64,000 nucleotides of DNA from Mobula hypostoma (lineage: Eukaryota): assembly GCF_963921235.1 (NCBI RefSeq), contig NC_086108.1:5394001-5458000 (forward strand), given 5' to 3'. Position 1 is the first letter of the stretch. Every line of letters begins with the position of its first letter. The notes under the pieces are model-generated. The model saw nothing but the letters and a program-made list of their open reading frames with translations, did no database searches and was not told the origin of the DNA. This document shows, piece by piece, positions 1 through 64,000 of this stretch. Made by a program: the position numbers and the translations under genes.

Positions 1-2143
1 AGTCTGTGGCCGAGCTTCGGCAGCTGTCGGAGTATTGTGATTTCGGAGCGGTGTTGGAAGACATGCTCCGTGATCGATTGGTAAGCGGCATTAATAATGA
101 CGGCACAACGCCGCCTGTTAGGGGAAACCCCACCACTGACTTTCAAGAAAGCCTTAGAGATTGCCCAAGGCATGGAGATGGCTGGTAATAATGTCAAGGA
201 TATCCAGAAAGGACATGGGGGGTGGCAGTCAGTGTCAGGAGGGAGACTGGTAAACAGGCAAAGCGGGTGGAATGTTTCCGGTGTGGAGGGACGCACTGTG
301 CAAATGATTGCAAATTCAAAGACACCGTCTGCCGTGCTTGTAGCAAAAAGGGACATTTCGCTAAAAAGTGCAGAAGTTCAAAGGGTAAGATTAAGCCTGG
401 ACAGAGGAAAACTCAACAGGCTAGGGCAGCCACACACCATCTAGAAGAAGCAGATGAAGAGACCGCGTGTGCCTACAACGTGTTTGCAGTGGAAGGAGAT
501 GAGGAACCACCTGAACCATATTATGCCACAGACACTGTCAGGGGAAAGGACATTAAGTTTGAGATTCATTCATGAGACTCACCCAGGAGTGTCTCAAATG
601 AAAAGCCTTGCAAGATCCTACGTTTGGTGGCCAAGAATGGATCAGGATCTGGAGAACAAGGTAAAATCATGCACGCAATGTCAGACTAATCAGAAAATGC
701 CATCACCAGCTCCTTTGCATCCATTGGAGTGGCCAGACCACCCCTGGTCTAGGCTACATTTGGACTTTGCTGGCCCTTTTATGGGGCAGATGTTTCTTGT
801 AATGGTAGTTGCACATTCTAAATGGATCTAAGCTCACTTCATGAGCAACATCACAGCCCCCTCAACCACAGACAAACTCAGGCAAGTGTTTGCTGTCCAC
901 GGGTTGCCTGACACTCTGGTCACTGATAATGGCCCAATGTTCATCAGTGAGATGTTCAGTGAGTTCGTGCAGCAGAATGGCATTCATCACATTCGGACAG
1001 CCCCTTTCCACCCAGCCTCCAATGGTTTGGCTGAGCGGGCTGTTCAGACAGTGAAGGAAGGCCTGAAGCGGATGACAGGGGACTCTCTTAGCATTCGGCT
1101 TTCCCATTTCCTGTTTAAATACCGCCTCACGCCACAGACTATGACTGCCCGCACTCCAGCAGAGATGCTGATGGGGCGTAGGCCCAAGCCAAGATTGGAC
1201 CTGCTGCGCGCAGACATGAAGGCGAAAGTGAAGAGAAAGCAGGAAAAGCAGAAGGAGAGACATGATCAACATGTGCGAGAGAGACAATTAAAACCGGATG
1301 ACAATGTCTATGTGAGAAACAATCAGCAATGGCTGCCTGGGGTTACTCTTAAGCAGAGTGGTCCCGTCTCCTATGTTGTTAAGCTGACTGATGAACGTGT
1401 TTTCCACAGACATCAGGACCATGTGCGCCTGCGTCATGATACCGGCTTAGAGGCAGACAGTTCCATGGAGTTTCCATTTGCGAGACAGACTATGGTGAAA
1501 GCATGTCCACCAGTGACTTTGCCAGAGGGCGAGACGCTGGCAGAGGGGTTGGGGTCCCCTGAGGAGGATGGACATTCTCACGCAGACACACAGACCCCTC
1601 TCATTCCCCAACACCAGACCCACTCAAAACACCCTCACCAGCGGTGCCTGCTGGGTCACCGGGGGTAGTGCGCAGATCACAGCGCACTCGTAAACCTCCT
1701 GACAGACTGAGTCTTCGATGGGACAGTTCTTTTTGCTGTTGTTAGATTGAATGTTGAATCTGTCATGTTTTCCAGGTGTTTTGTATTGGTAAACTGTTGC
1801 TGAGATACTAGTATAAGTTTTCAGGGGTACACAAGTTAATAACACCACTGTTTTTATTTCCTAGGTTTTACATTTGGGGAATGTAGGATTTTAAAGCGGG
1901 AGAAGTGTTGTAATCTGAGCATTATTAAAAGTAAGTAAGTTAATACTAATTAGGATAATGGTGGGGGGGGGGTTCACTTCTGTTCTTTTTACTTCCAGTG
2001 TGCTCTGTGTATAGTGTTCCTGCCATGCCATACAGGTTGTAAAAGCCTCTGTATATAAATGACGGTTTTGACGTTCGAGATAAAGTGGCTTCTTTGGGCG
2101 TGAAGTTGTCTAGTGTGCCTTTTTCAAAGTAGAAGTTACCACA
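1..2143 (+). mobile_element. Gypsy/Ty3 LTR retrotransposon, internally deleted (gag end, integrase, PPT, 3' LTR)
   Basis: Gag segment LRDRLVSGI; two zinc knuckles (CFRCGGTHCANDC, CRACSKKGHFAKKC); integrase HHCC (HETHPG...CTQC) and DDE (LHLDFAGP, VTDNG, NGLAER). Frameshifts, a stop at 829-831, and no RT/RNase H. Confidence 0.92.
1906..2143 (+). repeat. 3' LTR of the Gypsy element
   Basis: Polypurine tract AAAGCGGGAGAAG (1893-1905) directly followed by TGTTGTAA; ends TTACCACA (imperfect inverted termini); TATATAAA at 2052-2059. Confidence 0.8.
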
Positions 2144-2241
2144 ATTCCGAATCAAACTGAGTCCTCAGCTAAGAATCCCGAGAGTAGCCCGTAGTAGGCC
2201 GAAGCCTCGGTCTCAGTTCATCACATTAGTGGGGCAAATCG

Positions 2242-2640
2242 CCACAATGAGCCTCAGGTCCCACACCACCAGGTTCAGGAACAGTTATTACCCCACAACC
2301 ATCAGGCTCCTGAACCAGTGTGGATAACTTCACCCACCACAATGAGCCTCAGGTCCCACACCACCAGGTTCAGGAACAGTTATTACCCCACAAACATCAG
2401 ACTCCTGAACCAGTGTGGATAACTTCACTCACCACAACAACCTACAGACTCACTTTCAAGGACTCTACAACTCATGTTCTCAGTAATATTTGTTTGTTTA
2501 TTATTATTATTTGTATTTTTTTATTTGCACAGTTTGTCTTCTTGGACATATTGGCTGTTTGTCAGTCTTTGTGTGTAGTTTTTCATTGATCCTATTGCAT
2601 TTCTTGCTTCTACTATGAATGCCTGCAAGAAAATGAATCC
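2242..2640 (+). repeat. Rex1/Babar-like LINE 3' tail with 2 copies of the 95-bp unit (2242-2437)
   Basis: Units start at 2249 and 2344 and translate to LRSHTTRFRNSYYPTTIRLLN; AT-rich 3' UTR follows. Confidence 0.85.
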
Positions 2641-2644
2641 CAAC

Positions 2645-3180
2645 ACAGCATTTGATTGGCAACTGAAAGCTGAAATTGGGAAGCAATTAAAGTTCCCTTA
2701 CTCCATCGCATCGTCATCCCTGAGGCCTGACCTCAAAGCATGTGGTCATGGTAGAACTGACAGTTCCTTGGGAAGACCATACTGCAGAGGCATTTGAGCA
2801 CAAGAAGGCCAGATTCCAGGAGCTGGTAGAGCAGTGCCCCAGACCCGGGTGGAGGGTATGGTATGATTCTATAGAAATGGGGTGTAGAGGTTTTTGCTGG
2901 CTGCTCATTGTTCAGAACCTACTCTCTCCTTGGCATTACTGGGACTCCAAAGAAAAGACCCATCCGGACCATCACAGAGGCTGTTGAACAAGCCTCCAGG
3001 TAGCGATGGATCAAGAGGTTGGACCTGTGGACCATTGTTGCTGGGACATGAACCGGGGCCTGATCAACCCTGGACAGGTCGCCTGGGTGAGAGTGTCTGA
3101 TGTTGAGAGACCCGAAACCCTCGATGACCCTGGGTTACATCACTGATGATGTGTCCCAGCACATCCTGCAATGTATCTCA
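2645..3180 (+). mobile_element. R2/HERO-like non-LTR retrotransposon 3' fragment (restriction-like endonuclease domain), degenerate
   Basis: DWQL...LKFP..I..SSLRPD, VELTVPWE, KKARFQELVEQC...GW, IEMGCRGF: the PD-(D/E)xK C-terminal motifs of HERO-type elements. Confidence 0.75.
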
Positions 3181-3189
3181 GCATTCCGT

Positions 3190-3470
3190 GTTATACAGTT
3201 ATATGGAGAATGGAGTGAAAAACAAAATCCAGTGAGCGACAGTTTTGTGGATGAAAATGCCTTGTTAATGAGGGAGGTCGGAGGAGAATGGCCAGACTGA
3301 TTCAAGCTGACAGGAAGATGACAGTAACTCAAGTAACCACACGTTACAACAGTGGTGTACAGAACAGCATCTCTGAATGCACAACACATCGAACCTTGAA
3401 GCGGATGGTCTCCAGCAGCAGCAGATCACACCAGGATCTACTCCTGTACCTAACAAAGTGGCCACTGCGT
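3190..3470 (+). mobile_element. Tc1/mariner transposase remnant with terminal-repeat end
   Basis: MARLIQADRKMTVTQVTTRYNSGVQNSISECTTHRTLKRM (Tc1 HTH region); ends CCTAACAAAGTGGCCACTG. Confidence 0.75.
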
Positions 3471-3608
3471 GCACATGCACTGGTGCAATGAAAAATTTAC
3501 TTACCGCAGGCGCAGAGCGTCAGTTAAGCAGCATTCACAAGGAAACGTCAAGTATAAGTTCAAAGGTCAAAGTACATCTATGCTACCATAGACTATCCTG
3601 AGATTCAT

Positions 3609-3744
3609 GGCTCTCCGATCTTGGCAATTTGCTTGCAAACATTCCATCACCATTGTCAGTGCACTAGGAGGAAACGTTTGCCGGTCAATTGCCAAGATCG
3701 GAAAACAACCCAACCCAACCCCAGCTACACATTTCCCCAATTAT
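3609..3744. mobile_element. Short fold-back insertion, probably a Penelope-like element end
   Basis: 13-bp direct repeat TCCTGAGATTCAT at 3596-3608 and 3745-3757; inverted arms TCCGATCTTGGCAATT / AATTGCCAAGATCGGA; contains GAAACGTT. Confidence 0.6.
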
Positions 3745-4244
3745 TCCTGAGATTCATTTTTCCTGCGGGCATACTCAATAAATCCATAATATAATCAATG
3801 AAGGTCCGCACCAACTTGGGCATTGTTATTACAATTTTTACAAGAAAGAACAAAAAATAACGAAGACCATTGTAGTGCAAAGTGTTGCTGTACTGAGGCA
3901 GTGATTAGGCTTGTGCCGGATGGTTCAGGAACCAAATGGTTGAAAGGAATTAGCTGTTTCTGAACCTGGTGGTGCGACTTGAGGCTTCTGTAGCTCCTGC
4001 CCAAAAGGGAGCTGTGCGAGGACGGGATGGCCTCAATGGTGAAGATCTTTGATGATGGATGTTGCCTTCTTAAGAGATCTTGACCTAGATCAGGGTTTTG
4101 CAACCTTTCCTATGCCATGGAGCCATACCATTTACCGAGGGGTCCGTGGATCTCAGGTTGGACAAGCCCTCTTCTACAGAGTGGAAGTAGGCAGAGGCCA
4201 GGAATTGATCAGTCAGGGCCACAGGAGCTGGGAATAGGGAATAG

Positions 4245-4500
4245 GCAGCTTGGTAGTGTACCGGTTAGCACAACCGCTTTGCAGCATCAGCCTCCACCTA
4301 TGAGAGTTCAGTTCCCATCGCTGACTGTAAGGAGTTTGCATGTTCTAGTCACGGGTTTCCTCTGGGTGCTCTGGTTTTCTCCCACATTCCAAAGATGCCT
4401 GGGTTAGGGTTGGGTTAGGAAGTTATGGGAATGCTACGTTTGCATTAGAAGCGTGGCGACAGCTGTCCCCAGCACAATCCTTGGACTGCATTGGTCATTG
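4245..4500 (+). mobile_element. tRNA-derived V-SINE/HE1-like SINE, degenerate
   Basis: A/B-box-like head followed by V-domain-like GGGTTTCCTCTGGGTGCTCTGGTTTTCTCCCACATTCCAAAGA. Confidence 0.6.
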
Positions 4501-5285
4501 GCACAAAACCAGGTATTTAGATTAGATTAGTTTAGATTCAACTTTATTGTCATCGTGCCGAATACAGATGCAAAGCCAATGAAATGCAGTTAGCATCTGA
4601 CCAGAAATGCAAAGAATAGTGTTATTTACAAAATAACTGTGAATAAAAAGTAAGTGCTACAGCACACAAATATAAAAGTACTGAGACACTACAATGTGGG
4701 TGCAATACTGCTTAGCACTGTGATGTGAGGTTCAGCATTTCACTGTATGTTTTGATATTTATCGCTTATTTATTTATTATTATTAATTCTTCCTTTTTAT
4801 ATTTGCACAGTTTGTTATCTTTTGCACACTAGTCGAACACCCATGTTGGTGTGGTCTATCACTAATCCTGTTATGGTTATTATTCTATTATGGAGTTATT
4901 GAGGCTGCCTGGAAGAAAATGAGTCTCAGGGTTGTAGATAGTGATATGTACGTACTTTGAGAACATAGAGTACAGCACAGGAACAGGCCATTCAGCACAC
5001 AGTGTTATGGACATATGTGGTGACATATATATGCTTCGATAATACAATTATTTTGACTTTGACTTTGAAATGAGGGGTTCCCCTTTTTCATTAGCAGAAT
5101 GATCTGTGGAATTGAGATACGAGTATACCCTGTACTGTTTTTAGACCTGTGCACTGATCTCCCCCTTCACTCTAGGGACTGTAACCATTTATCAGTTTCA
5201 CCCTCGTTCTCCACTTTGCCCTAAAGAGAGAGAGAGGTTAGCTTTGTCATCAAAGTACAAAACGTTAAAGTAAATTTATTATCAA

Positions 5286-5950
5286 AGTGGCTACACAGGT
5301 CGATAAGGTGATTAAGAAGGCTTATGGAATGCTTGCTCTAGTTAGTCGAGGCATTGAGTTCAAAAGAGGTTATATTGCAACTTTATAAAACTGGTTAGGC
5401 CGCACTTGGAGTATTGCGTACATTTCTGGTTGCCCCATGATGGGAAGGACGTTGAGGCTTTGGAGAGAGTGCAGAAGAGGTTTACCAGGATGCTGCCTGG
5501 TTTACAGGGCATGTGCCATCACGAGAGGCTGGATAAACTTTGTTTGTTTCCCCTGGAGTGCCGGAGGCTGTGGGGAGATCTGATAGAGGTTATAAAAAGA
5601 CTATGAGAGGCAGAGATCGAGTGGACAGGGAGTGTCTGCTTTCCTAGGGTTGAAATGTCTAATACCAGAGGGCATGCATTGAAGGTGAGAGGGGTAGGTT
5701 CAAAAGGGATTTGAGGGGTAAGTATTTTACTCAGAGTGGTGGATGTGCTGCTTGGTCTGGTGGAAGAGGCAAATACATTAGAGGCTTTTAAGAGAAGTTT
5801 AGATAGGCACATGGATGTGAGGAAGATGGAGGGATATGGACGTGGTATAGGTGAGAGGGATTGGCGTTTGGGTGTTTTTGATTTGCTTTTCAGCTGGTTC
5901 AGCACAATATTGTGGGCCGAATGGCCTGCTCCTGTGCTGTACTCTATGTT
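5286..5950 (+). mobile_element. CR1-clade LINE 3' fragment
   Basis: LEYCVHFW...LERVQKRFTRMLPGL plus the CR1 3' UTR (GGGCCGAATGGCCTG). Confidence 0.85.
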
Positions 5951-6182
5951 CTCGAAGTACATACATGTTACCATCTACAACCCTGAGATTCATTTTCTTG
6001 CAGGCAGGCTCAATAACTCCATAATAGAAATGTAACCATAACAGAGTCAATAAAACACCGCACCAACTCGGGCATTCAACCAGTGTGCAAAAGACAGCAA
6101 ACAATCACCTTGAGATTCATTTTCTTGCAGGCATTTAATAAAGAAATACAATAGAATTTATGGAAAACTATACATGAACAAG

Positions 6183-6396
6183 TGCTGGCCTGTGGTGCAG
6201 TGGCATCCACGCCAGACTTCGAGGCGAGTGGTTCCAGGTTCGAATCCGGCCGGCTCCTTGCACCCTTTCCATCCGTGCTGGGTTGAGCGCAGAGACGGCA
6301 AATCAGCCTCATAGAAAAACAGACAGGACTGCTAAAGGAATGGCAAGGTTTCCGCCCCTGCGTCACAAGGCGCGGAGAGGAACAACCACAACAACA
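6183..6396 (+). mobile_element. tRNA-derived SINE with intact Pol III boxes
   Basis: A box TGGTGCAGTGG (6193-6203), B box GGTTCGAATCC (6237-6247), (CAA)n-like tail. Confidence 0.75.
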
Positions 6397-6714
6397 CGTA
6401 AAGAAAGACTGACAGAGAACCAATGTGCAAAAGAAGACAAATAGTGCAACTTAGAGTTTTTAAAAACGTGTTCTGTTTTGTTGTGGGAATACTATGTTGG
6501 CACTAGAATGTGTTGGCAACACTTGTGGGAGCCCCCAGCACATCCTTTGGTTGTTGAAGCAAATGATGCATTTCATTGGGCAATCTGCTGTACATGTGAC
6601 AAAGAATCGATAAATAAATAAATACTGAGAAACTGAGTTGTAGAGTCCTTGAAAGTAAGAAAATTGGTTGTGGAATCGGTTCAGAATTGTGGAGAGTGAA
6701 ATTATCCATGCCTT

Positions 6715-7220
6715 TGTTACGTGCGGGTGTTTCCTTGTCGGTGGAAAGCCGCTTCCGTCGTGCCGGTCATCGACGGGCCCGTTTGAAGGATGCGGCAGCT
6801 CTTTCCCATTGGTCACCTTGTGTGTTGCGGCTCCGGTGTCCGGTGTCCGGTTTCCGGCACCTCAGGGTATGAGAATAGCAGGTGGGGGAGGCTCGGTCTC
6901 TCGGCACCTCAGGGTATGAGAATAGCAGGTGGGGGAGGCTCGATCTCTCTGCTTTTGTCTCCAGGCCGCTCCTCACAGTGAGGTCGTGACCGGTGCTGAA
7001 GGGCCACTGGGAAGGTACGCTCAGACACAGAAGGCCCGTGCGCACTCTTAGCAAAGTATCTGATTGTTGAACATTTAGTTTTGTAGTCTGTGTAACTTTG
7101 GGGAGACTTGGATGTTTGGTCGAATCTTTTACTGTTGGTAAATAAATGATTAATATGCTTATTCGTAGTCAGTGTTTTCTGTCTCACTCACCAAACCCGT
7201 GATCCTGCTTCCATGGTACA
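6715..7220 (+). mobile_element. Candidate solo LTR (~506 bp, CpG-rich) with an internal 2x47-bp duplication
   Basis: Starts TGTTAC, ends GGTACA, AATAAA at 7141; interrupts a LINE-tail repeat unit; 47-bp repeat at 6855 and 6902. No clean TSD. Confidence 0.55.
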
Positions 7221-7500
7221 CTGGTTCAGGAGCCTGATGGTTGTGGGGTAATAACTGTTCCTGAACCTGGTGGTGTGGGACCTGAGGCTCATTGTGGTGA
7301 GTGAAGTTATCCACACTGGTTCAGGAGCCTGATGGTTGTGGGGTGATAACTGTTCCTGAACCTGGCGGTGTGGGACCTGAGGCTCATTGTGGTAGTAGTG
7401 AAAAGAGAACATGGTCTGGATGGTGGGAGTGGGGGTCCTTGATGATGGATGCTGCTTTTCTGTGGCAGTGCTCAACGTAGATGTACTCAATGGTGGGGAG
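7218..7500 (-). repeat. Rex1/Babar-like LINE tail with ~2 copies of the 95-bp unit (7218-7393)
   Basis: Reverse complement of the same unit; continues beyond the candidate LTR at ~6560-6710. Confidence 0.8.
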
Positions 7501-7784
7501 GGCTGTATCCACCACTTTCTGGAGATCTTTCGACAGAATATTTAAGTGCCCATACACAGACCTACATGCCTATATCTCCTTTTCCATCTTGGTTTGTACT
7601 CTTTGTGTTTTATGTCAACCACCGGATAGTCATAGCACAGAAACAGGCCCTTCAGCCCATCTAGAAAATGCTGAAATATTATTGTGCCTAGTGTTATTGA
7701 CCTGCACCTTAACCATAGCCATCCATGTACTTACCCAACTTTCTCTTAAAGGTTGAAATCAAACAGTGTAAATGTTCGATTATA

Positions 7785-7975
7785 CACGCACCCACCTAGC
7801 TTCACCTATCACCTTCCAGCTATCTTCCTTCCTCTCCTCCCATCTTTCTATTCTGGCATCTTCTCCCTTCCTTTCCAGTCCTGAAGAAGGGCCTCGGCCC
7901 GAGACGTTGACTGTTTACTCATTTCCGTCGGTGCTGCCTCACCTGCCGAGTTCCCTCGGCATTCTGTGCGTAATT
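7785..7975 (+). mobile_element. Penelope-like element terminal repeat with a degenerate hammerhead motif (7876-7913)
   Basis: cagtc CTGAAGA agggcctcggccc GAGA cgtt gactg (GAAA mutated to GAGA). Confidence 0.7.
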
Positions 7976-8564
7976 TGAATATGGCTCGTTGTTGATCTGA
8001 GTGCAGTGGGGGATATTCCCATCTCTTTATGTACATCTTGGACCTGGTAAGTAAGAATGAAATTGCTGATACAGTTGGAAAATAATAACTTGTGGCTTTA
8101 ATTACAATCCAGCTGACACAATAACCACTGGAAATGTTAGTGAGTTGCCACCCATTTCAAGCCCATGTGAGCTGTAATTACAGTGTTCTCTACCGCCACA
8201 GTCTCATTAAGCCATTAATCTATCGATAAATATTGTGTTCCTTTGTCAGTCAGAGCTCTGTATACACAGATACACGTCTCCACCACGGGTGTAGAGCAGT
8301 GCAGAGACACCGACGCATCCTCCACACCGCCAGACATAAACACCAGCACTGTCAATGTGCCTTCTCCCATCCTTTATCAGTATTATTTTGTCTTGTTTTC
8401 TCTTTTCCGTATTTGCACAGTTTCTTGTACTTTGTACACTAACTGTTTGTTCGTCTTTGATGTGTCTGGTTTTTCACTGACGCTATTTTCTTTCTTTGTA
8501 CTTACTGTGAATGCCCACAAGAAAATAAATCTCAGCATTCTATATGGTGATATATTTTAGTTAC

Positions 8565-8997
8565 TGCCTGTTATGCTGCTGGTGTTTTGGGCAGCAATGA
8601 AGGTCCCCTATCTCCATCTAAAATCTTTGTCTTGGTGGTGTTCAGGGCTCCCTTCATCATGTCAGTAGCTTCCTCTTGGTTTTCACTACTGTTGGCCATG
8701 CAAGTCCCTGGTGAAGACTCGGGAATACTGTCGCACTCAGATGTAGAAGGATTCTTCGTTACTGTTTCTGTAAGTTTGTTTGACCAGTCAGGGTTGTTAG
8801 TCCTGAGCTGAACCCCCGAACCTGGAGGACCAGTGGACCGCTCTGAGTCTGGCCTCTACCCTTTGACCTGTTTGGCATGGATGACCCTACCAAGAGCCAA
8901 AGGACAAAGCCCTGACTCCAGCCAACTTAGCTCTCCAAGTCTTTGAGGCACGCAAACCTCCAAACCCTACAACAAGGTTGTGGTCCTCTTCAAGGGG
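8565..8997 (-). mobile_element. RTE-derived non-autonomous repeat (second copy at ~55920-56210)
   Basis: Two copies share CTCTACCCTTTGACCTGTTTGGCATG...AAAGCCCTGACTCCAGCCAAC; family assignment by resemblance only. Confidence 0.5.
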
Positions 8998-9119
8998 TGA
9001 CATATGTAGTTTGATAGTAAATTTACTTGGAATTTTTAACCACTGCCATTCAGTACCTCTTCAAGTCATGCAACATCCTAAGTTGGAAATACCTCACTGT
9101 TCTTCCATTGTGGTTCATT

Positions 9120-9500
9120 CATTCACTACGTGCTGTGTCATATGACGTGGGCGATCATGGTCTTGACTGATTGTTCTTGGCAAATCTTTCTGCAGAAGTG
9201 GTTTTCCATTGCCTTCTTCTGGGCAGTGTCTTTACAAGACAGGTGACCCCAGCCATTATCAATACTCTTCAGAGATCGTCTGCCTGGCATCAGTGGTTGC
9301 ATAACCAGGACTTGTGATCTGCATCAGCTGCTCATTTGGCCATCCACCACCTGCTCCCATGGCTTCACGTGACCTTGATCGGTGGGGGTGGAGGAGAGGC
9401 TAAGCAGGTGCTACACCTTGACCAAGGATGACCTGCAGGCTAGCAGAGAGACAAAGCGCCTTGGACCTCCTTCGGCAGAGATGTATCTCCTCACCAGTAC
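9120..9500 (-). mobile_element. RTE-tail SINE-like repeat (second copy at ~39640-40106, + strand)
   Basis: Shared GGGTCACC...CTTGTAAAG...CTGCCCAGAAGAAGGCAATGG...; (GAT)n tail in the 40-kb copy. Confidence 0.55.
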
Positions 9501-9659
9501 CAGCATTCATAAGCACACATACAGATAGTATTCCCACTGTCCAGGCACACACAGATATGCTGTCCAGTCTTTGATTGGACAATGGCGTGGATGCAGTAGA
9601 AACATTCCTGTGCAGGTCCAAAGCAGAGCTTGAAAAACCCAGTCTCCATAAGAGAGGAG

Positions 9660-12600
9660 TACCATCGAACCGAGCTGTCATCATGGGAGTGGTCTGAGTC
9701 AGAGTGATAAGGCTGTGGCTCAACAGGCTTTGGCGAGAACAGACGGAGGCAAGCTAAGTAGGTAAGTTGCTCTCTTATTTAGCTCTTGAGAGAACAGGGG
9801 GTATGTCTGCAGAGCCAGTGTTCTGTTTTGGGTGTCAGATCTGACGTGGAATTTCCAGGAGACTTCTAGCCTCCGCATCTGCATCAGGTACATCGAGCTA
9901 TAGTTCCTTAGAGACTGTGTTAGGGAGCTGGAGCTGCAGCTCGATGACTTTTGGCTTGTTTGGGAATGTGAAGAGCTAATAAACAGGAGCTACAGGCAGG
10001 TAGTCACCACAGGGCTACAGGAGACAGATAAATCGGTGACTGCCTGAAGAGGGAAGGGAGAACGTCAGATAGAGGGGAGCAGCTCTGTGGCCGTCCCCCT
10101 CAACAATAAGTACTCCATTTCGAGTACTGTTGGGTGGGGTGACCTACCTGGGGGAAGCAACAGTGGCCGTGCCTCTGGCACTGTGTCTGGCCCTGTGGCT
10201 CAGAAGGGTAGGGAACTGAAGACGATGGCAGCAGTAATAGGGTACTTTATAGTCAGGGAGCAGGCAGGAGATTCTGTGGATGCAAAAAGGAAACGCAGAT
10301 GGTAGTTTGCCTCCCAGGTGGCAGGGTCTGTGATGTTCCTGGACGCGTCCACAATATCCTGAAAAGGGAGGGTGAGCAGCCAGAAGTCATGGTAAATATT
10401 GGTACCAACGACACAGGAAGGAAAAGGGAGGAGGTCCTGAAAAAGAATACAGGGGGTTAGAAAGGAAGCTGAGAAGCAGGACCTCAAAGGTAGTAATCTC
10501 GGATTGCTGCCTGTACCATGCGACAGTGAGGATAGGAATAGAATGAGGTGGCAGACAAATGTGTGGCTGAAGAATTGGAGCAGGGGGCAGGGATTCAGAT
10601 TTCTGGATCATTGGGACCCTTTCTGCGGCAGGTACAAAAGGGAATCTGAGGGGGACCAATATCCTTGCAGACAGGTTTGCTAAAGCTGTTGGGAGTGGTT
10701 TAAACAAATATGGCAGGGGGCTGGGAACCAGTAAGATAGAGCTGAGGATGAGCCAGCAGGTTTACAAGCAGATGATGGGTGTAATATGAATCTAAGGAAG
10801 GACAAGCCAATGATTGGGTATAAATGCAGACAAAGAGTTAAATTGTACCACAGAGACAAAATTCAAAAGGGCAAAGAATGCAGAACTGAAGGTTCTGTAT
10901 TTAAATGCACGTAGTGTTCGGAATAATGTGGACAGACTCCTGGCGCAATTAGAGATTGGTCGATTTGACATAGTAGGCATCACCAAGTTGTGGCTGAAAG
11001 AAGGTCATAGTTGGGAGCTTAATATCAAAGGATATACTTTGTCCCAAAAAAAGGCAGGGAAGCATAGGCAGTGGTGTGGCTCTGTTGGTAAGAGATGGAA
11101 TTACATTTTTAGAAAGAGGTGACATAGGGTCAGAAAACGTTGAATTTTTGTGGGTGGAGTTGAAACTGCAAGGGTAAAAGAACCATTATGAGAATCATAT
11201 GTAGGTTCCAAATAGTAGCCAAGATGTGGGGTCCAGATTGTAAAGGGAGCTGGAAAGGGCACGTAATAAGAATAATATGACAATAGGAATGGGGGACTTC
11301 AATATGCAAGGAGATTGGGGAAATCAGGTTGGTGTCAGATTACAAGAGAGGGAATTTGTTGAATGCCTACGAGATGGCTTTTTAGAGCAGCTTGTGGTTG
11401 GGCCTACTTGGGAAAAGTCTATCTTGGATTGGGTGTTATGTAATAACTCAGATCTTATTAGGGAGCTTAATGTAAAGGAACCCTAAGGAGACAATGATGA
11501 TAATATGATTGAATTCACACTGCAAGTTGAGAGGGTGCAGCATACATCTGATGTATCAGTATCGCAATGGAATAAAGGGCATTACAGAGGCATGAGAGAG
11601 GAGCTTGCCCAGGTGGATTGGAGGAGGATACTGGTGGGGACGGTGGCACAGCAGAAGTGGCTGAAGTTTCTGGGAACAGTTCACCAGGCGCAGGATAGGT
11701 GTGTCCCACAGAAGAAGTTGTTCTCAAATTTCAGAGGTAGGTGACCATGGCTGACAAGGGAAGTAAAGTACTGCATAAAAGCCAAGGAAAGGGCATATAA
11801 GGTAGCACAAGTGAGTGAGAAGTTGGATGATTGGGAAGCTTTTAAAATCCAACAAAAGGCAACTAAAAAAGCCAGAAGACGGGAAAAGATGAAATATGAG
11901 GGCAGACTAGCCAATAGTATAAAGCAGGATATTAAAAGTTTTTTCAGTTATATAAAGATTAAAAGGGAGGTGAGAGTTGACATTCGACCACTGGAAAATG
12001 ATGCTGGTCAGGTAGTAATGGGGGACAAAGAAATGGCAGGTGAACTTAATGGGTACTTAATGGAAGACATTAGCAGTGTGCCAGAGGTCCGTGAGTGTCA
12101 GGGAGCAGGAGTGAGCGTCATTGCTATGACAAAGGAAGAAGAGCTCAGCAAACTGAGAGGTCTTAAGGTGGATAAGTCACCTAGGCCAGATGGACTACAT
12201 CCCAGAATCCTGAGAGAGGTTGCTGAAGAGATAACAGATGCATTGGTCATGATCTTTCAAGAATCACTTGATTCTGGCATGGTCCCGGAAGACTGGAAGA
12301 TCACAAATGTCACTCCACTCTAAGACGGGAGGAAGGCAAAAGAAAGGAAATTATAGGCCAATTAGCCTGTAAGTGTTGGCATCTATTATTAAAGATGAGG
12401 TTTCAGGTACTTGGAGATTAATGATAAAATTAGTCAAAGCCAGCATGGTTTCTGCAAAGGGAAATCTTGCCTGACAAATCTATTAGAGTTCTTAAAGGAA
12501 GTAACAAGCAGGGTGGACAAAGGAGAGGCAGTGGATGTCATTTACTTGGATTTTCAGAAGGCATTTGATAAGGTGCCACACATGAGGCTGCTTAACAAGA

Positions 12601-13590
12601 TAAAATCCTATGGCCTTACAGGAAAGATACTGGCATGGATAGAGGAATGACTGACAGACGGGGGCAGTGAGTGGAAATAAAAGGGGCCTTTTTCTGGTTG
12701 GCTGCCAGTGACTAGTGGTGTTCCTCAGGGGTCAGTATTGGGGCCGCTACTTTTCACATTGTTTGTCAATGATTTAGATAATGAAACTGATGGCTTTGTG
12801 GCAAAGTTTGCAAATGATACGAAGATAGGTGGAGGGGTAGGTAGTGCTGAGGAAGAAATGCAATTTCAGTAGGGCTTCGACGCATTGGAAGAATGGGCAA
12901 AAAAGTGGCAGGTGGAATATCGTGTTGGGAAATGTACGATAATGCATTTTGGTAAAAGGAACAATAGTGTAGATTATTATCTGAATGGGGAGAAGGTTCA
13001 AACATTAGAGGTGCAGAGGGACTTGGGAGTCCTCGTGCAAGACTCCCAGAAGGTTAACTTACAGTTGAGTCTGTGGTAAAGAAGGCAAATGCAATGTTGG
13101 CATTCACTTCAAGGGGAATAGAACATAAAGGCAGGGAGATAATGCTGAGCCTTTATAAGACACTAGTCAGGCTGCACTTGGTGTATTGCCAACAGTTTTA
13201 GGCCCCATATCTCAGAAAGGATGTGTTGTCATTGGAGAGAGTCCAGAGGAGGTTCACGAGGATGATTCTGGGAAAGAAGGGGTTAACCTATGAGGAGCAT
13301 TTGGCAGCTTTGGGCCTGTACTCGCTCGAATTTAGTAGGGTGTAGGGTGGGGGGATGTCATTGAAACCTGCTAAATGGAGAGTAGTGAATCTGTGGGATG
13401 CTCTGCCACAGACTGCAGTGGAGGCTACAACCATGGGTACAGTTAAAGCAGAAGTTGATGGTTTCCTGATATGGTGAGAAGGCAGGTGTATGGGGTTGAG
13501 TGGGATCCGGGATCAGCCATGATGGAATGCAGAGGGGACTCGACGGGATGAATGGCCTAATTCTGCTCCTATATCTTATGGTCTTATACA
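9660..13590 (+). mobile_element. Near-full-length degenerate CR1-clade LINE (ORF1 zinc finger + SGNH esterase; ORF2 APE + RT)
   Basis: ORF1 IGTND; ORF2 LYLNARS, MGDFN, LDWVL, KSPRPDGLHP, QHGF, YLDFQKAFDKV; many stops and frameshifts; 3' tail CTTATGGTCTTA. Confidence 0.9.
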
Positions 13591-13723
13591 TACTTGCACA
13601 CAGCCAGACATTCACAGATGCATGGGTAACCAAACGTATGCACACACAGCGGCAAAGAGACAGGCAAAAAGACACACAAGACATGAATTATGAGAGGTGA
13701 CGATAAGAGGTGTACAAGTTGAT

Positions 13724-14080
13724 TCTGACACCTCTGTCAGACAGGGTTGACCATGGATGTTGTGTCCTAGCTGTCTAGATAAGCAGGTTAGGGCAGTACA
13801 ACATGGAGAGCAAGCTCCCCCTCTCCACGTATCTGGCGAACCCAAAGGAACGGCAGAGACCAATACAGCTTGGCAACAGCGGCATCGTAGGAATTGCCAG
13901 TCAGCATTGAACTCAACGTAGGACTGCCTTAGGGACTCCAGCTCCAGATTTTTCCCTCGGGGTTTACTCCCGAAGCCTTCCCTATGAGTGGGTACAGCCG
14001 CAAGGCAGCGGAGGTTTGAGATCAGAGTGTTCCTTCTCCTAGGTGAGCTGCCAACCACGGCTGACGAGCTCCATCTGTCC
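13724..14080 (-). mobile_element. Non-autonomous RTE-like retroelement inserted into a CR1 3' fragment
   Basis: 12-bp TSD GTACAAGTTGAT at 13712-13723 and 14081-14092. Confidence 0.7.
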
Positions 14081-14609
14081 GTACAAGTTGATAAGAGACA
14101 TAGATCAAGTGCAATGAGACCTCTCCCCAGAACGGAAATGGCCAACACAACGTCACTGAGGAAAGTACAGAGGCAGATCAGATGTAAGTTCCTTCCACTG
14201 AGAGTGGTGTGTGTGTGAAGCACCCAGCCAGGGCTGGTGGTAGAGGCAGATACATTACACCATTTAAGAGACTCTTAGATAGGCACATGATGATGGAAAC
14301 ATGCAGGCTATCTGGGAGGGAAGGGTTAGATTGATCTCGGAGATGGTTAAAAGGTCAGCACAACATCGTGGACCAAAATGCCTATACTGCTCTGTGTAAT
14401 CTTGAAAACTTTGAGCCCTGCCCAATTCTCCATTACTTCTGTCTGTCTTTATCTCTTCTGAGTCCATATTCAATCACTACCTTGTTTATTAACTTTACTG
14501 AAAAAAATAACAAAATACTGCTGGTGATCCAAATCCAAAACAGAGAATGCAGGAAATACTTGATAAGTCACGCTGCATCTCCGTTCAAAGTTCAAAATAA
14601 GTTTATTAT

Positions 14610-14658
14610 CACACCCACGCACCCACACCCACACACACAGACACACACATATATACAG

Positions 14659-14700
<42 letters not shown>

Positions 14701-14715
14701 GCGCGCGCCCACACA
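14610..14715. repeat. (CA)n microsatellite
   Basis: Directly visible CA run. Confidence 0.95.
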
Positions 14716-15009
14716 GCTGCAGTCTCTCCACCCGCTGTGGTCACAATGTGGAAAATGTACTTCAGAGCCTGTGATAACAGTGCACTCCAGGGATTGTTCC
14801 ATTGACTCCTGAAATATTAATCCATGCCCGTACATAGTTTCCATCTCAGGGTGAGCAGAAATGGAGATCAGCAGATCGAACTGTACATTACGGGTATTTG
14901 TGGCATAAAGAGGCATCAGAGATTGTGAAAATGAGTTCAGAGATTTAGCTGAAGCCTGAACTTAAATATTGTGATGGCAGGAACAGGTCAGTGACTGGGT
15001 ATTCAGTAG

Positions 15010-15275
15010 ACACAAACATTCTACAGATGCTGGAAATCCAGAGCAACACACACAAAATGCTGGAGGAGCTCAGCAGGTCAGACAGCATCTACGGAGGGGA
15101 ATAAACAGTCGACATTTTGGGCCGAGATCCTTCTTCGGGACTGAGAAGGAAGGGGAAGATGCCAGAATAAAAAGATGGGGGTAGGGAAGGAGGCTAGCTG
15201 GAAGGTGATGGGTGAAGCCAGGTGGGTGGGAAAGGTCAAGGGCTGGAGAGGAAGGAATCTGACAAGAGAGGCCAC
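15010..15275 (-). mobile_element. Penelope-like element terminal repeat with a degenerate hammerhead (15106-15143)
   Basis: Reverse complement reads cagtc CCGAAGA aggatctcggccc AAAA tgtc gactg. Confidence 0.7.
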
Positions 15276-15449
15276 TCTCTGAGGGTGGCCTGATCTTGGA
15301 AAAAGAGGACTGACATGTCTGAAAGGGAAATGGGAACTTCCCTATGTCAGTCGCTGATGGATACGCAGCCACACATACTGAATAGTTCTCTGTCTGTTGT
15401 CCTATGGACTGGTAGGACTTCTGTTGGTTCTCTCCATCTCTTCTCAGTC

Positions 15450-16030
15450 ACAGGTGCAGAAGAGGTTTACCAGGATGCTATCTGGTTTAGAGGGCATGTG
15501 CTATCATGAGAGGCTGGATAAACTTGGGTTGTTTTCCCTGGTACATCAGAGGCTGAGGGGAGATCTGACAGAGGTTTACAAGGTTACGAGAGGCACAGAT
15601 AGAGTGCCAGTCTTCCATACAATCTTGCCCAAGCCTGCGCCCTGGAAACTTTCCAAGGCGCAAATCCATGGTCTCGTGAGACTAACAGATGCCTAAAAAG
15701 ATAGAGTGGACAGAAAGTATCTGTTTCCCAGGGTTGAAATGGCTAGCACCAAAGGGCATGCATTGAAGATGGGGGTGGGGTAGGTTGAAGGGGGATGTGA
15801 GGGGTAAGTTTTTTACTCAGAGAGTGGTGGATGTCTGGAATGTGCTGCCTGGTCTGGTGGTAGAGACAAATACATTAGAGGCTTTTAAGAGATGTTTGGA
15901 TAGACACATGGATGTGAGGAAGATGGAAGGATATGGACATGTTGTAGGGAGGAGGGATTAGTGTTTGGGTGTTTTTGATTTGTGATCTGGCTGGTTCAGC
16001 ACAACACTGTGGGCTGAGTGGCCTGTTTCT
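15450..16030 (+). mobile_element. CR1 3' fragment carrying a 92-bp retro-insertion (15607-15698)
   Basis: VQKRFTRMLSGL; 10-bp TSD AGATAGAGTG at 15597-15606 and 15699-15708. Confidence 0.8.
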
Positions 16031-19000
16031 GTGCTGTACTCTTCTATGTTCTGCGAGTCTCACACTGGCAAGCAACAACAGGGCAGACCATGGAAAACAA
16101 ACACAATGCTGATGGTGCTAACAATTCCGTGCACCCGGTGACTGAATCAGTCACACACAGAATAGATGCGTCCAGCCAGTCCTGTACTTGAACTGACACT
16201 CACAGATTAATGTTGCACTGATACCACTTTCCATATCAATACAAACCTGTTAAAGCAATCTGCACCTAACGGCAGGGGGAACAGACACACACAGTGGCCA
16301 CTTTATTAGGTCCAATAACGTGGGCAGGACAAGTGATGAGGTTCTGCCTGGAGAATTCAGGGAGTTAGGTGCTAAGTTAAAGGGCAGGACCTGCAGGGTT
16401 GTGATCTCAAGATTGCTAACCATGCCCCATGTTAGTGAGGCCAGGACTAGGAAGATTGTACAGTTTAATACGTGGCTCAGGAGTTAATGTGGGAGGGAGG
16501 GAATAAGATTTTTGAATCATTGGGCTCTCTTCCAGGGAAGGTGGGACCCATACGGAAAGGATGGTTTGCACCTGAACTGGAGGGGGGACTAATAGCCCAG
16601 AGGGAGGGTTTGTTAATGCTGCACCGTGGGGTTTAAACTAGAAATGCAAGACCTCAGACAAAGGTTGGAATCAAAAGGTTGAGCATTGTATGACTAGTGC
16701 CCTGAGACGCCTACATTTCAATGCAAGAAGTATTGTAGGAGAGGCAGATAATAGTGCTAAAGATGAGGTCGTTGGTTTACAAACGGAGGCAATGTGTAGT
16801 GAGGAGAGGCTGTTGATAGGGCAAAATTGCAGTCAACAGGATGAAAAGGACAAAAAGGGTAAATACAGGACTGATTGTGTTGTATCTGAATGTGCACTGT
16901 ATACAGAATAAGGTCGATGAACTTGCAGCACAGTTGCAGATTGGCAGGTATGATGTTATAGGCATCACTGAATCATGGCTGTAAGATTATAGCTGGGAGC
17001 TTAATGTCCAGGGATACACATTGTATTGAAAGGACAGGCAGGAAGGCAGAGAAGGCGGCGTTGCTCTGATGGTAAAAAATGAAATCAAATCATTAGAAAG
17101 AGGTGACATAGGGTTGGAAGGTGTTGGATCATCGTGGATAGAGCTAAGGAACAGTGAGGGTGAAAAGACCCTGATGAGAGGTGTATACAACCCTGCCCCC
17201 AGACAGCAGAAAGGATGTGGCCTACAAATTACAATGGGAATTAGAAAATTCATGCCAAAGGGTAATGTTACAATAGTCATGGGGGACATCAAATATGCAG
17301 GTAGATTGGGACAATTCGGGTTGGTGCTGGATTATAAAAGGGGCAATTTCTAGAGTGTCTATGAGATGGTTTTTTTAGAGCAGCTCGTGGTTGATCCCAC
17401 TAGTGGATCAGCTGATCTGGACTGGGTGTTGTGCAATGAGCCAGAATTGATTAGAGAGCTTAAGGTAAAAGAACCCTTTGGGGTAAGTGACCACAATACA
17501 ATCGAATTCGTCCTGAAGTTTGAGAAGGAGAAACTAAAGTCAGATGGATCAGTATTACAGTAGAGTAAAGGGAATTACAGAGGCATGAGAGTGAAGTTAG
17601 CCAGAATTGATTGGAAAAGAACACTGGCAGGGAAGACAGCAGACCAGCAACGGCTGGAATTCCTGGAAGTAATTCAGAAGGCACAGGATGTATACATCCG
17701 GGAAGAAGGAACTATTCTAAAGGAAAGGTGACACAACTGTAGTTAACAAGAGAAGTCAAAGCCTACATAAAAGCCAAAGAGAGGGTATATAATTCAGTAA
17801 AAATTAATGGGGAGTTAGAGGATTGGGAAGCTTTCAAATACTAACAAAAGGTAACTACAGAAGTCATTAAGAAGGTAAAAATGGAATACAAAAGTAAGCT
17901 AGCCAATAATATTAAAGAGGATACCAAAAGTTTCTTCAGATACATGAAGAGAGGCACAAGTGGATATTGACGGCTGGAAAACAATGCTGGAGAGTTAATA
18001 ATGGGGGACAAGAAATGGTGGATTAACTGAGTAAGTATTTTGCATCAATCTTCACTGTGGAAGACACTAGCAGTATGATAGAAGTTCCAGGGACCAGAGG
18101 GCATGAAGTGTGTGAAGTTACCATAACTAGAGAGAAGGTTCTTGGAAAACTGAAAGGTTTGAAGATTGGTAAGTCAGCTGGACCAGATGGTGTACACTCC
18201 AGAATTCTGAAGGAAGTGACTGAAGAGATTGTGGAGGCATTAGTAATAATCTTTCAAGGATGGAATGGTTCTAGAAGACTGGAAGATTGCAAATGTCACT
18301 CCACTCTTCCAGAAAGGAGAAAGGCAGAAGAAAGGAAACTATAGGCCAGTTAGTCTGACCTCAGTGGTTGGGAAGAAGTTGCAGTCGATTATTAAGGATG
18401 AGATCTCAGGGGACTTGGAGGCACATGACAAAATAGGCCATAGTCAGCATAGTTTCCTCAAGGGAAAAACCTTGCCTGACGAATCTGTTGGAATTGTTGA
18501 AGAAATAACAAGCAGGATAGACAAAGGAGAGTCAGCTGATGTTGTGTGCTTGGATTTTCAGAAGGCATTTGACAAGGTTCCACACATGAGGCTGCTTAGC
18601 AAGATATGAGCCCATGGTATCACAGGAAAGATTCCAGCCTGGATAAAGCAGTGGCTGATTGGCAGGAGGCAAAGAGTGGGAATAAAGGGAGCCTTTTCTG
18701 GTTGGCTGTCAGTGACCAGCGATGTTCCACAAGGGTCCGTGTTGGAACCAATTCTTTTCACATTATTTCTCAATGATTTGGATGATGGAATTGATGGCTT
18801 TGTTGAAAAGGCTCCCTTTATTCCCACTCTTTGCCTCCTGCCAATCAGCCGCTGCTTTGTCCAGGCTAGAATCTTTGCTGTAATACCATGAGCTCATTGC
18901 TTGTTAAGCAGCCTCATGTGTGGCACCTTGTCAAAGGTGGAGGTGCAGGTAGTTTTGAGGAAAAAGAGAGGCTGCAGAAAGATTCAGACAGATTAGGAAG

Positions 19001-19458
19001 GTGAGCAAAGAAATGGCAGATGGAATACAGTGTCGGGAAGTGTATGGTCATGAACTTTGGTAGAAGAAATGAAAGGGTTGACTACTTTCTAAATGGAGAG
19101 TTAATACAAAAAACTGAGGTGCAAAGGGATTTAGGAGTCCTTGGGCAGGATTCCCTAAAGGTCAACTTGCAGGTGGATTGTGCTGAGGAAGGCAAATGCA
19201 ATGTTGGCATTCAGTTCAAAAGGACTGGAATATAAAAGCAAGGGTGTAATGTTGAGACTTTATAAAATATTGGTAAGGCCTCACTTGGAGTACTGTGATC
19301 AGTTTTGGGCCCCTTATCTCAGAAAGGATGTGCTGAAACTGGAGAGGGTTCAAAGGAGGTTCATGAAAATAATTCCAGGATTGAATGGCTTGTCACATGA
19401 AGAGTGTTTGATGGCTCTGGGCCTGTAATCACTAGGATTCAGAAGAATGAGGGGTAAC

Positions 19459-21686
19459 ATAGAACATAGAATAATACAGCACAGTACAGGCCCTTCGGCC
19501 CACAATGTTGTGCCAACCCTCAAACCCTGCCTCCCATATAAGCCCCCACCTTAAATTCCTCCATATACTTGTCTAGTAGTCTCTTAAACTTCACTAGTGT
19601 ATCTGCCTCCACCACTGACTCAGGCAGTGCATTCCACGCACCAACCACTCTCTGAGTAAAAAACCTTCCTCTAATATCCCCCTTGAACTTCCCACCCCTT
19701 ACCTTAAAGCCATGTCCTCTTGTATTGAGCAGTGGTCCCCTGGGGAAGAGGCGCTGGCTATCCACTCTATCTATTCCTCTTATTATCTTGTACACCTCTA
19801 TCATGTCTCCTCTCATCCTCCTTCTCTCCAAAGAGTAAAGCCCTAGCTCCCTTAATCTCTGATCATAATGCATACTCTCTAAACCAGGCAGCATCCTGGT
19901 AAATCTCCTCTGTACCCTTTCCAATGCTTCCACATCCTTCCTATAGTGAGGTGACCAGAACTGGACACAGTACTCCAAGTGTGGCCTAACCAGAGTTTTA
20001 TAGAGCTGCATCATTACATCTCGACTCTTAAACTCTATCCCTCGACTTATGAAAGCTAACACCCCATAAGCTTTCTTAACTACCCTATCCACCTGTGAGG
20101 CAACTTTCAGGGATCTGTGGACATGTACCCCGAGATCCCTCTGCTCCTCCACACTACCAAGTATCCTGCCATTTACTTTGTACTCTGCCTTAGAGTTTGT
20201 CCTTCCAAAGCGTACCACCTCACACTTCTCCGGGTTGAACTCCATCTGCCACTTCTCAGCCCACTTCTGCATCCTATCAATGCCTCTCTGCAATCTTTGA
20301 CAATCTTCTACACTATCTACAACACCACCAACCTTTGTGTCATCTGCAAACTTGCCAACCCAGCCTTCTACCCCCACATCCAGGTCGTTAATAAAAATCA
20401 CGAAAAGTAGAGGACCCAGAACAGATCCTTGTGGGACACCACTAGTCACAATCCTCCAATCTGAATGTACTCCCTCCACCAACATCCTCTGCCTTCTGCA
20501 GGCAAGCCAATTCTGAATCCACCTGGCCAAACTTCCCTGGATCCCATGCCTTCTGACTTTCTGAATAAGCCTACTGTGTGGAACCTTGTCAAATGCCTTA
20601 CTAAAATCCATATAGATCACATCCACTGCACTACCCTTATCTATATGCCTGGTCATCTCCTCAAAGAACTCTATCAGGCTTGTTAGACACAATCTGCCCT
20701 TCACAAAGCCATGCTGACTGACCATGATCAGACCATGATTCTCTAAATGCCTATAGATCCTATCTCTAAGAACCTTTTCCAACAGCTTTCCCACCACAGA
20801 TGTAAGGCTCACTGGTCTATAATTACCCGGACTATCCCTACTACCTTTTTTGAACAAGGTGACAACATTCGCCTCCCTCTAATCCTCCGGTACCATTCCC
20901 GTGGACAACGAGGATGTAAAGATCCTAACCAGAGACTCAGCAATCTCTTCTCTCGCCTCGTGGAGCAGCCTGGGGAATATTCGGTCCACAACTCCAACAC
21001 CTCCTCTCCCTTAATATCAACATGCTCCAGAACATCAACCTTACTCATATTGTCCTCACCATCATCAAGTTCCCTCTCATTGGTGAATACCAAAGAGAAG
21101 TATTCATTGAGGACCTTGCTCAGTTCCACAGCCTCCAGGCACATCTTCCCACCTTTATCTCTAATCGGTCCTACCTTCACTCCTGTCATCCTTTTTCTCT
21201 TCACATAATTGAAGAATGCCTTGGGGTTTTCCTTTACCCTACTCACCAAGGCCTTCTCATGCCCCCTTCTTGCTCTTCTCAGCCCCTTCTTAAGCTCCTT
21301 TCAATCTTCCCTATATTCCTCAATAGACCCATCTGATCCTTGCTTCCTAAACCTCATGTATGCTGCCTTCTTCCACCTGACTAGATTTTCCACTTCACTT
21401 GTCACCCATGGTTCCTACACCCTACCATTCTTTATCTTCCTCACTGGGACAAATTTATCCCTAACATCCTGCAAGAGATCCCTAAACATTGACCACATGT
21501 CCATAGTACATTTCCCTGCAAAAACATCATCCCAATTCACACCCGCAAGTTCTAGCCTTATAGCCTCATAATTTGCCTTTCCTCAGTTAAAAATTTTCCT
21601 GTCCTCTCTGATTCTATCCTTTTCCATGATAATGCTAAAAGCCAGGGAGCAGTGGTCACTGTCCCCCAGATGCTCACCCACTGAGA
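19459..21686 (-). mobile_element. 5'-truncated CR1 LINE with an open RT domain (ORF 19520-20857)
   Basis: [32 protein letters not shown]; 5-bp TSD GTAAC (19454-19458 and 21687-21691); (CATAGAA)n tail. Confidence 0.93.
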
Positions 21687-21720
21687 GTAACCTCATTGAA
21701 AACTATCAAATGGTGAAAGG

Positions 21721-22034
21721 CAAACACGAGGAAATCTGCAGATGCTGGAATTTCAAGCAACACACATCAAAGTTGCTGGTGAACGCAGCAGGACAGGCAG
21801 CATCTGTAGGAAGAGGTACAGTCGATGTTTCGGGCTGAGACCCTTCATCAGGACTAACTGAAAGAAGAGATAGTAAGAGATTTGAAAGTGGGAGGAGGAG
21901 GGGGAGATCCAAAATGATAGGAGAAGACAGGAGGGGGAGGGATGGAGCCAAGAGCTGGACAGGTGATTGGCAAAAGGGATATGAGAGGATCATGGGACAG
22001 GAGGCCCAGGGAGAAAGAAGGGGGGAGAGGAGAG
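21721..22034 (-). mobile_element. Penelope-like element terminal repeat with 13-bp TSD
   Basis: AAATGGTGAAAGG at 21708-21720 and 22035-22047; same repeat as the one downstream of the GIY-YIG-like ORF end at ~57 kb. Confidence 0.8.
21819..21856 (-). ncRNA. Minimal type I hammerhead ribozyme motif (both core boxes intact)
   Basis: Minus strand: uAGUC-CUGAUGA-aGGGU cuca GCCC-GAAA-c-AUC-GACUg. Stems I and II pair; the helix-III palindrome is ACAU rather than ACGU. Confidence 0.7.
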
Positions 22035-22409
22035 AAATGGTGAAAGGATTTGATATAGTATATGTGGAGAAAATGTTTCTAATGGTGGGAAAGTCTAGGA
22101 CCAGAGGACACAGCCTCAGAATAGAGGGGTGTCCTTTTAGAACAGAGATGAGGAGGAATTTCATTTAGCCAGTGAGTGATGAATCACAGCTGGCTAATGA
22201 CAGGCAGCTGTGGAGGCCACTTCTTTTTGTATATTTAAGTCCGAGGTTGATAGATTCTTTATTGATCAGTGTATAAACAGATATGGGGAGAAAGCAGGAG
22301 ATTGGGGCTGAGAGGAAAATTGGATCAGATATGTTGAAATGATGGAGCAGACTCAATGGGCCAAATGGCCTAATTCTGCTCCTACATCTTCTGTTCTTAT
22401 GGTCTTATT

Positions 22410-23027
22410 AAGATATCTAATCAGCCAATCATATGGCAGCAATTCAAGTGCATAAAAGCATGCAGACATGGACAAAAGGTTCAGTTGTTGTTGAGACCAA
22501 ACTTCCAAATGGGGAGAAATGTGATCTAAGTGACTTTGAGAGTGGAATGATTGTTGGTGTCAGATGGGGTAGTTTGTGTGTCGCAGAAAGCTGTGGTGTC
22601 CCGGGATTTTCATCCACAACGGTCTTTATAGTTTACAGAGAATGGTGTGGAAAACAAACTAAAAAAATCCACTGAGTGGCAGTTCTGTGGGTGAAAATTG
22701 GCTTGTCAATGAGAGAGGTCAGAGGAGAATGGCCAGACTGGTTCAAGCTGACAGGAAGGTGACAGTAACTCAAATAACCACACGTTGCAACCGTGGTGTG
22801 CAAAAGAGCAAATCTGAATGCACAATATGCATGTCAGACGGTGAAGTGGACGGGCTATAGCAACAGGTGATCAATAACGTACACACCATGGGGTGACCAA
22901 TAACGTACACGCCATGGGGGTGTCTAATAACGTACATGCCATGGGGGTGACCAATAACGTACACTCCATGGGGGTGACCAATAACGTACACGCCATGGGG
23001 GTGTCTAATAACGTGGCTCTGAGTGTT
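22410..23027 (+). mobile_element. Tc1-like remnant ending in a 27-bp minisatellite (22866-23014)
   Basis: GEKCDLSDFESGMIVG motif; AATAACGT recurs at 22873, 22899, 22926, 22953, 22980 and 23007. Confidence 0.75.
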
Positions 23028-23029
23028 GA

Positions 23030-23525
23030 ACATAGAACGTAAACCAGTACAGTACAGCTCAGTACAGACCCTTCCGCCTGCAATGTTGTGCCAATCTTTT
23101 AACCTGCTCCAAGATCAATCTAACTCTTCCCTCCATCATAGCCTTTCATTTTCTATCATCCATGTGCCTCTCTAAGAGTTTCTGTAATATCCCTGACGTA
23201 TCTTCCCTTACCACCACCCCGGCATGGCATTCCACAAACCCACCACTTCCTGTGTAAAAAAACCTGCTCCTTTTCATCCACTCTATACCTTCCTTCAATT
23301 ACTGTAAAACTCTACCCTCTAGTATCAGCTATGTCTGTCCTGGGGGAAAAGTCTCAGGCTGTCCACTCTGCCTATGCCTCTTATCATCTTCTGCACCTCT
23401 ATCAAGTCACCTCTCATCCTCCTTCACTCCGAAGAAAAAAGCCTTTGCTCGTTCAACCTATCCTCAGAAGACATGCCCTTAAATCCAGGCAGCACCCTGG
23501 TGAATCTCCTCTGCACCCTCTCCAG
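23030..23525 (-). mobile_element. CR1 3' fragment
   Basis: Reverse-strand ERVQRRFTRVLPG and a GAACATAGAAC tail. Confidence 0.75.
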
Positions 23526-23683
23526 AGCCTGTGACTGGGGAGAAAAATGACGTGAGGCAACTCATGAGAAGCGGTCGACAGTACATCTACTTCCTCACAG
23601 TTCCAGGGGCTCAGCCTCAGTCCCATCTCCCATGCCAACTGTTCCGAGTTTGCATGCTCAGCTTCAAGTTTATTGTACATACA

Positions 23684-23879
23684 CAGCGCCTATAAAAAGT
23701 ACTATTTTATTTTATATTCATCATTAATTTAGAGATCTGTTTGCAATTTGACACAAAAGAGTCTTTTTCTGTTGATCAGTGACAAAAAAAGCCAAATTAA
23801 ATCCACAGTGATTCAATGTTGTAAAACAATTAAACATGAAAACTTCCAAGAGTGGAGTGAATATTTCTTATGGGAACTG
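23684..23879. mobile_element. Tc1-like MITE
   Basis: Imperfect TIRs CAGCGCCTATAAAAAGTA ... TATTTCTTATGGGAACTG, followed by TA. Confidence 0.6.
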
Positions 23880-24716
23880 TATACAACCAAACGACAGTGA
23901 ACAACAATTCCTCGGGTGACATCTTCCACCCAGTCAATTATTTCTACCCATCAGGTTCAAGTTTATGATCATCTGACTGTACATGTATGCAACCAAGTGA
24001 AACAATTTCCCTCCAGACCAATGGAGCACCCACACAACATACATCACAGAAAACAAAATATTACCATAAATAAGCTATTAAAATATCATTCAAAATGCAC
24101 GTAGTGCGCAGTGCGGGTAAACAGTAAGCAGCTCGCTGTCCTCGTGGCGAGACCACGGGGGGAGCAGTGTGTTCATTACTCTCACAGCCTGAGGGAAGGA
24201 GCTGTCCCTAGTCTGGCAGTCCTAGACCTGATGCTCCTGTATCTTCTTTGTGACGGTCGTGGGTCAAAGAGATTGTGGGATGGGTGGTAGGAGTCCTCAA
24301 CAATGCTCTAAGCTCTTCGTCTACAATGCTCCCGGTAAATGTCACAAGTAGGGAGAGGGAGACCTCTCGGTGGATTTTACTGTCCTCGGGAGGGTCTTGC
24401 GGTCCGATACCTTGCAGCTTCCACACCAGCTTCGGTTCTCCGTGACTGTGCAGGGGGAAGCTCTGGTTTCCTCCCTCAGCCAAGGGCAAGGGGGTTGGCG
24501 GGGTAAGTGTCAGCTGTAAATTGCCCCTGGAGAAGAGATGATGGGTAGAATCTGGAGAGTGTGTGGAAGGAATGAAGTGTGTTTGCAGAAGCTTTGTGTA
24601 AAGGGTGGTGGATGTTCTGTACAGACCAGATGGGCTGAAGGGCCTGTTCTCATTTCAACTTCGTTAGATTAGGATGTAGAAGAGTTATTTATCTGGTAGT
24701 TTATCTGAAACTGAAT

Positions 24717-27143
24717 ATAGAAACATAGAAAATAGGTGCAGGAGTAGGCCATTCGGCCCTTCGAGCCTGCACCGCCATTTATTATGATCATGGCTGATCA
24801 TCCAACTCAGAACCCCGCCCCAGCCTTCCCTCCATACCCCCTGACCCCTGTAGCCACAAGAGCCATATCTAACTCCCTCTTAAACATAGCCAATGAACTG
24901 GCCTCAACAGTTTGCTGTGGCAGAGAATTCCACAGATTCACCACTCTCTGTGTGAAGAAGTTTTTCCTAATCTCGGTCCTAAAAGGCTTCCCCTCTATCC
25001 TCAAACTGTGACCCCTCGTTCTGGACTTCCCCAACATCGGGAACAATCTTCCTGCATCTAGCCTGTCCAATCCCTTTAGGATCTTATACGTTTCAATCAG
25101 ATCCCCCCTCAATCTTCTAAATTCCAACGAGTACAAGCCCAGTTCATCCAGTCTTTCTTCATATGAAAGTCCTGCCATCCCAGGAATCAATCTGGTGAAC
25201 CTTCTTTGTACTCCCTCTATGGCAAAGATGTCTTTCCTCAGATTAGGGGACCAAAACTGCACACAATACTCCAGGTGTGGTCTCACCAAGGCCTTGTACA
25301 ACTGCAGTAGTACCTCCCTGCTCCTGTACTCGAATCCTCTCGCTATAAATGCCAGCATACCATTCGCCTTTTTCACCGCCTGCTGTACCTGCATGCCCAC
25401 TTTCAATGACTGGTGTATAATGACACCCAGGTCTCGCTGCACCTCCCCTTTTCCTAATCGGCCACCATTCAGATAATAATCTGTTTTCCTATTTTTGCCA
25501 CCAAAGTGGATAACTTCACATTTATGCACATTAAATTGCATCTGCCATGAGTTTGCCCACTCACCCAACCTATCCAAGTCACCCTGCATCCTCTTAGCAT
25601 CCTCCTCACTGCTAACACTGCCACCCAGCTTCGTGTCATCCGCAAACTTGGAGATGCTGCATTTAATTCCCTCATCCAAGTCATTAATATATATTGTAAA
25701 CAACTGGGGTCCCAGCACTGAGCCTTGCGGCACCCCACTAGTCACTGCCTGCCATTCTGAAAAGGTCCCGTTTATTCCCACTCTTTGCTTCCTGTCTGCT
25801 AACCAATTCTCCACCCACACCAATACCTTACCCCCAATACCGTGTGCTTTAAGTTTGCACACTAATCTCCTGTGTGGGACCTTGTCAAAAGCCTTTTGAA
25901 AATCCAAATATACCACATCCACTGGTTCTCCCCTATCCACTCTACTAGTTACATCCTCAAAAAATTATATGAGATTCGTCAGACATGATTTTCCTTTCAC
26001 AAATCCATGCTGACTTTGTCCGATCATTTCTCCGCTTTCCAAATGTGCTGTTATCACATCCTTGATAACTGACTCCAGCAGTTTCCCCACCACCGATGTT
26101 AGGCTAACCGGTCTATAATTCCCTGGTTTCTCTCTCCCTCCTTTTTTAAAAATTGGGGTTACATTAGCCACCCTCTAATCCTCAGGAACTAGTCCAGAAT
26201 CTAACGAGTTTTGAAAAATTATCACTAATGCATCCACTATTTCTTGGGCTACTTCCTTAAGCACTCTGGGATGCAGACCATCTGGCCCTGGGGATTTATC
26301 TGCCTTCAATCCCTTCAATTTACCTAACACCACTTCCCTACTAACATGTATTTCACTCAGTTCCTCCATCTCACTGGACCCTCTGTCCCTTACTATTTCG
26401 GGAAGATTATTTATGTCCTCCTTAGTGAAGACAGAACCAAAGTAATTATTCAATTGGTCTGCCATGTCCTTGCTCCCCATAATCAATTCACCTGTTTCTG
26501 TCTGCAGGGGACCTACATTTGTCTTTACCAGTCTTTTCCTTTTTACATATCTATAAAAGCTTTTACAGTCCGTTTTTATGTTCTCTGCCAGTTTTCTCTC
26601 ATAATCTTTTTTCCCCTTCCTAATTAAGCCCTTTGTCCTCCTCTGCTGAACTCTGAATTTCTCCCAGTCCTCAGGTGAGCCACTTTCTCTGGCTAATTTG
26701 TATGCTACTTCTTTGGAATTGATACTATCCCTAATTTCTCTTGTCAGCCACGGGTGCACTACCTTCCTTGATTTATTCTTTTGCCAAACTGGGATGAACA
26801 ATTGTTGTAGTTCATCCATGCAACCTTTAAATGCTTGCCATTGCATATCCACCGTCAATCCTTTAAGTGTCATTTGCCAGTCTATCTTAGCTAATTCACG
26901 TCTCATACCTTCAAAGTTACCCCTCTTTAAGTTCAGAACCTTTGTTTCTGAATTAACTATGTCACTCTCCATATTAATGAAGAATTCCACCATATTATGG
27001 TCACTCTTACCCAAGAGGCCTCTCACGACAAGATCGCTAATTAACCCTTCCTCATTGCTCAAAACCCAGTCCAGAATAGCCTGCTCTCTAGTTGGTTCCT
27101 CAACATGTTGGTTCAAAAAACCATCCCGCATACATTCCAAGAA
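24717..27143 (-). mobile_element. Young 5'-truncated CR1 LINE (ORF2 broken by small frameshifts)
   Basis: ORFs 26175-27191, 25965-26171 and 24807-25940 (KFADDTK); near-identical to 45149-47672; possible TSD GAAT. Confidence 0.95.
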
Positions 27144-27559
27144 TGCCTGAACTCCTTTGATAACTTTTATGGGCTGGTGTTTTATTTTCACTTGTTTTTT
27201 TTCTGCTGTTTGCAGAAAAAAATATTACTCGCTGGGAGCGGTGGGGCGTGTCTGATGTTTTATTTTGAACTGGTTCCATGGTTTTCTTTGTTTCGTGGCT
27301 GTCTGTGAGGAAAACAAATCTCAGGGTTGTATACTGAATATATAGTTTAATAATAAATGTACTTTGAAATTTGAACTTGTATTTTTATAAAATCACCTAT
27401 TACTCAGTTCATTTTCCTGTAATTACAGAACAATTACTTCTGTATTTTTCTAGAAACTTCTCAGTTTTCCGTAGCTCGTGTCGCGCCATTTGAATCTGGT
27501 GATTTCATAGGTAAATTGTTACCAATGAATTTTGTTCTCTCCAGCCTGAGTTTAATACC

Positions 27560-27920
27560 TCTGGGCCCGAACTCTCTGGAGTTTAGAAGGGTGAATGGGG
27601 ATCTCAGTGAATGTTGCGAGGCCTAGGTGGAATGGGTGTTGGGAGGATGGTCCCTATGGTGGGGGGTGGGGGGGGGGGTCTAGGACCAGAGGGCACAGCC
27701 TCAGAATAAAGATACATGCCTTTAGAATGGAGATGAGGAGGAATTTCTTTAGCCAGAGAGTGGTGAATCTGTGGAATTTGTTGCCACAGATGGCTATGGG
27801 TGCCAGGTCATTGGGTATATTTAAAGCAGAGGTTGATAGGTTCTTGATTAGTCAGGGCGTCAAAGGTTAGGGGGAGAAAGTGGGAGAATGGGGCTGAGAG
27901 GGATAATGAATCAGCCTAAT
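27560..27920 (+). mobile_element. CR1 3' fragment
   Basis: SRTRGHSLRI...FFSQRVVNLWN. Confidence 0.8.
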
Positions 27921-27939
27921 CATGCGACAGTTTAACTGA

Positions 27940-28120
27940 CCAAATAACGTACCAGCCGGTACGTCTTCAGACTGTGGGAGGAAGCACGAGCACCCAGAGG
28001 AAACCCACGCGATTGGGGGGGAACGCACAATCTCCTTACAGTCAGTGGTGGGCATTGAACCCGGGTCGCCTGTGCTGTAAACCATTGTGCTAACCACTAT
28101 GCTACCATACCACCCCAACA
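27940..28120 (-). mobile_element. V-SINE/HE1-like tRNA SINE
   Basis: Reverse strand GGGTTCAATGCCC (B box) and V-domain GGGTTTCCTCTGGGTGCTC. Confidence 0.65.
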
Positions 28121-28293
28121 TACAAACATACAGACCCCTTACATCGCCAGCAGCATATGTGAATCAGATCGTTACTGCAGTGCCACTTCTATGCAGATCA
28201 CTGGATTCAAAGTCTAGAGTGCTGATCCATTACTATGTTGAAGATTAAAACACAAACCAGTGCTGTAATAAGTTGCACTTTACAATCTTGTGT

Positions 28294-28462
28294 CAACACA
28301 CACAAAATGCTGGAGGACCTCAGCTGGGCAGGCAACATCAATGGAGGGCTGGGATCCTTCACTCAACATGAAATGTCAGCTGTTCAGTCATCTCCACCGA
28401 TGCTGCCTGGCCTGCTGAGTTCTTCCAGCAACTTGTGTGTGTGGCTCTGGATTCCCAGCACC
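28294..28462. mobile_element. Fold-back (inverted) Penelope-like terminal repeat
   Basis: ACACACAAAATGCTGGAGGACCTCAGC... / ...GCTGAGTTCTTCCAGCAACTTGTGTGT inverted arms. Confidence 0.65.
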
Positions 28463-30124
28463 TCTTTAATCACATGTAAAAAATGAACTTCTGGCTTCTG
28501 CCCCTTTCAAAAGTATTTCACTGGCTGTGAGGCTCCTCGGCTGTGAAATGTGTCCGAGATAGTCAAACCTTCTGTTTGAAAGGATGGTGGCCCATCTCGT
28601 GCGGGAGTGTCGCGCACAAGATAAACCGGAGTGCAGAGGACAACAAACTGTGCAGGTGGAAATGTAAATAAACAGCAATAAATACTGAGAACATGAGATA
28701 ATGAGATAAAGGGTCCTTAAAGTGAGATCATTGGTTGTGGAAACATTTCAATGATGGGGCAAGTGAGTGTAGTTATCCACTTTGGTTCAAGAGCCTGAAA
28801 GTTGAGAGGTAATAACTGTTCTTGAACCTGGTGGTGTGAGTACTGAGGTTCTTGTACCTTCTACCTGATGGCAGCAGCGAAAAAGAGATCATGTCCTGGG
28901 TGGTGAGGATCTCCAATGATGGATGCTGCTTTCCTGCGACAGTGTTTCATGTAGATGTGCTCGATGGTTGGGAGGGTTTTAACCCGCGATGGACTGAGCT
29001 GAATCCACTACCTTCTGTAGGATTTTCTGTTCAAAGGTATTAGTTTCCGTACCAGGCTGTGTTGCAGTCAGTCAATACACTCTCCATCACACATCTATAT
29101 CCTCAGGTCACAAGTAAGCAGTTTTGTAAAATATTGCTGTAAGTCGGCAGAGAATGTCTGGTGCTGCCACAGCCACTGGACGAGCAGTTACATCAATAGA
29201 ACAGTGCACACTTCAAAATGGTAAAATTACTGTTATGAAATTGCAGAGCATTGATTTCTGAATGGCTAATCAATCTGTGTCCTACTGTGTAAATGGTGGT
29301 TGTAATCCCCTTTCCCCTTCCAAATATCTCCTTGTGAACTGTGGGTCTGTATTGTCTCCTCCCTCCCAGTATCTTTTTTTTTCTCTTTTTAAATATACTT
29401 CACACTGCTTAAGATAAAGTGATCATATCAATAGTTTCACAACGAGTTATTATTCCCCTTACTTAACATAGAACATTTCAGCACAGTACAGACCCTTTGG
29501 CCCACAATGTTGTGCTGACTTTATAACCAAGATCAATCTAACTCCCACATAGCCTCCATTTTTCTATCATCCATGAGCCTACCTGAGAGTCTTTTAAATA
29601 TCGCTCATGTATCTGCCTCTACCCACACCCCCCCCCCCCGGCAGCACGTTCCTCACTCCTACCACACTCTGTGTAAAAAAACTTAACCTCTGAGATCACC
29701 CCCTATACTTTCCTCCAATCACCTTCAAATTATGCTCCCTCATGTTAGTCATTTCTGCCTTGTTTAAAGTCTTTAGCTTTCCACTCGGTCAATGCCCCTT
29801 ATCATCTTGTACATGATCTGGCTGTTTCATAAAGTTTGTTATGTGCCAGGTCGTATGACGTGGGCGATTATGCTCTGTCCATGACCTCTAGGCAACTTTT
29901 TCCTGCTGTGCTGCAGGGATCAGTGCTGGGTCCCTTGTTCTTTGCCATTTATATCAATGATCTGGATGATAATGTGGTTAAATAGATCAGCACATCTGAG
30001 GATGATACCAAGATTGGGGCTGTAGTGGACAGCGAGGAAGGCTATCATTACTTGCAGAGGGATCTGTATCAGCTGGAAAAATGGGCTGAAAAATGGAAGA
30101 TGGAATTTAATGCAAACAAGGTTA

Positions 30125-33100
30125 TTTCTTCAGCACTTTGAACAGGGCATGACTGCGCAAACGTGTGGAGGTCGGCCAGTGAGAACAGCAGGAAGAATTT
30201 TAAAAAGAAGACAGATTACAGAACAGGCGTCAGAGGAGCGGGCGACAGAGTAGTCGGAGACAGAATAGGAAGGCTTTGGCTCAACGGGGCTTCGGCGATA
30301 AAGGGTCGAGGCGAGGAAGGTTGTCTTTTGAGAATACAGACAGAATGTATGTGTGTGAGTCTGGTTTTCTGTACTTGGTGTCAGATGTGGGAGGTCCTGG
30401 AGACTCCCAGCCTCCCGGAAGGCCACATCTGCACCAGGTATGTCGAACTGGGTATGCAGCTCGATGACCTTCGTCTGATCAGGGAGAATGAGGAGGGGAT
30501 AGAGAGGAGTTATAGGCAAGTAGTCACACCGGGGCCTGGGGAGACAGATAAGTAGGTAACTGTCAGGAGAGGGAAAGGCAAGAAGCAGGTACTAGAGAGT
30601 ACCCCAGTGGATGTCCCCCTTAACAATAAGTACTCCTGTTTGAGTACTGTTGGGGGGGAACAACCTACCTGGGGGAAGCAACAGTGGCCGTGCCTCTAGC
30701 GCAGAGTCTGGCCCTGTGGCTCAGAAGGGGAGGGAAAGGAAGAGGATGGCAGCAGTGATAGGGGACTCTATAGTTAGGGGGGGCAGACAGGAGATTCTGT
30801 GCACGCATGAAAAAAACACAGATGGTAGTTTGCCTCCCAGGTGCCAGGGTCTGGGATGTTCCTGATCGTGTTCCACAATGTCTTGAACTGGGAAGGTGAA
30901 CAGCCAGAGGTTGTGGTACATATTGGTACCAACGACATAGGCAGGAAAAGGGAGGAGGTCCTGAAAACAGACTACAGAGAGTTAGGAAGGAAGTTGAGAA
31001 GCAGGACCTCAAAGGTAGTCATCTCGGGATTACTGCCTGTGCCACGCGACAGTGAGAGTAGGAATGCGATGAGGTGGAGGATAAATGCGTGGCTGAGGGA
31101 TTGGAGCAGGGGGCAGGGATTCAGATTTCTTGATCATTGGGACCTCTTTTGGGGCAGGTGTGACCTCTATAAAAAGGACGGGTTGCACTTGAATCCCAGG
31201 GGGACCAATATCCTGGTGGGGAGGTTTGCAAGGGCTGTTGGGGAGAGTTTAAACTAGAATTGCTGGGGGGGTGGGAACCGAACTGAAGTGTCGGAGGAAA
31301 GGGAGGTTGGCTCACAAATAGAGAAAGCTTGAAGACAGTGTGAAAGGGAGGATAGGCAGGTGATAGAGAAGGGACATACTCAGACCAATGGTTCGAGATG
31401 TGTCTATTTTAGTGCAAGGCGTATTATGAATAAAGCGAATGAGCTTAGAGCGTGGATCAGCACTTGGAGCTATGATGTTGTGGCCATCACAGAGACTTGG
31501 ATGGCTCAGGGACAGGAATGGTTACTCAGAGTGCCAGGCTTTAGATGTTTCAGAAAGGACAGGGAGGGAGGCAAAAGAGGTGGGGGCGTGGAACTGCTGA
31601 TCAGAGATAGTGTCACGGCTGCAGAAAAGGAGGAAGTCATGGAGGGATTGTCTACGGAGTCTCTATGGCTGGAAGTTAGGAATAGGAAAGGCTCAATAAC
31701 TCTACTGGGCATTTTTTAATAGAGCACCCAATAGTAACAGGGACATTGAGGAGCAGATAGGGAGACAGATTCTGGAAAAGAGTAATAATAACAGGGTTGT
31801 TGTGATGAGAGATTTTAATTTCCCAAATATTGATTGGCATCTCCCAAGAGTAAGGGGTTTAGATGGGCTGGAGTTTGTTAGGTGTGTTCAGGAAGGTTTC
31901 TTGACACAATATGTAGATAAGCCTAAAAGAGGAGAGGCTGTACTTGATCTGGTATTGGGAAATGAACCTGGTCAGGTGTCAGGTCTCTCAGTGGGAGAGC
32001 ATTTTGGAGATAGTGATCATAATTCTATCTCCCTTACCATAGTATTGGAGAGAGATAGGAACAGACAAGTTAAGGAAATGTTTAATTGGAGTAAGGGGAA
32101 ATATGAGCCTATCAGGCAGGGACTTGGAAGCATCAATTGAGAACAGAAGTTCTCAGGGAAACGTACGGAAGAAATATGGCAAATATTCAAGGGATATTTG
32201 CATGGGGTTCTGAGTAGGTATGTTCCAAAGAGACATGGAAAGGATGGCAGAGTACAAGATCCATGGTGTACAAAGGCTGTTGTAAACCTAGTCAAGTAGA
32301 AATGAAAAGCTTCAAAAAACTAGGTATTGATGGGAATCTAGAAGATTATAAGGCTCGCAGGAAGGAGCTTTAGAATGAAATTAGGAGAGCCAGAAGGGGC
32401 CAGAGAAGGCCTTGGCGGACAGGATTAAGGAAAACCCCAAGGCATTCTACAAGTATGTGAAGAGCAAGAGGATAAGACGTGAGAGAATAGGACCAATCAA
32501 GTGTGACAGTGGAAAAGTGTGTATGGAACCGGAGGAGATAGCGGAGGCACTTAATGAATGCTTCAGTATTCACTATGGAAAAGGATCTTGGCAATTGTAG
32601 GGATGACTTGCAGTAGACTGAAAAGATTGAGCATGTAGATATTAAGGAAGAGGATGTGCTGGAGCTTTTGGAAAGCATCAAGTTGGATAAGTCACCAGGA
32701 CTGTACGGGACGGATACTGTGGGAAGTGAGGGAGGAGATTGCTGAGCCTCTGGTGATGATCTTTGCATCATCAATGGGGATGGGAGAGGTTCCGGAGGAT
32801 TGGAGGGTTGCAGATGTTGTTCCCTTATTCGAGAAAGGGAGCAGAGATAGCCCAGGAAATTGTAGACCAGTGAGTCTTACTTCAGTGGTTGGTAAGTTGA
32901 TGGAGAAGCTCCTGAGAAGCAGGATTTATGAACATTTGGAGAAGCATAATATGATTAGGAATAGTCAGCATGGCTTTGTCAAAGGCAGGTTGTGCCTTAC
33001 GAGCCTGAGTAAATTTTCTGAGGATGTAACTAAACACATTGATGAAGGAAGAGCAGTAGATGTAGTGTATATGGATTTCAGCAAGGCATTTGATAAGGTA

Positions 33101-33908
33101 CCCCATGCAAGGCTTATTGAGAAAGTAAGGAGGCATGGGATCCAAGGGGACATTGCTTTGTGGATCCAGAACTGGCTTGCCCACAGAAGGCAAAGTGTGG
33201 TTGTAGACGGGCCATATTCTGCATGGAGGTTGGTGACCAGTGGTGTGCCTCAGGGATCTGTTCTGGGACTCCTACTCTTTGTGATTTTTATAAATGACCT
33301 CGATGAGGAAGTGAAGGGATGGGTTAGTAAATTTGCTGATGACACAAAGGTTGGGGGTGTTGTGGATAGTGTGGAGGGATGTTAGAGGTTACAGCGGGAC
33401 ATCGATAGGATGCAAGACTGGGCTAAGAAGTGGCAGATGGAAGTTCAACCCAGATCAGTGTGAGGTGGATCATTTTGGTAGATCAGATATGATGGTAGAA
33501 TATAGTATTAATGGTAAGATCCTTGGCAGTGTGGAGGATCAGAGGGATCTTGGGGTCCGAGTCCATAGGACACTCAAAGCTGCTACACAGGTTGACTCTG
33601 TGGTTAAGAAGGTGTACGGCGTATTGGCCTTCATCAATCATGGGATTGAGTTTAGGAGCCGAGAGGTAATATTGCCGCTATATAGAACCCTGGTCAGACC
33701 CCACTTGGAGTACTGTGCTCAGTTCTGGTCGCCTCACTACAGCCAGGATATGGAAACCATAGAAAGGGTGCAGAGGAGATTTACAAGGATGTTGCCTGGA
33801 CTGGGGAGCTTGCCTTATGAAAGCAGGTTGAGTGTAAACAGCCTTTTCTCCTTGGAGCGACGGAGGATGAGAGATGACAGGGTAGAGGTGTATAAGATGG
33901 TGAGAGGG
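30125..33908 (+). mobile_element. Near-full-length degenerate CR1 LINE (5' UTR, ORF1, ORF2; 3' end missing)
   Basis: ORF1 CTWCQMW...HICTR zinc finger and GDS / HIGTND / DGLHLN SGNH esterase; ORF2 VAITETW, DFNFP, LDLVL, QHGF, KFADDTK. Confidence 0.92.
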
Positions 33909-33959
33909 AAGGAGCACCCTCATCTCCTTTGGTAGAAACTTATCTCCACCCTGCCAGCC

Positions 33960-34500
33960 ATCCCTCCTACATAGCTCCTATTTTCCTATCATCCAGTGGC
34001 TGTATAAGAAACTCTTATATGTCACTAATGTATCAGCTTCTATCACTACCCCCGGGTGGGGATTCCATGCATCCACCACTCTCTGTGTAAAAAACCTACC
34101 TCTGATATCGCCCCTATACTTTCCTTCACTCACTTAAAATTATGCTCCCTCATATTAGTCATGTCCACCCTGGGAAAACATATCTGGCTGTCCATTCAAT
34201 CTTGTACACCTCTATCAATTCACCTCTCATCCTGCTTCACTCCAAAGAGAAAACCCTTAGCTCACTCAACCTATCCTCATAAGACACACTCTCCAATCCA
34301 GGCAGCTTCTTGGTAAAGCTCCTCCGCACCCCCTCTAAAGCTTCCACATCCTTCCTAAAATGAGGCGACCAGAACTGAACACAACACTCCAGGTGTGGGT
34401 TAACCAGAGTTTTGTGGATCTGTAACATTACTGTGCAGTTCTTGAACTGAGTCCCCAACAAATGAAGGCCAACATCCCATACATCTTCTTAACAGCCCTA
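33960..34500 (-). mobile_element. CR1 3' fragment
   Basis: LECCVQFWSPHFRKDVEALE on the minus strand. Confidence 0.8.
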
Positions 34501-34609
34501 TCATCTAGACTAACCCTATATCATTAGCATGTGCTGAATTATCATTCCCTCACAGGCCTAAAACCAGTGGTTTATGATTGTTTTTGAACACAGACTTGAG
34601 TGTGTAGGA

Positions 34610-35520
34610 GGTTCCATTCTCAAGAACAGAGAAGTCTACAGAAATTGGTGGACACAGCCCAGTCCATCACAGGAAAATCGCTCCCCACCTTTGAGCACAT
34701 TTATGAGGAGCACTGCCCCAAGAAATCAGCATCCATCATCAAGGACCCCCACCACCCAGGCTGTGCTTTCTTCTCGCTGCTGCCATCGGGCAGGAGGTAC
34801 AGGAGCCTCAGGTCCCACACCACCAGGTTCAGGAACAGTTATTACCCCACAACCATCAGGCTCCTGAACCAGTGTGGATAACTTCACTCACCACAATGAG
34901 CCTCAGGTCCCACACCACCAGGTTCAGGAACAGTTATTACCCCACAACCATCAGGCTCCTGAACCAGTGTGGATAACTTCACTCACCACAATGAGCCTCA
35001 GGTCCCACTTCACCAGGTTCAGGAACAGTTATTACCCCACAACCATCAGGCTCCTGAACCAGTGTGGATAACTTCACTCACCACAATGAGCCTCAGGTCC
35101 CACACCACCAGGTTCAGGAACAGTTATTACCCCACAACCATCAGGCTCCTGAACCAGTGTGGATAACTTCACTCAGCACAATGAGCCTCAGGTCCCACAC
35201 CACCAGGTTCAGGAACAGTTATTACCCCACAACCATCAGGCTCCTGAACCAGTGTGGATAACTTCACTCACCACAACTCTGAACTGATTCCACAAACTAC
35301 AGACTCACTTTCAAGGACTCGATAACTCACGTTCTCAGCATTTTTAAAAAATCTGCACAGTTTGTCTTTTTTTCGCACATTGGCTGTTTGTCAGTCTTTG
35401 CTTGTGTATAGTTTTTCATAAATGCTGTTGTATTTCTTTATTTTCCTGTAAATGCCTGCAGGAAAAGGAATCTCCAGGTGACACGTACGCAGTGTGATGA
35501 CAAGTTTACTTTGACTTTGT
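34610..35520 (+). repeat. Rex1/Babar-like LINE tail with 5 tandem 95-bp units (34803-35276)
   Basis: IIKDPHHPGCAFFSLLPSGRRYRSLRSHTTRFRNSYYP; units at 34803, 34898, 34993, 35088 and 35183. Confidence 0.93.
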
Positions 35521-35659
35521 CTCAGACAGTGGATTTCCCCATGGGCCCCCTGCAGAAGTGGCAGCTGTTTCTGTCTGTCTCCCAGCGCATGGTGGTGGAA
35601 CCCTAAGTGTGCCAGTTTGTGGGACTCGTCGGTGGACAATACTCATGAGATTTGGGCAG

Positions 35660-36440
35660 ATCAAAGGACATTATTGACGCAAAGGTAAGCAGAGGGGCAG
35701 GTAGTGTTGAGGAAGCAGGGAGGCTGTAGAAGGACATGGACAGATTAGGAGAACGGGCAAAGAAATGGCAGATGGAATACAGGGTCGGGAAGTGTGTGGT
35801 CACGCACTTTGGTAGAAGGAACAAAAGCATTGACTATTTTCTGAATGGACAGAAAATTCAAAAATCTGAGTTGAGAGTCCCCGTGCAGGATTCCCCAGAG
35901 GTTAACTCGAAGGTTGAGTTGGTGGTGAGGAAGGCAAATACAATGGGAGTATTCATTTCGAGAAGACTAGAATGTAAAAGCAAGGATATAATGCTGAGGC
36001 TTTATAAAGCATTGGTTAGACTGCACTTGGGAGTATTGTGAGCAGTTTGGAGCTCTAAGAAAGGATGCACTGAGGGTTCGAGCAAGTTCACGAAAAATAT
36101 TCCAGGAATGAAAGCTTTATGAGGGGTGTCTGATGTCTCTGAGCCTGTACTCACTGGAATTTAGAAGAATGGGGGAAGCAGGGGTATCTGATTAGAACCA
36201 ATCGATTATTGAAAGGCCTAGCTAGAGTGGATGTAGAGAAGATGTTTCCCATGGTGAGAGAGTATAGGACTAGAGGACACAGCCTCAGAATAGAGGGGCG
36301 TCCTCTTAGAATGGCGATGGAGAGGAATTTCTTTAGCCAGAGAGTGGTGAATCTGTGGAATTTGTTGCCACAGGCGACTGTGAAGGCCTGGCCATTGGGT
36401 GTATTTAAGTTAGAGGTTGATAAATTCTTGAGTAGGAGTT
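35660..36440 (+). mobile_element. CR1 RT/3' fragment
   Basis: KKWQMEY, LYKALVR, TRGHSLRI. Confidence 0.8.
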
Positions 36441-37010
36441 GATAGGGTCTTGAGGAGATTTGGTATGTCACCAAAGATACTAGCAAATTTCTAAGGGTGT
36501 ACGATGCAGAGCATTCTAACTGACTGCGTCACCTTCTGGTATGGGGGGGCGGGGGGCGGTGTTTGCTACTACACAGGAACAAAATAAGCAGCAGAGAGTT
36601 GCAAACTTTGTCAACTCCGGCATGTGCACCAGCCCCTGTATTATCCAGGACATCTTCAAGAATCAATGCCTCAAAAAGGCGGCATCTATCACTGAGGACC
36701 CCCATCACCCAGGACGTGCCCTCTTCTCATTGCTACCATCAGGGAGGAGGTACAGGATCCTGAAGACACACACTCAACGATTCAGGAACAGCTTCTTCCC
36801 CTCTGCCATCCGATTTCTGATTGGACATTGAAGCCTTTTCGACTACTTTTTTATTTCTATTTTTGTACTGCTTATTTAATTTAAATATTTAATACACTTA
36901 CTGTAATTCACAGTTCTTCCCCCATTATTATAAATTGCATTGTACTGCTGTCGCAAAGACAACAAATTTCACGATATATGCCGGCCGGTGATACTAAACC
37001 GGATTCTGAT
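36440..37010 (+). mobile_element. Rex1/Babar-like LINE 3' fragment (single, non-tandem tail)
   Basis: DPHHPGRALFSLLPSGRRYRILKTHTQRFRNSFFPSAIR. Confidence 0.8.
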
Positions 37011-37418
37011 CAGTCAGGGCATGAAGGGGTACAGGGAAAAGGCAGGAGACCGAGATTGAGAGGGAAATGGATCACTTATGATGAAATGGCCGAATTCTGC
37101 TCCAACATCTAAGGTTCTTATGAGTTAGAGTCTGTCTTTTTCCCTTTGAAATGGCCAGAAAGAATTCATGATAAATAAACACATTCATTCATTGTTGCTA
37201 CTGGGTAGAATGCAATGCATGGTTAGTTTGTGCCTGAACCCCACGATTAGAACACAAACATAAAATAACATAAATGCAGCCAACACTTATGAAATCGAAA
37301 CAGGAGTGGCTTTAAATTGCGGTCAAAGGTTTATCATACATCATTTATTATTCAATTATATAAACACCTTTTATGAAATTTTCCAGATAAATCAGCTTGC
37401 TTGCTCTTCTGTTAATAA

Positions 37419-38175
37419 CACTGGCCAACAAATTGTTTCATCAGAAATTTCTTTCATTTATGATAGATTGCTTGAAACTGAACACAAATATAATTTCAGA
37501 CTACTTGTATCATGTAGGAATTTGGAGAAACAAGAAATTAACTTCTATTGAATATAATGTGTTTTATTTGCTTAATGGTGCTGATGCTTTGCAATAGTTC
37601 AACTAAGCTAAAAATGTTTTGTTGATGATTTTCATTTGTACTCAGTGTCTGAGTCTTGCTTAAGTGTCCGACAATAATCAGCCAGCACTGATGGATTTCA
37701 ATTGCCCTGATACCATTTCTTCATGACCATAATGTCCTCGTGAAACCTTTCACCATGCTCATCACTGACAGTGCCAAGATTTGCAGGGAAGAAGTCTAAA
37801 TGGGAATGCAGAAAATGAATCTTTAGTGACATGTTGCACTTCATGGTTTTGTATGCTTGAAGCATGCTTTCAACCAGCTGCACATAGTTTGGTGCTCTAT
37901 AGTTGCCAAGAAAATTTTCAACCACTTCCTTGAATGCCTTCCATGTAATCTTCTCTGGTCTCACTAGTAGTTCTTTGAATAACCTGTCATTGATGACCTG
38001 TTAGATTTGTGTATCAACAAAAATGCCTTCCTTAATCTTGGTCTTAAACTATGAATTGAAGTAACAAATAGAGGTGATTTCCTAAAATGGTGTGTACTGG
38101 GGAAATTTCATGATGATTCTCATGTTCAGCAGCCCAAAATCTATAAATTACACCCAAAGTCTTTGTTCTCCAGTG
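37419..38175 (-). mobile_element. CMC/Chapaev-3-like DNA transposon, internally deleted
   Basis: Termini CACTGG...CCAGTG with TAA on both sides; transposase motif CNMSLKIHFLHSHLDFFPANLGTVSDEHGERFH. Confidence 0.78.
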
Positions 38176-38238
38176 TAATCTATTGATATGGAGCTGTAAA
38201 AGGTCAGGAAGATCTATGAAGCAACATTTCATCTATCT

Positions 38239-38410
38239 CAGTCAACGCTTTTGGCCTAGATCTTTCATTAAGACCCTTCGACAGTCTTGATGAATGGTCT
38301 CAGTCCAAAACGTCAACTGTTTATTCCTCTCTACAGATGCTGCCTGGCCCGCTGAGTTCCTCCAGCATTTTGTGTGTGTTGCTCTGGATTCCCAGCATCT
38401 GCAGGCTCTC
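38239..38410. mobile_element. Penelope-like ends with two oppositely oriented degenerate hammerheads
   Basis: Minus-strand copy at 38239-38274; plus-strand cagtc TTGATGA atggtctcagtcc AAAA cgtc aactg at 38282-38319. Confidence 0.6.
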
Positions 38411-38554
38411 TCATTCACCTGAAGTATTTTTTCTTGTTTGAGGTGGCAGTAGGACTCCTTTTCCCTGAGGTAGGGAGGGTGAGGAGGAGGTTTGGGTGAA
38501 ATCAGCAGAACTGCCACTCAATAACTTCTCCTTGTTTGCAGTGTTCCTCATATG

Positions 38555-39230
38555 TACACTCAGTTGTCACTTTGTTAGGTACATCCTGTACCTTATAAAG
38601 AGGCTACTGAGTGTATGTTCGTCGTCTTCTGCTGCTGTAGTCTCTCCACTGCAAGGTTCAACATGTTGTATGTTCAGAGATGCTGTTCTGCACACCACTG
38701 GTGTAACGTGTGGTTATTTGAGTTACTGTCACCTTCTTGTCAGCTTGAACCAATCTGGCCATTCTCCTCTGACCTCTCTCATTGACAAGGTGTTTTTGCC
38801 CACAGAACTGCTTCTCACTGGATTTTTTGTTTGTTCTTCACACCATTCTCTGTAAATTGTGGAGATTTCTGCATGTGAAAATCCCAGAAGATCAAAGTTC
38901 AAGGATCAAAGCAAAAATTATTATTGAAGTACATGTATGTCACCATATACAACCCTGAGAGTCATTTCCCTGTGGACACACTCAGTAAATTAATAAATAG
39001 TAACTACAACAGTTTCAATGAAACTTGGCAGATTCTGGAATACTAAAACCATCCTAGCTGGCACCAACAATCATTCCACAGTCAAAGGCACTTAGATGAC
39101 AAATCTTCCCCATTCTAATCTTTGGTCTGAACAACAACTGAACCTCTTGACCATGTCTGCATGCTTTTATGCATTGAGTTGCTGCCACGTGATTGGCTGA
39201 TTAGATTTTTGCATAAATGAGCATTAGACA
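38555..39230 (-). mobile_element. Tc1-like remnant (interrupted)
   Basis: Reverse complement of the 3190-3470 and 22410-22860 family. Confidence 0.7.
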
Positions 39231-39811
39231 ATGTGGACAATGTGGACAAGTGGACAATGATTGTAAATTTTCACGATAATCCCTATTGCTCAATCCCACA
39301 CCGTTTTCTGATGTCACTTGGAGGCACCCCCAATGTGTCACCCTTTCCCTTTTATCCAAAAAGAGTTTAATCAAGCTGGGCTTACTCTCCCAGCACTGGC
39401 CCACTATGTCCCTCTGTTTCTGTGAGGCAGCTCATCGGGACTTTGGGATCATAGAGTCATGGAGCATTACTTTTAGCCCATCTAGTCAGTGCTGAACTAT
39501 TATCCTACCTGGTCTCATCAGCGTGGGGCTGTACCACAGTGGTATGGAGGCCGGCTGGAGATACGGCACTTCTCAACCAAAGGAAAGGTAAGGAGCTCCT
39601 TCCCACTGCTAGCCTTCCGTTCACCCTTGTTGCATCTGCTTAGCCCAAGTGAAGCCATGAGAGCAGGTGGTGGATGGTCGTATGAGCAGCCGGTGCAGAT
39701 CACAAGTCCTGGTTGTGCGACCACTGACCCCAGGCAGACAGTCTCTGAAGAGTATTGATAATGGCTGGGGTCACCCGTCTTGTAAAGGCACTGCCCAGAA
39801 GAAGGCAATGG

Positions 39812-39997
39812 CAAACACGAGGAATTCTGCAGATGCTGGAAATTCAAGCAACACACATCAAAGTTGCTGGTGAACACAGCAGGCCAGGCAGCATCTCTAG
39901 GAAGAGGTACAGTCGACGTTTCAGGCCGAGACCCGGGTTTCGGCCTGAAACGTCGATTGTACATCTTCGTAGAGATGCTGCCTGGCCTGCTGCATTC
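39812..39997. mobile_element. Fold-back Penelope-like end forming a 126-bp palindrome (39872-39997)
   Basis: 63-bp arms, no spacer, centre ACCC|GGGT at 39934/39935; direct repeat AGAAGGCAATGG(CAAA) at 39800 and 39998. Confidence 0.85.
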
Positions 39998-40884
39998 AGA
40001 AGGCAATGGCAAATCATTTCTGCAGGAAAATTTACCAAGAACAACCATGGTAATGGGACGACCATGATTTCCTACAAATAAGACATGATGATGATGATGA
40101 TGATGACCATAGCCCCCTATACCCCTCCCATCCATGTACACAAACTTCTCTTAAATGTTGCCTTTGAACCCGCTTCCATCACTCACCACCCTCTATGTGG
40201 TTCTTCCTCATGTTCCCCTTAAATATTTCACCCTTAACCTATGACCTCTAGGACTAGTCTCACCCGACCTCAATGGACTAAGTCTTCTTGCATTTACCCT
40301 ATCTATACCCCTCATAATTTTGCATATCTCTATCCAATCTCCCCTCATTCTCCTACGGTCCAGGGAATAAAGTCGGAATCTATTCAGCGTTTCTCTATAA
40401 CTCAGATCCTCAAAGTCCCAGCAACATCATTGTAATTTATTTTTCTGTATTCTTTGAATCTTATTGATATTCTTCCTGAAAGTAGATGACCAGAACAAGG
40501 TAAATCATCAAAATTTCCAAGTATATTTAATCTCTTCTCAGGAATAAAGAAAACCTATAGAATGATAGAGACATCAAAGCCCAGAAGCCACCTCTCCCAC
40601 CACTCCTCCCCTTCACACAAGCAGTAGCAAAAGCCTCCATCACAGCCAAGCCTGATATTGGTCAAACCTCAAGTCTGCAAACTGAATGGATGAATCATCT
40701 AAATAGGACATTTCAGTAAGGAAAGTCACAATAGGTCTATGTAATGAAAACCTACATCATGGGGGAAATTACAGGAGAGGGAAGTAGTACTTAATGAATA
40801 TTACAGGGAGGGAGATTATTGTGGGCCACATTAGATAAGAACATTACAGTGAGAGGCTTTACTGTGAGACACATTACATCTAGG

Positions 40885-41700
40885 CCATGGTCTTTTCTCA
40901 CTGCTGCCATCAGGAAGGAGGTACGGCAGCCTCAGGTCCCACACCACCAGGTTCAGGAACAGTTATTACCCCACAACCATCAGGCTCCTGAACCAGGGGG
41001 GATAACTTCACTCACCACAATGAGCCTCAGGTCCCACACCACCAGGTTCAGGAACATTTATTACCCCTCAACCATCAGGCTCCTGAACCAGTGTGGATAA
41101 CTTCACTCACCACAATGAGCCTCAGGTCCCACACCACCAGGTTCAGGAACAGTTATCACCCCACAACCATCAGGCTCCTGAACCAGTGTGGATAACTTCA
41201 CTCACCACAATGAGCCTCAGGTCCCACACCACCAGGTTCAGGAACAGTTATTAACCCCACAACCATCAGGCTCCTGAACCAGTGTGGATAACTTCACTCA
41301 CCACAATGAGCCTCAGGTCCCACACCACCAGGTTCAGGAACAGTTATTACCCCACAACCATCAGGCTCCTGAACCAGTGTGGATAACTTCACTCACCACA
41401 ATGAGCCTCAGGTCCCACGCCACCAGGTTCAGGAACAGTTATCACCCCACAACCATCAGGCTCCTGAACCAGTGTGGATAACTTCACTCACCACAATGAG
41501 CCTCAGGTCCCACACCACCAGGTTCAGGAACAGTTATTACCCCACAACCATCAGGCTCCTGAACCAGTGTGGATAACTTCACTCACCACAACTCTGAACT
41601 GATTTTACAATCTAAAATACAAGGACTCTACAACTCATGTTCTCAGTATTTTTTTAATTATTATTTTTGTTTCATTGTAACCTTTTTTGTATTTGTTCAA
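40885..41700 (+). repeat. LINE tail with 7 tandem 95-bp units (40927-41591)
   Basis: Units at 40927, 41022, 41117, 41212, 41308, 41403 and 41498. Confidence 0.95.
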
Positions 41701-41719
41701 TGGTCAGATTAAATATATT

Positions 41720-42325
41720 ATCACCAAATACTACCCGGAGATTAATTTCCTTGTGGACATTCACAATAAATAGAAAGAAACACAATAGAATCAATTAAAA
41801 TACACTCTCAACAGAGATGGACAAACAACCAATGTGCAAATTATAACAAAATCTGTAAATGTAAAAAGAAAAGAAAAGAATAATAATAATAATAAATGTA
41901 TAAGCAATAAATATTGAAAACATGAGTTGCAGAGTGAGTCTATAGGTTGTGGAATCAGTTCAGAGTTGTGGTGAGTGAAGTTATCCACACTGGTTCAGGA
42001 GCCTGATGGTTGTGGGGTAATAACTATTCCTGAACCTGGTGGTCTGGGACCTGAGGCTCATTGTGGTGAGTGAAGTTATCCACACTGGTTCAGGAGCCTG
42101 ATGGTTGTGGGGTAATAACTGTTCCTGAACCTGGTGGTGTGGGACCTGAGGCTCATTGTGGTGAGTGAAGTTTTCCACACTGGTTCAGGAGCCTGATGGT
42201 TGTGGGGTAGTAACTGTTCCTGAACCTGGTGGTGTGGGACCTGAGGCTGCTGTATCTTGATCCCGATGGCAGCAGTGAGACGAGAGCATGTCCTGGGTGA
42301 TGGAGGTCATTGATGAAGGAAGCAC
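41720..42325 (-). repeat. LINE tail with 3 tandem 95-bp units (41966-42248)
   Basis: Reverse complement of the same unit, preceded by HPGHALVSLLPSGSRYSSLR. Confidence 0.93.
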
Positions 42326-42969
42326 AATTTACACATTGGTCTTTTGTCCATCCTTGTTGTGTGCAGTTTTCATTGATTTTATTATCATTCTTCATATCTA
42401 CTGTGAACCCCAGAAAGAAAATTAATCTCTGGGTAGTAATGGTGACATATTTGTTCTTTGAGGCGGGGTGCGGTGTATTTACACAAAGACAGTAAAATTG
42501 CCATGGTAATTGAATATTTATTTTAACTGTAATACAAATCATATTTAATGATTCATGAAAAGACTATGTCATCACTAAACATGCAAACTTACAAGTGTTC
42601 AAAATCACTAGTTTATTTCTAAACAAATCACTGCACCTATGTTGTCTAATGAAATTAGTCCCATCTGTATAGAGCCATATTACATCATTAAAACATTGAA
42701 ATATATTGTTAGCAAATGAATTATATTAGGCATAAAATGTCTGTAAGTTTAGTTTTCCCAGGGAAAGGGAACCAAAAACTAGAGGGTATAGGTTTAAGGT
42801 CCAAGTTCAAGTTTATTGTCATACAACCATATATATGTATACTGCCAAACGAAACAATGTTCCTCTGGACCAAGGTGTGCAATGCAGTCCATATAACTCA
42901 CACATAACACAAAGGTAATACAGATAAATTAACAAAGAATAAGGTGCATTTATGACACAAGTCACCTAT

Positions 42970-43982
42970 GACAACACAAACACTATGTCAGGATGCTGTT
43001 CATTGACTATAACTCAGCATTTAATACCATCATTCCCACAATCCTGATTGAGAAGTTGCAGAACGTGGGCCTCTGTACCTCTCTCTGCAATTGGATCCTC
43101 AACTTCCAAACTGGAAGTCCCCAATCTGTGTAGATTGGTGATAACATATCCTCTTCGCTGACGATCAACACTGGTGTACCTCAGGGGTGTGTGCTTAGCC
43201 CACTGCTCTACTCTCTGTCTACACATGACTGTGTGGCTAGGCATAGCTCAAACACCATCTACAAATTTGCTGATGATGCAGTCATTGTTGGTAGAATCTC
43301 AGATGGTGATGAGAGGACGTACAGGAGTGAGATATGCCAACTAGTGGAGTGGTGTCACAGCAACAACCTGGCACTCAACGTCAGTAAGACAAAAGAGCTG
43401 ATTGTGGACTTCAGGAAGGGCAAGACGAAGGAAAACATACCAATCCTCATAGAGGGATCAGAAGTGGAGAGAGTGAGCAGTTTCAAGTTCTTGGGTGTCA
43501 AGATCTCTGAGGAACTAACCTGATCCCAACATATCAAAGGCAAGATGATGATTATACTTCATTAGCAGTTTGAAGAGATTTGGTATGTCAACAAATACAC
43601 TCAAAAACTTCTATAGTTGTACTGTGGAGAGCATTCTGACAGGCTGCATCACTGTCTGCTATGGAGGGGCTACTGCACAGGACTGAAAGGAGCTGCAGAA
43701 GGTTGTAAATCTAGTCAGCTCCATCTTGGGTACTAGCCTACAAAGAACCCAGGACTTCTTCAAGGAGCGGTGTCTCAGAAAGGCAGTGTCCATTATTAAA
43801 GACCTCCAGCACCCAGGGCATGCCCTTTTCTCACTGTTACCATCAGGTAGGAGATACAAAAGCCTGAAGGCACACAGTCAGCGATTCAGGAACAGCTTCT
43901 TCCCCTCTGCCATCTGATTCCTAAATGGACATTGAACCCTTGAAGACTACCTCACTTTTTTAATATATATTATTTCTGTTTT
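42970..43982 (+). mobile_element. Rex1/Babar-like LINE RT + C-terminal fragment, degenerate
   Basis: GVPQGCVLSPLLYSLSTHDC, IYKFADD, LNVSKTKELIVDFRK, FKFLGV, HPGHALFSLLPSGRRY. Confidence 0.88.
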
Positions 43983-44411
43983 GGGTAGTGGGTAGTGGCT
44001 CCATATGTCACTACTACAGGGTGTGACGACCCTGCCTTACACGAGTCCCGGGCTCAGCTGGCTCCGGCTGACAGTACCCGGTATGGGCCCCTATCCAGGG
44101 TTACGGATCCCACTGCCTTGTGGGTATCTTCGGGAGAAGAGAAGGCTGAGGAGTAAACCCTACGCAAATCCGGAGTGGAGCCCCTAAGGCGGTTGGATGA
44201 CGTATCACGTCACCTCCCGGCAGTTCCTGCAGCCAAGCTGATGCCAATGTACTGCTACGCATTCCTTTGCACCACATCCGCGAGGCCAAGAGGGGGATCT
44301 TGATGTCTGGGCAGCCCAGGATCTCCATATTCATCGCCCAGGTCTGCGTCCCAGAACGGGCACATCCGTTGTCTACTTAGACAGACGGAGTCATTAACAT
44401 TAACATTACAG
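43983..44411 (+). mobile_element. Non-autonomous RTE-like retroelement, CpG-rich
   Basis: 12-bp direct repeat TATTTCTGTTTT at 43971-43982 and 44412-44423; (CATTAA)n tail. Confidence 0.65.
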
Positions 44412-44424
44412 TATTTCTGTTTTT

Positions 44425-44672
44425 GCTATTCCTTCTTCACCTTTCCTGCCTATCCCCTCCCTGCTTCCCCTCCCCCACCCCTTTATCTTTCCCCTTACTG
44501 GTTTTTCACCTGGAACCTACCAGCCTTCTCCTTCCCACCCTCCCCACCTTCTTTATAGAGCCTCTGTCCCTTCCCTCTACAGTCCTGACGAAGGGTTCCG
44601 GCCTGAGGCATCAACCGATCTTTTCCACGGATGCTGCCCGACCTGCTGAGTTCCTCCAGCATGTTGTGCGTT
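44425..44672 (+). mobile_element. Penelope-like terminal repeat with a degenerate hammerhead (44580-44617)
   Basis: cagtc CTGACGA agggttccggcct GAGG catc (GAAA box lost). Confidence 0.65.
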
Positions 44673-45148
44673 TTACTGTAATTGATTTACTTATTTATTT
44701 ATTATTATTATTTATTTGTTTTCTTCTATATTATGTATTGCATTGAACTGCTGCTGCTTACAACAGATGCTGGTGATAATAAACCTGATTCTGAAGTCAA
44801 AAAGTAAACGATACTGTATGTGCTATTGGCACTTCATGGGCGAAGAGATCCGATGGTGGCAGGGAGTTCAGTAGTTTCACAGCCTGGGGGAAGAAGCTGT
44901 TTTTCATCCTAACAGTCCTTGTCCCAGCACTAACCCTAGCCTTCTTGCCTGATGGCAGGGGGTTAAAGAGGTTGTTTAATGGATGGGAAGTTGTCATGAT
45001 GAATATCTCAGATGGGTAAAAGAGAGACCCCAGATGATCCTCTCAGCAGATGAGAAAGATCTAAGGGGGACCTGGCACAACTTTTTCCTGCAACATGCAG
45101 AGGGTGGTGTGGAAATGGAACAGCCTCCCTGGGGAAGTGGTTGAAATT

Positions 45149-47672
45149 AGGAAATTAGAAATGTGTGCAATAAAGGAACAGCAGTTATAATGGGTGACTT
45201 CAATCTACATGTAGATTGAGTGAACCAAATTGGTAAAGGTGCTGAGGAAGAGGATTTCTTGGAATGTATGCGGGATGGTTTTTTGAACCAACATGTCGAG
45301 GAACCAACTAGAGAGCAGGCTATTCTAGACTGGGTTTTGAGCAATGAGGAAGGGTTAATTAGCAATCTTGTCGTGAGAGGCCCCTTGGGTAAGAGTGACC
45401 ATAATATGGTGGAATTCTTCATTAAGGTGGAGAGTGACATAGTTAATTCAGAAACAAAGGTTCTGAACTTAAAGAGGGGTAACTTTGAAGGTATGACACA
45501 TGAATTAGCTAAGATAGACTGGCAAATGACACTTAAAGGATTGACGGTGGATATGCAATGGCAAGCATTTAAGGATTGCATGGATGAACTACAACAATTG
45601 TTCATCCCAGTTTGGCAAAAGAATAAATCAAGGAAGGTAGTGCACCCGTGGCTGACGAGAGAAATTAGAGATAGTATCAATTCCAAAGAAGAAGCATACA
45701 AATTAGCCAGAGAAAGTGGCTCACCTGAGGACTGGGAGAAATTCAGAGTTCAGCAGAGGAGGACAAAGGGCTTAATTAGGAAGGGGAAAAAAGATTATGA
45801 GAGGAAACTGGCAGGGAACATAAAAACTGACTGTAAAAGCTTTTATAGATATGTAAAAAGGAAAAGACTGGTAAAGACAAATGTAGGTCCCCTGCAGACA
45901 GAAACAGGTGAATTGATTATGGGGAGCAAGGACATGGCAGACCAATTGAATAATTACTTTGGTTCTGTCTTCACTAAGGAGGACATAAATAATCTTCCCG
46001 AAATAGTAGGGGACAGAGGGTCCAGTGAGATGGAGGAACTGAGCGAAATACATGTTAGTAGGGAAGTGGTGTTGGGTAAATTGAAGGGATTAAAGGCAGT
46101 TAAATCCCCAGGGCCAGATGGTCTGCATCCCAGAGTGCTTAAGGAAGTAGCCCAAGAAATAGTGGATGCATTAGTGATAATTTTTCAAAACTCGTTAGAT
46201 TCTGGACTAGTTCCTGAGGATTGGAGGGTGGCTAATGTAACCCCACTTTTTAAAAAAAGAGGGAGAGAGAAACCGGGGAATTATAGACCGGTTAGCCTAA
46301 CATCGGTGGTGGGGAAACTGCTGGAGTCAGTTATCAAAGATGTGATAACAGCACATTTGGAAAGCGGTGAAATCATCGGACAAAGTCAGCATGGATTTGT
46401 GAAAGGAAAATCATGTCTGACGAATCTCATAGAATTTTTTGAGGATGTAACTAGTAGAGTGGATAGGGGAGAAACAGTGGATGTGGTATATTTGGATTTT
46501 CAAAAGGCTTTTGACAAGGTCCCACACAGGAGATTAGTGTGCAAACTTAAAGCACACAGTATTGGGGGTAAGGTATTGATGTGGATAGAGAACTGGTTAG
46601 CAGACAGGAAGCAAAGAGTGGGAATAAACGGGACCTTTTCAGAATGGCAGGTAGTGACTAGTGGGGTACCGCAAGGCTCAGTGCTGGGACCCCAGTTGTT
46701 TACAATATATATTAATGACTTGGATGAGGGAATTAAATGCAGCATCTCCAAGTTTGTGGATGACACGAAGCTGGGCGGCAGTGTTAGCTGTGAGGAGGAT
46801 GCTAAGAGGATGCAGGGTGACTTGGATAGGTTAGGTGAGTGGGCAAATTCATGGCAGATGCAATTTAATGTGGATAAATGTGAAGTTATCCACTTTGGTG
46901 GCAAAAATAGGAAAACAGATTATTATCTGAATGGTGGCCAATTAGGAAAAGGGGAGGTGCAACGAGACCTGGGTGTCATTATACACCAGTCATTGAAAGT
47001 GGGCATGCAGGTACAGCAGGCGGTGAAAAAGGTGAATGGTATGCTGGCATTTATAGCGAGAGGATTCGAGTACAGGAGCAGGGAGGTACTACTGCAGTTG
47101 TACAAGGCCTTGGTGAGACCACACCTGGAGTATTGTGTACAATTTTGGTCCCCTAATCTGAGGAAAGACATCCTTGCCATAGAGGGAGTACAAAGAAGGT
47201 TCACCAGATTGATTCCTGGGATGGCAGGACTTTCATATGAAGAAAGACTGGATGAACTAGGCTTGTACTCATTGGAATTTAGAAGATTGAGGGGGGATCT
47301 GATTGAAGTTCTAAAGGGATTGGGCAGGCTGGATGCAGGAAGATTGTTCCCGATGTTGGGGAGGTCCAGAACGAGGGGTCACAGTTTGAGGATAGAGGGG
47401 AAGCCTTTTAGGACCGAGATTAGGAAAAACTTCTTCACACAGAGAGTGGTGAATCTGTGGAATTCTCTGCCACAGCAAACAGTTGAGGCCAGTTCATTGG
47501 CTATGTTTAAGAGGGAGTTAGATATGGCCCTTGTGGCTACGGGGGTCAGGGGTATGGAGGGAAGGCTGGGGCGGGGTTCTGAGTTGGATGATCAGCCATG
47601 ATCATAATAAATGGCGGTGCAGGCTCGAAGGGCCGAATGGCCTACTCCTGCACCTATTTTCTATGTTTCTAT
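45149..47672 (+). mobile_element. Young 5'-truncated CR1 LINE with a 793-codon ORF2 remnant (45220-47601)
   Basis: APE C-terminus (LDWVL, SDH) and complete RT ([32 protein letters not shown]); tail TTTCTATGTTTCTAT. Confidence 0.96.
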
Positions 47673-48049
47673 CCTACATAATGTTGAACACAACATTTAC
47701 AAGGCGGTTGGATAGATACGGGGGTGGAAAAGGTTTAGTAGGCAAATGGATGGGGATCTGAGTCTGTATGGGCTTGTTGGACTGAAAAGCTTGTTTCGTT
47801 GCTATCTGTCTCGACGACTCTGTAAGTGTTACAGGGAAGGGCATTACAGTGAGAGACCAGGCGGTGAGGATGACGACTGCGGGTTTAGCAGCAATTGGAA
47901 AATACAACGGATTCCACACATCCTATAAGATTAGAACAGGAAAACATATAGTTATGAATTAGGAGACCAACCCGCTGGGAGTTCTAGATGATAGTAATCT
48001 GATACCTATAGTTCACAGCCGGGAAGCAACCCTAACCCAGATTATCCGA

Positions 48050-49490
48050 TACCATTGGCATGGGTCGAGATTGTGGTGTGCACCATCGCCTGTACCTTGC
48101 TGAGTGTCATAATGAACAACAGCGGATATTAGCGTGTAGTAATGGGTCGGCTGATCTGGACCGCAGCCGTCTCCAGTTACTTTCTATATATGTTATTTCA
48201 TTTTGTAGGGCAACACGCGTAGGAGCGGAACTAACGTGTTGCCGCGGCTTGGCCCTCGAATCGGTAAAGTTCTTTCTGCATACAACTGGTTTATTTACAG
48301 GCATCCTGCGGCGTTCCCGACGGTGGTATACGATTAAGATCGCAGCTCTTTTCTGCCAGAGGCCTTGCAATGGGTGATGTACCGGGTGGTCTGGGGTGCG
48401 TGGGGATGCAGAACACACCTTTACACGGTGACATCCCCAAAGCCCAGTATTCTCGAGATGTCATTCCACATATCCCCGGTGCAGGGATGCCTGTGGAATC
48501 TTCGTACATTTCCACGAGTTCTCCAAGAACCCGTCCGCAATATCGCGTTGAAATTCCTTTTCGAAGACGAGGTCTAACCCGGTTATCGGATCAATCGTAA
48601 TATAAATATTGAGAGCGCTGCTGGGAGGTACACTGTACACCACCCAGCTTTAACGGGTAAACTGTGAGATGATAGTTTTGCAATGGTCGCCTCCAAAATA
48701 AAGCTGACCTCAGGGGTATTTTAAGGGCTTGATGGATTCGTAGAGGTCGTGCTAAAGGGGTGTTTACAACCGGCAAACTCGGGTGAATGAGATGACAGCA
48801 CTCACCCGCCAAACTATCGTAGCAGTCGATTTCGGTGCTCTCGATAAGTCGATTCTGCTCCTCCGTCAATCTACCGCGTCCTTTGCGCAGATCGCTCACG
48901 TCTTCGCCCCGAGCTTCACCGATCCGGATCCCCTTGAGTTGCAACAACGCCCGGTGGTACTTGCCAATCGCCTCGCGGAATTTCTTCTCCCGGTAACATT
49001 GATTCCCCTCGATCTTGAAGCACACGGCTCTCTGGATCTTGCAACCGTTGTCGCTCTCGCTCTCTCCTTGGTGGGCTGCCGGGTTCCTGGGATCTGGCAG
49101 CCCCGCCGGACCCCGGAAAGGGTCCCGGGAGCTGGCCGGTGACTGACTCCCTCCCCTCGCTCCTATCCGTGACTGTCGCTGACCAATGCTCCCCCCGCCT
49201 ATGCCTTGAGCTTTTAGGGAATATCTGCTTTCCATTCCGCCTACAGGCGCACCATTCTTTGCAAGATCGGAAACCTGTCGCCTTTTGATGGTCTGTAACA
49301 GTTTGCTGTGCATATATATGAGCGATCGCTCCGGCGGGTTGAAACCCTGTAACTGGCGAGCTGTTTGCGAAGCGAGCTGTCCTTCAGCACCGTGGACAGC
49401 GCAAGCTCACACCGGGCTCGCGTGCTGCAGCGGCGCCCGTTTCTCCCGCTTAACCCTTAAAGGCGTTTCTGTTTAACCCGCCCACTCTCT
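48050..49490. promoter_or_regulatory. CpG island over the TTC9B promoter, exon 1 and start of intron 1
   Basis: Non-repetitive, visibly CpG-dense sequence in an otherwise CpG-poor window. Confidence 0.7.
48806..49313 (-). CDS. TTC9B: Tetratricopeptide repeat protein 9B-like, coding exon 1
   Basis: KIQRAVCFKIEGNQCYREKKFREAIGKYHRALLQLKG...LTEEQ...EIDCYDSLA is the TTC9 family signature; ATG at 49313; phase-1 donor G|GTGAG at 48806/48805. B paralogue inferred from CYDSL and the C19orf47 neighbour. Confidence 0.88.
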
Positions 49491-49492
49491 TT

Positions 49493-49495
<3 letters not shown>

Positions 49496-49529
<34 letters not shown>

Positions 49530-49789
49530 ACACACACAGAGACACACACACACACACGGACACACACACACACACACACACACAGACACACACACACACA
49601 GACACACACACACACACACACACACAGACACACACACACACACACAGACACACACACACACACACCCACACACGCACACACACACACACACACGGACACA
49701 CACACAGACACACACACACCCACACACACAGACACACACACACACACACGCGGACACACACACACACACACACACACACGGACACACAC

Positions 49790-49830
<41 letters not shown>

Positions 49831-49929
49831 CACACACAGACACACACACACACGCGGACACACACGGACACACACACACACACAGACACACACACACACA
49901 CACAGACACACACACACACGGACACACAC

Positions 49930-49970
<41 letters not shown>

Positions 49971-50165
49971 CACACACAGACACACACACACACGCGGACA
50001 CACACGGACACACACACACACAGACACACACACACACACACACACACACGGACACACACACAGACACACACACACCCACACACACAGACACACACACACA
50101 CACACACGGACACACACGGACACACACACACACACACACACGCGCGGACACACACGGACACACAC

Positions 50166-50204
<39 letters not shown>

Positions 50205-50225
50205 GACACACACACACACACACAC
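49496..50225. repeat. ~730-bp compound (CA)n microsatellite with GA/GGA/CGCGGA interruptions
   Basis: Directly visible. Confidence 0.98.
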
Positions 50226-52619
50226 GTGCGCTGGGGCTCGGGCAATCACGAAATAATCAGGAAAATAATTGGAGTACGAGTAGTATGCGCCAGATAAACC
50301 TCCACCCAAATATCAACAACCACTGCAAGGGTGCGTGTTTTCCCGAAATCCCTCTTCTACATCTGCAGCAGTTAGAGCGGTGTGGTGATTTGTATTTTAA
50401 CTCTGCGTGCGCCCACAAGGCGCCGCACCGGGGAAAGAAACTCTGTGCAATACTCTGTGGAATTCATTGCCACAGACGGCCGTGGAGGCTAAGTCAGTGG
50501 ATATATTTAAAGAGGTTCTTGATTAGTGTGGGGTGTCAAAGATTCCGAGGAGAAGGCGAGAGAATGGGGATGAGGGGGCATAATAAATCAGCCACGATGG
50601 AACACAGTCGATGGGGCGAACGGCAATACCAAGCGGATTAGGCAACATCTGTGGAGCCGTTACAGTCACTGGTTCCGGTGTCTGACCCCATCGTCAGCTG
50701 CTGCCTGGCAGTTTCATTCAATTTTCTGATTCATAGATTTCAAATGACCTCATAGAGGTGTATAAGATCTTGAGAGCCATAGAAAACAAGAATACAATAT
50801 CGGGGGCGGGGGGGGCGTGCTTGGGTTTAAGGTGACAGGAGTTGATACTTCACACCAGAAAAAAAAATTGGGAGAGAATTAGGCCATTCAGCCCATCGAG
50901 TCACCTCCACCATTCAATCATGGCTGATTTATCATTCTCCTGCCTTCTCCCTGTAACCTTTGACACCCTAACTAACCAAGAACCTATCAACCTCCGCCTG
51001 TACAATCAATCTATGTATATAAGCTCTCTTGTGTATTTATATTTATTGTGTTTTTATCATTGTCGTCTTTATCTTACTGTGCATTATTTTGGGCTGAACT
51101 AGAGCCAGTGTAACAATTATTTCGTTTTCCTTTACAGTCGTGTACTGCAAATGACATTAAACAGTCTTGAGTCTGATGAAGGAGAATTCAACGCTCATGC
51201 CACTGGGGCTGTAAACTATCCAGGCAGACTGTGAGGTTCTGATCTTCTAGTTTACAAACCCAATGACATGAGTGTGTTTATCCCTCTACCAACTTCACTG
51301 AGAGCTCACCATCCATCGAATCAGATTTAATATCACTGGCAGTTGTTGTATAATTTATTGTTTCACACCAGCGGTACATGGCAAAACATCATAATAATAA
51401 TACTATAAATGACAATAAGAAATATTTATAAAAATCAAGTTAAGTGATTTTTCTGCTCTCTTAAGTGAGCGCACAAAATAGAGCAAGGTATGAGTTCATA
51501 GTCCACTCAGAAATCTGATGGCAGAGGAGAAGAAGCTGTTCCTGAAATGTTGCGGCTGTTTTCAGGCCCTTGTACCAGTTCCTTCATAGTGACAATGAGA
51601 AGAGGGCATGTCCTGGGTGACGATGGTCCGTAAATGATGGATGCCAACTACTTGGGGCATCGCCTTTTGAAGGTGTCCTCAGTTTTGGGGGGGCCAGTGC
51701 CCATGATGGAGCTGGCTGTGTATGCAACTTTCTGCAGCTTATTCTGATCCTGTGCAGTGCCTTCCCGCATACCAAACAGTGATGCAACCAGTTGGAATGC
51801 TCTGCTCAGTATATCTGCAGAAATTTGTGGGAGTCTTAGATGAGAGTCTTAGAGTGGTAGCTGTGTGGAATGAGCTTCCAGAAGAAGTGGTTAAGGCAGG
51901 TTCGATGTTGTCATTTAAAGTTAAATTGGATAGCTATATGGACAGGAAAGGAATGGAGGGTTATGGGCTGAGTGCGGGTCGGTGGGACTAGGTGAGATTA
52001 AGAGTTCGGCACGGACTAGAAGGGCAGAAATGGCCTGTTTCAGTGCTGTAATTGTTATATGGTTATATACCAAATCTCCTCAAACTCCTAATGAAACGTA
52101 GCCACTGCTGTGCCTTCCTTATAATTGCGTCGATATGCTGGACCCAGTTTGCTGCAGATCCTCAGAGACGTTGACCCCCAGGAACTTGAAACTGCTCACT
52201 CTTTCCACTGCTAATCCCTCGACGATGGTTGGTGTGTGCTCCCTCAGCTTCCCCTTCCTGAAGTCTGTATTGTGGGATCTGCCTACCACGTGTCATTACA
52301 ATGGAGACCATACTCCAGAAGTACTAATGATATGAATATTGACTTCTTTAACTTCTGTTAACCACTTCCCTCTAATTACACATCCCTTACCTTTTCCCCT
52401 ACTTTGGTGGCCCTCTTGTCACTTCTCTTTTTCTATCTCACAGTCGTGACCTGCCCATCACTGCCTTCCGGTTTTATTTCAATGGCTTCCTTCTCCAGGT
52501 GGCCCCAGAAACCAGTGGCACAGCACAATAGTTTTGTGCCATCTAAGTAATCCTAAGGCCAATGTTCTGCTACTGCTGATTTCCACGGGTAACCCGAAAG
52601 GATGAAAATCCTGTGCTCC

Positions 52620-52850
52620 TTGAGACTAGAATTTTAACAAAGACCAAGGTCTCGCTTGAAGTAAGAACTGGAATTCGATTGTAAACAGGGTGGAACAGCG
52701 CACACCTGATTGGATGAGGACTAATCAATCAGGAGGGACGGGGGTATCTATACCCCCGGAGTAGACATGCCTAGGCATCAGCCCTGATGAAGATGGCAGG
52801 GTTTGTCATTGCAACATCGGTTCAAGTGACAATAGACACAGGAATGTCTG
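52620..52850 (+). mobile_element. Penelope-like element of a second family: GIY-YIG C-terminus + degenerate hammerhead (52780-52822)
   Basis: NFNKDQGLA*SKNWNSI, then agcc CTGATGA a gatggcag ggt ttgtcatt GCAA catc ggtt. Confidence 0.65.
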
Positions 52851-54526
52851 TACATAAGGTGGCTGAGAGGAAATGATAAAGTAGTGGTAGTTTTTAATGG
52901 GTGGAGGTGTTGATCAACCTTACTGCTTGGGAAAAGTAACTGTTCCTGAGTCTGGTGGTGGATGTTACGTACCTCCTCCCTGATGGAAGTGTGACAAACA
53001 GTCCGTGAGTAGGGTGGGTGCAATCCGTTATGATGTCGCTGGCCCTTTTCTGTATACATGTACTTGATAGGCGTGTATTCTGGTGCTGGTGATGCGTTGC
53101 ACAGTTCTGACTACCTATTGCAGTGTCTTATTGTCTGTTGCAGTGCAGGTAACCTGCTCTCCCCTCCCCCCCCCGCCCCCCCCCGTCCCTTTCTCTCTCC
53201 CTCTGATGCACCCAGCCCCTCTCACACATACACCTTTTCCTAGTGTCCTCCCCAGCCACCGTCAACCGGTTTCTTCCCCTCTCCCCACCCCCCTCTGCTC
53301 AATGACTCTAAGTACCTTGGCGAGGGCTTTGAAGTTTTCTGAGCAGCTAGGGGTGGATTTAGGAGCATCTTGCTCTGACTGCCTAACCGGCTGTGACATC
53401 AGCTGCATCTGCTCCTGTCCGCATGTTGTAGGGAAAGGATAGCCACCGAGCCGTAGGCACGGTGGTATTTCAGAAAATGTCGACACCCCTGGAAGGATTG
53501 CAAGGCAGTCAAGTTGACATTTTACACTTGAATCTCAAGACATCTCTCACAGCATTGGTCCCAATTCCATCGGGGGGGGGGGGGGGGGAGGCTACATAGC
53601 ATCCATGCCAGGACCACCAGAATCAAAAACAGTAACTTTCCCCAGGCAGTGAGACTGATCAACACCTCCACCTACTAACCGACCCCACCACACCCCCCAA
53701 ACCACTACTTTATCATTTCCTGTCAGAGCCACTTTATATACACTCATTTACATAGTGTCACTTTATAGATATACAATCAGTCTGTGTACATAAGCTATCT
53801 TATGTATTTATATTTTTTTGTGTTTTTTTTATAATTCGGGTTTTTTTTAATCTTATCTTCTTTGTGGTGCATCAGATCCAGAGTAAAGTCAAATCAACGT
53901 CAAAGCAAATTTTATTATCAGAGTACCATATACAACCCTGAGATTCTTTTTCTGCGGGCATACTCAGCAAATCTATAGAATAGTAACTATAACAGGCTCA
54001 ATGAAAGATCAAGCAGAGCGTAGAGCACTGCGCAAATGCAAATATAAATAAATAGCAAGAAACAATAAGAACATGAAATAACAAGACAAACAGCCCTTAA
54101 AGTGAGATTATTGGTGTTGGAACATCTCAATAGATGGGCAGGTGAACGTAGTTAACCCCTTTTATTCAAGAGCCTGATGGTTCAGGAATAGGAATTGTTC
54201 TTGAACCTGGTGATGTGAGTCCTGAGGCTCTTGTACCTTCTACCTGGTGGCAGCATGGCCTGGGTGGTGAGGATATCTGAGGATGGATGCTGCTCTCCTA
54301 CAACAGTGTTTCATGCGGATGTGCTCAATAGTCAGAGGAGAGCAAGATTGCACCAGAGATCACTGGTGATTTTCTGAGTAACAATTGTTTTGTCTTCCTT
54401 TACACTTGTGTACTGGAAATGACTATAAACACTTGAATCTTGTACTTGTTAAAAACATCAGTTACTTGTTTACTATTTTTGGGCATATCACGTGTTCATT
54501 TTGGGATCTCTACTTATTAAATAAGA

Positions 54527-55701
54527 CATAGAAACATAGAAACATAGAAACATAGAAAATAGGTGCAGGAGTAGGCCATTCGGCCCTTCGAGCCTGCACC
54601 GCCATTTATTATGATCATGGCTGATCATCCAACTCAGAACCCAGCCTTCCCTCCATACCCCGTGACCCCTGTAGCCACAAGGGCCATATCTAACTTCCTT
54701 TTAAACATAGCTAATGAACTGGCCTCAACAGTTTGCTGTGGCAGAGAATTCCACAGATTCACCACTCTCTGTGTGAAGAAGTTTTTCCTAACCTCGGTCC
54801 TAAAAGGCTTCCCCTCTATCCTCAAACTGTGACCCCTCGTTCTAGACCTCCCCAACATCGGGAACAATCTTCCCGCATCTAGCCTGTCCAATCCCTTTAG
54901 GATCTTATACGTTTCAATCAGATCCCCCCTCAATCTTCTAAATTCCAACGAGTACAAGCCCAGTTCATCCAGTCTTTCTTCATATGAAAGACCTGCCATC
55001 CCAGGAATCAATCTGGTGAACCTTCTTTGTACTCCCTCTATGGCAAGGATGTCTTTCCTCAGATTAGGGGACCAAAACTGCACACAATACTCCAGGTGTG
55101 GTCTCACCAAGGCCTTGTACAACTGCAGTAGTACCTCCCTGCTCCTGTACTCGAATCCTCTCGCTATAAATGCCAGCATACCGTTCGCCTTTTTCACCGC
55201 CTGCTGTACCTGCATGCCCACTTTCAATGACTGGTGTATAATGACACCCAGGTCTCGTTGCACCTCCCCTTTTCCTAATCGGCCACCATTCAGATAATAA
55301 TCTGTTTTCCTATTTTTGCCACCAAAGTGGATAACTTCACATTTATCCACATTAAATTGCATCTGCCATGAGTTTGCCCACTCACCCAACCTATCCAAGT
55401 CACCCTGCATCCTCTTAGCATCCTCCTCACTGCTAACACTGCCACCCAGCTTCGTGTCATCCGCAAACTTGGAGATGCTGCATTTAATTCCCTCATCCAA
55501 GTCATTAATATATATTGTAAACAACTGGAGTCCCAGCACTGAGCCTTGCGGTACCCCACTAGTCACCGCCTGCCATTCTGAAAAGGTCCCGTTTATTCCC
55601 ACTCTTTGCTTCCTGTCTGCTAACCAATTCTCCACCCACACCAATACCTTACCCCCAATACCATGTGCTTTAAGTTTGCACACTAATCTCCTGTGTGGGA
55701 C
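54527..55701 (-). mobile_element. Young 5'-truncated CR1 LINE (same subfamily as the 24.7-kb and 45.1-kb copies)
   Basis: Open RT (KFADDTK); (CATAGAAA)n tail; possible TSD GACATA at 54525-54530 and 55699-55704. Confidence 0.95.
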
Positions 55702-56874
55702 ATATTTCTCTTCCGATATCATAGATTTGTGGAGCCATTAGTGTAACATGCTTCATTTTGGAATGGTTAACTCAATTACTGCTTCAGCTTGATTTCAAAA
55801 ATATGTTATAAAATATTAAGTCTGTGCCTGGTCACATGACGTAGCACAGTGGTCGCCACTTTTGCTTTGAAGTCAACGTTTAAGCTGCAATCTGACTCAT
55901 GACAAAAATCCAGGCTGTGATCTCAGCACGGAACAGCGTTTAGGGCAGCAATGAAGGTCCTCCATCTCTGTATAGGAGGAATCTTCATTGCTGTTTCTGT
56001 AATAATTGATTTTTTGACCAGTCAGGGTTGCTAGCCCTGAGTTGAACCTCCAAACCCAAAGAACTGGTGGACCACTCTGAGTCTGTCCTCTACCCTTTGA
56101 CCTGTTTGGCATGAATAACCCAACCAAGAGCTAAAGCATAAAGCCCTGACTCCAGCCAACATAGCTCTCCAGATGATTGAGTCACACAAGGTTGTGGTCT
56201 TCTTGGAGCAGATAAAGTACTGAAACAGCATTATTCTGAATAAAGTGCATGCGGGTAACACGCTCAGAAGGCTGGATGAACTCAGCAGGTCAGGTAGCAT
56301 CTTTGGAAAGGGAATAAACAGTTGATGTTTGGGCTGAGACCCATCTTCATGACTGGGGACTCTATAGATACTGCCTGGCCTGCTGTGTGTTGCTCTGAAT
56401 AAGCTAGCATTTCAATTGGCGAAGTTCGGGTTGGTCAACAACCCTTTGAAGGATCTGACAAGTGCACAAGCTTCCAGCACATTTAGCAGTTCAGGCAACA
56501 CCTAGGCAGGGAAATGGATGGTCAATATTTCCGATTTGGACTGAGACAGAATCCAGATGGAGGGTCTCAACTTGTAACGTTGACCATCTATCTCCTTCCG
56601 TTCATGTTGCCTGACCTGCTGAGTTCTTCTGGCATTTTGTGTGTGTTAATCTGGAATACTACCATCTGTAGAATTTCTTGTGTTTATGAAGTGCATGGGG
56701 GAAGGTCTTTGGTCTGTAGAACTGACATTTCTCTCTCAACCAATATCACTTAGGTGGGTATGTTGGTCAGTACTGACAGGTTGGGTTGAAAGGCCAGTTT
56801 CCATGTTTTGTTATTCTATGATCACTAAAGCAGATTATCTGAGCAGAGCACCTTCGCTCCATCCACAAAAATTG

Positions 56875-57380
56875 GATTTTGCAGTCACCAGCCAGTCTCC
56901 ACTCCCATTCTGACATGTCAAAACATGGCCTCTTCTACTGCTATAACGAGGCCAGACTCAGGATAGAGGAGCAACACCTCATATCCCATCTGGGTAGCCT
57001 CCAACTTGATGGCATGAACATCATTTCCTCTAACTTCCAGTAATTTTCTCCCCTCCCCTATTCAATTCCTCACTCTTACTTCTCTTCTCCTCACCTGCTT
57101 ATCCCTTCCTCCTTCCCTTTCTCCTATCTTCTCAGATTCCTTCTTCTACAGCCCTTTACCCATCATCTCCAACTTCTTAGTTCATTCTCCATCCCCTTCA
57201 CTTATCACCTTTCAGCTTGTACTTCTTCCCCTCCACTACCCACAAACTTTCTTGCTCTGGAATCTTCCCCCTTCCTTTCCAGTCCTGATGAAAGGTCTCG
57301 GCCAGAAACATTGAGTCTTTATTGCACTTCACAGATGCTGCCTGACCTATTAGGTTCCTCCAGCATTTTCCATGTGTTTA
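56875..57380 (+). mobile_element. Penelope-like element 3' end: ORF C-terminus, pyrimidine-rich UTR, hammerhead
   Basis: GLFYCYNEARLRIEEQHLISHLGSLQLDGMNIISSNFQ* resembles the C-terminus of PLE GIY-YIG domains and runs into the terminal repeat. Confidence 0.78.
57280..57317 (+). ncRNA. Minimal hammerhead ribozyme motif (core boxes intact, stems eroded)
   Basis: cagtc CTGATGA aaggtctcggcca GAAA catt gagtc. Confidence 0.55.
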
Positions 57381-57564
57381 TCTGACCATTATTACGACAG
57401 TGGAACCTTTAACTGCCATATTTCCCACATTAACAAGAAGCTGGGAGATTATAAAGTTGCATTTTCACATCTTTCTTTGAAGCTTTCTGCTGCTTTTTTT
57501 TGGTTAGAGTTGTGGTAGTGATGTTAGCAAGTGACTATGCTGGATGCCAGGTCCCCAGGAATCC

Positions 57565-58190
57565 TGGTGTCACAGGCTGACAGGGTCATAAAGAGCTTTT
57601 GGCACATTGATCTTCACAAATCAAAGTATTGAGTACAGGAGCTGGAATGTTATGCTGAAGTTGTATAAGACATCGGTGAGGCCTAATTTAGAGTATTGTG
57701 AGCAGTTCTGGTCACCCTCCTACAGGCAAGATATCAATAAAATTGAAAGAGTGCCCAGAATATTTACAAGGATGATGCCAGGACTTGAGGGATCTGAGTT
57801 ACACGATAAGGTTGAATAGGTTACAACTTTATTCCCTAGAGCCTGGGAGATTTGATAGAGGTATACAAAATTATTAGAAATATAGACGGGTTAAATGCAA
57901 GCAGACTTTTTCCACTGAGGTCGGGTGGAAGTAAAACTAGTGGTCATGGGTTGAGGGTGAAAGGTAAAATATTTGAAGGGAACTTTTTCCACACAAAGAG
58001 CAGTGAGAGCGTGGAACTAGCTGTCAGCACAAATGGTGGATGAGGTTTCAATTTCAGCATTTAACAACAATTTGGATAAGTATATGGATGAGAGGGGTTT
58101 GGAGGTCTCTATTCCCAGTGCAGGTCAATGATATGAGGCAGAATAACAGTTCAGTATGGACTAGATGGGCCAAAGGACCTGTTTCTGTGC
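57565..58190 (+). mobile_element. CR1 3' fragment
   Basis: LYKTSVRPNLEYCEQFWSP. Confidence 0.8.
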
Positions 58191-59744
58191 AAAAGTTGTA
58201 TAATGAGCACACATTAATGTATACTAAGCACACATCAACCATTCTGGGATGGATGCTTGATCAAAATCCCAACTCCACCTGGCTATCTCGCCTGCAGCTT
58301 CTCGAGAAAGCAGTGAGACAACTATTAAAGAACAAAAACTAATCTAGAAAATACCAGGATTCACTTTATTTATTTGGGGCACTATAACACTTAATTGGGA
58401 CAAGAGACTGTTGCCAAACCATTCCTAACTAGCGTCAGTCACATATATTTATTTATTGAAGGTTGGAGGCCCAATATTTATTTATTGATTAGATACAATG
58501 CGAAATAGGCCCTTCTGTTCCTTTCAGCAATTCTCCGATTTATTTCTCGCATAATCACAGGACAATTTAAAATGACTGATTAACCTACAAATCAGTAGGT
58601 CTTTGGACTGTGGGAGAAAACCAGAACACACTAAGGAAACCTACATGGTCATGGGGAGAAGTTACAAACTCCTTGCAGGCAGCAGTGGGAATTGAACCTG
58701 GGTCTCCTGTACTGTAATGCATTATATGTTGACTATGCTACCACATGTGGCCATATGACACTAACTATACTGTGCTTTGAGCGAAAAGTTTTTTAATAGC
58801 ATCAGTTGTATGTGTTTGTGTTTAAAAAGTGATTTTTGTCACTAATAGCTAGCAAGAAATAATCAGTAAGGCAATTCAGGACTGTTTTGCTCACCGTGGT
58901 TTCAAACATTCAGGCTTGGAGAAGCCAGAGAGAAAATGAAATGATTTCACTACTTCAACTTGAAGAATTTGAAAGTATTGGCAATCATCTTGAATGTTAC
59001 AATAAATAATGAACATTTGGAGAATGCAATTGTACGCATTGTATGAAGGCAGTCCAGACATCTGTACCAGGTGTCTGCACTGATTTTTTAGTCAATCACA
59101 AGAATACGGTAGCATACACTGGATGAATTCCTCCGTCGAGAACAATGAACTAATATAGTTTTATAGAACTGCAGTAGTATTGGTAGTGTTGTAATATGTT
59201 CTGCATTTCATTTAAATACATAAATTATTACCGTTTGTCTTTTTTAAATACCTTTTTAGCGATTTCCATGAAATTTTGGCTAACTGTGATAGCCATTTAA
59301 TTAGCCAAAATGTATTGGTCCCTATGTGTCTCAATTAACCGGAACCTACTGTAGCTCCATCCCACCGTCAATGCCAAAATCAGAGAGAAATGAACATAGG
59401 ATGTTGTAAGCAATATCTCTGCTTAATGTGCCTGTAACATCATGCAAGACCGGCCTGAATATTACACTTGGATGACAGACGCTGGAATCTGTAGTAATAC
59501 ACAAGGACTTGGCAGGTCAGACAACATCCGAGGAAGGAAATGGATGGTCAATGGTGCAGATCTACAGTTGTTGGGACTCAAAGCATCGACTGTCCATCTC
59601 CATCACAGATGCTGCCTGACCAGCTGAGTTTCGTGTCCTTTCTGTGTTACTGAATATTAATCTTGTCCAGTTTGAGTGAAGGTAGGATGTTTTAAGCAAT
59701 ATCTCCATTTAATATGCATATATCATAAAAGACTGGCCTGAATA

Positions 59745-60549
59745 CACTGGACAACAAAAATTTGCTTCCTGAATACTTTACGGTGTACCTTATAAATTTT
59801 TGGGCTTCTAATCAAGAAAATCATCATGAAATTTCCCTATCAGGCACAATGCTTTTTTAAAAAAATCACCGGTATCTGTTATTTCAATTAATAATTCAAG
59901 TCAAAATAACTGATGTCAAGATTAAGGAGGGATTTTTGTTAGTTCATAAATCAAACAGGTCATCAATGACAGGCATTTTGAAGAATTTCTAGTGGGACCA
60001 GAGGAAATCACACGGAAGGCATTGAAGAATGTTGTTGAAAGTTTTCTTGGCAACTACAGAACACCAAACTATATGCAGCTGGCTGACAGCATGCTTCAAA
60101 CATACAAAACCATGAAGTGCAACATGTCACTAACGATTCATTTTCTGCATTCCCATTTAGACTTCTTCCCTGCAAATCTTGGTGCTGTCAGTGACGGGCA
60201 TGGTGAAAGATTTCACCAGGACATTGTGGTCATGGAGAAATGCTATCAGGGCAACTGGAATCCATTAATGCTGGCTGATTATCGTTGGGCACTTAAGCGA
60301 GAATCCTCAGACACTTGAGTACAAATGAAAATGATCAATAAAACATTTTTAGCTTAGTTGAACTATTGCAAAGTATCAGCACTGTTATGCAATTAAACGC
60401 ATTATATTCAATAAAAGTTAATTTCTTGTTTCTCCAAAATCCTACATGATATAAGTAGTCTGAAATTATATTTGCATTCAGCTTTAAAAATTCTATCATT
60501 AAAAAAAAACTGAGGAAGCAACACTTCCAAAAAAATTTGTTGTCCAGTG
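59745..60549 (+). mobile_element. CMC/Chapaev-3-like DNA transposon, internally deleted (second copy)
   Basis: TIR CACTGGACAACAAA ... TTTGTTGTCCAGTG; HFLHSHLDFFPANLGAVSDGHGERFHQDI. Confidence 0.8.
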
Positions 60550-60649
60550 CTATCAACGTATGTACAGTGTACTGTATATAACCTTGAGATCCATCTTCCA
60601 CTACAGACAGCACATTGACTACAAGCAATCTCCGAATACACAGTAGTTC

Positions 60650-60870
60650 AGGCATTACCCGGGTTCAATTTGCAATGCTGCCTGTGAGGGGTTTGTGAAT
60701 TCTCCCTGTGAATGTGTGGGTGTCCTACGGGTGCTCCAGTTTCCTCTCACATTCCAACGATGTACCGGTTGGTGGGTTAAATGGTGACAAGGGTGTAATT
60801 GGGTGGCATGGACTCATTGGGCCAGAAGAACTTTCTACTGAGTTGTATCTCGAAATAAAATAAAAGATAA
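60650..60870 (+). mobile_element. V-SINE/HE1-like SINE (other copies at ~58550-58745 and ~63270-63440, minus strand)
   Basis: GGGTTCAATT B-box-like motif + GGGTGCTCCAGTTTCCTCTCACATTCC. Confidence 0.6.
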
Positions 60871-61886
60871 AGTAGAGATTTGTCCTTCAGGTACAACTTA
60901 AACATTTCAAAATTAGCATCAGTCAGCAACGTTATTGAGTAAAGAGGGAAGCTTTGGGGTTCTAATGTTTTCTGACATTCATTCTTTGTGGTTTTTTTCC
61001 TGTTTCGTGGAAGTTTGTTAAGAGTAAGGATTTCAGGTTGCATACTGTATACATTCTCTGATATTAAATTGAACCATTTGAAACTGGCTACCCAGTCAAA
61101 GCACAAATCAAACTACAGTAGCAAGAGATGAATTAAAATATTTTTTATATCTTCTCAGAAGCATGAAAAATAAACGCATGGGAATAAAGGGTGCCTTATA
61201 AACACCGAGGGTTAGGCATAAAACACTCCAAAAGGCAATAACTTTGTAAAATGGCCTGCACCAGATGTTCCTCAGTGCTAAGGTATCCCAACGTGACACA
61301 TACCCACGAATGGCAAGAGTTCTGTAATGAAGTAAACAGTCAGATTTATCCAAGTCCCCTTATAACAGGGGTTCCCAGCCTTTTCTTATGCCATGCACTA
61401 ATACCATGAAGCAAGAGGTCTGTGGACCCCAGGGTGGGAACCCCCGCCTTAGAAGTAGTGACAGTGACCACATTGCACCAGAATAAACTGTGAATGAGGG
61501 AAAAAAAGTCCCAGCAAAGTCAGCGCGACGATGGCTTGACTGATAACGAGGCGTCACTTAAACCCGTGCGCCAAGGCAGTGATCATATACAAAATATCTA
61601 CACCAAAGTTTACTAACCCCTTCAAAAAGCTTTACCACCCTTCCCATTAACACACGCACACACAAAAGAAAACAACAGGGTTCTGAATAAATTATCAAAA
61701 CTAAATCTAAATGCTATTTAAAATCTTGTTCTCTCCCATTATCCTCTCAATAGATTCCTATGTTGATCTTTTGGGTGGAAAGTTTCCCAGACGACGTTGT
61801 TTCAGTCGGTGGGAGAATGGTGTGTTGCTGTGAACGAAGGGACACCTAATGTACGTATAAAAATAAAGTGTCACGTGTGCCTTTTG

Positions 61887-62429
61887 TTACTTCAGCTTCT
61901 TGCCCAGCCGTTCGAACACACTGATGGTCGCCGTGGAGTCCATCTGAGCCAGGCGACCCTCCGTACTGCTGGTCACTTTGGTACCGGCCGGAGTCCGTGC
62001 CGTGTTCTTGATGGTCACAGTGAACTCCGGGCTGCCACGGCTTTTTGTACTGGTGACTTTGTTGTCCTGTGTGTCGGCCTCAGTGGGGGCAGGCTTCCCC
62101 AGCCTCTGCCTGATGCTGACCTTGGCTTGGCTCGCCGACTGCAGGCGGGTGGTGGGGACCACTCCTGTTGCCTGTACACCCTTGCCGGGCACAGTCCTAC
62201 TGCTAGCTTTCGGGACCGCCAGTCGTCTTATCGTGGTGGCAGAGGCTTTGGCTCTCGCTGCTGCAGCTCTCTCCTTGGTTAGGAGCGGAAGCGTGGGGCT
62301 CTCCTGAGCGGACGCAGTCGGAGCCCTCTTCAAGACCCCGGCGTACTGAAGCACAGAACCAGCTTCGTCGTCATCACTGCTCTCCTTCTGACAGACTACT
62401 TCACCCAGGCGGCTGAACACTCCCGTCGG
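61887..62429 (-). CDS. C19orf47: C19orf47 homologue, last coding exon
   Basis: Acceptor TTCTCTTTCAG|CCG at 62430/62429 (phase 0); PTGVFSRLG...SVLQYAGVLK...KVSIRQRLG...QDNKVTSTKS...AQMDSTATISVFERLG; stop TAA at 61887-61889. Confidence 0.9.
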   Translation of the reverse strand, partial: PTGVFSRLGEVVCQKESSDDDEAGSVLQYAGVLKRAPTASAQESPTLPLLTKERAAAARAKASATTIRRLAVPKASSRTVPGKGVQATGVVPTTRLQSASQAKVSIRQRLGKPAPTEADTQDNKVTSTKSRGSPEFTVTIKNTARTPAGTKVTSSTEGRLAQMDSTATISVFERLGKKLK

Positions 62430-62691
62430 CTGAAAGAGAATCCAAATTTCAGCAAAATCACTCTAACTACCATGAAGACATTTATACAGCAATATCATGA
62501 AGGATCCTGCCCACCCTGCTCATGGACTGATTGTCCCACTCCCATCAGGGAGAAGGTTAAGTAGATTCCTCACCAGGACCACCAGACTCAAAAACAATTA
62601 CTTCCCCCAAACCATCAGGTCGATCAAAATCTTCACCCATTAACCCACCCCACCACCCCCATAAAGACATCACCTAGCATCACTCTCTGTA

Positions 62692-62750
62692 CAGTACTGT
62701 ACAAAAGTCTTATTATAGAGCCAGGTTACTAAGACTTTTGCACAGTTCTG
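62692..62750. mobile_element. 59-bp Tc1-like mini-MITE
   Basis: TA-CAGTACTGTACAAAAGTCTTA ... TAAGACTTTTGCACAGTTCTG-TA. Confidence 0.75.
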
Positions 62751-63167
62751 TATTTGTTAACATGGAGTGGAGAGCAAGCTTGTAAATCTGGCTGGAGCAA
62801 CGGATGTTCAGAATGGCAAGGGTGGAGCACTGCGGGAGGGGTGTGGGACAGGTGGTAGAGAAGGAATGCCAGTGGGGGGTGGGGGTGGTGAGGGTGCAGA
62901 CACACCCAGCCCTGAGACACCAGGCAAGGTTACTCGATTCCAAACAATTGGTTTATTGATCATATGTCTCTCTGCTGTTTCCCACTCCCTCCCCGCTCTC
63001 TTCCCCTTTTCCCAAACATGATTCTTCTCTTCCTGCCCCTCTCCTCTTCCTTCCCATTCTCAGTCCACGATAGAGACCCATATCAGAGTCAGGTTTATCA
63101 TCACTCACATATGTCACGAAATTTGTGTTTTTTTGCTGCAGCTGTACTATGCAATACATCATTGCAA

Positions 63168-63234
63168 CAGTACTGTGCAAAAGTCTTAGGCGTCCTAGCT
63201 ATATAGACGTGACTAAAACTTTTGCACAGTTCTG
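63168..63234. mobile_element. 67-bp Tc1-like mini-MITE (same family)
   Basis: CAGTACTGTGCAAAAGTCTTAG ... CTAAAACTTTTGCACAGTTCTG-TA. Confidence 0.72.
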
Positions 63235-63719
63235 TAGGTTCAAATCAGTCTATGTGTTTAACAGTTACTTGTACATTACTAACCTGTATGACTTTAGACG
63301 GCGGGAGGAAACCAGAGCACCTGGAGGAAATCCCCACAGTCACGTGGAGAACGTAGAAACTGCTTAAGACACTGATGGGAAGTGAACCTGGGCCACAGTG
63401 TTGTAACAGCGGCATGCTAACTGCCACGCTACTATACCACCCCAGAGTTTTTCTGGTGAACGATGTTTGTCTAATGCTACGTGCCTGTGATGCAGTTGGA
63501 AGTTTTCATTCCATACACGTACGTGACAACTTCACTCTGAATTCATTCGGTGTTTGATTCAAATGTCCAGCTGCCAGCCAGCATGTTCTCATGGCGACAT
63601 TGATAAAAGTGGACTGGGTGGGATAAATTCTTGATTAGTAAGTTTCAAGGCTACGGGGAATGGGGTTGAGAGGAAAGGTAAATCAGCAGAGCAGACTAGA
63701 TGGGCTGAATTGCCTGATC

Positions 63720-64000
63720 ACTTCATAAGGCACTGGAGCAGAATTAGGCCATTTGGCGTATCGAGCCTGCTCCGCCATTCCATCATGACCGATTTACTTT
63801 CCCTCTCAGCCCCATTCTCCTGTCTTATCCCCATAAACTCTGACCCCTTACAAATCAAAAGTCTATCAACTTCTGCTTTAAATATACCCATTGACTTGGC
63901 CTCCACAGATGCCTGTGGTAATTATAGATTCACCACCCTCTGGCTAAAGAAATTCCTCCTCACCTCTCTTCTAAAGGGATTTCCCTGTAATCTGAAGCTG
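63720..64000 (-). mobile_element. CR1 3' fragment
   Basis: Reverse strand FFSQRVVNL / IFKAEVDR and the CR1 3' UTR. Confidence 0.75.

Follow-up and report, generated by a model that had tools for sequence, protein, structure and literature searches.

The window analysed here, the whole 64,000-nt stretch of the Mobula hypostoma genome, contains the first coding exon of TTC9B on the minus strand (48807..49313), which over 169 aa has 100% identity with a Mobula TTC9 protein and is followed by a GT donor. The remaining 92 residues of the protein (170-261) have no match in the window; therefore, intron 1 probably comprises positions 1-48806, and a repeat copy on the minus strand at 21721..22034 would stand in sense orientation to the gene. 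The earlier note had proposed this orientation, and it is probable on the assumption that the gene runs beyond the window. A 730-bp (AC)n microsatellite (49496-50225) lies just upstream of TTC9B exon 1, and an exon with a DUF5577 domain at 61887-62459(-) (PF17740, E 4e-28) belongs to a neighbouring gene that lies upstream of TTC9B and shares its strand.

The copy at 21721..22034 is one of a dispersed family carrying a minimal hammerhead ribozyme motif. The motif had been reported at nine sites, and direct reading finds it at every one of them (7876-7913(+), 15106-15143(-), 21819-21856(-), 38239-38276(-), 38282-38319(+), 44580-44617(+), 56319-56355(-), 57280-57317(+), and two half copies joined at 39934/39935); all nine are copies of one repeat. 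A profile built from nine copies gave 20 matches at E<=5 in the window and none on the reversed window. The 17 matches (arms) kept at E<=1e-3 fall into 11 loci, which cover about 4% of the window at one locus per 5.8 kb, a density that supports the earlier estimate of about one per 7 kb; the loci at 28292-28462, 56483-56676 and 59476-59663 are additions to the earlier list. Three weak profile matches, at 14516, 33781 and 50628 (E 0.006, 0.026 and 0.68 among the three), were left out of the locus count.

Five loci are solitary copies. The copy at 21721..22034(-), of subfamily A, is the 5'-truncated 3' end of a Penelope-like element (PLE) and consists of 178 nt of pyrimidine-rich 3' untranslated region (UTR), the minimal hammerhead and a 98-nt tail. 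Subfamily B is represented by 7800..7988(+), whose hammerhead (7876-7913) carries A14>G, and by 15017..15271(-), whose hammerhead (15106-15143) carries U4>C and G12>A. The solitary copy at 44525..44690(+) has A14>G and A15.1>G in its hammerhead (44580-44617), and 57041..57391(+) is the 3' UTR, hammerhead and tail of a copy that also bears an open reading frame (ORF); its hammerhead (57280-57317) has an intact core, 3/5 pairs in stem I, 3/4 in stem II and U at position 17. The other six loci are head-to-head inverted pairs, insertions of about 150-210 bp with 0-17 nt between the arms. Both arms of the pair at 39812..39997 start at the same base, the first of stem II, with the junction at 39934/39935 and a hairpin z-score of -14. 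At 38201..38408 the arms start at the edge of stem I, at 38276(-) and 38282(+), and both cores are broken; at 56250..56402 the minus arm starts at stem I (56355) and the plus arm in the tail (56360); the pair at 56483..56676 is joined at the hammerhead (56546(-) and 56550(+)); and the decayed pairs at 28292..28462 and 59476..59663 are joined inside it.

Target-site duplications (TSDs) of 12-13 bp, earlier taken to be general among these ends, are real at two of the 11 loci, but exact duplications were found only there. A 13-bp duplication (21708..21720 and 22035..22047, plus strand) flanks 21721..22034, and one of 12 bp, up to 16 with microhomology (39800-39811 and 39998-40009), flanks the pair at 39812..39997. 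Flanking repeats of at least 12 bp arose by chance in 8 of 500 random placements, and 51 of 200 random placements pass a search that allows two mismatches. Candidates of 8-10 bp at three further loci were dropped as chance-level or internal. When the insertion 21721..22034 is removed, the joined flanks align with a different CR1 copy through the junction (70% over 167 nt, E 2e-15), therefore the element inserted into an older CR1 LINE remnant.

The hammerhead of this copy spans 38 nt (21819..21856, minus strand) and agrees with the published consensus of minimal type I hammerheads. All 11 core letters are intact, in CUGAUGA (21851-21845) and GAAA (21831-21828). The flank pairing as stem I and the 4-bp stem II described earlier are complete here, with 5/5 pairs in stem I (21856-21852 with 21823-21819) and 4/4 in stem II (21843-21840 with 21835-21832). 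The pair G10.1-C11.1 is G21843-C21832, an unpaired A at 21844 stands between A9 and stem II, and C17 is position 21824, which places the predicted cut between 21824 and 21823. Public sequencing runs were aligned to 21690-22070, giving 130,733 contig pieces in X1 and 9,740 in X14, where depths are sums of contigs and not copy counts; the raw-read runs X21 and X22 gave 2 and 0 reads. The reduction of helix III to an ACGU palindrome is correct for the family, being found in 3 of 8 scored window copies and, through the G that forms it, in 62% of X1 depth, but not for the 21819 copy, whose remnant is CA-U (ACAU instead of ACGU). Since most of the X1 depth has the G, the ACAU of this copy is decay.

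A strict descriptor of the minimal type I hammerhead matches the window only at 21819-21856 (C3 at 21851), and any match at all appeared in just 1 of 200 dinucleotide shuffles. With one mismatch allowed, the core pattern by itself gave four matches, a number also reached by 8 of 100 shuffles, so that alone it is not significant. Core, stems and type I topology come together fully at 21819-21856, and the 57280 site has the core with damaged stems. An Rfam scan of the window returned five matches at E<=5, none of them a hammerhead, and the Rfam hammerhead models, which describe the canonical type I form, recognise no site in the window. Across nine copies the stem partners are paired at 82%, versus 12-44% for slid partners. 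The nine aligned, decayed copies contain no two-sided stem change, 233 of 500 shuffles pair equally well, and one C-G to U-G stem change separates the subfamilies; thus, with no two-sided covariation, it is the resemblance to the known motif and the slid-partner control that support the structure.

A relaxed descriptor that gives 0.1 matches per shuffle found a second hammerhead-like motif of the minimal type, belonging to another family, at 52780..52822(+). It is a single copy with an 8-bp stem II and the same core with one change, and it shows no sequence similarity to the main repeat family. A short broken peptide lies about 120-160 nt upstream (to about 52620), which may resemble a Penelope/Poseidon endonuclease end. 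Another match of the relaxed descriptor, at 45242, was taken as chance, being inside a CR1 ORF. Pattern scans for further copies gave no matches in metagenome contigs, viral contigs or prokaryote genomes.

Minimal hammerheads (min-HHRs) in pseudo-LTRs of metazoan PLEs were described in 2014 by Cervera and De la Pena, who in coelacanth and Xenopus reported copies by the thousand, most of them single (PMC4209133). The ray motif shares with them CUGANGA-H, a stem II that opens with G-C, GAAA, the CG remnant, UH and a short stem I, together with the unpaired base before stem II, the G10.1-C11.1 pair and the palindromic helix III remnant of their Fig. S3 (PMC4209133). Also common to both are the position after a PLE ORF, the predominance of dispersed single copies and some pairs on opposite strands (PMC4209133). 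The layout of a 4-bp stem II with a 4-nt loop occurs in the Acropora Neptune min-HHR, and 4 bp is at the short end of the published range of stem II (PMC4209133). The extracted text of Table S1 and Fig. S3 of that paper names no cartilaginous fish (PMC4209133). The ray pairing of hammerhead and PLE is a further host lineage for an arrangement known since 2014.

The parent element can be recognised from the copy at 57 kb. The GIY-YIG-like ORF end that had been noticed ahead of it is real: the last 66 codons of a decayed PLE endonuclease, followed by a stop, occupy 56843..57040(+), and the motif at 57280 begins 240 nt past the stop, so that 56843-57391 runs in the order ORF end, 3' UTR, hammerhead and tail. 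A phmmer search with the 66 aa gave 17 matches at E<=0.001 (best 5.6e-12), and nine of the ten that were looked up are named as ray or shark proteins (Hypanus, Rhinoraja, Leucoraja or Rhincodon); with a Mobula PLE protein the fragment shares 74% identity over 47 aa. A word-based protein search gave 21 candidates, of which none scored, Pfam assigns the fragment to no family, and the GIY-YIG matches in its homologs stay below the cut-off. A search with the homolog P0003 found 314 proteins at E<=1e-20, many with a reverse transcriptase (RT) domain (PF00078) and some with GIY-YIG (PF01541); coral, sea urchin and gar are represented among them. The ray and shark homologs contain YIDD (RT), a CX2-5CxxC linker and YIGET in that order. 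The linker marks Neptune and Nematis and is missing from Penelope/Poseidon (Craig et al. 2021, PMC8557442), and the RT, linker and C-terminal GIY-YIG are shared between the homologs and these EN+ PLEs (PMC8557442). The translated 5' part of 21721..22034 weakly resembles the read-through C-terminus of the ray PLE proteins P0003 and P0018 (E about 5e-5), and the C-terminal peptide of a zebra-shark PLE protein is similar to the translated hammerhead motif (weak, E 0.011). The PLE origin proposed earlier is thus supported by the homology of the ORF end with PLE proteins of rays and sharks that have RT, linker and YIGET. Because the window ORF comprises no more than the last 66 codons, it is the homologs that carry the clade call, which leaves Neptune and Nematis undivided.

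Several minor observations concern the same ORF. Six predicted ray or skate host proteins (P0001, P0004, P0006, P0008, P0012 and P0020) have the PLE endonuclease end spliced onto unrelated genes, among them an ATP synthase subunit and a neuromedin-U receptor; these are likely gene-prediction artefacts from an abundant repeat. A very decayed motif at 50628-50696(-) has CUGACGA, and its stem II of 5 bp is a different one (profile E 0.006); about 500 nt upstream of it a frameshifted remnant like the PLE endonuclease end lies at 51253-51180(-) (tblastn E 7e-4); the two are possibly an older subfamily. At 52330-52490(+), a short peptide that resembles the final residues of the PLE endonuclease is followed by pyrimidine-rich sequence with no motif after it, and seems to be another truncated PLE end.

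Taken together, these data are best explained, with a probability of roughly 0.88 for the explanation as a whole, if the copies are 5'-truncated pseudo-LTRs of a very abundant Neptune/Nematis-type PLE family of rays and sharks, the repeat representing the putative 3' end of that element. The parent element would comprise an ORF for RT and GIY-YIG, a pyrimidine-rich 3' UTR, the minimal type I hammerhead and, last, a tail about 100 nt long. By analogy with work on other PLEs, the element protein would nick the target DNA and, on uncleaved RNA, begin reverse transcription at an internal point about 120 nt beyond stem II; such an internal start would let copies keep the whole ribozyme and the tail. 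Most copies would stop early, and priming from both DNA ends would give inverted pairs. In the master elements the hammerhead probably has weak cleavage activity, either as a dimer formed by the ACGU palindrome or aided by the element protein, and selection would keep it there only, which the evidence indicates indirectly; after insertion, copies would decay neutrally, mainly at CpG. The same joint explanation holds that the 21819 copy is the least damaged through chance and youth, not through maintenance by the host.

This mechanism has a parallel in PAc, a Poseidon PLE of Anolis carolinensis that also has a pseudo-LTR hammerhead (Frangieh et al. 2024, PMC11167929). Reverse transcription of PAc starts 111-118 nt into an ORF whose first base is at stem II, and the template is mainly RNA that has not been cleaved (PMC11167929). 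Its genomic 3' ends lie about 110-120 nt past the start of stem II (PMC11167929); the 3' end of the ray copy lies 123 nt from where stem II starts, and sequence is kept on both sides of the cut site, both as this mechanism predicts. In addition, the PAc protein cuts and extends both DNA strands, which fits the ray inverted pairs, and it is required for the PAc ribozyme to cleave (PMC11167929). However, PAc belongs to a different clade, in which the ORF starts at stem II and reverse transcription starts in an AC-rich loop (PMC11167929); unlike PAc, the ray tail is GU-rich on the sense strand and there is no ATG at stem II. The five solitary truncated copies and six inverted pairs agree with the 5' truncation and inverted 5' copies of Neptune/Nematis EN+ PLEs (PMC8557442).

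The arrangement of the inverted pairs leaves some room for a different role of the motif. All 12 arms start in the motif or right next to it: ten start inside it or at its 5' edge, upstream of the cut site, and in the other two the profile match starts in the tail, in one case after an internal deletion. The five solitary copies, by contrast, continue upstream for at least 55 nt and at most 437 nt. This difference in arm starts has a Fisher p of 0.002, a post hoc value, since the grouping was made after seeing the data and n is small, which weakens it as evidence. The arm starts are not cleavage products, because these would start at G1.1, and the differing 5' ends and inverted junctions among loci indicate separate events. 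The motif may then be a hammerhead by descent that acts here mainly as a non-catalytic structure, as a protein-binding site or an RT stop that sets copy boundaries, a reading that we regard as doubtful but worth keeping in mind. As an RT stop, the hammerhead fold would fix where reverse transcription ends: two cDNAs from the ends of the target break might stall upstream of the cut and join head to head, which we likewise put forward only tentatively. Mutants of the anole PLE ribozyme leave insertion unaffected, and no RNA ends were seen at the cut site (PMC11167929), which favours this reading, but the anole ribozyme cleaves once the protein is added (PMC11167929), and a full catalytic core in two unrelated families of the window is hard to explain without catalysis in master elements. 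For the junctions themselves an RT stop at the fold is our preferred guess; alternatively, the pairs could have lost the centre of longer palindromes after insertion. Opposite-strand motif pairs about 100-700 bp apart were noted in 2014 (PMC4209133), whereas in the ray pairs the junction is at the ribozyme or within it; that PLEs leave inverted 5' copies is known (PMC8557442), and the portions of the PLE literature searched contain no statement on inversion junctions centred on the ribozyme. If the stall reading is true, PLE hammerheads have a non-catalytic role in integration that can be read from junctions in any ray genome. Since cleavage is dispensable in vitro for the anole PLE, this bears on what PLE ribozymes are for; clustering of inversion junctions at the ribozyme genome-wide would suggest that it serves reverse transcription, either instead of RNA cleavage or in addition to it.

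The short units could also be an independent non-autonomous element, SINE-like or a non-LTR retrozyme, spreading as its own RNA or circle. The description of the ends as ORF-less in the earlier note is right in that 10 of the 11 loci lack ORF sequence, which would suit such an element, but these loci are mostly 5'-truncated PLE copies and do not form a separate element. Non-LTR retrozymes, which share type I hammerheads derived from PLE pseudo-LTRs, have been reported in one chondrichthyan, and the supplements of that preprint may name the present family (Li et al. 2026, 10.64898/2026.07.22.740005). However, retrozymes are defined by head-to-tail repetition in which two or more consecutive units contain a ribozyme (10.64898/2026.07.22.740005), and the window has no such tandem of the unit: none of its 13 tandem-repeat rows overlaps the family. 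The variable 5' ends, the one copy that reaches the endonuclease ORF and the differing inverted junctions also argue against independent spread, which we consider improbable. The endonuclease profile finds only the 56843 fragment in the window. The 64 kb contain no full-length element and no paired pseudo-LTRs, which counts against the PLE explanation.

That the 21819 copy is a ribozyme kept by the host to cut TTC9B pre-mRNA in intron 1 is very improbable. It is probably in sense orientation and is the only fully intact motif, but its helix III palindrome is lost (ACAU), and the nearest sense copies (15143, 38276 and 39934), 6.7-18 kb away, are broken or halved. With the palindrome lost and no intact partner, cleavage by this copy is unlikely. 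Its predicted stem I pairing probability falls from 0.55-0.99 in the bare 38-mer to at most 0.07 with at least 121 nt of context. Min-HHRs showed no cleavage as monomers in vitro and low cleavage as dimers (PMC4209133), which counts against single copies. The copy is also young, with a perfect TSD and eight differences in 123 nt from the 39934 arm. In the presumed TTC9B intron the family arms are five in sense and five in antisense orientation, so that the link to TTC9B looks incidental. As a separate observation, 4130-4246(-) matches (56%, E 3e-6) an extra predicted exon of a Hemitrygon TTC9B isoform (P0138), whose peptide contains SPDEG, the hammerhead core read in one frame; this exon is possibly an exonised repeat or a prediction artefact.

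Decay in the other copies shows no sparing of the ribozyme. Hammerhead residue numbering and the catalytic role of G12 are established (for G12, see PMC6155905). Six of the eight scored copies have core mutations. The preferential conservation of CUGANGA and GAAA that the earlier note had proposed as a check is absent from the window copies, with non-CpG substitutions at 11/80 core sites (13.8%), 19/128 stem sites (14.8%) and 5/32 loop sites (15.6%). At CpG columns 30-38% of letters are changed, and the window copies decay neutrally, largely at CpG, including the catalytic G12. In X1, the in-motif variants among those listed are CpG transitions or N7: G12>A 19%, C17>U 11%, G1.1>A 13%, C11.1>U 32% and U/C at N7 48%, with 7-8% at a tail CpG for comparison. 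The largest piles of loose ends in X1, at 21818-21820 (1,933 records) and 21853-21855 (1,876), coincide with the borders of stem I; they mark where the second subfamily leaves register, and the tail is also common to both subfamilies. The hint that dispersed copies are maintained ribozymes is thus unsupported, which corrects the reading of such copies as working host ribozymes. The abundance of the family, with 11 loci in 64 kb and the number of X1 contig pieces given above, makes ray genomes good material for studying PLE hammerhead function.

Chance likeness in an ordinary repeat would fit the missing covariation, the missing Rfam match and the folding z-scores of isolated single motifs (-1.4 to +1.4), but can practically be dismissed given the rarity of the strict match in shuffles, the PLE pseudo-LTR position as published, and the second family with the same core and different stems.

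Other repeats are present in the window. A young 95-bp unit forms dispersed head-to-tail arrays of 2-7 copies with 95-98% identity at the end of another repeat (2242-2437, 7218-7402, 34803-35276, 40928-41591 and 41966-42248), in which the hammerhead descriptor finds no match. Young CR1-type LINE copies at 45220-47601(+), 24717-27143(-) and 54541-55701(-) are 96-98% alike, and in one of them an open frame of 793 codons includes an RT domain. At 192-1668(+), inspection of the ORF list by eye points to an LTR retrotransposon whose gag zinc-knuckle and integrase-like frames are broken. Meanwhile, a hairpin at 38552-38618(+) matches Rfam mir-9256 with 43 bits, versus a gathering score of 80, and is probably a piece of a small inverted-repeat transposon.
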